NCBI RefSeq assembly: GCF_035594765.1 | Contig: NC_085842.1 | Location: 118,123,036-118,187,035 of the forward strand | Length of the DNA: 64,000 nucleotides | From: Anolis carolinensis | Taxonomy: Eukaryota | Direction of reading: 5' to 3' | In this document: in pieces, positions 1-64,000 of the stretch | Layout: each line of letters opens with the position of its first letter | Position numbering within the stretch: position 1 is the stretch's first letter | Notes under the pieces: model-generated | The model's input: the letters and a program-made list of their open reading frames with translations, nothing else | What the model was told of the DNA's origin: nothing | Database searches by the model: none | Position numbers and translations under genes: made by a program

Positions 1-2750
1 TGAGGAATGAGTTTGCATGTAATATTTTTAATATTGTATGAATCGGATCTCTGTTCAACACAATTGAACAGGGAAACCAGTTTATTTTAAGTCTGTTGTG
101 CAGGGTAACAAATAATGTAAACAAATTCTTATTTGCGGTGCATATGTGAACATATATGGATGCATTATAAAATATTGTCTTCAGATTACTTTCATCAAGA
201 AACAATGCAAGATGACATGGGAAAAATGTTTGATGATCATGAACTGAAATGAAAAATAGGACCACTATTTTAAATCTTTCTCATCACCTATTGGGGATGT
301 TTTGGCTGAAGATCCTGCACTGAGGAGCAGGTTGAGCGAATAAGTCCCCTTCTTACTCCATGATTCTGTCAGTTTTTCCTGCTTACCTTTATCTATTTTG
401 CACCAAAAATACTGAATTTCAAAAATATAAGCATATGGAATTGAGTACAGCAAAGGAGGAACTTCTCCTATGTTTTCAAGGCATTCTGCTTTGGAAGCAA
501 AGGTTTGAGTTCTGAAGGTCTGGGATGATGATGGTAGTGATGTGCTGCTGCTATTGGTGATGTTGACACGTGAGGTATATTATGATAGAAAATGATCATG
601 ACCAAGGAGATCTTCTCTTCATGATGTCCTAATACCCTGGCTGTTTTGTTATATCACTTATATCTCTCTTTACATGTATTCAACTTTGTGTGAGAGAAAT
701 CATTTTACTGGCAGTTATCAGCAACCCAGACCAAGTCAAGCATCTCAAGACCTTGTTGGCAAAAATAGTTGGATATTTTAACATTCAGAAACATTTAAAT
801 CATGTGAACCGTACTGTTCAATTTACCACAATTTACTGGAGTGTGAAAATGTCACTGTGACAAGCTGATGAAATAATTGAACTTCACGGTGGTCATTTTT
901 AAATGTCACTTTTAAAGCAATGCATTTCCTCAAAGTCTGTGATGAGGTACTCTGAATAGCTAAAGAGGTAGTACATGGACATTTGCATAAGGGTGGACCA
1001 GAAATGGGAAATGCATGGCCTTCCAGCGGTTATTGAGCTAAAATTCTCTGCAGCTGTAATTCGCAAAGCCAACTCTGAAGTATTTCAGAATTTGCTGTTC
1101 AACATGTAGAGGGCCACACTTACCACCTGTGCTCTACATTGTGCTGGACACCATCATCCCCATCAACATGACCAATGGTCAGGAATTATTGGAATTGTAG
1201 CCTAACATCTGGAGGTTCCCTAACTGACACTTATACTGAATGATATTCAGTGTTGTCTAAGCAAATGCTAGCACAGTGGATCTTTCCTTTCTTCCACCCT
1301 GCAACCCCATCACACTCCCATTTCTTCAGAAGTCTTGGAGTACCTACTCATTGGAGACTATATGCTTTATCCTCTACTATAAAGGCAGTAACTGTAAAAC
1401 ACCATGCAGTTGGGATTGCTGTGTTTTCTTAGGAATGTTCAGATTTGTTTTGAGATTACAGAGAATTTAGCACTAAAATCTTATCACTACCTCCTCCAAC
1501 ATTATCCCTGTCTCTTTTCTGAAAAATGTTGAGGATGGAGGGAGAGAGGAGAGAGCACAAGTGAATAACCTCCTGTTTGAACATGATACAAATCAAATAC
1601 TTATTGGGGCCCCTCAAAGGAGGAGTCTCTTCACCTCACCTCTTTCCTGTCCATGTTTTGCCATCATGATGTTGTAAAGGAAGGTCAGGCATTATCCCTA
1701 CACAGAAGGGGATAAGCAGAAAGTCAAAGTAAAGAACTATAATTTTTCTTGTGTTTTTTTCCATCTCAATCCTACACATTTCAGACCTACAGCAGCACTG
1801 GGAAGGGGGGGGGGGGTGAGGGAGGGAGGGAGAATGAGGTAATACCAAGTCATGGTGTTTTACCGTTGTAGCAACGGAGACTCTGGAAATAATCTCCCCA
1901 CACAATGCACATGCCCACTGACCACCCAGAATTGATGAAATAACAATCAACTTTCATATAGGAAATTATATTCTGATAGAACCAAGAAAGGGGATCAACA
2001 CTGGATTTTGCATGTTAAGTTAAAAAAATCACCTTTAAAAGGGTCTTCCATGGGACAACAGCAAAAGAGTGGCAAGGTCATGCAGTAGGCTGCAATGGAA
2101 GGTGCTATCCAGATATAAATGTGATTTACTTGCCTCATGCAAAAAGGCGCTGTATCTTCTAGAACTACAGTGTGCATCAGGAAACTTGCATGAGCGGTGC
2201 AAGATTCTGCTCTCTGGCTTCACTGATTTAAATAAAATAGCAATCATTGGTACATTCTCTCCAGTCATGTTACCCATTTTTGTCAAGATTTCAGTGTGCA
2301 GCAAGGTTTAATCCCTTCTTCCTCTGCCATGTTCCCAATTATCATCCATCTCCCCATGTGATATTACTACTGGAAGGAAAGCTTCCATTGACAACCAAGG
2401 ATTGCTTTGCTTTTAGATTTAGCAGCAGATGTGGGTTAGAGGGTGATTTTTTTTTGCCAGAACTGTGATGGGAAGAAAAATATCTGCGTTCCCTCCCCAC
2501 ATCTCCATGGTACAACTTAAAACCACTTTTTCTGTACCTGTTATTAATTTAAAAACCTTGATATGACTCCCAGTGACAAGCTTAGTGTCACATCTAGTTT
2601 GGACCTCCAATTATGTAGATATACAACTGGAGAAGTGTACTCTGAGAAAATATCAGATATGACCAGTCAATGCTGACAAATCACTGAATTGCTATGGCAG
2701 CAGTAATCAGCATGCAAAGCCAGAATGACCTTGCAATGTTATATAGGTTA

Positions 2751-3900
2751 CTAGCTGTGCTCGGCCACGCGTTGCTGTGGCTTAGTCTGGTGGTGTTGGT
2801 CAGTCTACATTAGGTTGTATTTATGCTGTGACCTCCACCTTCGTTATACTCACATTAGTAGTAGTATTTGAAGTCTGTTACCTTCAATTTTTGTGTTGAT
2901 TGATAATTGCTTGAGATCCCTGTTGTCTTTGGTTTCTTGTTAGTTGTAATGTCTGATTCTGCTGAGTGCGGTTTATATTTTTATTGTGGTACAATAGTCT
3001 TTTTTTTGTTTTGCCTGTATAGGTGTTTATTATTGTTGTTGTTGTTGTGGTCATGAAGGTTGGATAAGTTAGATGCTACTGTATTGTTTTTTGGAGGCCC
3101 AGTGTAGCACTGACTGGCCTCTCAGCCTCAGTGCCTGGCTGTTTCTTGCCTGTGATGGTGTTGATTCTTATTGTTGTTGTTGTTGTCATTGTTATTATTG
3201 TAATTGTTTTTTTGGAAGCCAAGTGTGAATGTAGGGATTGGGGAGGTGGATGAGTTGTGTTGTCAAATTTTGTATTTGTTATAGTCACAATGCGTTGTTG
3301 TGAGTTTTGTGGGTCCGGATTGTGGTTTTGTGGTGTGGTTGTGTTGTTACAACTGAGAGGCAAGGCTTTTGTGTTGTGTTGCCAAGTTTTGTATTTCTGG
3401 GGCGTTTAGTTGTGTGCCAAGTTTTGTATTTCTGGGGCGTTTAGTTGTGTTGTTATAGTCACGATGCACTGTTGTGAGTTTTGTGGGTCCAGTGTGGTTT
3501 TGTGGTGTGGTTGTGTTGTTACAACTGGGAGGCAAGGCTTTTGCGTTGTCAAATTTTGTATTTCTGGGGCCTTTAGTTGTGTTATAGTCACGATGCGTTG
3601 TTGTGAGTTTTGTGGGTCCTGTGTGGTTTTGTGGTGTGGTTGTGTTGTTACAACTGGGAGGCAAGGCTTTTGCATTGTGTTGCCAAATTTTGTATTTCTG
3701 GGGCGTTTAGTCGTGTTGTTATCGCATGATGCGTTGTTGTGAGTTTTGTGGGTCTGGATTGTGGTTTTGTGGTGTGGTTGTGTTGTTGTAACCTGGAGGC
3801 AAGCCTTTTGCATTGTGTTGCCAAGTTTCGTATTTCTGGGATGTTTAGTTTTGTTGTTATAGTCACTGCGCCCGCAACTTTATCCTTTTATATATATAGA
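2751..3900 (-). mobile_element. Non-autonomous Helitron with internal tandem array
   Basis: Minus strand starts A|TC (3901/3900), ends CTAG|T (2751/2750), subterminal hairpin gccacgcgttgctgtggc 2764-2781, no TSD. Confidence 0.88.
3255..3866. repeat. Tandem array of about 130-bp GT-rich units (4-5 copies)
   Basis: ttgtgagttttgtgggtc recurs near 3298, 3472, 3601, 3737. Confidence 0.9.
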
Positions 3901-3907
3901 TGTTGTA

Positions 3908-4885
3908 CAGATGGACCCCGCACATTCATGGGTTTGGCATCCACAGATTTTATTATTCATGAGTTTGTCATCAGCCCCTCCCCCCTCCTGCCCTGATGAA
4001 GAGGTGTGAACATCAGAGATCACCATGGTTGTCACCAACCTTCTCCTGAGACTTGATACTGTTGTGTGAATGGGCACACAGTAGACTCATGCTTCAGGTG
4101 GACAGAGCAGCAGTAATCAGCCACGTCAACCATCTCCCAAACCCAGCTGTTGTATGAGGTTTGGGAAGTGATTGATAAGGGACATTACTGCTGCTCTTTC
4201 TTCCCAAGGACCCATTCAGATGTATCAGCTGCTTTTTGGGCTTTGGGAATTGGTTGATAAAAGCCATCACTGCTGCTCTGCTCATTCCAGTCAAGTGTGT
4301 CAGGTTTTGGGCAGCGGGACATCAGCAGTCGCCCTCACCAGCTGCTGCACAGCAGCCAGCTTCAGGCAGCTACATCCTGAGATGAGAGGCTGCTATATCA
4401 ATGTGAACACAAAATTCACATAGCAGCCTATGCTTTGGGAAAGATTAGTGGCTGCTACCTTTTATCATCTCTTTCCTCTGAGATGTGGGACTGAAGTATG
4501 AATGTGTGTTCACATGGCACCCCAAGCTTTGGGAGTGTGGTGGTGGCGGCGGCTGAAATTGTCCCCTCCTCCTTCCTTTCAAAGCATGTGTGGTTTCAAG
4601 CTTCAGGGAAGAAGGTGATTGCTCTCCCTTTCCCATTCCTCCCAAAGCATGTGGCCGTCATATAAAAGTGCATGACAACACTAGGGTTTGGAGGTGATAA
4701 CTGTGGGATCTGGCTTCGAGGGACAGATTCTTCACCCCCCACCCCCTTTGGGGAAGCTCCCACATAAACCTGCTTGCTCCACAAATCTGAGGAGCCCTGC
4801 AGGAAGCCTTTCCCCACCTCCACAATCTTCCCACTTCCATGGGGTTCCTGCACCTCTAACCCCTGTGAATGTGTAGAGCCAACTG
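3908..4885. mobile_element. Old pogo/Tigger-like non-autonomous DNA transposon
   Basis: TA|cagatggaccccgcacattcatggg ... ccctgtgaatgtgtagagccaactg|TA, imperfect TIRs with TA TSD. Confidence 0.6.
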
Positions 4886-7791
4886 TAATTTATGTTTTGA
4901 CATTGTAGTATATCACATTATGTGGTGACTGAGTAATGAAGTGTATATAAGCTGAGTGAGAGGAGAAGAATGTTGGTTACATTTGCACAGGGGTGGTAAT
5001 GGGAGGAAAGAAGGCGGTGTTGTATAATAAAGATGTAGTGAGAGTGCTTCCGGGCAATGGAGCAAGGATGGGTGGTATGTAAATCAGTCCTTGCCCAGAA
5101 GGGGGTATAAAGAAGAGATGACGTTTCAGGGTAGTGAAAATGACATTTTTTAAAGGGCTAATAGTATTAGCCTCTACATACACACTCCATGTGTATATAC
5201 AGCCTGCAGCACCCTGGGACCTCTAGCTAGGGAGGTTCTGGGAGCATATGTTCAAATTGCTTCACTGACTTGCTGAAAATTGAAACTGTGAGAGAGTGAA
5301 TTGTGAACTGCATTACGATTAGTTATTTTGTAGTTACCAAGATTAAAGGTCTCTAAACACATAAAACTGTGTTTTATAAACTTGTTTATAAATTTGCAGA
5401 TTTGTTTAATGTAATTAGCACCTCTTTGCCATTATACCAATATTCTAGCAGGGTTAGAGACTAACATCTCACATCATAACCATACACAGAATTTGGAGGA
5501 AAACATCTAACTAAGAATCATAGAGGCAGTATTGAAAAAAGGTAAGGATTTTCAAGTGGAATCACCATAGGTGGATGGTTAAGAAATGTGAGTATCAAAA
5601 TATCAGAAAACTTATGCCCTTGGTCCATATACTCCAGCTGTTCTGATTTGTCAGGGAAAGGCACAATTCATCCCCTGTTTGCATTCAGTTAACTCAGTAG
5701 AAATATTCTGTGTACCATTCCACTGTGTTTTTAAACACTTCATCAACTGAATTTTATATACATACTAATTAACATATCATATTTTTTTGCTTTTCTGTAG
5801 AAAATTTTACTTAAAGGAAATCCCACCAATACCAAAGTAGAAACTATCATACAGCTAAAGACCAACATCCTAAAACGAAGTATAAAATATCAAAGTCAAA
5901 ATAAAGCAGCTATGACCAAAATTGTTTAGACTACTAGTAAACACCCTTCTGAAAAAGAAAAAAGGGAAGGGGGGAAAGGGAGCTCTGTGCAGTGCTGACA
6001 GGAAAAACACAATCCGTTCTTTAGAAACAGGAATATTATAGAGTAGAAAACATGGTGCAAGGGAAATTCAGCACAACGGGAATAGGCTTAAAGAACTCCC
6101 ATGTGAATGACAGCATATTGAGAGGTTGACAGCACCATGGAGATGTGCCAGTCTTTCCAAATCTTCTAGGGTCGTCTTAGGGATAGTTGGAGGAATAGCC
6201 CAAGGGATTACATGACATAAAGGGAGTTGTTGGGATAGTTTCAAATACTGAGGAGGGAAGGGTGAAAGGAAAAGCAATCTAACTTGGCTCTCTGAAAATT
6301 GAGAGCTATGCCATTACGAAATTGGCTGAAAAGCTTGGCTGGCTGCTACTGTATGAAGTCTTCATTTCCTCCAGCCCTCAAACATGATTATAAAGTTGTG
6401 AAAATTTAATAAACATGAATTAAACATGAAACCTACCTCATCTGCTGGTACAATTTGTACTCCTTCCCAATCAAATCTGTTTTGATTTGGGGCAATTATG
6501 GTGCAAAAATGTGCAATTACCAAATGCTCAGAAATCAGTCCCAGGGGATAGCTTATGTCCCCACCTGTCAGCCCTGGCAACATGAGTGCAGGCCATTTAT
6601 ATTTTTGGGGGAGTGTTTTAAAAAGCCAAACCTGCTGGTTCATGGCAGGCATAAAGATCCACATTGTGCTTGCTAATAAAAACGAATGAAGCTATTTAAG
6701 AAGTGTTGTCACTGGAACATGTGGGGGGCTGCCAATTAGTAAACAGGTGGAGAAGTGCATTGGACTTGGAGGTGGCAGCAGGCCAAAGCTGAAATATACT
6801 TTTTGGGGCCCACCCTTTCTGCCCCTCACATTATTTGCTCACTTTGTATAGATGTTTGTTTCCTCCCCTGCCCAGCTTGCCCTCCTCTTGGGCCTGGCTA
6901 TTTCCTTTCCCCTGAGCAGGACATTCACTACATTCATCCAGCAATCTCCACAGCTGACTGGCTGCCAGAGCCAATGTTTGTTGCTGTGGCTACGCTTTGC
7001 AGTTAAAGGGAGTACTGAGCAGGCGGGCTCATCTGACTCTCTGGGACTCTCATGCAGCATGTAACTGCAGTAAACAGCATAGGGAGAGGATGGCAACAGC
7101 AAATGAAAAGTGCCGGGCCGGGCCTTCGGCTAGCACATAACTGAGAAGGCTGATCCTTTCAGCCCACGTAAGGCTGTGTCACTACTGCAAGTGAAAAACA
7201 GTGGGTTGTTCATTAACTCTCTCAAAGGTACCTTCACCAGAAGCACCAGAATCAGCTTGAACAAGTCAGAATTCCCTGGCTAATTAGCAGGTAAGAATTA
7301 ATGAGCAAGAAACAGAAGTGCTTGGCAGCAATGGTCTTGCTGACAATGGAGTTATTTTCCATCCCAAGCAAAGCCAAGACCTTGGAAATGTGTGGGGTTA
7401 GCAAAATCTACAGGGTAGAAGCCATGAATCAGGGAGTGCTGTCTCTTCCGGCTTGGAGGAGAGGAAAGGTTGCATAACCACATTCCAGGTCTTGCCTGTT
7501 ATACTATCCCTAGGAGGAAATGGGCAGGTGCTTTTCACAGGAGATGGTAAGGGGTGTGTGTGTGTGTGTGTGTGTGTGTGGAATGGGCTTTTCCCACAGG
7601 CATTGGAAGTTGTATAGTCCCACAAGAATTGTGCTACCTGTCTTCTCAATTAAACCCCCAAATTATGAATTATTATCTGTGGCTCCATTGAGATATACAC
7701 CCAGCACATATTGAAATTTTCCTAGTGTGCTAGTAACCTTTCGCAAATTTCCCTTGGAATATTTTAGAGTGTTTCCCACCAAATCTTAGGA

Positions 7792-7925
7792 CAGTGATTC
7801 TCAAATTGTGGGTGCCCAGATGTTTTGGCCTTCAACTCCCAGAAATCCTAAACCTGGTAAACAGGCTGGGATTTCTGGGACTTGTAGGCCAAAACACCTG
7901 GGGACCCACAGATTGAGAACCACTG
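7792..7925. mobile_element. Palindromic hAT-type MITE
   Basis: cagtgattctcaa...ttgagaaccactg TIRs; 8-bp TSD tcttagga/ccttagga. Confidence 0.85.
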
Positions 7926-10900
7926 CCTTAGGACCTTAGGGAATGGCTTCATAATTATCATAATCCTCTCACAATAGCCTGGAATAATTCCAGGATACAT
8001 AATAGGTTTTCTCACGAAGGTTTCCCACCTTTATCTGATTTTATCTAAAATTTTATCCTGGAGATGTTGCCTCATTCCACCCAGATGCACCCAGTTTCTG
8101 GGAAGGACTCACAAACAAAGGCTTGAAATCCACAAATGACAATGTATTAAATTTCCTGCCTACCTCTGATTGGCTCAGAGGCATAAGCGGACTCGCAACT
8201 GCTCCAGTGGTGCTGTGGATCCTAGCCAGCACCATCCAGGATCAATTAGGAACTGGCACAGCAATTTCCAATTGTTCGATACTGCTCTACCTTTCTGTCA
8301 AATGGTACTATAAATAAACCCATGTGTTTTCAGTTGAAGGTATGTCAGTTTTTTTGGAGTGCTTTCTCCGCTGACATCCTCTCTGGCCATTGAGAATGAT
8401 TTTGCCTTCAACTCATCTGTGTCTTATTCAGCCTTATGGGAATCTAGACACTACAGGCCCCAGAATCCATAGTTCTTATGGAGGCTGAAATCACATAACA
8501 TGTAGACAGGCCAGGAATTTTATAGATATCATGGAAGAATACCTAACTTATAGCCATTCTTCCATGCTGGAAAGGTTTTGTATTAAATCCTATTTTTTTG
8601 TCAGCTCCCAATGTTGACTGGAGATGTTAATGTCTAGATATCACAGTTTGGCTCTGATGTATCTGGAGGACCAGTGTCTTTCCTAAAGTAACAGTTCAGT
8701 GGGAAAAGTAGTAATAATGCACTCCATTCACATTTCTCTCCCAACTTCAATTGTACAATTGTCAAAGTTAAGCTTTTTCAAATCACCTAAAAGTCTTTGG
8801 CCAAACAATCGGTCAGTTTATTCAAATCAATACATGTAATCTAGTCCCTTGCATCTTTTTGTCCCTAGCCTTTTGAACACTTGCTGTGTAACAGTGATGC
8901 AGGTATGGTAAAAACTATGAATTGAATAATTCTGTTTGTATCCAACAGAATTACGGATTCTTTGTCAGTCATGATTCTAAACATAACATGTCCTCTTGTT
9001 TCCCTGGCCTTTAGTCCACAAATAGCCCCACTTCCTTTCAGTATCTTGCATTCTTCTGTCAAATTTTAAGTTTTGATTCAGTCCTATAGTCTCCTTAGCT
9101 CCTTTATCTTCATGCCCTGCCACTTGCATGTAGGACACGTCTTTTATATTTGTTTCTTTACTAAGCTGTTTAATCTGAGCCACCCCTCCCCACCCCCCAA
9201 AAATATGGAAAACAAAGCAATTGCCAAATAAAACAGAAAACCAAAACAACATCAATACAACAACAATAAAAACTAATCCCAGAATTAAAACACATATTTA
9301 AAAACTGAGGACCTCATCACATTGAAGCCAAGAAGTGTCTTCTCCCCGCTTCCCCCGGAGCCCATCATATGATGCAGGGCTACTTCTGGCGGGGCTCCCT
9401 GCCTGCAGTGTAGAGAAATAACGCTCAGAGGAATGGGTATACACCCAACTCCTCATACAAGAAAGCTGGAGGAGGAGTAGAAGCGGGGAGCAGTAGTGAA
9501 ATGTTGTGAGAAGGGATACCATGACTCTGATGACCCCTGAAAGGTAGGGAATGCAAAGTGACGCTGCCCTATGATTTCCCCCACTGTCCCCTGGCTTTGT
9601 AAGGGCCATCTGATGAGATCCAAAGAGAGCCTGAGTAAGTACTTTATTTGAACTGCCTAGCTGAAGACAAAGGTCTTTGCCTGATTTTTCAAAGATCATA
9701 ATATCTGGAAAGGCTGTTCCATGACTAGGATGCCACTATCAAAAAGTCTCTCTTTAATGACAGTTCTTTTCATCTGACCATCCTCTAATGGTAATCCTGG
9801 ATGAGATAGTAGTTCTTGATAATATTTTTGACAACGTGACTAGTTGGAACATTTTGTCAGCATCTCTATTTCATTTTGAAAAAAATTATTACACAGAATT
9901 CAGGAAATAAACCATCAGACTTCAGTTCTTCCAATTTTCTACCAGCAGGAAGGAAATAGGACAAAGGGAGGAGGTATGTTTCTTGCAATAAATGTTTTCC
10001 ACTCTCTCTTTTTTCTGTTAGAAAATAGCAGATATTCTAAAATCAACTTCTCTATGCTCCAGAAATGTCTTTCATGTGGAGGCCTACTGCAAACTTTGCA
10101 GAGTTGATCGGCTCCCTAGGAACATAGAGGTTAACACCTTTAAAGTACAAATCCTTTCACATTTTGGTCAGTGAATCAGTGTGGTATAGTGGTTAGACTG
10201 GGATTTTGAAGATCCGAATCCTCTGCATTTTCCAGATCTTGGGGCCTGGCCCCTTTTGCTGATTTTCAGGTCAGAGGAGGGATCCCAGACCAATTAAAAA
10301 TAATTGTGCTGCTATCCCTTTTTGCTCTAAGCTGCTTCCGAGTTACTGCTTTGGACTCGCCAGGTAATCTGCTTGGCATTTCCTTCCCTTCCCAAAGTCT
10401 CTCGGTCCTTGCCAGGCACAAGTGCTCAGTGGGAAGAAACAATTAGCATGAGAAGATACTGGAATGCTGAATATGTTACTGTAGGACTGTGGCTCTGTGG
10501 CTTTCCCTATTTTATTCTCAACTGTCCTATTTCTGCTCCCATTTTAGCATTCACTCTGAATGGTTGAAACGACAATACAATTGTCTTTCTTGTTTTGACA
10601 CACAAGTGCATCGCTGTTAGCAAAAGCATGGTAGAAATATCTTGCTTGTTTTCCTTTTCCTCCCACACACAGCTCTTGGTTAAGTATTTTCTCCTTCTGT
10701 ACTCCTTCACCCATAATTCCTGGCTAAAGATCTTTTTCCTTTCTCTCGCCTCTTCACATCTCCTAGAAGTGATGATCTTCTATCTCCTTCCATAATCCTC
10801 TTCTCTTGTATCTTCTTTCTTTTCTTTCTAATTCTCCTAGCTTCATTTGTTCCTGTTAGCCAACCAAGCTGTGCTTCCTTGACCTCATTGAGAATATGCT

Positions 10901-11666
10901 ATATATACCTCTTGTAAAAGTTGACCTCATGTATGAATCACAGGTAGGTTTTGGGGTCATTTCATGGAGAGAGGAAAGCATCAATGCTGTCCTTGGCATT
11001 TTACCACTGAGGCATTCAAAAAAGGCAGACGCGGGGCCATAGTGAAGTGAGGAGAGGGGGTCAGTGCTTCTTTTAGATTCTTACAAGATGGACAAAGCTC
11101 TTTCATCACTAGTACTCAGAGAAGATGGTTCTTTTAAAAAAGAAAAACACTACAGTACTCAAATTGACCTGTGGGTAAGTTGACTGAGGTCTTTTGGGTT
11201 GATTTTTTTGGCTAAAATTCCACAACTTATACATACTCATGGGTAACTTCAGAAATTTTTGTTAAAAAAATCAAGTTATATAAGGTAAATGTTAACAACA
11301 ACAACAACAACAGTTATATATATATATATATATATAAATTCATTGGTGTTTTAATATAATCTTTTCAGTATTATAAATTCTTGTGGGGTTTTTTTTTATT
11401 TATCTCTTGTCATGAGCATCCTTTAGTCATAGCTTTGGGGGAAAGACAGATATAACTCAAATTAAACATAAATGCATATATCACTCCTGCACAGCTGTTC
11501 AGTGACAAAAGACACAAACAAAGCAGCGTTGGTATCATTAGAAATTTTCTCAGATTACCAAGTTAGTTTTATATATGTAAATATGTTTATTCTTATCAGT
11601 CTATAAAGGAGGGGAGACATTCCAATAGTGTTTTCCAGAAATTCAACCTTGTTCTCTGTAGCTATA

Positions 11667-12155
11667 ATTTATTTATTTATTTTATTTATTTACAGTATTT
11701 ATATTCCGCCCTTCTCACCCCGAAGGGGACTCAGGGCGGATCACATTATAACACACATAGGGCAAACATTCAATGCCCATAAACACATCAAACAGAGACT
11801 GAGAGACACACGCAGAGGCAAGTTAACCATCTTCTGAGGGGATGTTCGATTCTGGCCACAGGGGGGAGCAGCTGCTTCATCATCCACACTGACGGCACTT
11901 CCTCATTCCAGGTCGTAAATTAGTTAATCTTGCCTCCCCACTTTATAAGTGGTACCTTATCTCCTACTTGATAGATGCAACTATCTTTCGGGTTGCTAGG
12001 TCAGCAACGAGCAGGGGCTATTTTTTTTATTTTTAATTGACGGGTGCTCACCCCGCCACGGGCTGGCCTCGAACTCATGACCTCATGGTCAGAGTGATTT
12101 AAGGCAGCTGCTCAACAGCTGCGCCACAGCCCGGCCCCCCCACAGCCCGGCCCCC
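11667..12155 (-). mobile_element. tRNA-derived SINE with L2-type 3' tail
   Basis: Minus strand A box tggcgcagctg, B box gagttcgaggcc, 3' ccgccctgagtccccttcgggg...(TAAA)n; 16-nt duplication at the 5' end. Confidence 0.82.
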
Positions 12156-14033
12156 AATGAAACCTCTGGATCAGTTTGAAGGCAGAGTGGTTGAAATCAT
12201 CATTGCACAAATATTCATGTGACTTGGGGTGGGGATTGGAACAGAATCAGAGTGCTAGAATATTCCTGGGACCCATTCACACTATACTATTACAGCCCTG
12301 TGATTCCACTTGAACTTCCCAGGCAGCATCCTATAAAAATGTTGTAATTGGCAGTTGAGGGAGAGGCTTCTCAAATCCTTAGCCAGCCTCTGGTGCCTCT
12401 GAGCAAACTACACAACCCAGGATGCTATGGGATCCACAGCAGTTAAAACGGAATTATACCACCTCATCAGACAGGCTGATTTGCCCATCATACTCCACTT
12501 GCTCTCTGCTTTCGACACAGAGCCCTTTACATGCTGCATAGGGACTTCTGGCCAGGCTCCGTTCTGAACGGGGAGAGCAAGCAGTGTACACCTGTGTTGC
12601 TTCAGGAGCAATGGGAGGCTGCTGTGTGGTGATGCTTCCCCCCATGGGATCGGGGTCCAGGTAAATTGGGCAATGAGGGGCATGGAGCAATGGGTTCTCA
12701 ACACACACACCCATTAGGACCCCATGGATTCACCACTGAATCCATGTACATTGCCCTATATCCCAGGATCTGATCCCAGATTATTTGCATAACCCAGATT
12801 ATCATTTTATCCCAGATTATCCCAGTTCAAATCAGGTAATCTGGAATTCAGATCCTGGGCTATAGTGCAGTGTATATCCAACCTGCATTTGTCTTTTCTG
12901 CAGTTGCTTTTTTAAAGCCTCTAAAACATCCACAAACCAAACTCAACACAAATAGAATAAACAACACCATATCTGGTGCTGAAATATTCTCATACAAAGG
13001 TGGCCCAGTAGGAGTCAAAATCTCTGGGGAAATGAGCATGGTAAAGGTGCCAACCTCCTACTTTTTGCCTCTCTGTTACATTAATAAACAGTTTTAAATT
13101 ATTCAAGTAAATGATGCTTCTGTAAAAGAGCCCTCTGTAGTTTCCCCATTTAGATTCTAAAAGATTTTAAAATGTTTTTGCAGCCATTGGCCTGCAGTGA
13201 ATACAATTGATCATCATCAGCAATCAGTTAAAAATAACCTCACACTATGGATATACAACAGAATCTGGCACAGTTTTTGAGATATAATGCTATGATGTAA
13301 GGACATGATTGTGTGCTGCATGGCGAAAGGCAGACCATCTCCTTTAGCATTTCTTTTTTTATATAGGTTATTTTCATTTAAATAAGTGCAGTTGGGTGAA
13401 ACAGAAGTTAGTGCTGAATAAGAAGTATGTATGTTGCTCATTTTTATATGATATCCAGAAATCTTTTCTCAAGGCAGAATTTCGACTGAAGGGATGCTGA
13501 TTTCCCCGCTGCATACAAAGTGAACATGTAGTAAGTGGAAAACATTGTTTTCTTCCACCCACATTTCCAAGCAGTGAGGAGCTCCATGGTTGCAATGCAT
13601 ATCTTATTTCACTTTCTTCTGGAAAGAGGCTTATTAGCATTTTGTAGCAGTTGTACATGTTTATTTACCATTACTGCCTAAAGATGTTTTGCTGCCTCAG
13701 TTGGTGCAGGAAATGGTAGCCCCTACTCACTCAGACCAAAAAACATAGTTCAGTAAAGATATTTTAAATGATTCCAGAAACTCCACAGGCACATATCTCA
13801 GCCTCTTACAGTATAATGCAATAGTACCAAGTGAAATAACTAAGAGTTTGCTTAGAATCATTTCCTCACTGTAACTAATAGAAAAGCATGCCCTGTTATC
13901 TGTAAGTACTGTATACAGGTTGAGCGCAGCTGCAGATGTAGATTATATTGTCAAATTAACTTTTTTCTTAACTGCCATCAAGTCAACTTTGCTTTTTGGC
14001 AATCCCAAGAATGAGAGATCCTTTGGCCCATTC

Positions 14034-15176
14034 TGTCAAGGACAGAACGCCACAAGATCAAAGATAACAGAGTTTATTGGATTTACAGAACTCAAAATGC
14101 CCGTAAAAGACAAGGGCAAGGCAACTTTAGCCTTTAAAAACAAAAAGGGGCAAGAAAAACGTTCAAAAGATAAACCGGATTAAACCGGAGTTTAATCCGG
14201 GTAAAATCAAAACAGCTTGCTTCAGCCTGGGGATAAACAAACAGAAGCTGGGAAACAAAGAGTTCAAAAGAATGCAACTAATTGGCAGCAGATGCCTCTC
14301 TGCTGCCAGCACTATGTTTTGAGTAACTAGGAGTCACTCCTTCACACAGCAAGGCAAATTTCCAATACAAACTCAGCAGCCAAGGATTGAAGCAGTAGCG
14401 TAGTCCCAGTTCGTTCCGAAGGTCGAGAGGCAGAATCAGACGTTTGCAGTTTTCCAAGTCCAATAGGAGAAAGCGAGCCCGTAGTCAGTTTTCAGTCCGT
14501 AAATCCAGAGTAGCAGATGGCGTCCGTCAAGAAGACGACGGAAGGTCAAAGCTATTGAGATTAAGCAGAGGTTTTGCACAAACAAAAGCCCACACAATTC
14601 CTCCCGCCGTCTGAACCCAAATTCCAAAACAACTTACGTATCAGCACACGAAAACACACCAGTCTTCAGGAAAGCGTCCCACACAGATCCCAAGCGTTCG
14701 TCCAGATTACCTTGCCCAACGCAATTTGCAATTGCTCCCAAGCCTCATTTTATGCCAGTTACAAATCCTCATCACTATCAGCTGCCCTCCTTAACCCGGG
14801 CGTTTCCTCATCACTTTCCTCATCAGAGCTGGAACACCTCTGACTACGCCCCACAGCATCCCCAGCTGTGGATCCCGTCCCATCCCTCCAGCTTGTCCAT
14901 GGGTCTAATCCTGAAGGTCCCCAATCATCCTCCATCCCATCATTGCCAGTGGCACCCAACTCCTCCCTTACCCGAGTCCAATCCATCTCATCCTCTTCCG
15001 AGCTAACCAGCTCTTCCTCCATTCTCTCCGTGAACCCCTTAAAAGATTCTTCGTCAGATGGTTCTGCAAAGATATCTCGCAGCCTCTTTCTTTCTCGCTC
15101 CTCGAGAGTATCTGACTCTCGAGGAGTCTTACGTCCACGTCTGCCAGAAGCAGAGCCATGAGGCTCAATCATAACA
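14034..15176 (-). mobile_element. Solo LTR (1143 bp), probably Gypsy-type
   Basis: TG...CA termini (tgtca / ataaca), perfect 5-bp TSD CATTC (14029-14033, 15177-15181), minus-strand CATAAAA near 14750 and AATAAA near 14072. Confidence 0.9.
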
Positions 15177-15184
15177 CATTCTTT

Positions 15185-15600
15185 AAAAACCTTCTGTTGA
15201 ATAAAAGAGATTTAGCCTGCTGCTGGAAGGACAACAGGGAGGGCGCCCCTCTCACTTCTGCAGGAAGAGAGTCCCAGAGCCCAGGGGCAGCCAGCCACCA
15301 AGAACCAAGTTGCTGGAACTGAAGGACTTTTCAGAGCCCGGGTTGGCTCATATAGGGAGATACAACATGCCAAATCACCTGGCTGTGAGCTGAATAGGGT
15401 TTTATAGGTCATAACCAGTGCTTTGAACATTGGCAGCCAGTGGAGTTGTTGCAATAGGGGAGTTGTGTGCTCCCTGTAGCCAGCCCCAGCTGCAGCTGTT
15501 TGGACCAGCTGAATTTTCCTACATTCTTCAAAAGCATCCCTATGTAGAGCAAATCACAGTAATCCAAACAAGATGTTATTGATGTAATGACTAACTAAGG
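15185..15600 (-). mobile_element. L2 LINE ORF2 3' fragment
   Basis: QQLHWLP...FKALVMTYK motif, degenerate. Confidence 0.7.
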
Positions 15601-15922
15601 TATATACCACCATGGAGATGGCTCTTAAGGGTATGTGTATGTGTGTGTGTGTGAGAGAGATTATCACCCTAAAATATAGTGAAAACATATTAGAATCTAG
15701 AAATTTTTAGAAAGGATGTGGAATGGTTAAGTTTGAAAATACTGCAACTTCTAAAAACACACAGTTGCACTGACTCTAGTTTGTCCTTCCCCCAGCTATC
15801 TTAAACCATAATTTATTGGATGTAACCATATAATCTATTTAAACATTTAAAAGTTTGCTCATTATAAGAGTATGCTTATTCTATAAAGGCATTTTTAAAA
15901 GGACAGAAATGTAGTTTATTAA

Positions 15923-16005
15923 GGGCCCTTCTACATTGCCATATAATCCAGATAATCAGTTTAAAGCAGATAATCTGGATTTTATACAGCTGTGTAGAAG
16001 GGGTT
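15923..16005. mobile_element. Small palindromic PIF/Harbinger-like MITE
   Basis: TAA|gggcccttctaca...atccagata...tctggat...tgtagaagggg..|TAA; related palindrome at 12745-12880. Confidence 0.6.
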
Positions 16006-16273
16006 TAAGATGTAAGAAGTTAATTAATGTGTATACTTGAGGTCAGCAGTAGTCTCTAGCCTGTCAGGAAAACTAATCTGATGAACTGTGGCTATAGACA
16101 GCATATTAAACCATCTTTTATCAGACAAGACTCTCAAAATTCCTGGTAACCTAAGCATAGATGGTCAAATTAACAAAGTTATCATAAAATCTACTAAATT
16201 GTATTTGTCACCCTCTATTTCTGCTTTGTTCCTTAAGCTGGTATACCTTGAGATGAATGTCAACAATTTTGTA

Positions 16274-16628
16274 CAATTGGCCCACCACATTTGCGGATTT
16301 GACTTTTGTGGATTTGATTATTCACGGAATTTATTAAATGTTCTCTCTAGGAATCTTGGGATCCTTCAGTGTGGCATGTTCCTAGATGTTGACAGTAAAG
16401 TTATGCTGGAGGATCTAGAGATTCCAACAGATGACATATTTCTAAAAAATACCTAGGTCCTCCAGTGTGATTCTGTGGTTAGCTTCCAGAAGAAGTTGAC
16501 CATAAAGTCATGCTAGAAGACCTATAAACTCCCAAAGAGGTATTCTCGCAGGTTCAAAAAAAACTGTGCTTTTTCACATTTACAAGAGTCCCATGTCCCT
16601 AATTCCAGCAAATGTAGAGGGCAGGCTA
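16274..16628. mobile_element. Old Tigger-like MITE
   Basis: caattggcccaccacatttgcggattt ... aattccagcaaatgtagagggcagg, degenerate TIRs. Confidence 0.55.
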
Positions 16629-16897
16629 TAGTTGTTTGTACTTCCAGGAATTATATTCTAAAAATAAAACCATATAGAATGTAGAGTGAATGCTGAGTGT
16701 CTCCCATAAGTCCATAAGTAAATCCACAAGTAAAAATGTTTTGAAGGGTTTTCTCAGCATCCCAGGAAAGCAACAAAACCCACACTCTATTGATTATATA
16801 TGTGCCTGATGCAGAGCTGTCATTTTGAGTAACATAATAATAATAGCTGAAGTTGGTTAAAAAAAAGGGGGGGGGGTTGGCGATTGGCAAACATAGT

Positions 16898-17090
16898 TTT
16901 TGTTGTTGTTTATTCGTTCAGTCACTTCCGACTCTTCGTGACCTCACGGACCACCACACGCCAGAGCTTCCTGTCGGTCGTCACTGCCCCCAGTCCCTTC
17001 AAGATCAAGCCAGTCACTTCAAGGATACCATCCATCCATCTTGCCCTTGGTCGGCCTCTCATCCTTTTTCCTTCCATTTTCCCCAGCATA
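16898..17090 (-). mobile_element. RTE (BovB-like) LINE 3' end
   Basis: Near-identical to 61335-61515; GRPRARWMDGI motif and (CAA)n tail. Confidence 0.8.
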
Positions 17091-17313
17091 GCTTGGTAGT
17101 ATATTTATGGCAATTTTATGTATGTTTTGATATACCTGAGTGTATAAGGTCAAAAAATTAAGGTGACCACTTTATAATATGCATTATAGGCCAGTGGTTC
17201 ATAAATACAGATCCCTAGATGATCTTGAGTGAGTGGAATACAACTCTCAGAAGTCTTGATTCTTGCTCATGTTGGTTCAGATTTTGGGAGGTGAAGCCCA
17301 GCAACATCTAGGA

Positions 17314-18041
17314 CAGGGATCCTTAAACATTTTAAGTGGAGGGCCAATTCACAGTCTCTCAGACTGTTGGGCGGCCGGACTATGATGAAATAATCCACAA
17401 TGCGGATTGTTGTTGTTGTGTGCTTTTAAGTCATTTCAGACTTAGGTCAACCCTAAGTTTAAAGTTTAGGACAGAGGCCAGGTCAATGGCCTTGGAGGAC
17501 CTTAGTTTGGGGACCCCTGATCTAGACGATCTCATAAGACCATAGGAAAGCAAAGAGACCTCCAAAGACCTTCTAGATGGTCTCATAAGACCATCGGTAA
17601 GGAAAGGGACCCTCAAAGGCCATCTAGATGATCTCATCAGGTCATCAGAAGACCATAGATAAGGAAATGGACCTCAAAGACCATCTAGATGGTTTCATAA
17701 GACCATAGGTGAGGAAAGGGGCCCCCAAAAGCCATCTAGTTAATCTCATAAAACCATAGGTAAGGAAAGGGACCCCCAAAGGCCATCTAGATGGTCTCAT
17801 AGGACCATTGGTAAGGAAAGTGACCTCCAAAAGCCATCTAGATGGTCTCATAAGGCCGTAGCTAAGCAAAAAGACCTTCAAAGACCATCTAGATGATCTC
17901 ATAAGACCATAGGTAAGCAAAGAGACCTCCAAAGACCAGGTAGACTTAGGTCAACCCTAAGTCTAAAGTTTAGAACAGGGGCCAGGTCAATGACCTTGGA
18001 GGGCCGCATCCGGCCCACGGGCCTTAGTTTGGGGACCCCTG
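17314..18041. mobile_element. Non-autonomous hAT (Charlie-like) with duplicated right end
   Basis: Left TIR cagggatccttaaac; right TIR gtttggggacccctg twice (ends 17519 and 18041); TSD atctagga/atctaggg. Confidence 0.78.
17520..17937. repeat. Minisatellite, 8 units of 51 bp
   Basis: (a/t)tctag at 17520, 17571, 17622, 17683, 17734, 17785, 17836, 17887. Confidence 0.92.
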
Positions 18042-20027
18042 ATCTAGGGGTTGATGCTGGTGAACCACTGCACTTAGCAAATGTACAGATGCCAACAGGA
18101 GCAGCAGCAACAACACTATGTAGAATGTTTAAAGGGCTTCATAGGACCAAGCCACATGGTTCACATAGCACCTTATATAACTTTCTCCTATCTCAATAAC
18201 TCTTTCCTTCTCCTTCTTTCCAGGCAAAGGAGTTTCGTTCACTGAAGGGGTTACCAGGCTGTATAGCTGGCCTACCCCAATATCAGACAGTTTCTCCACT
18301 CCTAAGACCTACATGCCATAAAGTTCTATCTATAAAAAGCTACATCATGTAGACTCTTTAAGGTCAGGAATCCCAGTTGCACATACTGGTTTCTCTTTTG
18401 CAAAAAATCTGTGCACAGTGAGTGGGTGGATGAGAGCAGGAAAGAAGTGTGTTATCTCAGAAGAAGGGCAAACCCCTCAGCCCTGTTTCTTCTGCAATCC
18501 ATTTTACATGAACCATATGTGAAAGGGAAAGCACACATTTGGAATAAAATGAACTGTGGGAGGTTAGAATAAATGAGCAGAGAACTGGAGGGCGATGGTT
18601 AACCTTTTTACATCAGATTATTTTTTTGTTCAGGACCACCCCCATCCTCTCTTCTTCTTCCTCTTTAGAATTCCTTTTTCCACTAAAAGGTTGGAGTGAT
18701 TTTGAGGAATAACATAGCCCTGGGTAAAGGTTTAATTAGCACCATCATTAAGCTGAATCAAGATTCCAGATTCAATGGCTGCTTTGCCTTCGAAACAATG
18801 TATGTAAAAAAATTACTTGCAACTGTGTGTCACATACAGTTTGGCTTCCATCAGTCCACATCACAACCTATTAAGTAGCTATCATCATCTTTTCACAGTA
18901 ACTCCCCCTGGGTTTGTCTTCATATGAGTGGTAGAAATGGGAACAAGCAAAGTAAAAACACAACAAAATCATCTAATATGCAAAAATGAGGGTATACTTT
19001 ACATAAAATTATTAACGTAGAAGACCACTACTGATTTATCATGACTTCCAGGACCCTCAGTCATCAACTCTCAAGTTTTGCAAACTCAGGTCCCATGGCT
19101 TCACTGATTTAATCAATCCATCTATACTGTGTTTTACCTCTTTTCCTCTGCCTTCTACTTTAAAAATTGTGTTATTGTCTTGTCTAATGAGTCATCTTAT
19201 CTCATGATATGCTCACAGTACAACAGCCTCAGCTTAGTCATGGCTTAGTCTTGGAATTTAGGCTTGATTTGCCCTAAGATCCATTCATTATGTACCTTTG
19301 GCAATCCATGATAACTATTGAATTTCTGTCTATTATCTTCACTGTACAGCTTTCACAACCATACAAATAAATTGGAAATACAGTGAAGATTAGGACTTTG
19401 GTATTTAATAATACCACGGAGAAGATTATCAGTAATTAAAATCTCTCTTCTCTTCATCACAAGTTCCTTGTGAGTTCCTATATGTTATAGCCATATTACA
19501 AGCAGGGGACTAAGCCAATAGGTTGTCTCAGAATATGAGCCTTTATAAGTTTTTATAATTCAAAGCCACTTATGGAGCTTCAGTAAAATTGAAGGCAGTA
19601 AGAAAAGAGGAATATTGACCACAATATTTATTGAATCAGGTGGAACTGATTCAATAAAGGCCCTAAGTTTGCAGTTGATGACCCGAGTCCTTGGATGTCT
19701 GTCATTCATAAGGTCACCCCTAGCCAGTTGACTTGAGGACAAATGAAAACAGCAGATTGGGTTTTAGAACCCAGCCAAGAATATCCAATGAATTTCCTGG
19801 CTATTTACTCAGATCTGCAGTCTCTATAATACATGAGTTTTCTGCCAGTGACTTAAACAACAATCCTCTTTTGAATTAGATGAACATATACATTCTCATT
19901 TCTAAAATATAAGGAGCATACTACATGATTTTCTTTAGAATTGCCAAGGTAGAATAAGCCTGGTTTAGGTTTTAATAAGATCATATTGACCATAGCTCAT
20001 CTTTACACTTTCTTTACAGCTCCTAGC

Positions 20028-20231
20028 ATGGCAAATGACAACCCAGAAGAGCTCCTGGCCACAGAAGCTCCCGAGACTGACCAACATATATATGACCCAG
20101 TGGCCTGCCCTGACAAAGTGGAGCAGAATCAGCGACTGGCAGTTGAAGAGCTCATCAACACAGAGATTAGCTATGTACATAATCTTCAACTGTGCATTTC
20201 AGATATCTATAAACACCTCCAAAATAAGCAG
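20028..20231 (+). CDS. ARHGEF37: RhoGEF coding exon 1 (start of DH domain)
   Basis: Acceptor tttacag|c at 20019/20020, ATG 20028, [10 protein letters not shown]...[20 protein letters not shown] (DH conserved region 1), donor CAG|gtgaga, phase 0. Confidence 0.88.
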
Positions 20232-20921
20232 GTGAGAAAAAGAGAATTATATCTCAACATATTTATTTGGAAATAAATATTTAAAATCCAGCAATACATT
20301 TAAAAACCTCAGCAGGTTATCTTAAATTGTATAAACAGAAAGGCATTTGAGAGATGAAAAAAGTGAAACATTCAATATTTTTTTGAAATTCAAAGTTATT
20401 TGTTGGTAATACAGAGGGAAGACTGGACACAGAGATAATTTGACTGAATATAATCCATATGAGAAGAATTTGATAGTACATAATTCACAACCAGTTGTTA
20501 TAGTGTTCTGCAGTGCCTTCAGTAGGAACAGAGAATGCATTGATGTTCATAGATTTTCTTGGAGATTACTTTTGGATCTTGTTTCCATAATGTTTCTTCC
20601 ATAGTGTATAATTTCCAGAATCCTCAGACAATATGATCAGTGAATCCTGGAAATAGTTCAGAAAAGTAACTTTCAAAGCTCTGAATTCTTTTAGTAAGCA
20701 CTCAGTGGCTACTGACTCTTAATAGTTCTTCAGTTCTTTGCATTAATTATGTAATAACTTGATCTACTTCTCTGCATTCATAAAATCAGAAGGTGTTTGA
20801 GATAGTGTTTGAAGCAGAGTTGGAAGAGACTAATCATTATGCAAGTAACTTTCTGGTGAAAAATGGAGGCACATGCTTAGCACGGAGTAGGACATTGTGC
20901 ACAGACTATTGTGTTTTTCAG

Positions 20922-21045
20922 CTGCCCGAACTCAACCTGGAAGAACTGTTCTCAAATATTGATGATGTTCTACAAGTTTCCAAACATTTCCTACAAGGAC
21001 TTGAAGCTACAGTGAACCAGGAACACGATCAGCTTTTTCATATCA
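20922..21045 (+). CDS. ARHGEF37: RhoGEF coding exon 2 (DH)
   Basis: tttttcag|CTG; LPELNLEELFSNIDDVLQVSKHFLQGLE; donor A|gtgagt, phase 1. Confidence 0.92.
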
Positions 21046-21359
21046 GTGAGTGGGAAAATGCTAATAGCTAAGATCCTGAATCAATTAGGCAGAATATCAA
21101 GCCACAGGAGAGACTTCTGCTGTTTGTGGTGGAGAGGGAAGGAGGGGAGCAATTTTGTGATGAAGGTCATGGCTGGTCATGGCTGGTCATGGCTCAGGAG
21201 GAGAAAAACTAAAACAAAGGTGTACTTATACACTGTATCTTCCCGTCCCCTTCCCCTTGGAGCCCAGACTGGCTTCATATACACTGTCTAAATTGTCTAC
21301 TTCATCTCTTCCCTTATTACTGGCCACCAGCAATAGCTTTTGAATGGGAGTCAACCTGT

Positions 21360-22200
21360 GTTAAATAAGGTTACACACCCCTGAAAACACAGGTTCACAG
21401 TTTGTGGATACCCCTGGATACCCCTAGAGGCACAGGTATCAGCAGTAGCCAGGAGTGCTTTTACTCAGTTAAAGCTAGTGCGTCAACTGCACCTGTTCCT
21501 GGAGAAGTCAGATTTGGCCACTGTGGTAAATGCCTTGGTTACATTCCAGGTGGACTACTGTAATGCACTCTATATGGGGCTGCCTTTGAAAAGTGCTTGG
21601 AAACTTCAGTTGGTCCAAAGAGCAGCAGCTAGACTGCTAACGGGGCCTGGCTACAGGGAGCGTACAACTCCTCCATTGTGACAGCTCCACTAGTTTCTAA
21701 CACGTTTCTGAGCACAATTCAAAGTTTTGACCTACAAAGCCCTATATGGCTTTGGTCCAGGTTATCTGAAGGACTGTATCTCTTTCTATGAACTTGGGAG
21801 GCATCTACAATCTACTGGGGAGAGCCTTCTCTCGGTCTCAAGTGCGCTTGGTGCTAACACGGGAGAGGACCTTTTTGGTAGCTGCTCCCATGCTGTGGAA
21901 TTCCCTCCCAAAGGAGACCAAGATGGCCCATCCCTGCTGGCCTTCTGCAGGCAGGTCAAGACCTTCTTCTGCCAACAGACATTTGGGGAAGGCACACTCT
22001 TTGGGAAGGTTGGGTGGGATTGGGGGTGGGGTATCAGGTTTAAAGGCCATTTAGTGTATCTATTGTATTTTTTTTAACCACACTGTTACTATTTAATCAA
22101 TTTTTAACTTTTGTATTGCACTTCAGTTCAACTTGTCTAGTGTGGATTGTTGTGTATCCCTATGGGGAGAAAGTTGGGGTATAAATAAAGTTGTTGTTGC
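21360..22200 (+). mobile_element. L2 LINE 3' fragment
   Basis: DYCNALYMGLPLKSAWKLQLVQRAAARLLTG, frameshifted; tail ggggtataaataaa(gtt)n. Confidence 0.82.
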
Positions 22201-24837
22201 CGCCTTTAGCAGAAGAACATAATTACTTTGAAGACATTTGCATGGCTAAGAAGAAAACAAGTTTTGGCAATTTGTATCAAATTTTTTAAAAAAAACATTT
22301 GCAAAGTTATGGACAAGGAGAAGGTCATAGCAGAATTATTTGAAAGAATATTGTATATGCTAACTAAAAGGAGTACAATTTGTAAAACTGGATCAGAAAG
22401 CAGAGATTGGAAAGCTTTGAGGGTATGCAAAGGATGGAAGCCATAATCCAGCAGTGTTCAACTCATTTTCATCAGAGGCCACACCAGCCTTAGGGTTGCC
22501 TTCATAGTGCCATTGAATCCATGAACAGAGGGCTAACTATAATTTTTATAGATAATGGTCAGTGCCCTTTAGTTTTTATCTGGTTTAGATCCTCAGACAT
22601 AAATGGACAACAGCTACAAGCACTTTTGATTATCTGCCATGTGGACTGGGGATAATGGGAATTGCAAACCAACAGCACTTGTAGCTCTCAGGTTGGGACA
22701 TTTTAAAGTCAGCCATCCTATCCCCAAGCCTACTTCAGACTAAATATGGCTTCTTTGGGCATTTTTGAGGTCCTTCAGCATAGCTCTATGGTATTCTTGG
22801 GCCAGAGATCCTACAATAGGTTTTGCTGTTATCCATTGTTTTGCATATGACATGAAGATCAGGAGCTTATCCCGCACAGATTTGGAAGATCAAACTACAC
22901 AAAAGATTGTAACCTAGGCAACTAATATTTGAGCCATTGCTTGGTTTCTGATTTAGAATCCCTTCTGGTTCTACTGTCTTGCTTCCTTGTGGTCCTTGTT
23001 CCCAGGTCTTGAGTTGACTCTCATAATTCCTGAACATTAGACATACTACATGAGGTTACAGGAATTACGATTCATCAGCTACTATCTAGTAATGCATGTA
23101 TAGGAATGACTTGCATATATATGTTTCCACATAACGGGTCAGATGAATATTTAAATGATGTAATCACGTTGAAGTGACTGATAGCCCTCAGAGCTATCAG
23201 AGTTAGAATCAAGCCTTGAGGCTGAAATCAATTATTTTGGGGCAGGGTGAACATGTAATTAGACTTTGCCACATGATTGGGTCTTAAGTACTGTGCAGGA
23301 CTTAGTCATGCATGAATAAATTTCACAGAGTTGGGAGGCTATCTGAAAAGCCTCAGCAAGCAATGGTTTACTTTTCCCATCTAGTGAAAAGTCTTGTCAC
23401 TCCAGAAAACTAGAAAACTTATGTTGAGGAACAATGAGATACAAATATATCCCTGGACTCAACAAATGTGTAAAAGGGCTGGTTTTGCAAAGGGAAGGAG
23501 CTGGAATTAAAGCCTCTCACATGAACAGGAAGAGTGTATAAGAAATAGGGAAGCTAAAGAACAGGCAGTCTGGAAGGAGAAAAGTTGAAGTAAACACAGT
23601 ACTGAATTGACTATAGATGGAGAAAGAAGATAACATGGAAGGAAGAGCAGGTGGAAAAGTAGACTAATGCCTAGAAAAGCTATATTCTATGCAACTTCAA
23701 ACAAGTCATGGGCCATTTCCCTTTCCTACGCCTGCCAGTGGGCCATATAGTGTGCTTCAGCACACCCGAAGTAACATAATGTTATTTTTGGCTGCCATTT
23801 TGGCAAATTTTTAACCACTCCACCTACTTTTTTGGTCTGTTTTGGGGACTTGAAATGATAGAGGAGCAAACTGTTGCCTTTTGGGAGAATGGGATTATTT
23901 GGATGCAAGACGTTTGAGGGACTTCTGTGAGATCCTGGAGGCCATCTTAAGGGGCCTCAAAGGCTCCATGTGGCCTGTATTATTCACTTTGCCCACCTGC
24001 TCTATTGTCTATTGTTGTCGGTCGGGAAAGATAATGGTGAGGGAAAGTAACAAATCATACAATTGCAAAATTGCTTTATTAAGTTTTAGAATAGGGGTGG
24101 ACAACTTCCTAAATAGGAAAACAATATTGATATTACTGGTAGCTGTAGCTCCTGCTGTCACATTTTGTGCCTTCCATCTGTTTTTCTGTGTACACATAGA
24201 CACACTCAGTATCTGCTACCCATTGCAACTACTGTGTCACTAGCACATCAAAGGCAAAGTCCTCAATTTGCCTTTGAAAGAAGGCACACAGGGAAGGGTG
24301 TCTTTTAAAATAAAGTTGGAAAGTTTTCAGGGGTGCGAATCACCCTCCAAACACATTGTATACTTCCTGTTTTAAGGAAGGTGACAGATCTATTTCCTGC
24401 CATGACTGAAAAAATGGATAGCTTGCAAAAAGGTAGCTCATTGCCATATATTGCCCACCTGGATTTCGCCTGCAACAGGGAAATGCTTCCCATTGTTGCT
24501 TTTATTGTCACTTGTAAAATTGCAGGCCAGCAGCTCTGGGAGACTGCAATGCTCAATAAGCAGTGACTGGTAGTTAATCAACTCTTCCAAATTCTAGCCA
24601 CTAGTTAGTTTTTTAAAAATTTAATTAGCCAAATATTACTGCAGGTCTCAAATCTTTTCAGTAATGTGAACTTTCCCTCATATATTCCAGATAAATATGG
24701 AAGAAGAATTAATTGCAGAGGTTTGAGGAAAATCCTGTCATTATTGCTTTGATGGCCTTTGATATTTTTCATGGGCACCTGTCATGGAAATCTGACTGAA
24801 TCATTGATGTTATTGTCTTATAACTTGGCCACTGCAG

Positions 24838-24985
24838 GCACCTTATTCCAAGACTTCAAAGAAGAGATGGAAAATGTCTATAAAGTGTATTGTGCTAACT
24901 ATGATCAAGCTTTACTACTGCTGGAGATTTACAGGAAGAATCCAAGATTGCAAAAGGAGATTGTAGATACCCTTGTTTCCACAGT
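24838..24985 (+). CDS. ARHGEF37: RhoGEF coding exon 3 (DH)
   Basis: ctgcag|GC; [24 protein letters not shown]; donor GT|gtaagt, phase 2. Confidence 0.92.
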
Positions 24986-26332
24986 GTAAGTAGATTTCTT
25001 GATGATATCAACAATGGTGTGACTCAAACACTGAATGTGTTAACGCCTCCTAAAACTGGAAACTGCTGGATATTCTGTTTTTATTGACATGATTGACTCA
25101 GTTCAACATTGTTTGTGAATCAAATAAGAGGTTTAAGAAAATCAGAATGCTAAGTAAATAATAATGATCAGGAAATGGATTTTTTGGATTGAATATATAA
25201 TTCACTGTATTGTTTAAGAACACGCCATACTTTACCCTACTGATCTTACAACTACAATTATGTTATTGAATGAGTTCTTTGTAATTTGTAGAAGTCCATC
25301 CATCCATCCATCTAGTCTGTATGTATTCTTTTAATAATGAAATTATTACTTTTAAGTACTCCATTTAAGGCTGGTTAAATTGCTTATGATCATTCATGTA
25401 CACATATATTGTTGAAATATAAGAGTAAAAACTGAATGATGGATGAATGACTCTCTACCACGAGTGGCTGGTAATTTTGCTTCAGTTTAGTAATTTTTAA
25501 ATCAGAATTTCTAAAATTTACAAACAGAGTGTGGGCAAAAGTCTAGCAGAGAGATTTACCCATCTCTACTGTCTTCCTGCGCTTTGAAAGATATTCCTCA
25601 TGTCTTCTTTGCTGCTATCAAACATTAATCACTGCTGATGATTAATCTAAATGTGAAAAGAGATTATCCAGCCTGGATATACAAATGTCTGCTTTTACAG
25701 CCTATTCAAATGTATTTTTGGATGTATATTTTAAAAAAGAAGGAAAGCAGAAAATCGTGAGCCTTGCCTTTGTGCTAATGCTGCTGCAAAGCACCTACTC
25801 CTGAGCATCTGTGTTAGAGAAGAATCAGTCCCAGAAAGTGTTTGTTAGCTAAACAAACATGTCACTGTGCAATGAGGCAAGGCCTTCAATAAGTGGCTGA
25901 CAACATCTGTGTCACTCCATCATTTCAACTGACTGAGACACTTCTCTGTGTGACTGACCATAGAGGTGACAGTTTTCTTTTCCAAATAAGTAAGGAAACC
26001 AGACTGAGTAAATCTGCCAGTATCTGCATACATCATACAAGTTAATATCAGTTGTTTACTTTTGAATTTCAAGGAGTTTTACTATTTTAAGGTGTATGTT
26101 GAATGTGCAAAAACAAGGAGTGCTTGATCTTCCTGCTGTAGCAGATTATTGGTAGTTCCCATCATCCACAATGCACTCTACACCTGAATACCCATATTTG
26201 AAAACATCTAGTGCTAAATGGTCTTTTGGCTCTAGCTGTGCCCTTTTTCCAATATGCATGTTCCAGACAACTGCAGGTCAAATCCTGCTAGTTCTTGTCC
26301 ATCATAGTGGTACATAGTGATGATCATGACAA

Positions 26333-26470
26333 CAGAGGGGAGGAGAAGGGTTTTCTAAGTTCGCAAAGGACTACTTGGAGAACCATAGTTACAGGTAAGC
26401 AACTTTGTCTTGTTCGTAGTCTCCATAATTCATGATCACTGTGACTCACCTATATGGGAAATTAATCAGG
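26333..26470 (-). mobile_element. Degraded ICR remnant of an older DIRS element
   Basis: gttacaggtaagcaac at 26388-26403 identical to the DIRS right end, flanked by colinear similarity to the reverse-complemented ICR. Confidence 0.6.
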
Positions 26471-26534
26471 TAAGTGGAATTTCATGATGAGTTAGGTGTT
26501 TCTGAATGACAGGAAGTTCTGAGACCCTTTTAAT

Positions 26535-26535
<1 letters not shown>

Positions 26536-26600
<65 letters not shown>
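26536..26600. repeat. (ATCT)n microsatellite
   Basis: About 16 perfect units. Confidence 0.97.
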
Positions 26601-26621
26601 GTATGTATGTTTCTTGGACAG

Positions 26622-26821
26622 GCCTCACACTAGTGCTTCAGACCTGAGCTTTTTCCTGGTGATGCCAGTTCAACGGATCACAAAATATCCACTCCTGCTG
26701 CAGAAAATATTGGAAAACACTCCAGACAATGATGGTGCCTACAAAGCCCTTCAAGCTGCTGCTTCTGCTATGTTAGATGTCAGTGTCAATATCAACGAGT
26801 ACAAAAGACAGAAGGAAGTAG
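26622..26821 (+). CDS. ARHGEF37: RhoGEF coding exon 4 (DH C-terminal helix)
   Basis: ggacag|G; [26 protein letters not shown] (DH CR3 signature)...[11 protein letters not shown]; donor G|gtgaga, phase 1. Confidence 0.94.
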
Positions 26822-27923
26822 GTGAGACTTGCCAGTACTTTCTTGTGACTTCCCTAGCATAGCTGCAAAAGGCCTGTATTGCAAGGCTGGTTTCAGCCAC
26901 ATGGAGGTATTTTTTCCACTGGAACTGTTTGGCCCTCTAGATGTTGGGGTGGTAATCTCTAATGATTGCCCATGCTAGCTAAGATTTCTGGGCATTAAAG
27001 TCTGAAATATGTTGAAGATCAAAGGCTCACCATTCCTGCTCTGTGTGGTATGCTTGCTATCTCATTGCAGAACACTGTGGCCTAGATTCTATGAGTTAAT
27101 CTGAGCATAGCTCAGAATCAATAATGGTGAGGAGAAATTGCTGACAATGTAGAAAAAGAAACAATGTAGAAACAAAAAGTTGAAGAAATAAATGTTCCAT
27201 CTGTTTTTGTTTTTTTTTGGTTTGGTTTGGTTTGCGGAGTAGTTTTCTCAGCTGGTGCTTGTGGATTCAGATCTTAACTATGGTCTACTACAGCATTATT
27301 TGCAAATAATGCTGTAGACAATTTCTCATAGACATGAAGGCTTTCTTGTAAGAAGATGCCTCTCATTGCATATTTTTGTTTTTTGAAATTGGATTGTTAG
27401 CAAATCAATGGCTTGAGAATGGAATTAATTATCACTTGCCAGAGGAAGAAAGGGAAGTGAATTTTGCAACAGAAGTGATTGGAAAAACCTTGCTGTCAGG
27501 ACAGAGATTCAGTTTAATCTTGGTATTGGTCTTTTCAGTTGAGCATTTTTGTTGCATTTATGATGATGATCATGATGTTTATTTGCATCCTGCTTTTTCT
27601 CTCCACAAAGAGACTCATCCTAACTTTATAGGCTTCATATCCTATGTTTCCTCTAATGCATCAAGGCATTGTACATAGCTCTTCTCCTCCATGCTTCATC
27701 CTCACAATAGCCCTGTGAGATAGGTTAGGTCGGATTGGGACCCAAACCTAGAGTCCCCAGTACACCAGGTGGACTCTCAGTGTAACACAATTATATATGG
27801 ATCTTTAGCTAAAGATTCAGAGGTTGTGCAACAGCCTGCTAAGTATATATTTTCTGCCTCTTAGGTGCTGTCAAACCAGAGGCAGCTGGTATACCAGAAT
27901 GGTTCAAAAGATGGAGTTTCTCC

Positions 27924-27924
<1 letters not shown>

Positions 27925-27968
<44 letters not shown>

Positions 27969-28662
27969 ATGACACAGCAAACAAGATAGATATGCTGGAT
28001 TTCGTTTCACAAAATCACAAGTCGAACACTTCCCAAATGTCTAGGACTGTGTGATGTATTTTTGGATGATGCGTGCAGATCCCAGTAGGGTGGCTTTTTG
28101 CAGTTGGCAGATCGTAATTTTGTCAATGCCTATTGTTTCCAAATGCCGACTGAGATCTTTTGGCACAGCACCCAATGTTCCCATCACCACCGGGACCACC
28201 TGTACTGGTTTCTGCCAGAGTTTGAAGTTCAATCTTGAGGTCCTGATAGCGGCTGAGTTTTTCCTGTTGTTTTTCGTCAATGCGACTGTCACCTGAGATG
28301 GCAACATCAATGATCCAAACCTTTTTCTTTTCCACAACTGTGATGTCTGGTGTGTTGTGTTCCAGAACTTTGTCAGTCTGGATTCGGAAGTCCCACAGTA
28401 TCTTTGCGTGCTCATTTTCCAGTACTTTTGCAGGTTTGTGATCCCATCAGTTCTTTACTGCTGGGAGGTGATACTTGAGGCATAAGTTCCAATGAATCAT
28501 TTGGGCCACATAGTTGTGCCTCTGTTTGTAGTCTGTCTGTGCGATTTTCTTACAACAGCTGAGGATATGATCAATGGTTTCGTCGGTTTCCTTGCACAGT
28601 CTGCATTTTGGGTCATCAGCTGATTTTTCGATCTCGGCCTTAATTGCATTTGTTCTGATGGC

Positions 28663-28663
<1 letters not shown>
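27925..28663 (-). mobile_element. 5'-truncated R4/Dong-type non-LTR retrotransposon
   Basis: CCHC knuckle CRLCKETDETIDHILSCC and restriction-like endonuclease PDI...IIDVAI...EKLSRYQDL; frameshifted; (CAA)n at 3' end, (TAA)n at 5' side. Confidence 0.85.

Positions 28664-28715
<52 letters not shown>
28664..28715. repeat. (TTA)n microsatellite
   Basis: About 17 units. Confidence 0.97.
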
Positions 28716-28816
28716 TATACCCCACTTTATCTGCCAGATACATAGGACTTTCTTTCCAGCCTTGTATAATGTGTGCTTTCCCTGTTTCTCTTCATCTAAT
28801 CCATGACTGAAATCAG

Positions 28817-28947
28817 CAAATAAATATAACAAGCCTGGATACCTGACTCTGCGGGACCGTCTGGCCCGCTTAAACCCACACTCCATTGCCAAGAAGACCA
28901 CACGACTGAGCCGCCTCTTCATGCATGAGGCTGGAATTGTGTCTAAG
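28817..28947 (+). CDS. ARHGEF37: RhoGEF coding exon 5 (DH-BAR linker)
   Basis: aatcag|CA; read by hand as ANKYNKPGYLTLRDRLARLNPHSIAKKTTRLSRLFMHEAGIVSK; donor AAG|gtgggt; phases 1 and 0 fit neighbours. Confidence 0.9.
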
Positions 28948-29038
28948 GTGGGTACTGCACATTGCATTCTCTTCTTGTCTCCTGTTTTAGGCTATGTTCC
29001 ACTGTCATGTGGGAGGCTTGGCAGTGTCCTAGAAGCAT

Positions 29039-29039
<1 letters not shown>

Positions 29040-29080
<41 letters not shown>
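29040..29080. repeat. (GT)n microsatellite
   Basis: About 20 units; shorter run at 7555-7580. Confidence 0.97.
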
Positions 29081-29084
<4 letters not shown>

Positions 29085-29935
29085 GGAAGGAGAAACAATT
29101 GGGACTGTCTGCTCTTGGGAAAGAGAGTTCTTTAGGTGCCCACGTTCCATCACCCATAGCTTCCATTTCATCACACTGAACTCACTGGTGACTTTGGGTT
29201 GTTTCATAGATCGTGATAAGCAATTGCATTTTAGCCTCTCTGAGCTCATGGGATTACTTTCAGGATTGTAATATCCACACAGAAGAGATCACATAACAGC
29301 ACTTGGTTGTGACCTGGCTGTGGGTGTTCCTTGTGTAATAAGTAAGACAGTGTGACTCATTTATGTAGTCCTCAAAGTCTGCAAAGCTTTTGCCTGTCTT
29401 TATTGCAATGTGTTGTAAAATACCAAGCAAACACTGTGACAGTCTTGAGGAGCTGGAGTGTTATGACTGTGCTTCAGACTACCTTTATCAAGAACTGACC
29501 ACAAACTGAAGAAGCTTGAGGCTACTGAACTGAAGCAACCATATTTTACTTCCATTAGCAGAGTAAAGCAACCAGGCCTGAATGATTTCTGAAATGCAGG
29601 AATGGTTTGAAAGATTGGGGATGGGAAGGGGGTATCTAGAAACTGAAACAAATCCAGTGGGAATAGGCTTGCTACCAAACTTATTGAATTCGTTTCAATA
29701 CGATACCTTAGCTGTTCAGTTGGAAAAGCTAGTTATAAGATGTTTTAATATAATGATGTACTGAAGTCATTCATTAGTAAGATTCAAGAGAATCATACTA
29801 TCACCACTCAGTTACCGATGGATACAATATATATCTGTTATTTTTAAAAGTAACTTTCCAAGCTCTGTCTACAGAGCATAGCTGGGAAATTTATACCAGT
29901 TTGGCATCATAACTGTTCAGAAGTATACTATAGAG

Positions 29936-30070
29936 CAATGGTTCCCAATCTTTGGGCCTCCAGGTGTTTTGGACTTAAACGCCCAGAAATCCCAGCCAGC
30001 TTACTCACTGTTAGGAACTGTGGGAGCTGAAGTCCAAAACACCTGGAGGCCCAAAGGTTGGGAACCACTG
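29936..30070. mobile_element. Palindromic hAT-type MITE
   Basis: caatggttcccaa...ttgggaaccactg; perfect 8-bp TSD ctatagag. Confidence 0.88.
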
Positions 30071-30888
30071 CTATAGAGGAAGCAACTTCTGTCTATAATT
30101 TATAGGGGGTTTTTTTGGTTATTGAAGATTGCCAATTTCAATGTGATGCTTTTCAGATATTTTAATCAACTATTATCATCTATGACCGTTAGCCGCGCTT
30201 TGATCGTTAGCCGCCACAATGTCAGTGGACTAAATCCCAATCCAGGGTGTGCTTATGGCATCAATAATTTTGAATTTCCTGGAAGTTTTCCAAGATGACA
30301 GGCATCTGCCTTGTGTTCATCATAATCATTGCTGATAACTTGCAACATACCTTTAAAGTCATGATTCATGCATACCTAATAGAGATAGGTAAATCTGTCA
30401 AGATTCGTTTTACCCAGATTCTCATTTTCCTATTAGTAATCTCATTCCATCTTGGTTTTGCATCTAGGTGATTTTCCATATAAAAATGTATACACATTGT
30501 CCACACTATGCAAATATTTTACATTTATCTATGAACAAATTTTAAAATGCAGGCATTTCATGAATAAAACACTTTTGGTATCACTTTTTGCATGTAATGT
30601 TTCTTGTATGGTGCCTCATAAATGTGGAGAAAGTAGGGCATTTTAGCACCTAATAACTTTCCAGTTGATGTTCAGGAAGGGGAAGGATATGATCAACTTG
30701 TGTTGAAATGCAAACCAAATGAATGTGTATCATTCCTCATATGGACATCACTATCTCTTGCTACCATGCAAGCCCTTTCAGTGTATCATCTTTTTCCTGT
30801 CATTGGAGAGTTCAAGGATAATCCTTTACTACCCTGGGACAAAATGATAGTGAAAACTATAATTCAACTTTCTTTCTCTGTTCTTCAG

Positions 30889-30993
30889 ACAGAGGACAAG
30901 GAGTTTGATGAACTGGAAGAAAAATTCCAGCAGTTGGCAACAGCTGTTACTGATCTGAAGGAGAATGTAGCAACATTCCTGAGCAATACAGAG
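30889..30993 (+). CDS. ARHGEF37: RhoGEF coding exon 6 (BAR)
   Basis: ttcttcag|ACA; TEDKEFDELEEKFQQLATAVTDLKENVATFLSNTE; donor gtaatc. Confidence 0.92.
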
Positions 30994-31587
30994 GTAATCT
31001 TCCTTTCTCTCATGTGGAAATTACCTCATAAAAAGCGCAGGCAAGGTGAAAAAAATAAATAAAGGAGGGCTTGCAGTGTTTTTATGACAACCTGACGTCT
31101 CTAACAATGTTTAGAAAATGGAACAAGAATGGAACTTGGATAATCACAACTGAAGCCATTTGCATCATATCAAAGTTTTGAATGTAGAGATGGAAAGCAG
31201 ATACACTGGCTCATTAGGTGTGATTCCCTCTAAACAGCTTGCCCAAAAGTCAGGAATTCTGGGAGCTGAAGGCCAAAACTTCTGGAAGATGAAAGTTAGC
31301 AAAACACTGCCCTTCATTTTACCAAGCCACGAATCAAGTGAAGGCACCACTTGAAAAATTGTCTGGCACATTTTTATGTAATATTGTTCTTTTTTCTTTG
31401 TCGTAGCTGTGGTTTCTTATATTTCATACAGACTCCAAGGATGGAGTGGTCCATTTGTGACTCTCCAGATATTATTGGGTTGTCATTTATCTTACCCTTA
31501 CTACTCTGATTAGGAATAATGGGATCCACCATCCAACAACATCTGGAATTCCTAGCATGGCAGTTACTCGTAAAACTCCCCTTTCAT

Positions 31588-31747
31588 TTTATTTATTTCG
31601 TATCAAAAGCATTGTACATTTCAAATAATGGGGGGGGGGGGGAAGGAATCACAAGCAACTAAATAGTTTTGGACCAAAAGCGGGCAACAGCAACCGCATT
31701 GTCTGTAGCTTTAAACAACTCCTCCTCCGTACATGAGGCAGAAAGAT
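31588..31747 (-). mobile_element. Short Vingi-like LINE 3' end
   Basis: 11-bp TSD tcccctttcat (31577-31587, 31748-31758); tail acgaaataaataaa similar to 57536-57548. Confidence 0.7.
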
Positions 31748-31755
31748 TCCCCTTT

Positions 31756-31863
31756 CATAGAATCATAGAATAATAGAGTTGGAAGAGACCTCACGGGCCA
31801 TCCAGTCCAACCCCCTGCCAAGAAGCAGGAAATCGCATTTAAAACACCCCCGACAGATGGCTG
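31756..31863 (-). mobile_element. CR1 LINE 3' end
   Basis: catagaatcatagaataatagagttggaagagacc...catccagtccaacccc; second copy at 38952-39025. Confidence 0.8.
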
Positions 31864-31906
31864 TTATTACTAGTGGACACTCAGGGATCTGCGCAATAGT
31901 TTAGAC

Positions 31907-32041
31907 CAGTGGTTCTCAACCTGTGGGCTCCCAAGTATTTTGGCCTACAACTTCCAGAAATCCCAACCAGTTTACCAGCTGCTAGGATTTCTGGGAGTTG
32001 AAGGCCAAAACATCTGGGGACCCACAGGTTGAGAACCACTG
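31907..32041. mobile_element. Palindromic hAT-type MITE
   Basis: cagtggttctcaacctgtggg...cccacaggttgagaaccactg; same family as 7792 and 36725. Confidence 0.85.
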
Positions 32042-34845
32042 GCTTAGTGGCACTCATGTGAGAAGCACAAATAACTAGAGTGTTCCTCTACTCTTACATC
32101 TTCTCTTTCTCCAAGGCTCTAGCAAACACAGATATCCTCCATCTATAGAGTTTTTAAAAAACTAGATAGGAACAAACTGCATCATACCACTTCCACTACA
32201 CCTTCACATTATTAGTTGTTATTGGAAAACTTGTAGAGTTGTTATAGTACTCTTTATGGGCAAAGCCATTGGAATGTAGCCAAAAGGCAAAGGAGCTGAA
32301 AGGAGTGGGAAAGAGTGCCCTCTAAGATGTTAACAATGCTCTACCTGTGCTGGAATCTCCTACACTTGAAATCTGGCAAGCTGAACAAGTTTCAGCTAAC
32401 TGCTGCCTTAGGGAAATCATGTCTAGATGTGTATAAACTCCTGGGATGATATGACCCATGAGCAGAAGTAATGTTGCTTAGAAATGCATTGTTAGATGAA
32501 GTGGGAACAGTGTTAGAATCTCTATTGTCAGTTTATTTTTATCCTCTTTTGTATGTCTACTATTTACCACAATCAAAAGAGCTAAACTCCCATGGGCCAA
32601 CAACAGAGCCAGTAGAAATACTCTCTATTCTCCCAGGGATAACAGAAGCAACCTCTGAGAGAATTTACCATGATAAAGAAAGGAGAAGGAAGGAAGGAAG
32701 GAAGGAAGGAAGAGAGATCTATTAGCCCATTTTACTTGTTAGTCTAGAATTAAAAAACTAAAACTGTACTAAATTGGGAAAGACAATTTCTTAGCCAATT
32801 TCCAATCATGAATTTTTTTCTTGCTATATTTTGGGGATGCTGCAAAAAAGATATAGGGTAGAAGAGAATTTGAAAAGCTACCATTTTGTTTTCCTTAGGA
32901 AATCCTTTTCTTACTTGCCTTTTTTAAAATGTGGAGATATTCAAAATGGCTGCCATTATAAAAAATACAGTAGTTTCCATCTTTGCTGTTCTACACTGTG
33001 CCACTATGCCCTATTCCAGTCTGTTCTGTTCTTTTACTTTATTTACACTCTTCCTTCAAAGCTTGGATTCAAAAGTATTTGAAAAACAAATCAATTGCAA
33101 GATGCCATTGATTCTAAGATTCAACCTGATTTTGGAACTCCAGTTTTTTGGGGGGAAGTGTGTATTTTTGATTCTAAGACACATCCCCATTTTGCGAAAA
33201 GGAAATTTTCCTAGACTATCATGCTGAATTTCTAAGTATGAAATTTAAGAATCAAATAACACACTGAAATATATTTAACAAATATTTTAATAACAATAGA
33301 ATTACATATAGCAACAATAACAAAAAGAAGTACAGTAAATGTAGAGAAATAAACCACATATGGTCTTTAATTCAGTTCTTTCAATGGAACAGGCAGGATT
33401 TTTAAATCACTTCTGTCAATGGAAGAGTCAGGATCTTTAAATCACTTCTTTAAACCAACAGACAGGATCTTTTAATCACTTTGTTCAACAGGGAGAGCGA
33501 GTTTTCCACCTAAACTGAAACTATCATGACAGCAAAGTGCGCAATTCAAGAATGCTACCAATTCTAATACTGGGTTATTCCCCAACTTCTGGTTAAGCAG
33601 TATAAAACCAGGTTATGGGCCAGATGTTCCTGGACATCTTGTGGATAGTCATTGTAAGCTGTGTTGAAAAGGGATTTGTGCAGTAAGAAGAGGGGCTACG
33701 TTACGTAGGCATACTTTGATCTCACCCAAGACGGGAAAACTCATTTTAGGAGACACGTGTGATAATGCCCTAAAACTTACTCCCAGGCAAGTGTGTTGAT
33801 TACCTGCTCAAATAATTCAGCAGAAGAAAGTCTAGTGAGAGCAGGTAGGCATGAACAGAAGATAGAATTTCACAGAACAATATCTCCTGGATCATTATTT
33901 CTCTCAAGTCCTCATATACACTCTCTACACATACAGAGGGACACACATATGCACACACACATTGCAACACTATCCCAGAAAGGGAAATCAAACCAGTATC
34001 TAAAAAACCACTGGTAATACAACTTCCATGTAATCATAGTCTGTTTCACTGATCCTCTAAGCAGGTTTTATTTTTGAGGAAGAAGCATTCTAAAATCAGT
34101 AATGAAAAGATACTTTGACTGTTTTTAGCCTGGCAGTAGGAGAAAGTGTTGATGTACAATCATAGCCCACTGGTTTCCAAATTCTCTAGACTTGTGCCTA
34201 GCAATAGGGTGCAGAAGGTTTTCTATTGTTAGATTATCAGGGCTGACAGCAATAAGTGAATAAGACAATTTGATAGGACGAAAAGAGTAACTTCAGAACT
34301 GAAGACTAAGCCACCAATGTGCACTGTATTCTGATGGAAATATTGTGCATTCTCCATGTAAAAATCCCTACCACAATTCTTGGCTTCCTTCTCAATGTAC
34401 TGTTTGTTGTTAGTTGTTCCATTCTCTGAGCTGCCCAATGTTTTAAAGGAGCAGAATGCCAAATGGTGAATTAATTAAAATGTTATTTCTCACTTTCTTT
34501 TCTTCCTCTCCTTTCCTCCCACCGTCTTCCCCTTCCTCTGCTGATTTAATTGGTATGATTTAACTAGGGACCTATTTAATGGCTTTAATATGCAACATGG
34601 CTTATATCAATAATGAATAATGGTGGCATATTTGTGAGCCTGGTGCAGCATTTATAAGTAACATGGTTCACATTTAATAGCATTCTAATTGGACCTTATC
34701 AAATCATTGCCCAACTTTAGGTTTTGTATTTTGTTTCTACTTGGATCTCCTGAGTACCTACGAGACTTTGATCTGAATCTTGCCACTGGATATGTTCCAA
34801 ACAGAGTCATTTTTATGTCTTCAGATCCATTTCTTTATCCCTTAG

Positions 34846-34956
34846 GCATTCCTCAGCTCTAAACCACATGAAAATCAACTGGAAATAGGAGCAGAAACTA
34901 CCCAGCTATATTGCCAAATTGCAGGAAAACTCCACAGCGCTGTCTTTCTTGACCTT
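34846..34956 (+). CDS. ARHGEF37: RhoGEF coding exon 7 (BAR)
   Basis: cccttag|GCA; AFLSSKPHENQLEIGAETTQLYCQIAGKLHSAVFLDL; donor gtaagt; 111 nt, phase 0/0. Confidence 0.85.
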
Positions 34957-34987
34957 GTAAGTATCATTTTATGTTTAATCTCCCCGA

Positions 34988-35105
34988 CTGTGGTGTAGTG
35001 GTGTTAGTGTTGGACTAGGACTCTGGAGACCAGGGTTCAATTTCCCACTCAGCCATGGAAACTCCATGGGTGACCTTCGGTAGGTTACAGACTCTCAGCC
35101 CCAGA
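34988..35105 (+). mobile_element. Older tRNA-derived SINE fragment
   Basis: tggtgtagtgg A box, gggttcaatttccc B box, actctcagcc 3' part. Confidence 0.65.
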
Positions 35106-35347
35106 AGATCCAATGATAGTGTTATTCCTACTGCCTAATACATGCTGACTGATACCTTGTTGTGGGGAATCATAATAAGTTTCTGGTTCTTTTTGAACAG
35201 AAGCTCCCTAGCTGTAGTATCTCCATAATTTTTTCACTATGCAGGCAGAGAGGAAATACTGGTAGATACCAGCTTCCAAGAACTCTAACTTGAAAAGATA
35301 GAGAAAATCAGATTTTAAGAAACCCCTTTCCCTTCCTTCTCCGATAG

Positions 35348-35677
35348 CGGAAGCGTATGGAAGACCTTGTGTACCACCCACTGTGCAACTTGACAGAGGT
35401 CCTGAAGGGCCCTCAGAAGCTGATCAAGAAGCGCTTGGACAAGTTGCTGGACTATGAGGAGCTGGAGGAGAAGCAGAATGAGACTGGCAATGTGACGTAC
35501 GAAGAGGAAGCTGCTATGAATACCTATCTGGCCATTAATTCCTTGCTTGTATCTGAGCTCCCTGTGCTCAATAATGTAGCCCTGCAGTGGCTGAGACATA
35601 TTTTGGCTTCTTTTGTGGCCATCCAGCGAGACCTGGCCAAGCAGGTTCTCCAGGAGACAGAAGGAGCCGTTGCCCAG
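35348..35677 (+). CDS. ARHGEF37: RhoGEF coding exon 8 (BAR)
   Basis: ccgatag|CGG; GPQKLIKKRLDKLLDYE...YLAINSLLVSELP typical of Tuba/ARHGEF37 BAR; donor CAG|gtaaag. Confidence 0.93.
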
Positions 35678-36724
35678 GTAAAGAACCCAAATGGATGAGG
35701 AGGAGAATTGTGTAGCTTTTTGCCATTGTTTGGTTTGTAAGGCAAAAGAAGGGTGGGGAAGGAGGTTTCTTCTATACATTCCCCCTTTCAGCTGGTTAAT
35801 TCTGGAACATCGTGAGAACTTAGTATGTTTCCTGGCAAAGAATGCATTGAAGGACTGTCTCCCTATCTCCTAGATTCCAATAATATCAGCTACATTCTCT
35901 GTCTCCTCTGCCTCATATGGTGAGGAGTGCCGTGCAATGGTATAGTAAAGAGCTAGAACTGTTTTTCTGATACTGCCTGTGAGGTCCTATAGGCCTTTTC
36001 TTTATGTAGTTGTATCTGTTCTATCCACCCAAATAGAGTCATATTTCAATATATTTATATTTTTGCCTGAACCCAACTGGGATGCCACTGTTCAAAACCT
36101 TCCACAAAACTGTCCCAGGATCCCTTCCTCACTCTCATTTGGTTTCAGGTCCTTATATCACACAGTTTAAATTGTGAATTCCCTAACAGGTCACAATTTG
36201 TAATTCCTCCCTGTTTCCAATTACTGATGGCAGACATTCTACCTCCTCCCCTCACAAAGCTACAGGTGCATGCATATTGTTTGTTTCTTTGTTTATTCAT
36301 GGAACGTCTTGTTTGCCTTTCCATTGTGTACTTAAGATGATCAAAGAGCAATAAAATTAACTCCAACCGATGTTCTGGCCATAACTGTGAAATTCATAAA
36401 GCCGCTAAAGCTGCTAGAACAGTGTGTATTATTTAAAACCTCAGAGATATGAAATTCTCTCTCCCTTCTGAAAAACAAAACCAAACCAAACCAAAAACAC
36501 AACCACCCATGGAAAATATAAGCATCATCAGATTTCTCAGAAGTTATTTTTTTAGCATAGGGTCCATTAGTCAGAAAACTCTGCATTAAAAACCTCTGAT
36601 CACTTGAATAAATAAACACATCAGAACTGAGGAAAGTCACTTATTTTGGACTTTTTCCTAGAATCCCTCAGCCAGCAAGGCCCTGGGCTAGGAATGGGAA
36701 AAGTGATGCCAGCAAACTTTATGT

Positions 36725-36859
36725 CAGTGGTTCTCGACCTGTGGGTTCCCAGGTGTTTTGGCCTACAACTCCCAGAAATCCCAGCCAGTTTACCAGCTAT
36801 TAATATTTCTGGTAGTTGAAGGCCAAAGCATCTGGGGACCCACAGGTTGAGAACCACTG
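36725..36859. mobile_element. Palindromic hAT-type MITE
   Basis: Same TIRs; perfect 8-bp TSD ctttatgt. Confidence 0.88.
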
Positions 36860-38232
36860 CTTTATGTGGTCCCAAAAGCAAACTTCATATTTAGCACCCA
36901 CATCCTCCAAGGAGTATGTTTTAGATCAGGGGTGATTTTTTATTTCAAAACATGAAGTGACCTAATGTGTGCAGAGTGCATGTTGATGTAATTAACAAAG
37001 TTAATTTTTAGTAGAGTGTTGTTAATAAGCTGGTATCCAAGATCCACTGAAAAGCAGGTGCTGCACCCAAACCTTGAGGGGTTGCTCACCCTTTCCCTAG
37101 GCCATTGGCAAGAGCATGCTGGCTGGGAAATTTAGGAGGATTCGTCGAAGAGATAGCATCTCCAAGCTCCAGCTAGTTCTTATAGTGGCCAACCTAATGG
37201 TTTCGGAAATCCTACCAGCTACTCAAGAAGACCATAGCCCTCCCATCTTTGTCCCCAGGTATCTAGTATTGAAACATATATTGCCACCTTTAATCATGGA
37301 GGTCTTATAGTTTTCTCCACAATTAGCTCTTGAATCCTATTTTAAAGTCAGATTAGAACAGGCTTGGGTTTTGCTAAGTTTTTAACTTTTCTGTCCTCCA
37401 TTATACTTTATGCCATTTTAACAGCATTTTGTAAATTTTAAAAATATGCTCTTTTGAATATGCTTATTTTTCTATGTAATTCTGCATGAAATTGCTGCCA
37501 GCACATTTCCCAAATGTGGTATGTTTAATGTCATGTACATGTATTAATTGAATTATCTAAAACATGTTACAATAGTAATATGCTGTTTTATTATCAGAAG
37601 AACATTCATTTCAAAGTAGGACTGCCCTTTGGTCCACATTTTGCTTCTCAAATAGTGAATTAGATAGGTTTGTATTAAAATGCAAAGTTAATTATTTTTT
37701 TCTGTACCATCCACTGTACAGTATTTTTAAGTCTGTAGATTTGGTAGTGACTTTTGTAGAGTGAAGGACTGTATTTTAGCATTCCTCTGGGAGTGCAAAG
37801 ACAAATCTCTACCCACCTACAACATGGATCATTTTAATAAATCTTCTTGGGCTGGCACAGAATACAGGACTTCCCCAGCCAGCCCAAGGGCAACTTGAGT
37901 TTACTTTCTCCCCATATTTCTTTTCTTTTTCACAAAAGTGGTATAATTAATCTCTGTCCTTATTGCAGCAACTGTAATGAAAACAAGAGCAGGGAAAATG
38001 CAAGGTAAGCATCAGTTCAGACCTAGCTAGCCTACAAATAGACTCTTGACTGGAAACCTGCAATGAGCAATTCATTTGCTATCAAAAAGCTCCAGCAAAA
38101 TATGGGTCAAAAACCTCTTGCATAAACTCACTCACTGTGGACATCTAAGATTCATCTTCTCTTTTTCAAAAATAGTTTATCTACAGTTTCCAGAAAGTGC
38201 TCTCTTTAATTGTAGATGGTTCCTCTTTACAG

Positions 38233-38361
38233 TTGCCACACAGGCACCTTCCTGCAGCTGATTATTGGAAGATGGTGAAAGAGACCTTAAGCCAAGCTGA
38301 AGGTCAGCTCAGCTCCCTCCGCAAAAAAATTGAGACTGTCGAACCAAGTCCTGTTGTGCAG
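38233..38361 (+). CDS. ARHGEF37: RhoGEF coding exon 9
   Basis: ctttacag|TTG; LPHRHLPAADYWKMVKETL...PSPVVQ; donor gtacga. Confidence 0.88.
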
Positions 38362-38526
38362 GTACGATACTATGGGTAAACACCACAGCAACCTTTGCTA
38401 GCATGGCAGATGTATTCAAGCTGCAACTCTTATCACTCAAGCTGCATAGACATTGTCTAGAGATGATAGAAATTGTTCTACAGTGCATCTGAAGAGCACT
38501 AAGCTGGAAATAGTTACGCTCCTAAT

Positions 38527-38862
38527 CAGAGCCAGCCCAACATAGAGGCCAATGTAAGCGCCTGCTTGTGGCGCATTGTCCCCGGGGGCGCCGTTAAGGC
38601 ACCCCTGCGGCGGCGGCAGTGGTGGCAGGGACCATCGGCTCCCTCCTCGTCGAACGCGGAAGGCCTCAACTGAGGCCTAGCTCTTCTCGCAAGGTCTCGC
38701 GAGAAGAGCTAGGCCTTCCGCATTCGGCGAGGAGGGAGCCAATGGTCCCCACTGCCGCCGCCACCAAAGGTATGTGTGGGGCCTTGGGGGGGGGGGGAAT
38801 TTCAGGGGGAGGCGCGGCCACTAGATTCGGCTACAAGGCAAAGTTACCTAAGGCCGCCTCTG
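38527..38862. mobile_element. GC-rich hAT-type MITE with long internal inverted repeat
   Basis: Perfect 8-bp TSD ctcctaat (38519-38526, 38863-38870); imperfect TIRs cagagccagcc / ggccgcctctg. Confidence 0.85.
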
Positions 38863-38951
38863 CTCCTAATGTTATCACCACTAGCTTACCAGTTGTTATG
38901 GCTGGTTCTGACATTGATATCTGTTATAGGCTATGGAGGGTGGAGGTCACT

Positions 38952-39025
38952 TAGAATCATAGAATAGTAGAGTTGGAAGAGACCTCATGGACCATCCAGT
39001 CCAACCCCCTGCCAAGAAGCAGGAT
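38952..39025 (-). mobile_element. CR1 LINE 3' end
   Basis: tagaatcatagaatagtagagttggaagagacc...ccagtccaacccc. Confidence 0.78.
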
Positions 39026-39892
39026 ATTCTGTTTGTTCCGAGAGAAGTTATGAGTATATTCTAATGGAGGCCCACATGATTGTATTCCATCCCTTAATAC
39101 TCTTAACAGGTGTGCTAGCTTGAGACAATTGATGGATTTGTCTGTTGGAGCTTGAGTGCTAGAACATGTAATCCTCTCTTTCCCAAAGGAGAAATCTGAG
39201 CTAGCCCTACTACTGGAAGGCCAAGGCAGACCTTCTCATATGGTCAATCTTGAGAAAACTTTAAATGGCATCAGACTGCCAATAATTTAGTTCTATTTTA
39301 TAGTTTTAGCATGCTAAACACAAAATACGTTTGGTGGGCTGCCTCTGAGGGAAAGTATTCACATTTTCAGTAATGTGTGAACACCATACATACATTTAAT
39401 TGTATATAAAATTGTATTTATTTTATTTCATTTTAAGCATTTTACTCATCAGTCAACAAAGCTCCCAGAGCAGTTTATAAGGAGATTAGCAAAATTCTAT
39501 GGAAAAAGCTAAACACCAGGCTTCAGCAAGAAATGTTTTCTTTATGGAGGCATATAGCAGAAGCATAGATGAAGATTTCCCATCCCTTTTTGCAAGGCAG
39601 TGTGAATAATCTCCCCAGAACAAATAATACAAACACCCTCCATAATTCTCCTATGTAGAGAAGCCTATTGTCTCTTGCTTCTCTCCCAAAGATACCTCCT
39701 TCCTCTGTGATTTCTTACAGTTTAAAGTTCAAAATCTCTGCAACTTGCAGGGCTTTCCCCCCCAGATATTTTTTTGCTGAGAGATAGTTGCTGTACCCTG
39801 CTTCTTATGACTCATCCTCCAGTCCGCCCACATGGTAGCACACTTGATTGGAGGAGGATTTTTCTGACCCACTTCTCCTGCCTTTTCAACAG

Positions 39893-40088
39893 CCTCTTAA
39901 TGTTGCAGAAGAAAGGAAGGTCCTTTTGCTCATGAACAAACATGGCCCAGACAAACTATACCAGATAACAGCCAACACCAGCGGCAGCAAAGACATGGAC
40001 TTGACACTGCAGAGAGGACAGATTGTGGCACTCTTACATGACAAGGACACCAAGGGCAACCCTAATCGATGGTTGGTGGACACTGGAG
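39893..40088 (+). CDS. ARHGEF37: RhoGEF coding exon 10 (first SH3, N-part)
   Basis: ttcaacag|CCT; LYQITANTSGSKDMDLTLQRGQIVALLHDKDTKGNPNRWLVDTG; donor G|gtactg, phase 1. Confidence 0.92.
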
Positions 40089-40266
40089 GTACTGTGATAG
40101 TTACAGCTGTCAACCTTTTATCTCATTGACATCAAGTGTAACTTTATAGTCAAAACCATGGGAGATATCACAGAATGTTGACATGACATTTTTAAAGGCA
40201 CACACAACATGTGTTTATCCAAATATGTGTGATATATGACATGGCACTAAAATGTGGTTACTATAT

Positions 40267-40409
40267 TTTTTCTTCGTGTACTCTGTGAATGCACACTAAT
40301 GGAGAACCAACAGATACTCTTCCAAGCTAAAGTTTGAAATTTGGCGGTAACCCCGCCCCTCTTCCCGGAGGGTATAAAGGGCGCCCTCCGCGCCCGCTCT
40401 CCAGTTCCT
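40267..40409 (+). repeat. DIRS left inverted terminal repeat
   Basis: Reverse complement of the right ITR apart from a 19-nt gap, a 2-nt gap and 3 substitutions. Confidence 0.92.
40351..40378 (+). promoter_or_regulatory. DIRS promoter: GC box and TATA box
   Basis: ccccgcccc at 40351-40359 and TATAAA at 40373-40378, about 70 nt upstream of the gag ATG. Confidence 0.7.
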
Positions 40410-40449
40410 TTTTTTCCTCCGCAAAGCTCACTTTGGACTCTTCGTTCTT

Positions 40450-42507
40450 ATGTCAACCACGCGTTTTAAACGGTGCACTCAGTGTGCCGCTAAGATTCCA
40501 GATTCCGACGGCCACGCTAAGTGCCTTTTCTGCCTTGGCGAAAGCCACGTCGTCGGTACCTGCCGTTTTTGCCTGGCCTTTACAGCTCAGGCCAGAAGAA
40601 ATAGAGCTGCGAGACTCAGTGCAGCTCTTTACGAAAAAACTCTTGCTCCTGAGGCTTCCACTTCCACCTCGGCCTCGATGGCGTCCAGGCCTGCTCCGTC
40701 GGTATCATCTAAAACCTCAAAAACTTCGAGACCGCGACCGACCAAACCGCCCTGCACGGTGTCCACCGCTACGGTATCCACCCGGTCGGGCAAGATGGGC
40801 CCTTCATCAACTTCGAGTTCGGTGGCTTCGGCCATTTCCACTCGATCCCGCCTGGCTTCGCCGCCATCTTCTTCCACCATGAAGATTGCCTTCAAGAGGG
40901 CTCAGGAGGAATCCAGACGGGCTCAATCTGACTCGGCAGCTGTGTGCCCGATTCCCCTGACGCCGGGAAAATCGCTGAGGGTCGCGTCGAAACAACCCCC
41001 AGCAAAGAAACGAATGATCCAGAGGTCGTCCTCCTCAGCGTCTTCGAAGAAGGACGTCCCCTCCTCTGGGCCTTCCTCTAGGAGATCCTCTCCTATCCAA
41101 CCAGCACAACGCCTCCGCTCCTCTTCCTCTCCTCATGGTCAGTCCTCGGATGCGGACGCTCAAGCCTCCCCCGACCGGTCGGTCAGGACGGTTATTAAGG
41201 CTCCCCAGCCGGCACCATCTCGTCTTCCGGCTCGACAAGAACTCTTTCCCCCGGCTCAAACACCTGAGAGGGGTAGACAGATGACGCGCTTAGCCCGCGC
41301 CGCCCAGGCCTCCGCGTCCAAGGGCGTTCCTCCACAGCCGGCTCTCCCTGCTCCTGAGGTAATACCTCATCAGGACTCTGTGCTTGTTTCTCCTCCCCGG
41401 TCCCCTCAAGGGCCCGAGGAGGATGACCCCGATATCGAACACCCCAAGTCGATCCTCTCCGCCTCCGTTGTCTCTCTCGGTCTCGACCTCTCCCCGCCTC
41501 ACGACGCCTACGAGGTCGACCCACCTTCCCCGACGGATAATATTCGGGCTTTCTCCGACCAGATGGTCAGAATGGCAGACGCTCTGGGGATGGAAATTAA
41601 ACAAACTTCAAAGGCCGTTACCGACCCCGTTTTCAAGAGGGTTCAAGCCCAAGCCCCGCCAGCCACCTTGCTGCCTTTTCTTCCATACCTCCTGGACGTC
41701 ATCCAGGCATTTTGGAAGACTCCATCTTCGATACCTCCAACCTCTAAGAAAATAGAGGCCTGGTACCGAACCGATGACGAAGCCTTGGAATGGCTCAAGC
41801 ATCACCCTGACCCAAACTCCATGGTGGTAAAGGCCTCCCAATCGTCGGGTCGACACTCCAACTCCCCTGCCGACAGAGAGGGCAAACGCTTCGATGCGGT
41901 AGGCCGCAAGCTGTACTCCGGTGCTCTCCTCCTTTGCCGTATGGCAAACTACGGGGCCTGCATGGGCGCTTATCAACAGATCCTCTGGGAGAAAGCCCAA
42001 CCCTTCTTCGCCAAGCTTTCTGACGAAGACCGGTCAGTCCTTTCGACCCTCCAACAGGAGGCGGACTCTCTCGCACACCACCAAATTCAAATGGCTAAGC
42101 ATACCGGTGATACCGCCGGAAAAATGATTGCCCACGCGGTCGCGATCAGACGGCATGCATGGCTTCGGTCCTCAGGACTCTCTTCTTCCTCTCGACAAGT
42201 GATCGAAGACCTTCCTTTCGACACCCAGGGCCTTTTCAATTCTGGCACTGATGACAAACTTAAGTCCAATCACGACTTCAAGATTCTCGCAGCAAAGTGC
42301 GGGACCGATCAACCTCAGGCTCAGCGGACCCGATGGTTCCCACAACGGTACCGTCGCTACCCTCAGCCTTTTCGTCACCAGCCGTTTCGACGCTCGTCGA
42401 GCTCGAGTCACCACAGTCATCAGCAACAACCTCGCCGCCAGCACCAGGTCCCAAAAGGTCGGGGCAAAGGTCCTGCAGCTATGCCACAACCCCAACGACG
42501 GGCCTGA
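40450..42507 (+). CDS. DIRS ORF1 Gag-like protein (685 aa)
   Basis: N-terminal Cys/His finger (CTQC...DGH..CLFCLGESH....CRFC), S/P/R-rich linker, C-terminal helical domain (DREGKRFDAVGRKLY...RRHAWLR...IEDLPF) of the DIRS gag/LAP2alpha-like type. Confidence 0.9.
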   Translation: MSTTRFKRCTQCAAKIPDSDGHAKCLFCLGESHVVGTCRFCLAFTAQARRNRAARLSAALYEKTLAPEASTSTSASMASRPAPSVSSKTSKTSRPRPTKPPCTVSTATVSTRSGKMGPSSTSSSVASAISTRSRLASPPSSSTMKIAFKRAQEESRRAQSDSAAVCPIPLTPGKSLRVASKQPPAKKRMIQRSSSSASSKKDVPSSGPSSRRSSPIQPAQRLRSSSSPHGQSSDADAQASPDRSVRTVIKAPQPAPSRLPARQELFPPAQTPERGRQMTRLARAAQASASKGVPPQPALPAPEVIPHQDSVLVSPPRSPQGPEEDDPDIEHPKSILSASVVSLGLDLSPPHDAYEVDPPSPTDNIRAFSDQMVRMADALGMEIKQTSKAVTDPVFKRVQAQAPPATLLPFLPYLLDVIQAFWKTPSSIPPTSKKIEAWYRTDDEALEWLKHHPDPNSMVVKASQSSGRHSNSPADREGKRFDAVGRKLYSGALLLCRMANYGACMGAYQQILWEKAQPFFAKLSDEDRSVLSTLQQEADSLAHHQIQMAKHTGDTAGKMIAHAVAIRRHAWLRSSGLSSSSRQVIEDLPFDTQGLFNSGTDDKLKSNHDFKILAAKCGTDQPQAQRTRWFPQRYRRYPQPFRHQPFRRSSSSSHHSHQQQPRRQHQVPKGRGKGPAAMPQPQRRA

Positions 42508-44464
42508 CGCCCACTCTCTCGGGGATCTTTCTATCTCCACTACTACTGCCACTACCATGCCGTTCCTAGGCCCCGACCAGATCCTTCCTCTCTGTTCTTT
42601 TCTCGACCGCCTAGCTCCTTTTTACCGCGAATGGGAGTCTATCACCTCAGATGCCTGGGTTCTTCGCATTGTCAGAGACGGCTATGCCTTGGAATTCGAA
42701 ACTTTGCCACCCACGGGTCACATCCTCCACACCGACCCTTCACCGGAAATATGCGCCGAGGTCGACTCCCTTCTGGTGAAGGGCGCAATCCAGCCTTCTC
42801 CTTCCGAGCAGGACACTCGAGGTTTCTTCTCGAGATACTTTACGGTTCCCAAGCGGGGCGGAGGTCTTCGGCCTATCCTCGACCTACGGGCTCTAAACCT
42901 CTTCATTCTGCCTTCAAAATTTCGAATGGTTTCAGTGGCCTCCATTCTCCCGATGCTCCGACACGGAGACTACTTCGCCTCTATAGACTTACGCGACACG
43001 TATTTCCACGTCTCGGTGCGTCGATCCCACAGACGCTTCCTTTCCTTCAAGCTCCTGGGACACTCTTACCAGTTCACAGTTCTCCCTTTCGGCCTCGTCA
43101 CGGCCCCAAGGGTCTTTACAAAGGTGGTCGCCGTGGTGGCAGCGCACCTCAGGAAAAAGGGCATTATGGTCTTTCCTTATCTGGACGATTGGATGATTGT
43201 CGCGTCCGACCCCTCATCCCTTCGAAACCACGTCTCACAGTCTCTTTCTCTCCTGCAACGACTGGGCCTTCAGTTGAATGTCTCAAAGTCTCAACTCCTC
43301 CCAACCACAGAGATCCGCTTCATCGGAGCTCTCTTCAACTCCATCACGGAAACCGCCTCCCTACCGAAGGACAGGTTCCTAGCCCTTCAACAGCACCTTT
43401 CTCTCCTCCTCCGCAACCGCAGGATCGGAGCCCACGCGGTCCAAGTTCTTCTGGGTCACATGGCCTCCACGGTCATGGTTACCCCTTTCGCCAGATTACG
43501 TCTCAGACCTCTCCAAAGATGGTTTATAGACTCTTTCAAACCCCATCGGCATCCGAGCTCAATGTTTCTCATGGTACCGAACCACGTTCGCCTCTCCCTT
43601 CGTTGGTGGCAGGACCCAGCGAACGTTTGTGTGGGACTTCCCTTCCATCCCTCCCTACCGTCAGTCACCATCACGACCGATGCCTCCAATTTTGCATGGG
43701 GAGCCCACATGTCAAACCTCACCGTCAGGGACCTGTGGTCCACCCAAGAAAGGTCTCACCACATAAACTTTCTAGAACTGTTATCAATCTTCAAAGCCCT
43801 CCGGGCGTTTGCTCGCTTTCTTCCCCACAAGTCTGTTCTAATCCAAACGGACAACGTAGTAGCTATGTACTACATCAACAAACAAGGGGGTACGGGCTCG
43901 AGAAAACTCATGGCTCTCTCGATGGACATTTGGCTATGGTGCATAGCGAGACACATAACTCTGTCGGCAGTTCACCTTCCGGGGGCTCAAAACACTCTAG
44001 CAGACTCTCTAAGCATAATAACGACCTCCCCCCACGAGTGGCGTCTCGATCCCGAGATCCTGAAATCCGTCTTCGACGATTGGGGCTGGCCAGCTCTGGA
44101 CCTTTTTGCCTCCCCCTTGAACGCTCAACTTCCTCGCTTCGGAGCGAGACTACCTCCAAACTCGACTCCGGGCTGTCTCGGAGACGCGTTTCTCCTCGAC
44201 TGGACTCTCGAACCCGTCTATCTTTTTCCTCCCTTCCCTCTCATCTCGAGAGTAATAGAGAGACTCTATCTAACACCGACATCGGCCATCCTGATCGCCC
44301 CTGCATGGCCACGCCAGCCGTGGTATCCCACGCTACTCCGGATGTGTGCGGATCCTCCCCGCACTCTCCCAACTCTCCCTCATCTACTATCTTCGCAGAA
44401 GGGACAGGTCCTCCACCCCGACATCCCGTCCCTACACCTGACTGCCTGGAGGATACTTCCTTAA
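42251..44464 (+). CDS. DIRS ORF2 reverse transcriptase / RNase H / methyltransferase-like
   Basis: RPILDLRALN, LPFGL, YLDD (43178-43189), RNase H TTDAS, HINFLEL, TDN, ADSLS; C-terminal DLFAS...YLFPPF...APAWPRQPWYP. True start uncertain (ATG 42251 or 42557). Confidence 0.94.
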   Translation: MTNLSPITTSRFSQQSAGPINLRLSGPDGSHNGTVATLSLFVTSRFDARRARVTTVISNNLAASTRSQKVGAKVLQLCHNPNDGPDAHSLGDLSISTTTATTMPFLGPDQILPLCSFLDRLAPFYREWESITSDAWVLRIVRDGYALEFETLPPTGHILHTDPSPEICAEVDSLLVKGAIQPSPSEQDTRGFFSRYFTVPKRGGGLRPILDLRALNLFILPSKFRMVSVASILPMLRHGDYFASIDLRDTYFHVSVRRSHRRFLSFKLLGHSYQFTVLPFGLVTAPRVFTKVVAVVAAHLRKKGIMVFPYLDDWMIVASDPSSLRNHVSQSLSLLQRLGLQLNVSKSQLLPTTEIRFIGALFNSITETASLPKDRFLALQQHLSLLLRNRRIGAHAVQVLLGHMASTVMVTPFARLRLRPLQRWFIDSFKPHRHPSSMFLMVPNHVRLSLRWWQDPANVCVGLPFHPSLPSVTITTDASNFAWGAHMSNLTVRDLWSTQERSHHINFLELLSIFKALRAFARFLPHKSVLIQTDNVVAMYYINKQGGTGSRKLMALSMDIWLWCIARHITLSAVHLPGAQNTLADSLSIITTSPHEWRLDPEILKSVFDDWGWPALDLFASPLNAQLPRFGARLPPNSTPGCLGDAFLLDWTLEPVYLFPPFPLISRVIERLYLTPTSAILIAPAWPRQPWYPTLLRMCADPPRTLPTLPHLLSSQKGQVLHPDIPSLHLTAWRILP

Positions 44465-45483
44465 ATTCTCTCCACCCAGACCTGCAGGCGATCCTTCGCG
44501 CCGCTCACAAACCGGCCACATCGAAGGCCTATGCTTACAAGCTGGCAAAATTCCAAACTTTCCTTCGGGACCGACGCATCGATCCCGCCTCTACTTCGAT
44601 CCCGCTGGTCATGGACTTCCTACTTTCCCTTGCGGATCGTCAACTTTCTCTGGCCTCGATAAAATCCTATCTCGCTGCTCTCTCCTGGCATTTCCAACGT
44701 CAGGGACAACCCTCTCTCTTTTCTAACAACCTCATTAAGACCTTCCTTCGAGGTTACAACAACTTGCACCCTCCAGTTCAACCTCCGACTCCCGGATGGA
44801 GCCTCGAACTCGTCCTTTCTCAACTAGCTTCAGCTCCCTTTGAACCTATGGCCTCTGCAGACCTTCACCTTCTCTCTTGGAAGACTGCCTTCCTTATCGC
44901 TATCACCTCTGCGCGCAGGCCTTCGGAACTGGCTGCTCTCCGGGTGGACGAACCCTATCTCCGTTTCCACCACGACAGGGCTGTCCTTCGCCCGGACATC
45001 ACCTTCCTACCTAAGGTGGTCTCTGCTTTTCACCTGAACCAGGACATAATACTTCCTGCTTTCTTCCCTAATCCTTCTTCTTCTCTGGAACGGAAACTCC
45101 ATCTCCTCGATGTCAGGAGAGCCCTCCTTTTCTACAAGGACAGGACTAAGGACATACGTAAGTCACCTAGACTGTTTGTGGCTTACGCTACCCATAAACT
45201 GGGCGAACCACTTTCTTCCCAAAGACTCTCACACTGGATTGCTCAGACCATCGAGCTCGCTTATCAGCTGGCCAAACGCCAACCCCCCTCTTCGATCCGC
45301 CCTAGATCTACGAGGGGCCTTTCCACCTCTACGGCCTTCCTGAAGGGCGTCCCTCTTGACTCCATCTGTCGAGCGGCTATCTGGTCCACTCCATCCACCT
45401 TTGTTTCACACTACAGGATGGACTCAAAGAACCTCAAGGACTCGGCCTTTGCCAGGTCCGTCCTTTCCTCCTGCCTTACCTAA
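42631..45483 (+). CDS. DIRS ORF3 tyrosine recombinase with long N-terminal extension
   Basis: YR core from about 44461: TSARRPSEL (Arg-I), RSTR (Arg-II), AAIWSTPSTFVSHY (Trp, catalytic Tyr); first about 610 codons overlap ORF2. Confidence 0.92.
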   Translation: MGVYHLRCLGSSHCQRRLCLGIRNFATHGSHPPHRPFTGNMRRGRLPSGEGRNPAFSFRAGHSRFLLEILYGSQAGRRSSAYPRPTGSKPLHSAFKISNGFSGLHSPDAPTRRLLRLYRLTRHVFPRLGASIPQTLPFLQAPGTLLPVHSSPFRPRHGPKGLYKGGRRGGSAPQEKGHYGLSLSGRLDDCRVRPLIPSKPRLTVSFSPATTGPSVECLKVSTPPNHRDPLHRSSLQLHHGNRLPTEGQVPSPSTAPFSPPPQPQDRSPRGPSSSGSHGLHGHGYPFRQITSQTSPKMVYRLFQTPSASELNVSHGTEPRSPLPSLVAGPSERLCGTSLPSLPTVSHHHDRCLQFCMGSPHVKPHRQGPVVHPRKVSPHKLSRTVINLQSPPGVCSLSSPQVCSNPNGQRSSYVLHQQTRGYGLEKTHGSLDGHLAMVHSETHNSVGSSPSGGSKHSSRLSKHNNDLPPRVASRSRDPEIRLRRLGLASSGPFCLPLERSTSSLRSETTSKLDSGLSRRRVSPRLDSRTRLSFSSLPSHLESNRETLSNTDIGHPDRPCMATPAVVSHATPDVCGSSPHSPNSPSSTIFAEGTGPPPRHPVPTPDCLEDTSLNSLHPDLQAILRAAHKPATSKAYAYKLAKFQTFLRDRRIDPASTSIPLVMDFLLSLADRQLSLASIKSYLAALSWHFQRQGQPSLFSNNLIKTFLRGYNNLHPPVQPPTPGWSLELVLSQLASAPFEPMASADLHLLSWKTAFLIAITSARRPSELAALRVDEPYLRFHHDRAVLRPDITFLPKVVSAFHLNQDIILPAFFPNPSSSLERKLHLLDVRRALLFYKDRTKDIRKSPRLFVAYATHKLGEPLSSQRLSHWIAQTIELAYQLAKRQPPSSIRPRSTRGLSTSTAFLKGVPLDSICRAAIWSTPSTFVSHYRMDSKNLKDSAFARSVLSSCLT

Positions 45484-45823
45484 TGTTGTTGCCTTACTCA
45501 AAACCAGTTTTCGGGTTTATCCTTCTTACAAGCTGACCGTTGTCATCCACCCCGTTTGTAATCGATGTGCTCAGGGGTTCTTTAACGTAGTGCTTGTGTA
45601 CTATACTTACCCACTGCACTGAAATGTATTTTTTGAATACTTCTCCCTCTGTTTTCAGAGAATGAGTTTATGCCTACCTCTGTATTTTCTTACAGACTAT
45701 TGCTCACTTACAATGTTGTGATTGTGTTCTGGATCCTAACAACAAGGATCGGTTTCTTTGCACTATATGCTATTGCATCGTTTCTTTGACCGTTGCACTT
45801 GCTTGTTTTTGCACCTTCTGCTC

Positions 45824-45829
45824 AATAAA
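45824..45829 (+). terminator. Candidate DIRS polyadenylation signal
   Basis: AATAAA followed by GT-rich tgtgttgtttg, between YR stop and ICR. Confidence 0.45.
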
Positions 45830-45897
45830 TGTGTTGTTTGGACACTAGACTGGTTATCGGGTTTGCTATCCCACCTACCTACACCTCAGCTTGCTAG

Positions 45898-45992
45898 TCT
45901 CCATTAGTGTGCATTCACAGAGTACACGAAGAAAAAGGACAGGTTGCTTACCTGTAACCGTGTTTCTTCGAGTGTACTCTGTGAATTCACAC
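45898..45992. repeat. DIRS internal complementary region (ICR)
   Basis: 45898-45936 is the exact reverse complement of 40267-40305; 45937-45992 is the exact reverse complement of 46184-46239, joined as in the circular junction. Confidence 0.95.
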
Positions 45993-46051
45993 AATCCCGC
46001 CCTTCCTTCCCCACATGCAAACCTCTCCCTTTCTCGCTGCCTTTGCGGCGT

Positions 46052-46239
46052 AGGAACTGGAGAGCAGGCGCGGAGGGCGCCCTTTATACCCTCCGGGAAG
46101 AGGGGCGGGGTTACCGCCAAATTTCAAACTTTAGCTTGGAAGAGTATCCGTTGGAGCCTGCGCAGGCGCAGCGTTCTCCATTAGTGTGAATTCACAGAGT
46201 ACACTCGAAGAAACACGGTTACAGGTAAGCAACCTGTCC
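46052..46239 (-). repeat. DIRS right inverted terminal repeat with 3' extension
   Basis: aggaactggagagc...gaagaaa plus extension cacggttacaggtaagcaacctgtcc absent from the left ITR. Confidence 0.92.
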
Positions 46240-46335
46240 ATCTTCCTTTCCCTAAACATATCTTCTTTTTCAGAGCTAAAACCTGCATAGTAAGGTTGTT
46301 TAATGTGGGAGGTGTTATAGTGATGGACTGAAATA

Positions 46336-46727
46336 CAGTGTTCCCTCGCTACTTCACGGTTCACTTTTCGCTCCCTCGCTGTTTCTGGGTTTTCAATTAA
46401 TATTAATGTACACATTTATCGTGGTATTTTTGCTGTTTCACAGGTTTTTGCGGTGTGCAAAGGGTTTTGGAAGGGGGGAAAGGGAGAAATAAAGGGAGAG
46501 GCGGGAAGGGTTGGAAATAAAAAAGGGTTATTTAGCTTCCATTCTTCTTCTCTGCTGGTGTACTGTATATTGTAATTGCTAAAATAAAGTACACACTGCA
46601 TTGTAGTAAGTGGTTTGTGGTTTGCTCTCCTCCACACATAGAATAAATATAGTGTCCCTACTTCGCAGATTTTCACTTATTGCGGGTGATCCTGGAAAAT
46701 AACCCCCACGATAAGTGAAGAACAGTG
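46336..46727. mobile_element. pogo/Tigger-like MITE
   Basis: TA|cagtgttccctcgct ... ataagtgaagaacagtg|TA. Confidence 0.7.
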
Positions 46728-47144
46728 TAGTTAATAAATTGTGTCTGCTTTATCAAATATGGTAACTCTAACTAAAAAAGAATGTCATGGCTCCTCCTTG
46801 AGTGGTGTTTTGTGTTTTGATCTGTGTCTTTGCATATATGTTGCCAGCATGGCATATATATTTAACACGACTGTGGTTTGTTAAATTTTGCCAGGATCCG
46901 AGTTCAACCCTAACTAGTGTGTAAGTCATTACAAATTTCACAAAGTCTTACATATTTGTGGAGGCTAGATTATTGTCATTGCTTTGTGATTGTAATAGAT
47001 ATATATCTTCTCTGTAGAATCGACCTGTTGCCTATCCAGTAGTAGTCCCTTGTGTATGCCTTCCCCAGTATTGGCACTTTAATGGCTATGATAGCTTGGG
47101 TAACCACCCTTCCCTGATGACATCGACATATTTTGCACTTTTGG

Positions 47145-47361
47145 CCCAGATCCTTTGAATCCAATCCACGATTTTATCATTTTATTTTTGTATGTGATTT
47201 TTATGACTGTTTTTACTGCTGATTGATGTTTTTATTGTTGATTGATCTGTTTTATTGTTTTGCTTTTATATTGTTGTGTCCGGGCTTGGCCCCGTGTGAG
47301 CCGCCCTGAGTCCCTTCGGGGAGATGGGGTGGGGTATAAGAATAAAATTATTATTATTATT
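47145..47361 (+). mobile_element. L2-type LINE 3' end
   Basis: gagccgccctgagtcccttcggggagatggggtggggtataagaataaa(tta)n. Confidence 0.75.
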
Positions 47362-48219
47362 TGTCAGACCCCTGGCAGCAGGGCACCAAGAACCATACAC
47401 GGAGGCCAATCTCTATCTAATATCTTTATTAAGGAAATGTGTAAAAGCAATAAAAACAAGTGAAGAATATAGTTCAGAAGCAGACCTTTCAAATGAGGTC
47501 AAATATAGTCCAAAAATGTATTGTCCAATAAATGATATTAGAGTTCAAAGTTTTTAATCCACTTGACCGAAACACACACTATTGCCAAGCAATAGTGTGG
47601 GGAAATGTCTGAGTCTCAGGAGTCCTAGGTAGCTTGACAACAAGGCTGGAAACAAGGCTGGATACAAGGCTGGATACAAGGCAAACAGTGATTCTTAGAA
47701 CAAGGTCCGTGGTTAAAAGCAAGCGAGGCAAGTCTTGATTACTTAATCCGGGAAGCAAGGAACTGGGGTTACGAAGTCCACACACGATCTTACTCCTGAA
47801 GCTGCTCTGTTGACTCCGCAAAGATTCTCCCGCATCAGGCACCTATATTGGGGTCTCGTTTTCCCGCCAACAATCTCTTTCCCTAGAGAACGGGAAGCGT
47901 AACCCAACTTTGTCCAGATGCAAGACTCCTTAGAATTTCCCAAGGGAAGCAGGTCTAATCAGCCTGTTGTCTGGCAGCAATTCGTAAACTCCTCCGAGTC
48001 TGTTCCCTGACTCCTCTGTCAGCACAATAAGATTCTCTCCTCGGGAACGGAGGCGAGGAATGCCCAAGGTCTGTTTTACTGAATTCTTGGGTACAAACAT
48101 CAACATCCGGCAAGTGAAAGGACTCCGGCTCTTGTTGAACCGGCGAAAACCCCATGTTTTCGTCTTCATCTGCCACGATGGCACTAGGAGCAGGACTACA
48201 AGGCCCATGAGGCATCACA
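47362..48219 (-). mobile_element. Solo LTR (858 bp), probably Gypsy-type
   Basis: tgtca...atcaca termini, 5-bp TSD TTATT inside a (TAT)n tail, minus-strand AATAAA near 47425, internal acaaggctgga repeats 47638-47682. Confidence 0.85.
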
Positions 48220-48313
48220 TTATTATTATTTTAGCAACACAATGGCAAGCCTCTAAAAACTAGCTGTGGGAAGTGTGATTGTGCAGTTGCATTCCTCCCT
48301 TTCTTGTTTGAGT

Positions 48314-48540
48314 ATGTGTGTGTGTGTATGTGCCTCCAATTTGTTTCTCGACTTACGGTTATCCCATGAATTGCAAATGGTTTTCTTGGACAAGGAATAC
48401 TCAACGGCAATTTTGCCAGTTTTGTCATCTGAAATGTAGTCTATAGCACCTGATATTCATTGGTGGTCTTCCATCCAAGTACTAACCAGAGCTCACCCTG
48501 CTTAGTTTCCAGGATCAGATAGGTTCTGGTGCCTTTTAGA
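48314..48540 (-). mobile_element. 5S rRNA-derived SINE
   Basis: Minus strand ctgatcctggaaactaagcagggtgagctctggttagtacttggatggaagacc matches the 5S internal control region; unrelated body and (CA)n tail follow. Confidence 0.82.
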
Positions 48541-49483
48541 TTATTTAGCCTGCTGCTGTGAGCTTCCCATGTGTATCATATTAGTTGTACTAGTTGGCCT
48601 TTTAACAGAGATAGGTGAAACGTTTAACTAGTACACTTTTCATTGTGAAATTAATTAAATTTGCACTTCCCAGACTTAAACACAAACCAGAATTTAGACT
48701 TCCAGAACTGCACATTAATGTTTTTGATGCAGTTCTTTAAAAGAAAGACATGTAAATATGCATACATTTCAAAACGTTTAGATGTAGGCTATATACATTT
48801 GAAAGATGAGTTGTTTTGAAGTGCACATATTGTGGAAAATGCATATAAACACTTACTAGAAAGATGTCCTTAAACTGGCATATTTTAAGTGTACAGACAA
48901 AGATGTGTACATTGAAATGTATATAGAATGAGTATTGGTTGCAGAATTCAGTAAAATGCATATTCATGTTTGTGTAAACAAATAAAATAAGAAAAGAAAC
49001 TTTTACAGTAAACTAAATCCAGTGGGCAAAGGAGATGCATTAACAGTAGACAAAATGAGGGCTTAAGGGAAATTTAGTTTGTCATATTCACTCATTTCCA
49101 GGTTAGTGTTTTTTTAGGAAGACTCTTTGGCTTTTTGATATACATGTTTATGGCACAATGAAAGTCTGGGAAAGTTGCATTTTTGTCCTACAATTCCACC
49201 CCACTAGAATTGGCAGTGGTCATGTTGGCTGGGGGATTCTGGGAACTTTGGCCAGTTTGTCAGTTATGGGATTTCTCAGAGCACTCCTCCTGAGATATTC
49301 AGAGCTCACTGGTTGACCATGGTGAAAAACAGGAGGCTGGAGCCAACAAGCCTTTAATTTTATCCACCAAAAAACCTTCTGTAGCTGTTACATTAGTCAT
49401 TACTGTCATCTTGCTGATGAGATTCAGATTAAGCATTGAAGTTGCTGAATTGTGTGGTCATTGCTGTGTTATGTGTCATGCAG

Positions 49484-49656
49484 GCCCACGAGGCTACGTC
49501 TCCCCTGGAAAGCTCCAACGGTATCATGTAGTTCCAAACCAAAAGCCTCGGTCAGAAGTGAGGACTGAAAGTGATGGTGCCAAGAAGTTACATCATTCGT
49601 ACAACGTACCCCCACTGATGAATCCACCAGTAAATTTCAATACCCCAGCTTTACAT
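49484..49656 (+). CDS. ARHGEF37: RhoGEF coding exon 11 (first SH3, C-part and linker)
   Basis: catgcag|GC; GPRGYVSPGKLQRY completes the SH3; donor CAT|gtgagt. Confidence 0.9.
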
Positions 49657-50362
49657 GTGAGTGGAAAAGCTTTTATTCAGCAATGGTTGTCATTTTCTTT
49701 CTTTTCTGTTTCATACTGTGGATAAATGCAACCAATATATACATATTTAATCAATTATTCAGCATTTGACACTGAAATCTGCTCAGTTTTCTTGTCCAAT
49801 CCCATTCACAGTTTGGTTCCTAAAATATAATCAGCTAAGATCTACTATAGCAGGGTTTGATCTACTATATGTTTTCAAGATTTTGCCTACTTGCTTTAAA
49901 AAATAGCAACTTACCTTAAGAAACAATAAAAGTGGAAAGGAGGTCCTCATGATGCTTTCTTCTGCACATGGTACCAAGTTTTAACATAGTGAAATAGCAT
50001 GATTCTATACAGATACCTAGTTATAGCCAAAGCAGGGGAGATAGGGCAGGTTACAAATAAAGTATTTTTTTGGAGGCCCTAACCTGCGGAGATTAGAGAA
50101 CAAAGTGGTGTGTGACACAGAACCTGCTCTTATCACTAAATCAGATACTTGTTGCCCTCAAATGCTGTCAGGGATACTATCCAGCCACTAGCATTAGATT
50201 CAGATTCAGCAACCAGTCCAGGTGAATGTAGGAGAAGTCATTTGCTCCCTCGGCGTAGGCAAAAAAAAAAAATATCTTGAGCCAGCCCGTTTCATCACTT
50301 ATCTTTAATGGGCTTATGCTGTACTGTAACTGCTTCTTTCTTCCTCTCTCTCCTTCCCTTAG

Positions 50363-50581
50363 GTAATAGCTGCATATGCATTTACAGCCCGGAACAGTCA
50401 TGAGGTCACTTTGCAGGCAGGCCAGCCAGTCAATGTCCTGGAACCCCATGACAAGAAGGGGAACAAAGAGTGGAGCTTGGTGGAGGTGAATGGACAGAAG
50501 GGCTATGTGCCTTCCAGCTTCTTGGTGGCAGTGCCTACTGCCCCAAACCCTGTGTGGCCCTTTCCAACTCAGCAGACATAG
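50363..50581 (+). CDS. ARHGEF37: RhoGEF last coding exon (second SH3, stop)
   Basis: cccttag|GTA; VIAAYAFTARNSHEVTLQAGQPVNVLEPHDKKGNKEWSLVEVNGQKGYVPSSFL...QQT*; TAG 50579-50581; 12 exons sum to 2070 nt. Confidence 0.92.
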   Translation, partial: VIAAYAFTARNSHEVTLQAGQPVNVLEPHDKKGNKEWSLVEVNGQKGYVPSSFLVAVPTAPNPVWPFPTQQT

Positions 50582-53500
50582 CGTGCAGTAAGCCTATTTT
50601 CCAGACATCAGTTGCACTATTCATGTTCTTGCCCCTTCAATTTCTCCTGTGTCATGAAGTGAAGAAAGAAACTGTTGATTGGCATGAGTCTGTGCCAGTG
50701 ATGGGTTTCAGAGTGTATATTTCTTGGGAAAAATATGAAGGCACATGTGTGTGGAACCACTCATGGAGTGTGGTGGGTGTCTGATTTTAATTTTGTTTTT
50801 TCCTGACCTAGTGCCAATGACATGCTTCACCCCTAAGTTGTAATTGGGAAATGATCTAATAGAGGAATAGACTTGAGAATCTCTACATCACTGGGTTTAT
50901 TTAATTAATGGAGATTCAGAAGCCAAAGGTCCTTGTGAAATGTCTCCAGTGAAGTAGATGTGTAGCAGCTTGGTGTATTCATTCCAGAAGAATCCCTCAT
51001 ATTGTCGGCTACTGACACAAAGAAATCCAAATCATAGGCTAGTAAAAAGTCTGTTCTCTTTTCTTTCAGCTCCTTGATAGCCAGAGAAAGCAGTTTTGTG
51101 TTAAGCCCTGATGTTTGTGGTCCATTTTCCAAGTTGCTAAATTCAGCCATCATCTGCTCATGAACCAGATTTAATAAGCTAGACATAAATGCTGCATTCT
51201 TTGCTACCTCTATTGAAGATGTATTTAATATGTATCCATGCTGTCATATACAAAGTGAACTGCCTGAAGCGTAATTGAAATAACAAAGCTGGGGATGTTC
51301 CTGATAGCTTTATTTTTCAATAGGTAGTTAGTTGCCTACCTCTGGATGGGAAGGTGAGGCCACAAAGTATTATTGAGGTTGTGGAAGAAGTACTGATGGA
51401 TGGTCCATGCAACATATTGTAACATGAATAGAAACCTGTTGTGTGTTTTTAATATGCTTTCTTCAAGTAAAGAAAAAAAATGGTAAAAAAGAGATAATAT
51501 GTGAGGTACTTCCCAAGATCAAGGGAAAATATGGTAGTATGGTTTAGGGTGCTGAATTGCAACTTCAGCCATGAAGGTTATTAGTTAATACTCTCTCAGC
51601 CCAGCCTAATGTGCAGGGTAATTGTGCGAATAAAGAAGGGAAGTATTATGTGAGACAAATGTGGTCAGATCTGGAAGAGGATGAGGGAGAATTTTAGAAG
51701 GTTAAGCCATGCACAGTTTTAAACATGACTATTAAAAGTGTGCATCTCTGACTTCTTTTGCTGGTCTACAGAAAGCTGCCTCGACCTCATAGGAGAAAAA
51801 TCAGCATGTAAAATGAAATTGGGAAAAATGAATAAAAACACCTAAGAACAAATACAGAAAAAACTTTGATAAAAGTTCAAGGGACAGCAGTAGGATCTAG
51901 ACATTGAGGTCTAGTACAAGTATGGCAACATCAGGCTCTTAGGTCATCACACTAGCACATCTCACCCACCCAGGCCTTCTTAAGCAAGTTATTCCCTGGT
52001 GATGCAGCAGCCTGTGGAATTCTTGGTCTGATGTTTGAAAATTGCTCTACCCCCTGCTCCTGCTACTAGGAGGCTGCCTCAATGGTGGAGTCTTTCCACT
52101 CTGGTGGCACCCAGTGGGGTTCTGGCCTTGGAGTATTAGAATGAAGGAAGCAGTAGCTTTGAGATGACCATGCTCCATATTTATGTTTGAAAGTAGGCTG
52201 TTGCATGTCTTCATCCTTTCTGATGACTCTGAAGCTAACCAACCTATCATGAAGTTTTATAGGACTGAAAACATCTCACTTGCACAAGATCACTTGGAGT
52301 TTCCATGGCCAAGTGAGGAATCAAACCTTGGTATCCGTATTCATAGTTCAGTGCTCAAAACACTACATTGTACCACCAGTCAAAATAATATGCTTATTTT
52401 TTGCATTCACACCCAGGTCCTCACAATAATCTCAGGATAGTCATAGCATCCAGGTATACCTCAGCTAACAAAGCAGAGGTAGAAATAACATGGAAAGGAT
52501 AAAGATTCCTGTGCGGAAAAGGAGATCAGTGCAACATGTTTCAGCAAACATTGATTTCAAAACTAAGCAATTTGCACAGTTAAATGAAACAACCAGGTCT
52601 GTAGACGTGGAGAAAGAGAACATTTCAAACCTTCAGCAGGCTCACACGGCAATAGTCAGCAGGCTTACATGGCTATAGTAGAATCAGCTACAGTAGAATC
52701 CCATCCTTTCGTAGCTCAAGCATTGTTGCTTGCACTGGTAACTGCAGACACTGCTGCAACCTAACACCAACAGCCTGTATTTCTCCAGTCTTCCTTCGCC
52801 CTCCTCCCAGTTCTAATGCCACTAAAAAAAGATACAAGGAAGAAAATGGAGGCTAGGGGAGTATTTGTCAGAGTCTTTGTTAACTGAATAGAAAATTGGT
52901 GGCTCCATTGAGCTTGAAAGATCAAGACTGTGCAAAACATGTAGCTGTATTAGTGCTCCTCTATGTGTCTGTCAATAGAGCTATATTGTTTAAAAATTTA
53001 GCAGCAGCTCTTCAGGTGTAGCTCTTGAAAAATGCATGGATTAGCTCTTTGATATGTGGTGTTTTATGCAACCAGAGGCCAAAAGAACTGGATAACATTA
53101 TGTTGTAACTGACCCTTAAGAGAAAAGCATTCTATCTCCTTATCTCGTTACACAGAAAGCTTGCCTCTCTGCTTTGAGAAAGATTGGTAAGATGAGGGGA
53201 CAAGAGCAGATTTTTGTTCTTGTTTTGTTTTTAAAGTTATGATTATATTGCAATTTCTTCTTTGTGCTGGTGTGAAGCTTGGAGGTAATAAGATCCTCAA
53301 AATGTGTTCAACAATTCTGAAGTCATCAGCCTGGGCAATCTTGATTGTGTGAATTGAATCTGAAATGCTTGACCCTCCCCTGTTTTCCCAAGAAAGGGTA
53401 TTTCCAACATGCCACAGCATGTAGATGCTGATGCGCCTATGAAATTGTGGCCTTGGTTTGCTACTAGGAACCAAGGAACAGCTAACTAGACTTCTTGCAA

Positions 53501-54012
53501 TGCCTGTGCTTACATCTAACAGGGTGATTCCCTCTTCTGTTTCAGGCTCAGTTATTTTTATTTATAAATGTTGTTTTGCAATGTATTAGTATTTGTGAGA
53601 AATAAACAGTATTGATCCTCTATTTTCAATAGTCTTCTCCCTGTCTGTGCCATTATTATATGTCAGCACATTCACAGTTTTACCACCAGATGGCTCAGCA
53701 ACCTCACCCGTCTCTTGCAAATGCCTGGCAGTATTCGATTTGGGACTCCTCTTAAGCTTTGAGTGAAGATTTACAAAGCAGAGCATGAAAGGGTCCAAAC
53801 TGTGGCTTGTTTTTAATGTTTCATAAAAGCAAGCTTTCATTACAACTTGGCAACTTCTACTTATTTCCAGTGAATAACTTGTCACAACTTGGAAGTAACT
53901 TGGTACAAATAAAAAGTTACATGCGTCTAAATTTATTGTTACAATCACAAAAGTATAACCATATAGCCACTTTGAGTCTCCTTGTGGAGAGAAAAAGCAG
54001 GGTATAAATAAA

Positions 54013-54013
54013 C

Positions 54014-54057
<44 letters not shown>

Positions 54058-54070
54058 CACCACCACCACT
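54013..54070. repeat. (TAA)n(CAC)n microsatellite on an L2-type tail
   Basis: Follows gagtctcc...ggagagaaaaagcagggtataaataaa. Confidence 0.9.
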
Positions 54071-54156
54071 ATATTGCAACTATAACTTAACAAAGAATAA
54101 CATTTTAGATTGTAAGCCTTTGATAGGGCTGATTGTATTTTTACTGTTTTACTTGC

Positions 54157-54700
54157 AAAGTAAGTAAGTAAGTAAGTAAAAGTTTATTTGTATACCGCCC
54201 TCTCTCCCAAAAGGGACTCAGGGCGGTTTCCAATATAAAATCAGCATAAAACATTGTACAATAAAACACTGAAAACACTATAAAACGCTATAAGAATTAG
54301 AAACGAAAACAAAACATAACAATTGACTAAAACAATCACATAAGCAGAAGGAATATAATCACTCAAATAACATGAATCTGCAAAGAAAGAGGGGAAAAAA
54401 AGACCACTGGGATGGAGGATGGCCTGGAGGGACCACAAGAACTAAAATGCAATGTGATATTCTAAGATGCTTTGGGGCAGAGGAATAAAGTGCAGTGTTT
54501 CAAGTCAAAGAGGTGGCCTGTGCAACTACTATAGCTATGGGCTCGGTTATCCAAAGGCTCAGCGGAAGAGCCAGGTTTTAAGCAGCTTTTTGAAGGAAGC
54601 CAGGGTGGGTGCTTGCCGGATCTCCTCCGGAAGGGAATTCCAGATCCGGGGAGCAACAATAGAAAAGGCCTGCTCCCTCGTCCCCGCCAACCGAGCAAAG
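54157..54700 (-). mobile_element. L2 LINE 3' fragment
   Basis: ccgccctctctccc...gggactcagggcgg tail with (TTAC)n; minus-strand RAFSIVAPRIWNSLP-like segment. Confidence 0.75.
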
Positions 54701-56263
54701 CACCATGTATGTTGATAGATTACATAATAAAGAAATCAATAGTAACAATAACCACTTTTTATTGCGTAGAATTCTTGATAGTTTAATTGCTGTAGGAGTG
54801 GTAATGGAAGAATAAGGGTGCAGCCGTTGGTTTACAATATACTTCATGCTGCTTTTGTGGGATTTTAATTTAACTAAAAGTAACTGTTTTAGTTACGGTT
54901 GAAAAATGAGAATTAAAGGATTGCTTTTTTAAAAAAAACTTATGTCACCTAATGTGACTTTAGAACAGCAACTGCAACTGTAACCAGTTACTTAAAATTA
55001 ACTTTCTGAGCATTCTTATACATCCCTATAATGAGAGAGAAGTAGGTTTGCACTTAATGGCAAATAAACAGGAACATACCCTTGAGATCCTACAAAATGC
55101 AAGCTGTAAAAAGCAGCAGTGCCAGTTGCAGCAGACCCTGTTACTCAGCCTGGTATGGAAAGTTACTTCTTTGATATTGTAACTGATAAGATATCATTGA
55201 AGAGAGACAAAATGACCCCATTTTCCACAATTTAGTGCTCCTCAGGTGGATATTTTATTGCAAATCTCACTATGGAATGACAATTATATGTGTGGATGAT
55301 GAGAGTTGGTGCAAAAACATCTGAAGGTCACCAGGTTGGGGAAAGTCCATGGATCGGGCATGAGGGTACAAGGCAGACGCAAGAAGGTGGGACGCACAAG
55401 GGGCGGGACAGAAATGGTGCCTATATATGGAGTCATAAACATTTTGCACAAATGATACGTGTTGCCTGCTTTTTTGAGCAGCCTCCCCTCACTGCACCTG
55501 CTATTGCTCTGGATTACCTAATGTAGGGTGCAGGTATATTTATGATTTTTCTTTGAAAGAAGCCAAAAATATAAAGGATGGAAATTGTGTGGCCCTCCAG
55601 ATCTTGTTGAACTGAAATTCCCAGCAGTTCTAGCTAGCAGAGCCAATGGGAGCCAATGATTGTAGTTGCAGATCAGCAGCATCAGGATGACCATATGATT
55701 CCCACCCTTGTCATAAGAGGAGAAAGGGGTATAAGTATCAAAATAATTTTTCCACATTCCAAACAGCAGGGCAGGATATGATACAAGAGATAGTGTGATA
55801 TGCCAAATGAATAGGACAGGAAATCAAGGATTTTTTTTTTTGAAATGGAGAGTTGTGCTCAAAACGCTTCAGAAATACAATTGCTATTATTTCTTTCTGA
55901 TATGTAAGATATCCAGCTGGGATTCCTTATGTTGCAGCAAGATCCAGGCCAGGACTTTTTGTCGTCTTTTCGAGTCACCCCTGCCACAAATGTGCAACTG
56001 TGCTTAAATACCTGTGGTTTTAATATTCCCCTATTGGTGCGACCACTAATTTAACTCATTCTGTCATATATCAGTCTCAATGGGGATGCTAGATTCTTTC
56101 CTCCTAACTACTTTTTATTCTGAAACTTAAAGGCTCTTTGCCTTTAAAGTGTCCTGCCATTCTTGATTATGTCTGATACTGTGGGCACGTTTCAAGGACG
56201 AATCAGCAGTTCACGAAGTCAAACTTAACCTTGGATCCTGGCATGGGCATCTTTCAGGCCTGT

Positions 56264-57548
56264 AGTAGGAAATCTGCTACAAAACAGGGGCTTTTTTGTT
56301 GAATTCCAAGGCCAGAGAAGCAGATGGTGAAAACAGAAAAACGGCCTGCCTCAGGGGAGCGTGCTTGCTCCATCAATGTTTAACATCTACACAACTGACC
56401 AGCCATTTCCAGAAGGCACAGAGAGTTTCATCTATGCTGACAATTGTGCCATCACCGCCCAAGCAGGGAGCTTTCAAATGGCTGAACAGAAGCTCTCTGA
56501 ACCCTTAGGTGCTCTTACTGCCTATTACAGGGAAAACCAACTGATCCCTAATCCCTCTAAAATGCAGACATGTGCTTTTCACCTTAAGAACAGACATGCA
56601 TCTCGAGCCTGGGAAGGATTACCTGGGAAGGAATCTCACTGGAGCATTGCAGCACACCAAAATACTTGGGAGTTACCCTGGACCGTGCTCTGACCTACAA
56701 AAAGCACTGCTTGGCTATCAAGCAAAAAGTGGGCGCTAGGAATAACATTGTACGAAAGCTGACTGGCACAACCTGAGGATCACAACCCGACACAGTGAAG
56801 ACATCTGCCCTTGCGTTTTACTACTCTGCCACTGAATATGCATGTCCAGTGTGAAATACATCTCACCATGTTAAAACAGAGGATGTGGCTCTTAATGAGA
56901 CATGCCACATTATCACAGGATGTCTACGCCCCACACCACTGGAGAAATTATACTGTTTAGCCGGCATTGCACCACCTAACATGCGTCAGGAAGTAGCAGC
57001 CAGCAATGAAAGGACCAAGGCATTGACATCTCCAGCCCATCCCCTGTTTGGGTATCAGCCAGCACACCTACACCTTAAATCAAAAAATAGTTTTCTAAGA
57101 TCTACAGAGATACTCGCAGGAACACCTCAGCAAGTGAGAGTACAAAAGTGGCAGGCTAAAACCCGGAACTTCAATCAGTGGCTGGCACCGGAGGAGAGAC
57201 TCCCCCCTGGGCACAGAGAAGACTGGGCAACTTGGAAGTCACTGAACAGACTGCTCTGGCACCATGAGATGCAAAGCCAACCTTAAGAAATGAGGCTACA
57301 AAGTGGAGTCCACGACATGCAAGTGTGGAGAAGAGCAAACCCCAGACCACCTATTACAATGGGGTCTGAGCCTTGCTACATGCACAACGGAGGACCTTCT
57401 TACAGCAGCACCAGAGGCACTCCCAAGTGGCCAGCTACTGGTCAAAGGACATTTAGTATAATGCCAAGTTGTTGGGGGTTTTTAACTTTGTGTTTTCAAA
57501 TACATTACATTTTGTACCCTCGGTTCGCTTCTGGCACGATAAATAAAA
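56264..57548 (+). mobile_element. 5'-truncated Vingi-like LINE
   Basis: NGLPQGSVLAPSMFNIYTTDQP, FIYADN (degenerate YADD), C-terminal CKCG...H knuckle, stops and frameshifts; 8-bp TSD aggcctgt (56256-56263, 57549-57556). Confidence 0.82.
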
Positions 57549-60500
57549 AGGCCTGTGACTAGCAAGACAAGGGTTGCCAAAATGATAAGTGAAGCCAAAA
57601 CCTCAAACCTGAGTTATACCAGTATAGATTTAAGGTCATTGTGTCCATTTATCATTAGGGAGTATTAGAACACTGTCTGCCCATCCTGCCCCCCAGTATC
57701 AAACACACAGCTGTTTCTCCCACTCTTTCATCTACACATATGTATCATATCCAAAAAGGTTTCATATGAATCTGGCTCCCCTTTTGCCTTATGATAAATT
57801 GTGTCCTACCTGCCAGGGTCATTATGAGGACATAAGAAATAAAAGGTACAATTCCATTCCTCTTAAAGGCTGGCAGGGCTATGCTTTCATAGTAAGAGTA
57901 GGATTACAGCCAAAGACTGTAGAGGAGCTGTATCAATTATTTATATATATGAAATATGAAATGTGCTCATATTTACTTTGGCATATAAAGCAGGCAATCA
58001 TTCAAGGCAGTTTGCTGCAGAGATTTTTAGTGGATGAATAGTTTTTTATACCAATTGATAGCTAGCTTGAGAGATGAGCTTGAAAGCTAAAAGTCAGTGA
58101 ATATATGGTCAAAGCTCTCTTTCAGCAAGTGGGGAAGGGACTGTTAGTGCATCCATTCAGAGGTGCTTCCTTAGCTTCTCACCTGGGGATTGCTGTGAAG
58201 CGCTGGCTGTTGTTAAGCAGAGGAAATTCACGTGCTATTCTGGGATGTAGACTTGGATGTTACAATCTCCCAGTTTCTCTGGATTCTGTTCACCTTCACT
58301 TTCTAATTCTTTTTTGTATCAAGACCATGTCCCTCTCCCTCCTCTTCCTGAAACACATGCATATTTTTGTAGATTGTCTAATGCATGCATTTCCCAATGT
58401 ATTTTCCATTTTCACCCCTTGATTAAAGGGAGCCTGTGTGCATTTTTCAGTTTTGAGTTGTGCAAATTGATTAGCAAATAGTTCAAAAGGGCACAGGGGA
58501 TGGATTAGCAAGAACCTGCCACTCACTGATTAGATAAATGTATTTTAAAATCAGGTTCATGCTAATTTCTTTTGATCATAAATGTAGTTCATTTGTAGAT
58601 CAGTCATGGTTGCTGTTTCCCAACTAACCCCCCCACCCCAAGCAACTTTTCTCTCTCTGTTGAACAAAGAAACTTCTCTGATATTTGTTGACTACAGGAT
58701 GAATGCAGGTGACAAAGATGGGATGGGCAAAGGCTCTGTTGCTTCATTACTGTTTCTGCCAGTGGTTTAAAGGTCAAAGCAATGTTCCAATTGCCAACCA
58801 AGAAGCGTTTTTAAAAAATCACCATGGGAGACAGGAACATTCTGCGCTGTTAAGCACCATCAACAGTGCAACCATCTGTGAAGTCCAGAGCACCATAGAT
58901 GGCTTGCCTAGAGACCACCAACGCCGCCAGCTGTGGTAGCACATGCCCCTTCTGTGCCTGCGTTTATGCACTGAACATGATTATCATCACACAGGGCATG
59001 CCATGGTGCTGTTTGTTACCTCTCCCAGTTCCCTCAACAGTGATAGAAAAGCAGAAGGACAGAAATGGAAGAGTCCCTCCATTCCCCCCACCCCCCGCCC
59101 CGAGGCCAGTCCTTTTTGCCTTGATCTCCTTTAAGTTGGAGACCGAGATCAGGCCTTTTCCAGACACAACATGTGGAAGAATAAAGGGCAGCACACATGC
59201 CTTTAAATAGCCCTGGAAGGATATACTCTTCCATGAGGAATGCTCTGACAGACAGATTGGAACATGTTGTGTTTATATTTTAGAGGTCAGCGGATGGTGG
59301 AAATATGGCACTGGAGAAGGCTGGGGTAGTGCCTTAACCCAGCTGGTCAATTCAACTCGTCGCAGTCCAGACAAGGTGAAGAATCTCTTCCTTCATACTT
59401 AGCAACAACAGCAGCAGTAGTGACATCTGTTGCGGTATTCATGATTGGCAACCTACCCCGGTCACGCTTGCCTCCAAGGTCATAGCAAGGGTGGCTCCTT
59501 TTTTTCTGCCTGCCTCAAGCACTTCTAGAGTCCAAAGGCTCTCCAAAGATAGCAGTGAGCCACAAGGAGTCTTCCTGTCTATTTGTCACCTGGGCTCTCA
59601 GCTTCACTCAAGGATACGGCCAAGGAGCTCACTGTAGCTGAATGTTTGGGGGGGGGGGGGGGTGTGCCTAGGAGCCTTGTAGGAAAAGGAAGACAGGAAA
59701 TGGTTTGCAGCAAAAAGTGATACAATCAGCTGCAAGTACGAAGAAGAAAGAGTAGTAAAAAGAGGGAGAATATAATTCTGTCTCCTTTTATAAGCAAAGT
59801 CCATCGGATTGAAGTTATAATTCACATGACTTTTTTAAATTTTGCAATGCTTTCCCCAATTTTTTAAAAGACACAACAAATGTATAATGAGGAAAACATA
59901 CACAAAACATGTATGTTAAGGAAAATTGTACAGAAAATGAATATTTTATAGAAAATGGCACAGAAATGCATATTTTAGAAAAATTGTCAAGGCTGATTCT
60001 CCCATTAAGGGGATAGTAATTACCCAGTAATGTGGACTGACCTTAAATGTTGGGCACAGCCACATACATCACCACATTTTGTCTAGAGAGACCTTAGAAA
60101 GGCAACTATGAACTGTAAAAATAAGGTATATTACTTTGTACCATTTGAATGTAGAATTCAAATTGTAGAAATTGACTAAATTTGTCTTTGCTTCCCAAAC
60201 ATAGCAATGGCACTTCAGCCGTAGTGCTCCACTTCCCATCGTTTTACTTTCTCCATTGAGAGCTGTCTATACAACAACATGCCATCCTCTAGTCTGCTTC
60301 ATAGGAATGGATGGATCCTCTGTTTCTAGCATCTTTCCTCCTTACGTTCTGCAATTCTGCATTTTGTAAATACATCAGTTTGCATCTTAAGGACATGCTT
60401 TCACTGGGCAAGTTGGTCCTGTGAAAATCCACTCTGGGGCATTGTCCAGATAGGCCAAGGCTACATCAATTTCATTGGGCTGTCAGCTTCCTGTCATCAC

Positions 60501-61332
60501 CACTGTGCTCTTAACTAGTCCATCCAAGTGCCTGCCCATTGCAGTCATGTCTGCTGATGTCAGAAAGGGCCACGGCACAACTAAAAAGCAAGAGGTAGTT
60601 GCTCTTTCCTCCTCCTTCTTCCTGGTTATGCAAGTGTCCCATTGTGACATCGCAGCCTTGGGATACTTTCCAGCAAACTCTGGAGTATCTTTTGACTTCA
60701 TCAAAAATGGAGCAAAGTTAGGTTAAAGTAAGAAAAACAAAAACAAAAAAAACTGTGATGCTCACTAGAAGCTGCTATTCATCATGAAGACAGCTAGCAG
60801 TCCATTCATGGTGGATTCAAATTTTTGGCCCAGTGTAGACAAGCCTAAAAATATACATTACCTGAGATGGAAGGAGAAACCCTGCCTCCCACATGTCTGT
60901 TTCCACCAACCTGCCTCCTCTCACTTTAAGATGAGCCAGCTGAGCCCAAATGCCATTATCCACCAATAGCTCTAGAGAGGTACAACCAGCTGTCCCATAC
61001 CACAAAAGTGATGGGAGATCTTTCCTCAGACCACCAATGTCCTATTCTATAGAGCCTACCCTGATCATGGCCATATTGCCCTGGGTTAGATTCTCCAGAG
61101 GAGCGCAGGTGATAGATTCAGGTTACTCTGCCAAATCCACTCTGTCAAGGAATTTACCACAGAGCAAGATCTCCTATTGCTCCTTTATGCTGCTTATTCA
61201 ACAATTCTTGCTCATATTTCATTTAATTTTTCTATCCTGGTTTTCTGCCAACATTGGGATTTTACAGTAAGATTAAAATGAAGTAGGATGAAAAACCTGA
61301 TGATACAAAAATTAAAAAGTAAGAAATGAGAT

Positions 61333-62145
61333 TTTGTTGTTTATTCAGTGTTTATTCATTCAGTCGCTTCCGATTCTTTGTGACCTCATGGACCAGCCCA
61401 CGGCCATGGCCACCTCCAGCTCCTTCAGAGTCAAGCCAGTCACTTCAAGAATACCATCCATCCATCTTGCCTTTGGTCGACCCCTCTTCCTTTTTCCTTC
61501 CATTTTTTCCAGCATCATTCTCTTCTCCAAGCTTTCTTGTCTTCTTGCCATAGTACTGGTTGGATCTTCTTGCGGTCCAAGGGACTCTCAGAATTTTCCT
61601 CCAACACCACAGTTCAAAAGTGTCTATCTTCCTTCGTTCAGACTTCCTTATAGTCCAGCTCTCCCATCCATAGGTTAATACAGGGAATACCATTGCATTA
61701 ACTATGTGGACCTTTGTTGCCAACGTGATGTCTCTACTCTTCACTATTTTATCGAGATTGGTCATTGCTCTCCTTCCAAGAAGTAAACATTTTCTGATTT
61801 CCTGGCTGCAGTCTGTGTCTGCAGTAATCTTTGCACCTAGAAATACAAAGTCTGTCGCTGCCTCCACGTTTTCTCTCTCTATTTGCCAGTTATCAGCCTG
61901 TCTGGTTGCCATAATCTTGGTTTTCTTCATGTTTAACTGCAACCCAGCTTTTGCACTTTCTTCTTTCACCTTGGTTATAAGGCTTCTCAGCTCCTCCTCA
62001 CTTTCAGCTATCAAAGTGGTATCATCTGCATAGCTAAGGTTGTTAATGTTTATTCCAGCAACTTTAACTCCAGCCTTGGATTAATCAAGCCCCGCACACC
62101 ACATGATGTATTCTGCATACAAGTTGAATAGGTAGGGTGAGAGTA
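61333..62145 (-). mobile_element. 5'-truncated RTE (BovB-like) LINE
   Basis: YADDT near 62020-62032; GLQLNMKKTKIM, FELWCWRKILRVPWTARRSN; internal deletion/frameshift. Confidence 0.88.
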
Positions 62146-62552
62146 TGTGGTGTTATCTTAAAACAGGTATAATTTAAAACAGGATACAAACGGTTTTAAA
62201 ACATGACTACAAAGACAAAAATGCAACATACAGAAACAACCAAATAATTGCCAAATACTTCTTTAAACAGAAAATCTACTTGCAACAGGAAAGTAGAAAT
62301 CGGAGCAGCCTAGCTTCACATGGAAGTCACTGAGAAAACTCCTTCACAGGTTCTCATCAAGTGAGCCTGTGATAATGCTGGAACCATAAGGAAAGCTTCC
62401 CATAAAGGTCTGAAGACTTCTGTAGGCTCGTACAGGGAAACATGCTCTTACAGATAGACTAGAACCTAAAGGATAGGTAGGTCATAACCAACAGTTTGAT
62501 TTGCCCTTGGAAACAACTTGGCAGCCAGTGAGGCAGTTTCAAAAGGAGAATC

Positions 62553-62790
62553 ACAGTACAAACTCACATATCCACAGGCGATATGTTCCAAGACCCTCAT
62601 GGATACCTGTAGCCATGGATAATATTGAACTCTATATTTTGATTATTCTTGAGTCAGAAGTATATCATAGAATTGTAAGGAGGATCTACAGGGGCTCACA
62701 AACACTTCCAGAGGTGGGCAGAGGGATATTTTTGGAGGGTGAGTAAGTGAAACCATGGATATTGAATCCATAGATAAGAGGGTTGTATTG
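62553..62790. mobile_element. Old Tigger-like MITE
   Basis: cagtacaaactcacatatccacagg ... ccatagataagagggttgtattg|ta. Confidence 0.55.
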
Positions 62791-64000
62791 TAAATATTCT
62801 GTGTAACCTCAATGTATGCAAGTATGCAGTTAGCAAGGAAGGAGGAGCAGTTACTACTGTTTGCTTGCTCACATGCCCTGTTCCTCTAATATTGGTATTA
62901 AACATGAAATAAAATTAAGATTAGACTCTATCTAAAAAAAACAGCAAACAAAGCTATGAAACCACAGAACTGTAAAGGAATCCCAGAGTCCATCTACTTT
63001 AACCTGGTGCTTATGCAGGAAAACACACAAGAAAAGTCCTATATGTTGGATACCTCCCCACATCAGACTTCTCTTTTTCTTCTTCTTCTTCTGTGTAATG
63101 TCTCTTACCTGATAAGAAACCTATTAGACCCTTTCTTCACTGGAAGAAAAGAATGGCTACCTTCACAAAGACATTATTTGACCTCATTGGGGGTCTATTG
63201 TGTGTGTGTGAGAGAGAGCATGAAAAAGAGAGCTCTGTGTACAGTTCATAAGCAAAAATGTTGCCGATTGTGAGTTAACTGGAAGGCCTTCTAAAATGAA
63301 TTACTGATGGCCTTTTCTTTCAGCACAGAAGTGTGCTAGTAAAATCTTTTTTTCCTTGAAATTCAGCTACATGAAAGAATAAATGCTATGGGAAAGGGCT
63401 TACTTGATATACAAATACACTCCTAATTTATTCCCTCCACAAAGAACCCTCTGCCCAAGTCTGTAGTTCAGTAAACAGGCACAAGAGGGAGTGAAGCCAA
63501 GGAAAAACAAAGCATTAATTATGAAGAGTTAATGTTAAGAAGACAAAGAGTATTTCACACCTTAGGGACTAATTAGTTTATTGCATCAATGAACTACAGG
63601 TGGCAATTTGCACATTCCAGGAATGAAATTAACAGTGTGCGTACTGTTTCAGCTGCAACCCCTGTATCTACTTCTCATGTTCTTACCACTTCTTCCTTAT
63701 GTTTTCCATTGTATTTATGACATTACAAGTGCCAGCATAAACACCTTGTTGTAATTATGGCATCAGGCGTGCACTTTGTATCTGCCAACTACTTCCTACA
63801 CATCTTACCTGGCGGGCCAGGTGTGATCCCAGCAAGGTGAATCAGGCCAGAAAACAGAAAGGACTTTGGTGAGCTGAGGCAACCAGCAAATTCTAACAGG
63901 CAGTGAGTTGATCAGACACGTCAAGACCAAGGTGGCCTCTTGGTCCAGTAGAACTGCAACAATAGGCTCAGGGCATGATTTACAGTAATAGATAGAAAGT

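Follow-up and report, generated by a model that had tools for sequence, protein, structure and literature searches.

A conserved UGA-C stop between Gag and the tyrosine recombinase of an Anolis carolinensis DIRS1-type retrotransposon as a predicted readthrough site and candidate +1 frameshift site

In the portions of the DIRS literature examined, it is unexplained how RT and the tyrosine recombinase (YR) of a DIRS retrotransposon are both expressed when its three ORFs overlap on one RNA. DIRS and Ngaro elements account for 2.1% of the zebrafish genome, and such elements are abundant in some vertebrates. The question is raised by a stretch of 64,000 nucleotides of the Anolis carolinensis genome (the window), which contains a complete element with the following features.

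40267..46241, + strand: complete DIRS1-type retrotransposon, about 5.97 kb, with inverted repeats and an internal complementary region (ICR); the ends are approximate by a few bases
40267..40409, + strand: left inverted terminal repeat, its outer end complementary to the ICR
40450..42507, + strand: ORF1, Gag-like, 685 aa, with an N-terminal Cys/His cluster
42499..42511, + strand: gag stop cassette CGG GCC TGA CGCC, predicted site of readthrough (into YR) and of a +1 shift (into RT)
42506..44464, + strand: RT/RNase H/methyltransferase-like ORF in the +1 frame of gag, 652 codons counted from the stop
42508..42630, + strand: 41-codon linker, open in the gag/YR frame and in the RT frame
42508..45483, + strand: YR reading frame, 991 codons, of which about 650 overlap RT and the last 335 or so are the recombinase domain
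42631..42633, + strand: ATG formed by the codon preceding a conserved RT tryptophan; not conserved
43256..43258, + strand: CAA at the place of the predicted splice acceptor CAG of sister families
45897..45992, + strand: ICR, complementary to both element ends
46052..46241, + strand: right inverted terminal repeat and right extension, from the repeat/ICR comparison

The element belongs to a young multicopy family, with at least 40 genome matches at 98-100% identity among the matches listed, and the window copy sits in what looks like a host intron. The repeat arm at 40307-40409 is 98% complementary to 46052-46154, and a TATA-like box can be read near 40372 inside the left inverted terminal repeat. 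ORF1 itself has no Pfam match; a related gene model, P0130, carries LAP2alpha (PF11560) and aligns to sister-family gags at 35-39%. The RT frame is open from 42203 and contains ATGs at 42251 and 42557. A domain search of the RT ORF gives RVT_1 (E 8e-23), RT_RNaseH (E 2e-4) and PCIF1 (E 0.05), the latter two below the curated cut-off; the element has RT and RNase H domains plus a methyltransferase-like domain, as in DIRS1-like retrotransposons. It carries a tyrosine recombinase, not a DDE integrase: the YR frame gives Phage_int_SAM matches below the cut-off and 47 homologs, some of them labelled as Tyr recombinase or core-binding domain. A homolog search with residues 1-600 of this frame, the part overlapped by RT, returns nothing at E 0.001.

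The initial annotation regarded gag and YR as a single frame broken by one stop, and this is correct. The region 40450-45483 is 5034 nt, or 1678 codons, and its only stops are the TGA at 42505-42507 (codon 686, followed by C; context cgg gcc TGA cgc) and the terminal TAA at 45481. The 41 codons between the gag stop and the ATG at 42631 are stop-free as claimed, although this is not significant alone (1.7 stops expected, P0 = 0.13). Between the stop and YxDD+24, in contrast, 248 codons contain no stop where 8.7-12.6 are expected, and none of 2000 simulations is stop-free. Among near-identical family copies, represented by 30 of 40 listed matches (the window's own copy included) out of 663 candidates, TGA is kept in 30/30 and the C at +4 in 29/30, which says little alone because these copies are about 98-99% identical. 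The window by itself is weak evidence for readthrough; the relatives make the case.

The window's own clade is represented by 49 loci and the window, in seven clusters with 69-92% identity between cluster representatives. When these 50 loci are aligned, gag ends in NCC-TGA-C in every one, with CGN at -2 of the stop in 48, and no stop is present in any linker. The gag frame is open as far as the YR domain in 40 loci; two others have indels and eight have in-frame stops, all of which lie at least 684 nt downstream. Intact relatives with extra stops between gag and YR, which would speak against readthrough, are not found within this clade. The distance from the gag stop to RT is 55, 76 or 79 nt, and the linker therefore changes its length in-frame; in the clade columns examined it is free of stops in the gag/YR and RT frames alike. 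Within the 26 codons that follow the stop, 20 columns with shared variants are at position 3 of the gag frame and seven at position 2 (p = 0.0004), or 16 and 6 when CpG transitions are removed (p = 0.005), similar to the gag tail with its 21 and 3 columns. This position-3 pattern is absent from seven sister linker pairs (0.42/0.38/0.39). Judged from these variants, the 26 codons past the gag stop vary like gag-frame coding sequence, and are under constraint without a conserved start codon.

The situation is different in 20 sister families of the same genome. The gag frame is closed in them, with 8-22 stops in the 18 intact representatives, and their gag stops are TAG or TAA, with no TGA among 66 motif-bearing loci. 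The frame reopens from a pyrimidine tract and CAG in 64 of 67 loci. Phase-1 splice donors, scored with an approximate donor matrix, are present in the gag tail of 16/20 sister families, as compared with 0/20 in either other phase and 0/8 representatives of the window clade. In a gene model of Anolis sagrei, P0122 (1430 aa), gag and YR are predicted to be joined at those two splice sites. Splicing from the gag tail into the T-L-S-L-L-Q acceptor within RT is thus the likely source of an identical Gag-YR fusion in the sister families. A search of the gag 5' region and UTR for a conserved donor gave none. Three other Gag-YR gene models (P0130, P0131 and P0151, from Sceloporus and Xenopus) have other join sites, may be prediction bridges over the stop, and were not counted as support. 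The expectation of frame continuity across related families is thus borne out in the window clade but not in the sisters, and readthrough is apparently not universal in DIRS, because the 20 sister families are closed and spliced-looking.

An alternative in which YR of the window clade, too, comes from an mRNA that has lost the gag stop by splicing, with an acceptor in the linker or inside RT, is improbable. The apparent splicing of the sisters favours it, as do the pyrimidine-rich linker, which in several clade members has acceptor-like AG/YAG sites close to F-x-D-R-L, and the presence in 11/13 representatives of a same-phase CAG 18 nt past the lost acceptor. However, the homologous acceptor itself is missing in 13/13 clade representatives, the gag tail contains no donor of at least 1 bit in any phase in 8/8, and gag-frame evolution is seen in the 26 codons that precede the candidate acceptor. 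With an acceptor inside RT there would be no reason for 248 codons to stay open, and it is precisely the clade with the open frame in which the stop has switched to TGA-C. The element is covered in full by contigs of four runs presumed to be RNA; these show no GT-AG joint in gag or RT, and one is unbroken from 42016 to 44223, but they carry no weight either way, because there is no positive control and the copy is apparently in a host intron.

Distant elements were collected from metagenomes as the best 80 of 450 loci, to which all counts in this paragraph refer; they form 67 clusters with a median RT identity of 39%. RT and YR can both be tested in 52 clusters; in 36 of them one stop alone separates YR from a long upstream ORF, and in none is the frame closed inside RT. 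The upstream ORF is shown to be homologous to Gag in 27 of these 36. The separating stop is TGA in 28, TAG in 8 and TAA in none, although TAA accounts for 12/28 of the YR-end stops (p = 9e-6). Its contexts include TGA-CTA (five clusters), TAG-G (six), TAG-CGG and TAG-CAA-CCA, which appear to match or resemble readthrough types I-III as described in the part of PMC3542737 consulted. The first in-frame ATG lies more than 100 codons past the stop in 12/36. One element, L176, has a stop-free Gag-YR ORF of 1626 codons; it is represented by one contig and could be a copy altered by mutation. In three others (L142, L152 and L155), gag, the stop and RT are in one frame. They share with the window element a leaky stop after gag in a tyrosine-recombinase retroelement, but their readthrough product would be RT, whereas that of the window element would be YR, with RT in +1.

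An independent start of YR at the ATG at 42631, through leaky scanning, a subgenomic RNA or reinitiation downstream of gag, is quite unlikely; on that view the frame common to gag and YR would merely follow from the +1 position of RT relative to gag and the -1 position of YR relative to RT. YR ORFs of about 950 aa starting from the tryptophan-linked ATG have been called in lizards, frogs and other contigs, the linker alone is not significant, and the codon at this position is always ATG, GTG or TTG (20, 27 and 3 of the 50 clade loci), all possible start codons. However, NTG is forced by the RT tryptophan codon, and ATG is lost in 30/50 loci, multicopy subfamilies included, many loci having no in-frame ATG within 299 codons of the stop, the limit of the search. 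As far as these loci tell, the ATG is dispensable. The coding-like variation upstream of it and, among the best 80 of 450 metagenome loci, the 12/36 clusters without ATG within 100 codons and the 0/36 with TAA also argue against an own start. Fusion by two successive frameshifts (+1 at the stop and a later -1 return) or by selenocysteine or suppressor decoding is highly implausible: the gag stop does lie in a +1 shift context and UGA dominates in open-frame elements, but the gag frame looks constrained from the first post-stop codons, TAG is used in 8/36 metagenome clusters, and Rfam finds no match, SECIS families included, in the element (40200-46300, E 0.1).

We therefore favour, with a probability of roughly 0.8, production of a Gag-YR fusion of 1677 aa by readthrough of the conserved UGA-C, as the initial annotation had proposed. 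TGA-C in 50/50 loci, the open linker, the dispensable ATG, the gag-frame evolution and the same layout in 36 distant clusters all point to this reading. Counting against it, UGA-CGC of the clade differs from the canonical UGA-CUA/CGG, and a linker is stop-free by chance with P of about 0.13 per lineage; the product over three deep lineages (about 0.003) is optimistic because the lineages are related. The stimulatory stem-loop suggested to follow the stop did not materialize: the fold in the window has z +0.54, the 13 representatives range from -2.4 to +1.7 without a conserved 3' stimulator, and the consensus-to-single energy ratio after the stop is 0.24-0.47, with pairing examined within 400 nt.

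The same stop may serve RT, a point missed by the initial annotation. RT is in the +1 frame of gag and open across the gag stop in the window clade and in the sisters, and in both groups the stop seems to sit in a +1 shift context like those of antizyme and closteroviruses. The P-site codon before the stop is NTT in 18/20 sister families and TCC, ACC or GCC in the clade, with the last two bases kept and the encoded amino acid varying. According to the parts of the sources consulted, UCC, UUU, GUU and AUU are antizyme shift codons (PMC1874602) and GUU-stop-C is the closterovirus +1 motif (PMC3542737). In 47/47 parsed clade loci outside the window's family, no ATG in the RT frame lies between the gag stop and the point where conserved RT sequence begins. 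These patterns tip the balance slightly in favour of production of RT by a +1 shift at the gag stop. Counting against it, TTC, which re-pairs poorly, is present in 2/20 sister families, GCC-UGA and ACC-UGA are absent from the main text of the antizyme review (PMC1874602) as far as it was available, the window's family has its two RT-frame ATGs, and among the best 80 of 450 metagenome loci TCC, TTT or CCC precedes the stop in only 9/36 clusters, with 16 lacking an RT-frame ATG. Part of the conservation could also reflect an RRF-like protein motif at the C terminus. The long open RT frame above the gag stop was considered as an upstream entry point and rejected, since the codon composition of the gag tail suffices for it; 27/28 representatives are within the shuffle range at P 0.05.

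If so, most ribosomes would stop at UGA and yield Gag, a small share would read UGA-C through and yield Gag-YR, and another small share would probably slip +1 on NCC-U while the stop occupies the A site, and yield a Gag-RT of about 1337 aa, so that one full-length RNA would give three proteins. The long frame overlapping RT would be a tether between Gag and YR, and 650 codons would be held open over RT because the fusion runs through them. Such a fusion might also package the recombinase, as the initial annotation suggested. Tentatively, at slightly less than even odds, the gag stop is a three-way switch (Gag, Gag-YR or Gag-RT), and Gag-YR is the conserved working form of the recombinase, which most lineages attain through readthrough, a lizard clade through splicing and at least one element through loss of the stop. 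One fusion protein would then be made by two routes, readthrough and splicing, in sister clades within the same genome. The comparison offers a concrete answer on DIRS expression and a reason for the 650-codon frame over RT, and if both recoding events use one stop, the element would be an unusual natural model of competition between termination, readthrough and frameshifting.

The element shares its three ORFs (Gag, RT/RH/MT and YR), ITRs, ICR and long RT/YR overlap with the DIRS1-like elements Dictyostelium DIRS-1, Anolis AcDIRS1 and AcDIRS2 (PMC3266345) and Xenopus families (bioRxiv 10.1101/2021.08.05.455354), as these are described in the parts of the sources consulted. Likewise, DIRS-1 is given as one 4.5-kb mRNA (PMC3950715), and one Anolis element is described with the long overlap and one without it (PMC3266345). 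The available parts of PMC3266345 and of the Xenopus preprint do not mention splicing, the stop codon or translation, and give no mechanism for the expression of RT or YR. No title or abstract beginning retrieved concerns recoding in DIRS, and earlier DIRS papers or Repbase may mention the in-frame layout. Antizyme UCC-UGA (PMC1874602) and closterovirus GUU-stop-C (PMC3542737), in the parts consulted, have the same P-site codons, a stop in the A site and a +1 second ORF without a conserved ATG; in DIRS, with its ACC and GCC variants and no stimulator identified, the stop would in addition give access to a third ORF by readthrough. The readthrough systems described in the same part of PMC3542737 are gammaretrovirus gag-pol (type III), alphavirus UGA-CUA/CGG (type II) and tobamovirus UAG-CAR-YYA (type I). 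The window clade differs in having UGA-CGC, not CUA or CGG, and no stem or pseudoknot was found. Common to these viruses and DIRS is an in-frame leaky stop that leads to a C-terminal extension, all three context types being matched or resembled among metagenome DIRS, but in DIRS this extension would be a recombinase behind a 650-codon frame that overlaps RT.

The gag and tyrosine recombinase (YR) regions form one frame at 40450-45483, which is 1678 codons long and contains a single internal stop, TGA 42505-42507, followed by C. This result confirms the initial annotation, in which they were described as one frame broken only by TGA-C. The frame belongs to a complete DIRS1-type element (~5.97 kb) that has inverted termini, an internal complementary region (ICR) and the following reading frames.

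Window element (40267..46241, + strand): Gag-like ORF, 685 aa
Window element: RT/RNase H ORF, +1 frame
Window element: tyrosine recombinase frame, overlapping RT

All 41 codons of the linker between this TGA and ATG 42631 are open. The linker by itself would be stop-free by chance with P = 0.13; in the 248 codons from the gag stop to just past the YxDD motif of RT, 0 stops are observed versus 8.7-12.6 expected, which is not chance. The window family is young, and the TGA is kept in 30/30 copies examined, which is uninformative because these copies are ~98-99% identical. A stimulatory stem-loop 3' of the gag stop, initially named as a point to check, did not find support, as the RNA folds no better than its shuffles (z +0.54).

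More distant copies were collected through P0121, a 950-aa ORF of the same genome detected in a YR domain search (78% identical to the window YR domain). The loci comprise 40 of the 48 listed for P0121 and, for a second protein, P0129, 11 of 48 listed; two P0129 loci are sister-type and were set aside, leaving 49 loci and the window. These form 7 clusters with 69-92% identity between representatives, and all five representatives included in an RT tree group as one clade (support 1.0). The gag region ends NCC-TGA-C in 50/50 loci (TCC 33, ACC 16, GCC 1), and the frame to the YR domain is open in 40, interrupted by stops in 8 (at least 684 nt downstream) and by indels in 2. Linker lengths differ by whole codons. 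In the first 26 codons past the gag stop of the 40 indel-free linkers, 20 columns vary at gag-frame position 3 and 7 at position 2 (p = 0.0004). The gag tail of the clade behaves alike (21 and 3 columns), whereas the sister linkers and the RT core differ. The signal holds without CpG transitions and at higher allele thresholds (p 0.005-0.04). This frame-specific variation is the strongest sign that the region directly past the gag stop would be translated in the gag frame.

Sister families were obtained by searching the same genome with a distant RT; the 67 loci taken from 12310 candidates represent 20 other families with 53-56% identity to the window RT DNA. Two representatives, L072 and L078, are broken in RT and were dropped from the stop count. 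In the 18 intact ones, the gag/YR frame contains 8-22 stops between the gag stop and YxDD, opens sharply ~25 codons past YxDD, and is then nearly stop-free for ~400 codons. No conserved ATG is present at the opening point in these 18. A pyrimidine tract plus CAG, encoding T-L-S-L-L-Q, is located there in 17/18, with a branch-point-like sequence upstream of the CAG in most, and the putative acceptor codon over all 67 loci is CAG in 64, AAG in 2 and GAA in 1. According to an approximate donor matrix, the final 130 nt of gag contain donor-like sites of matching phase in 16/20 families and of each other phase in 0/20. In the gene model P0122 (Anolis sagrei), the joint of gag with the YR frame coincides precisely with the predicted donor and acceptor positions. 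These donor-like sites, acceptors and joint suggest that the sister families likely splice to a Gag-YR fusion of ~1430 aa. Good phase-1 donors are absent from the 130 nt before the gag stop in three sister families (L056, L060 and L078); in L056 and L060 such a donor is located 179 nt upstream of this stop, and the acceptor codon of L056 is AAG. Two elements of different families, L051 and L076, lie tail to tail within ~14 kb (G000:C2:226198091-226212453).

Production of YR by splicing in the window's clade is unlikely: the sister acceptor is lost in 13/13 clade representatives examined, and the approximate matrix detects no good donor in the gag tail of 8/8. Independent initiation of YR is slightly less probable again. 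The window has ATG 42631, but the codon at this position is GTG or TTG in 30/50 clade loci, a loss that is expected because the ATG is a by-product of an RT Trp codon. Formation of the fusion by double shifting or Sec decoding is highly improbable.

Beside the observed layout, its conservation, the lost ATG, the lost acceptor and the frame-specific variation, we propose that a single RNA would serve for three proteins. Termination at UGA-C would give Gag, readthrough of this stop, with no RNA stimulator in evidence, would give Gag-YR (1677 aa), and a +1 slip there would probably yield Gag-RT (~1337 aa). Fusion to Gag would bring both enzymes into the particle.

The gag region of the sister families ends CGN-(NTT 18, TTC 2)-(TAG 17, TAA 3) in 20/20 representatives, and the next base is C in 19/20. 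Sister RT is in the +1 frame and open across the gag stop; in L072 an indel further down breaks it. The last gag residue varies (F/V/L/I in the sisters, S/T/A in the window's clade), whereas its codon is constant in the last two bases. Antizyme +1 sites include UCC, UUU, GUU and AUU ahead of a stop (PMC1874602), and GUU-stop-C is a proposed closterovirus +1 site (PMC3542737). The conserved gag end was also considered as a splice acceptor, against which TAA in three separate sister lineages argues. Clade loci that do not belong to the window's family lack an RT-frame ATG from the gag stop up to the conserved RT start; the sister loci L031 and L034 likewise have none before this start. In L031, L042, L045 and L066, the RT frame opens just 20 nt before the gag stop, so that entry into RT is narrowed to the stop region or further downstream. 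A +1 shift is opposed by TTC before the stop in two sister families, by upstream RT-frame ATGs in the window as well as in many families, and by the presence of such a shift codon in only 9/36 metagenome clusters. On balance, these sequences slightly favor the possibility that the same gag stop also feeds RT by a +1 shift.

Just upstream of the window element, 39908-40089 looks like a host exon and matches SH3 weakly (E 0.009), and the element seems to lie in sense orientation within an intron of an SH3-containing gene, which we take to be ARHGEF37/38-like. The right end of the element carries a strong donor-like CAG/GTAAGC (46213-46239), and its complement in the ICR (45937-45965) resembles the 5' end of U1 snRNA. 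This pair could affect splicing of the host intron. The window also contains the following repeats.

17520-17957: 51-nt tandem array
3290-3854: cluster of 130-170-nt repeats
7784-7933, 29928-30078, 31900-32046, 36717-36864: copies of a ~150-nt palindromic MITE-like repeat

A scan of metagenomes with aligned RT sequences gave 67 clusters at 80% RT identity from the best 80 of 450 loci; 15 are untestable and 52 were assessed. Only one stop separates the YR domain from an upstream ORF that spans 200 codons or more in 36/52. Of the others, 5 run off the contig, 6 combine a different upstream arrangement with a YR frame open along the whole of RT, 3 place YR in a different frame, and 2 show a frame open far upstream; the frame is closed within RT in 0/52. 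Upstream ORFs are tied to the lizard Gag by an iterated profile in 27/36 clusters. The single contig L176 (1446-6326) encodes a stop-free ORF of 1626 codons from Gag through YR. The open frame across the distant metagenome relatives would point to readthrough as the older state and to splicing as a derived one. Three metagenome loci show a swapped layout: gag and RT share a frame divided by one stop, and the YR frame opens 14-35 codons before that gag stop. The stop ends as follows.

L142: 2272, TAG-G
L152: 1694, TAG-G
L155: 2749, TGA-A

Near this stop, A AAA AAC in L142 and GGGAAAT in L155 are candidate slip sequences for a possible -1 shift into YR.

Neither DIRS elements nor readthrough or shifty stops are new. 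An account of DIRS RT or YR translation was not found in literature searches or in the portions covered of PMC7192593, PMC5633606, PMC3266345, PMC3950715, PMC3783388, PMC8547959, the Xenopus and zebrafish preprints and the first two thirds of PMC5009743, though key reviews may mention the layout. The stops between gag and YR in the 36 metagenome clusters are TGA in 28, TAG in 8 and TAA in 0, whereas TAA accounts for 12/28 YR-end stops (p = 9e-6). The contexts of the 36 gag-YR stops, which include TGA-C in 15 (TGA-CTA in 5), TAG-G in 6 and TAG-CAA-CCA in 1, match or resemble the readthrough classes described in PMC3542737.
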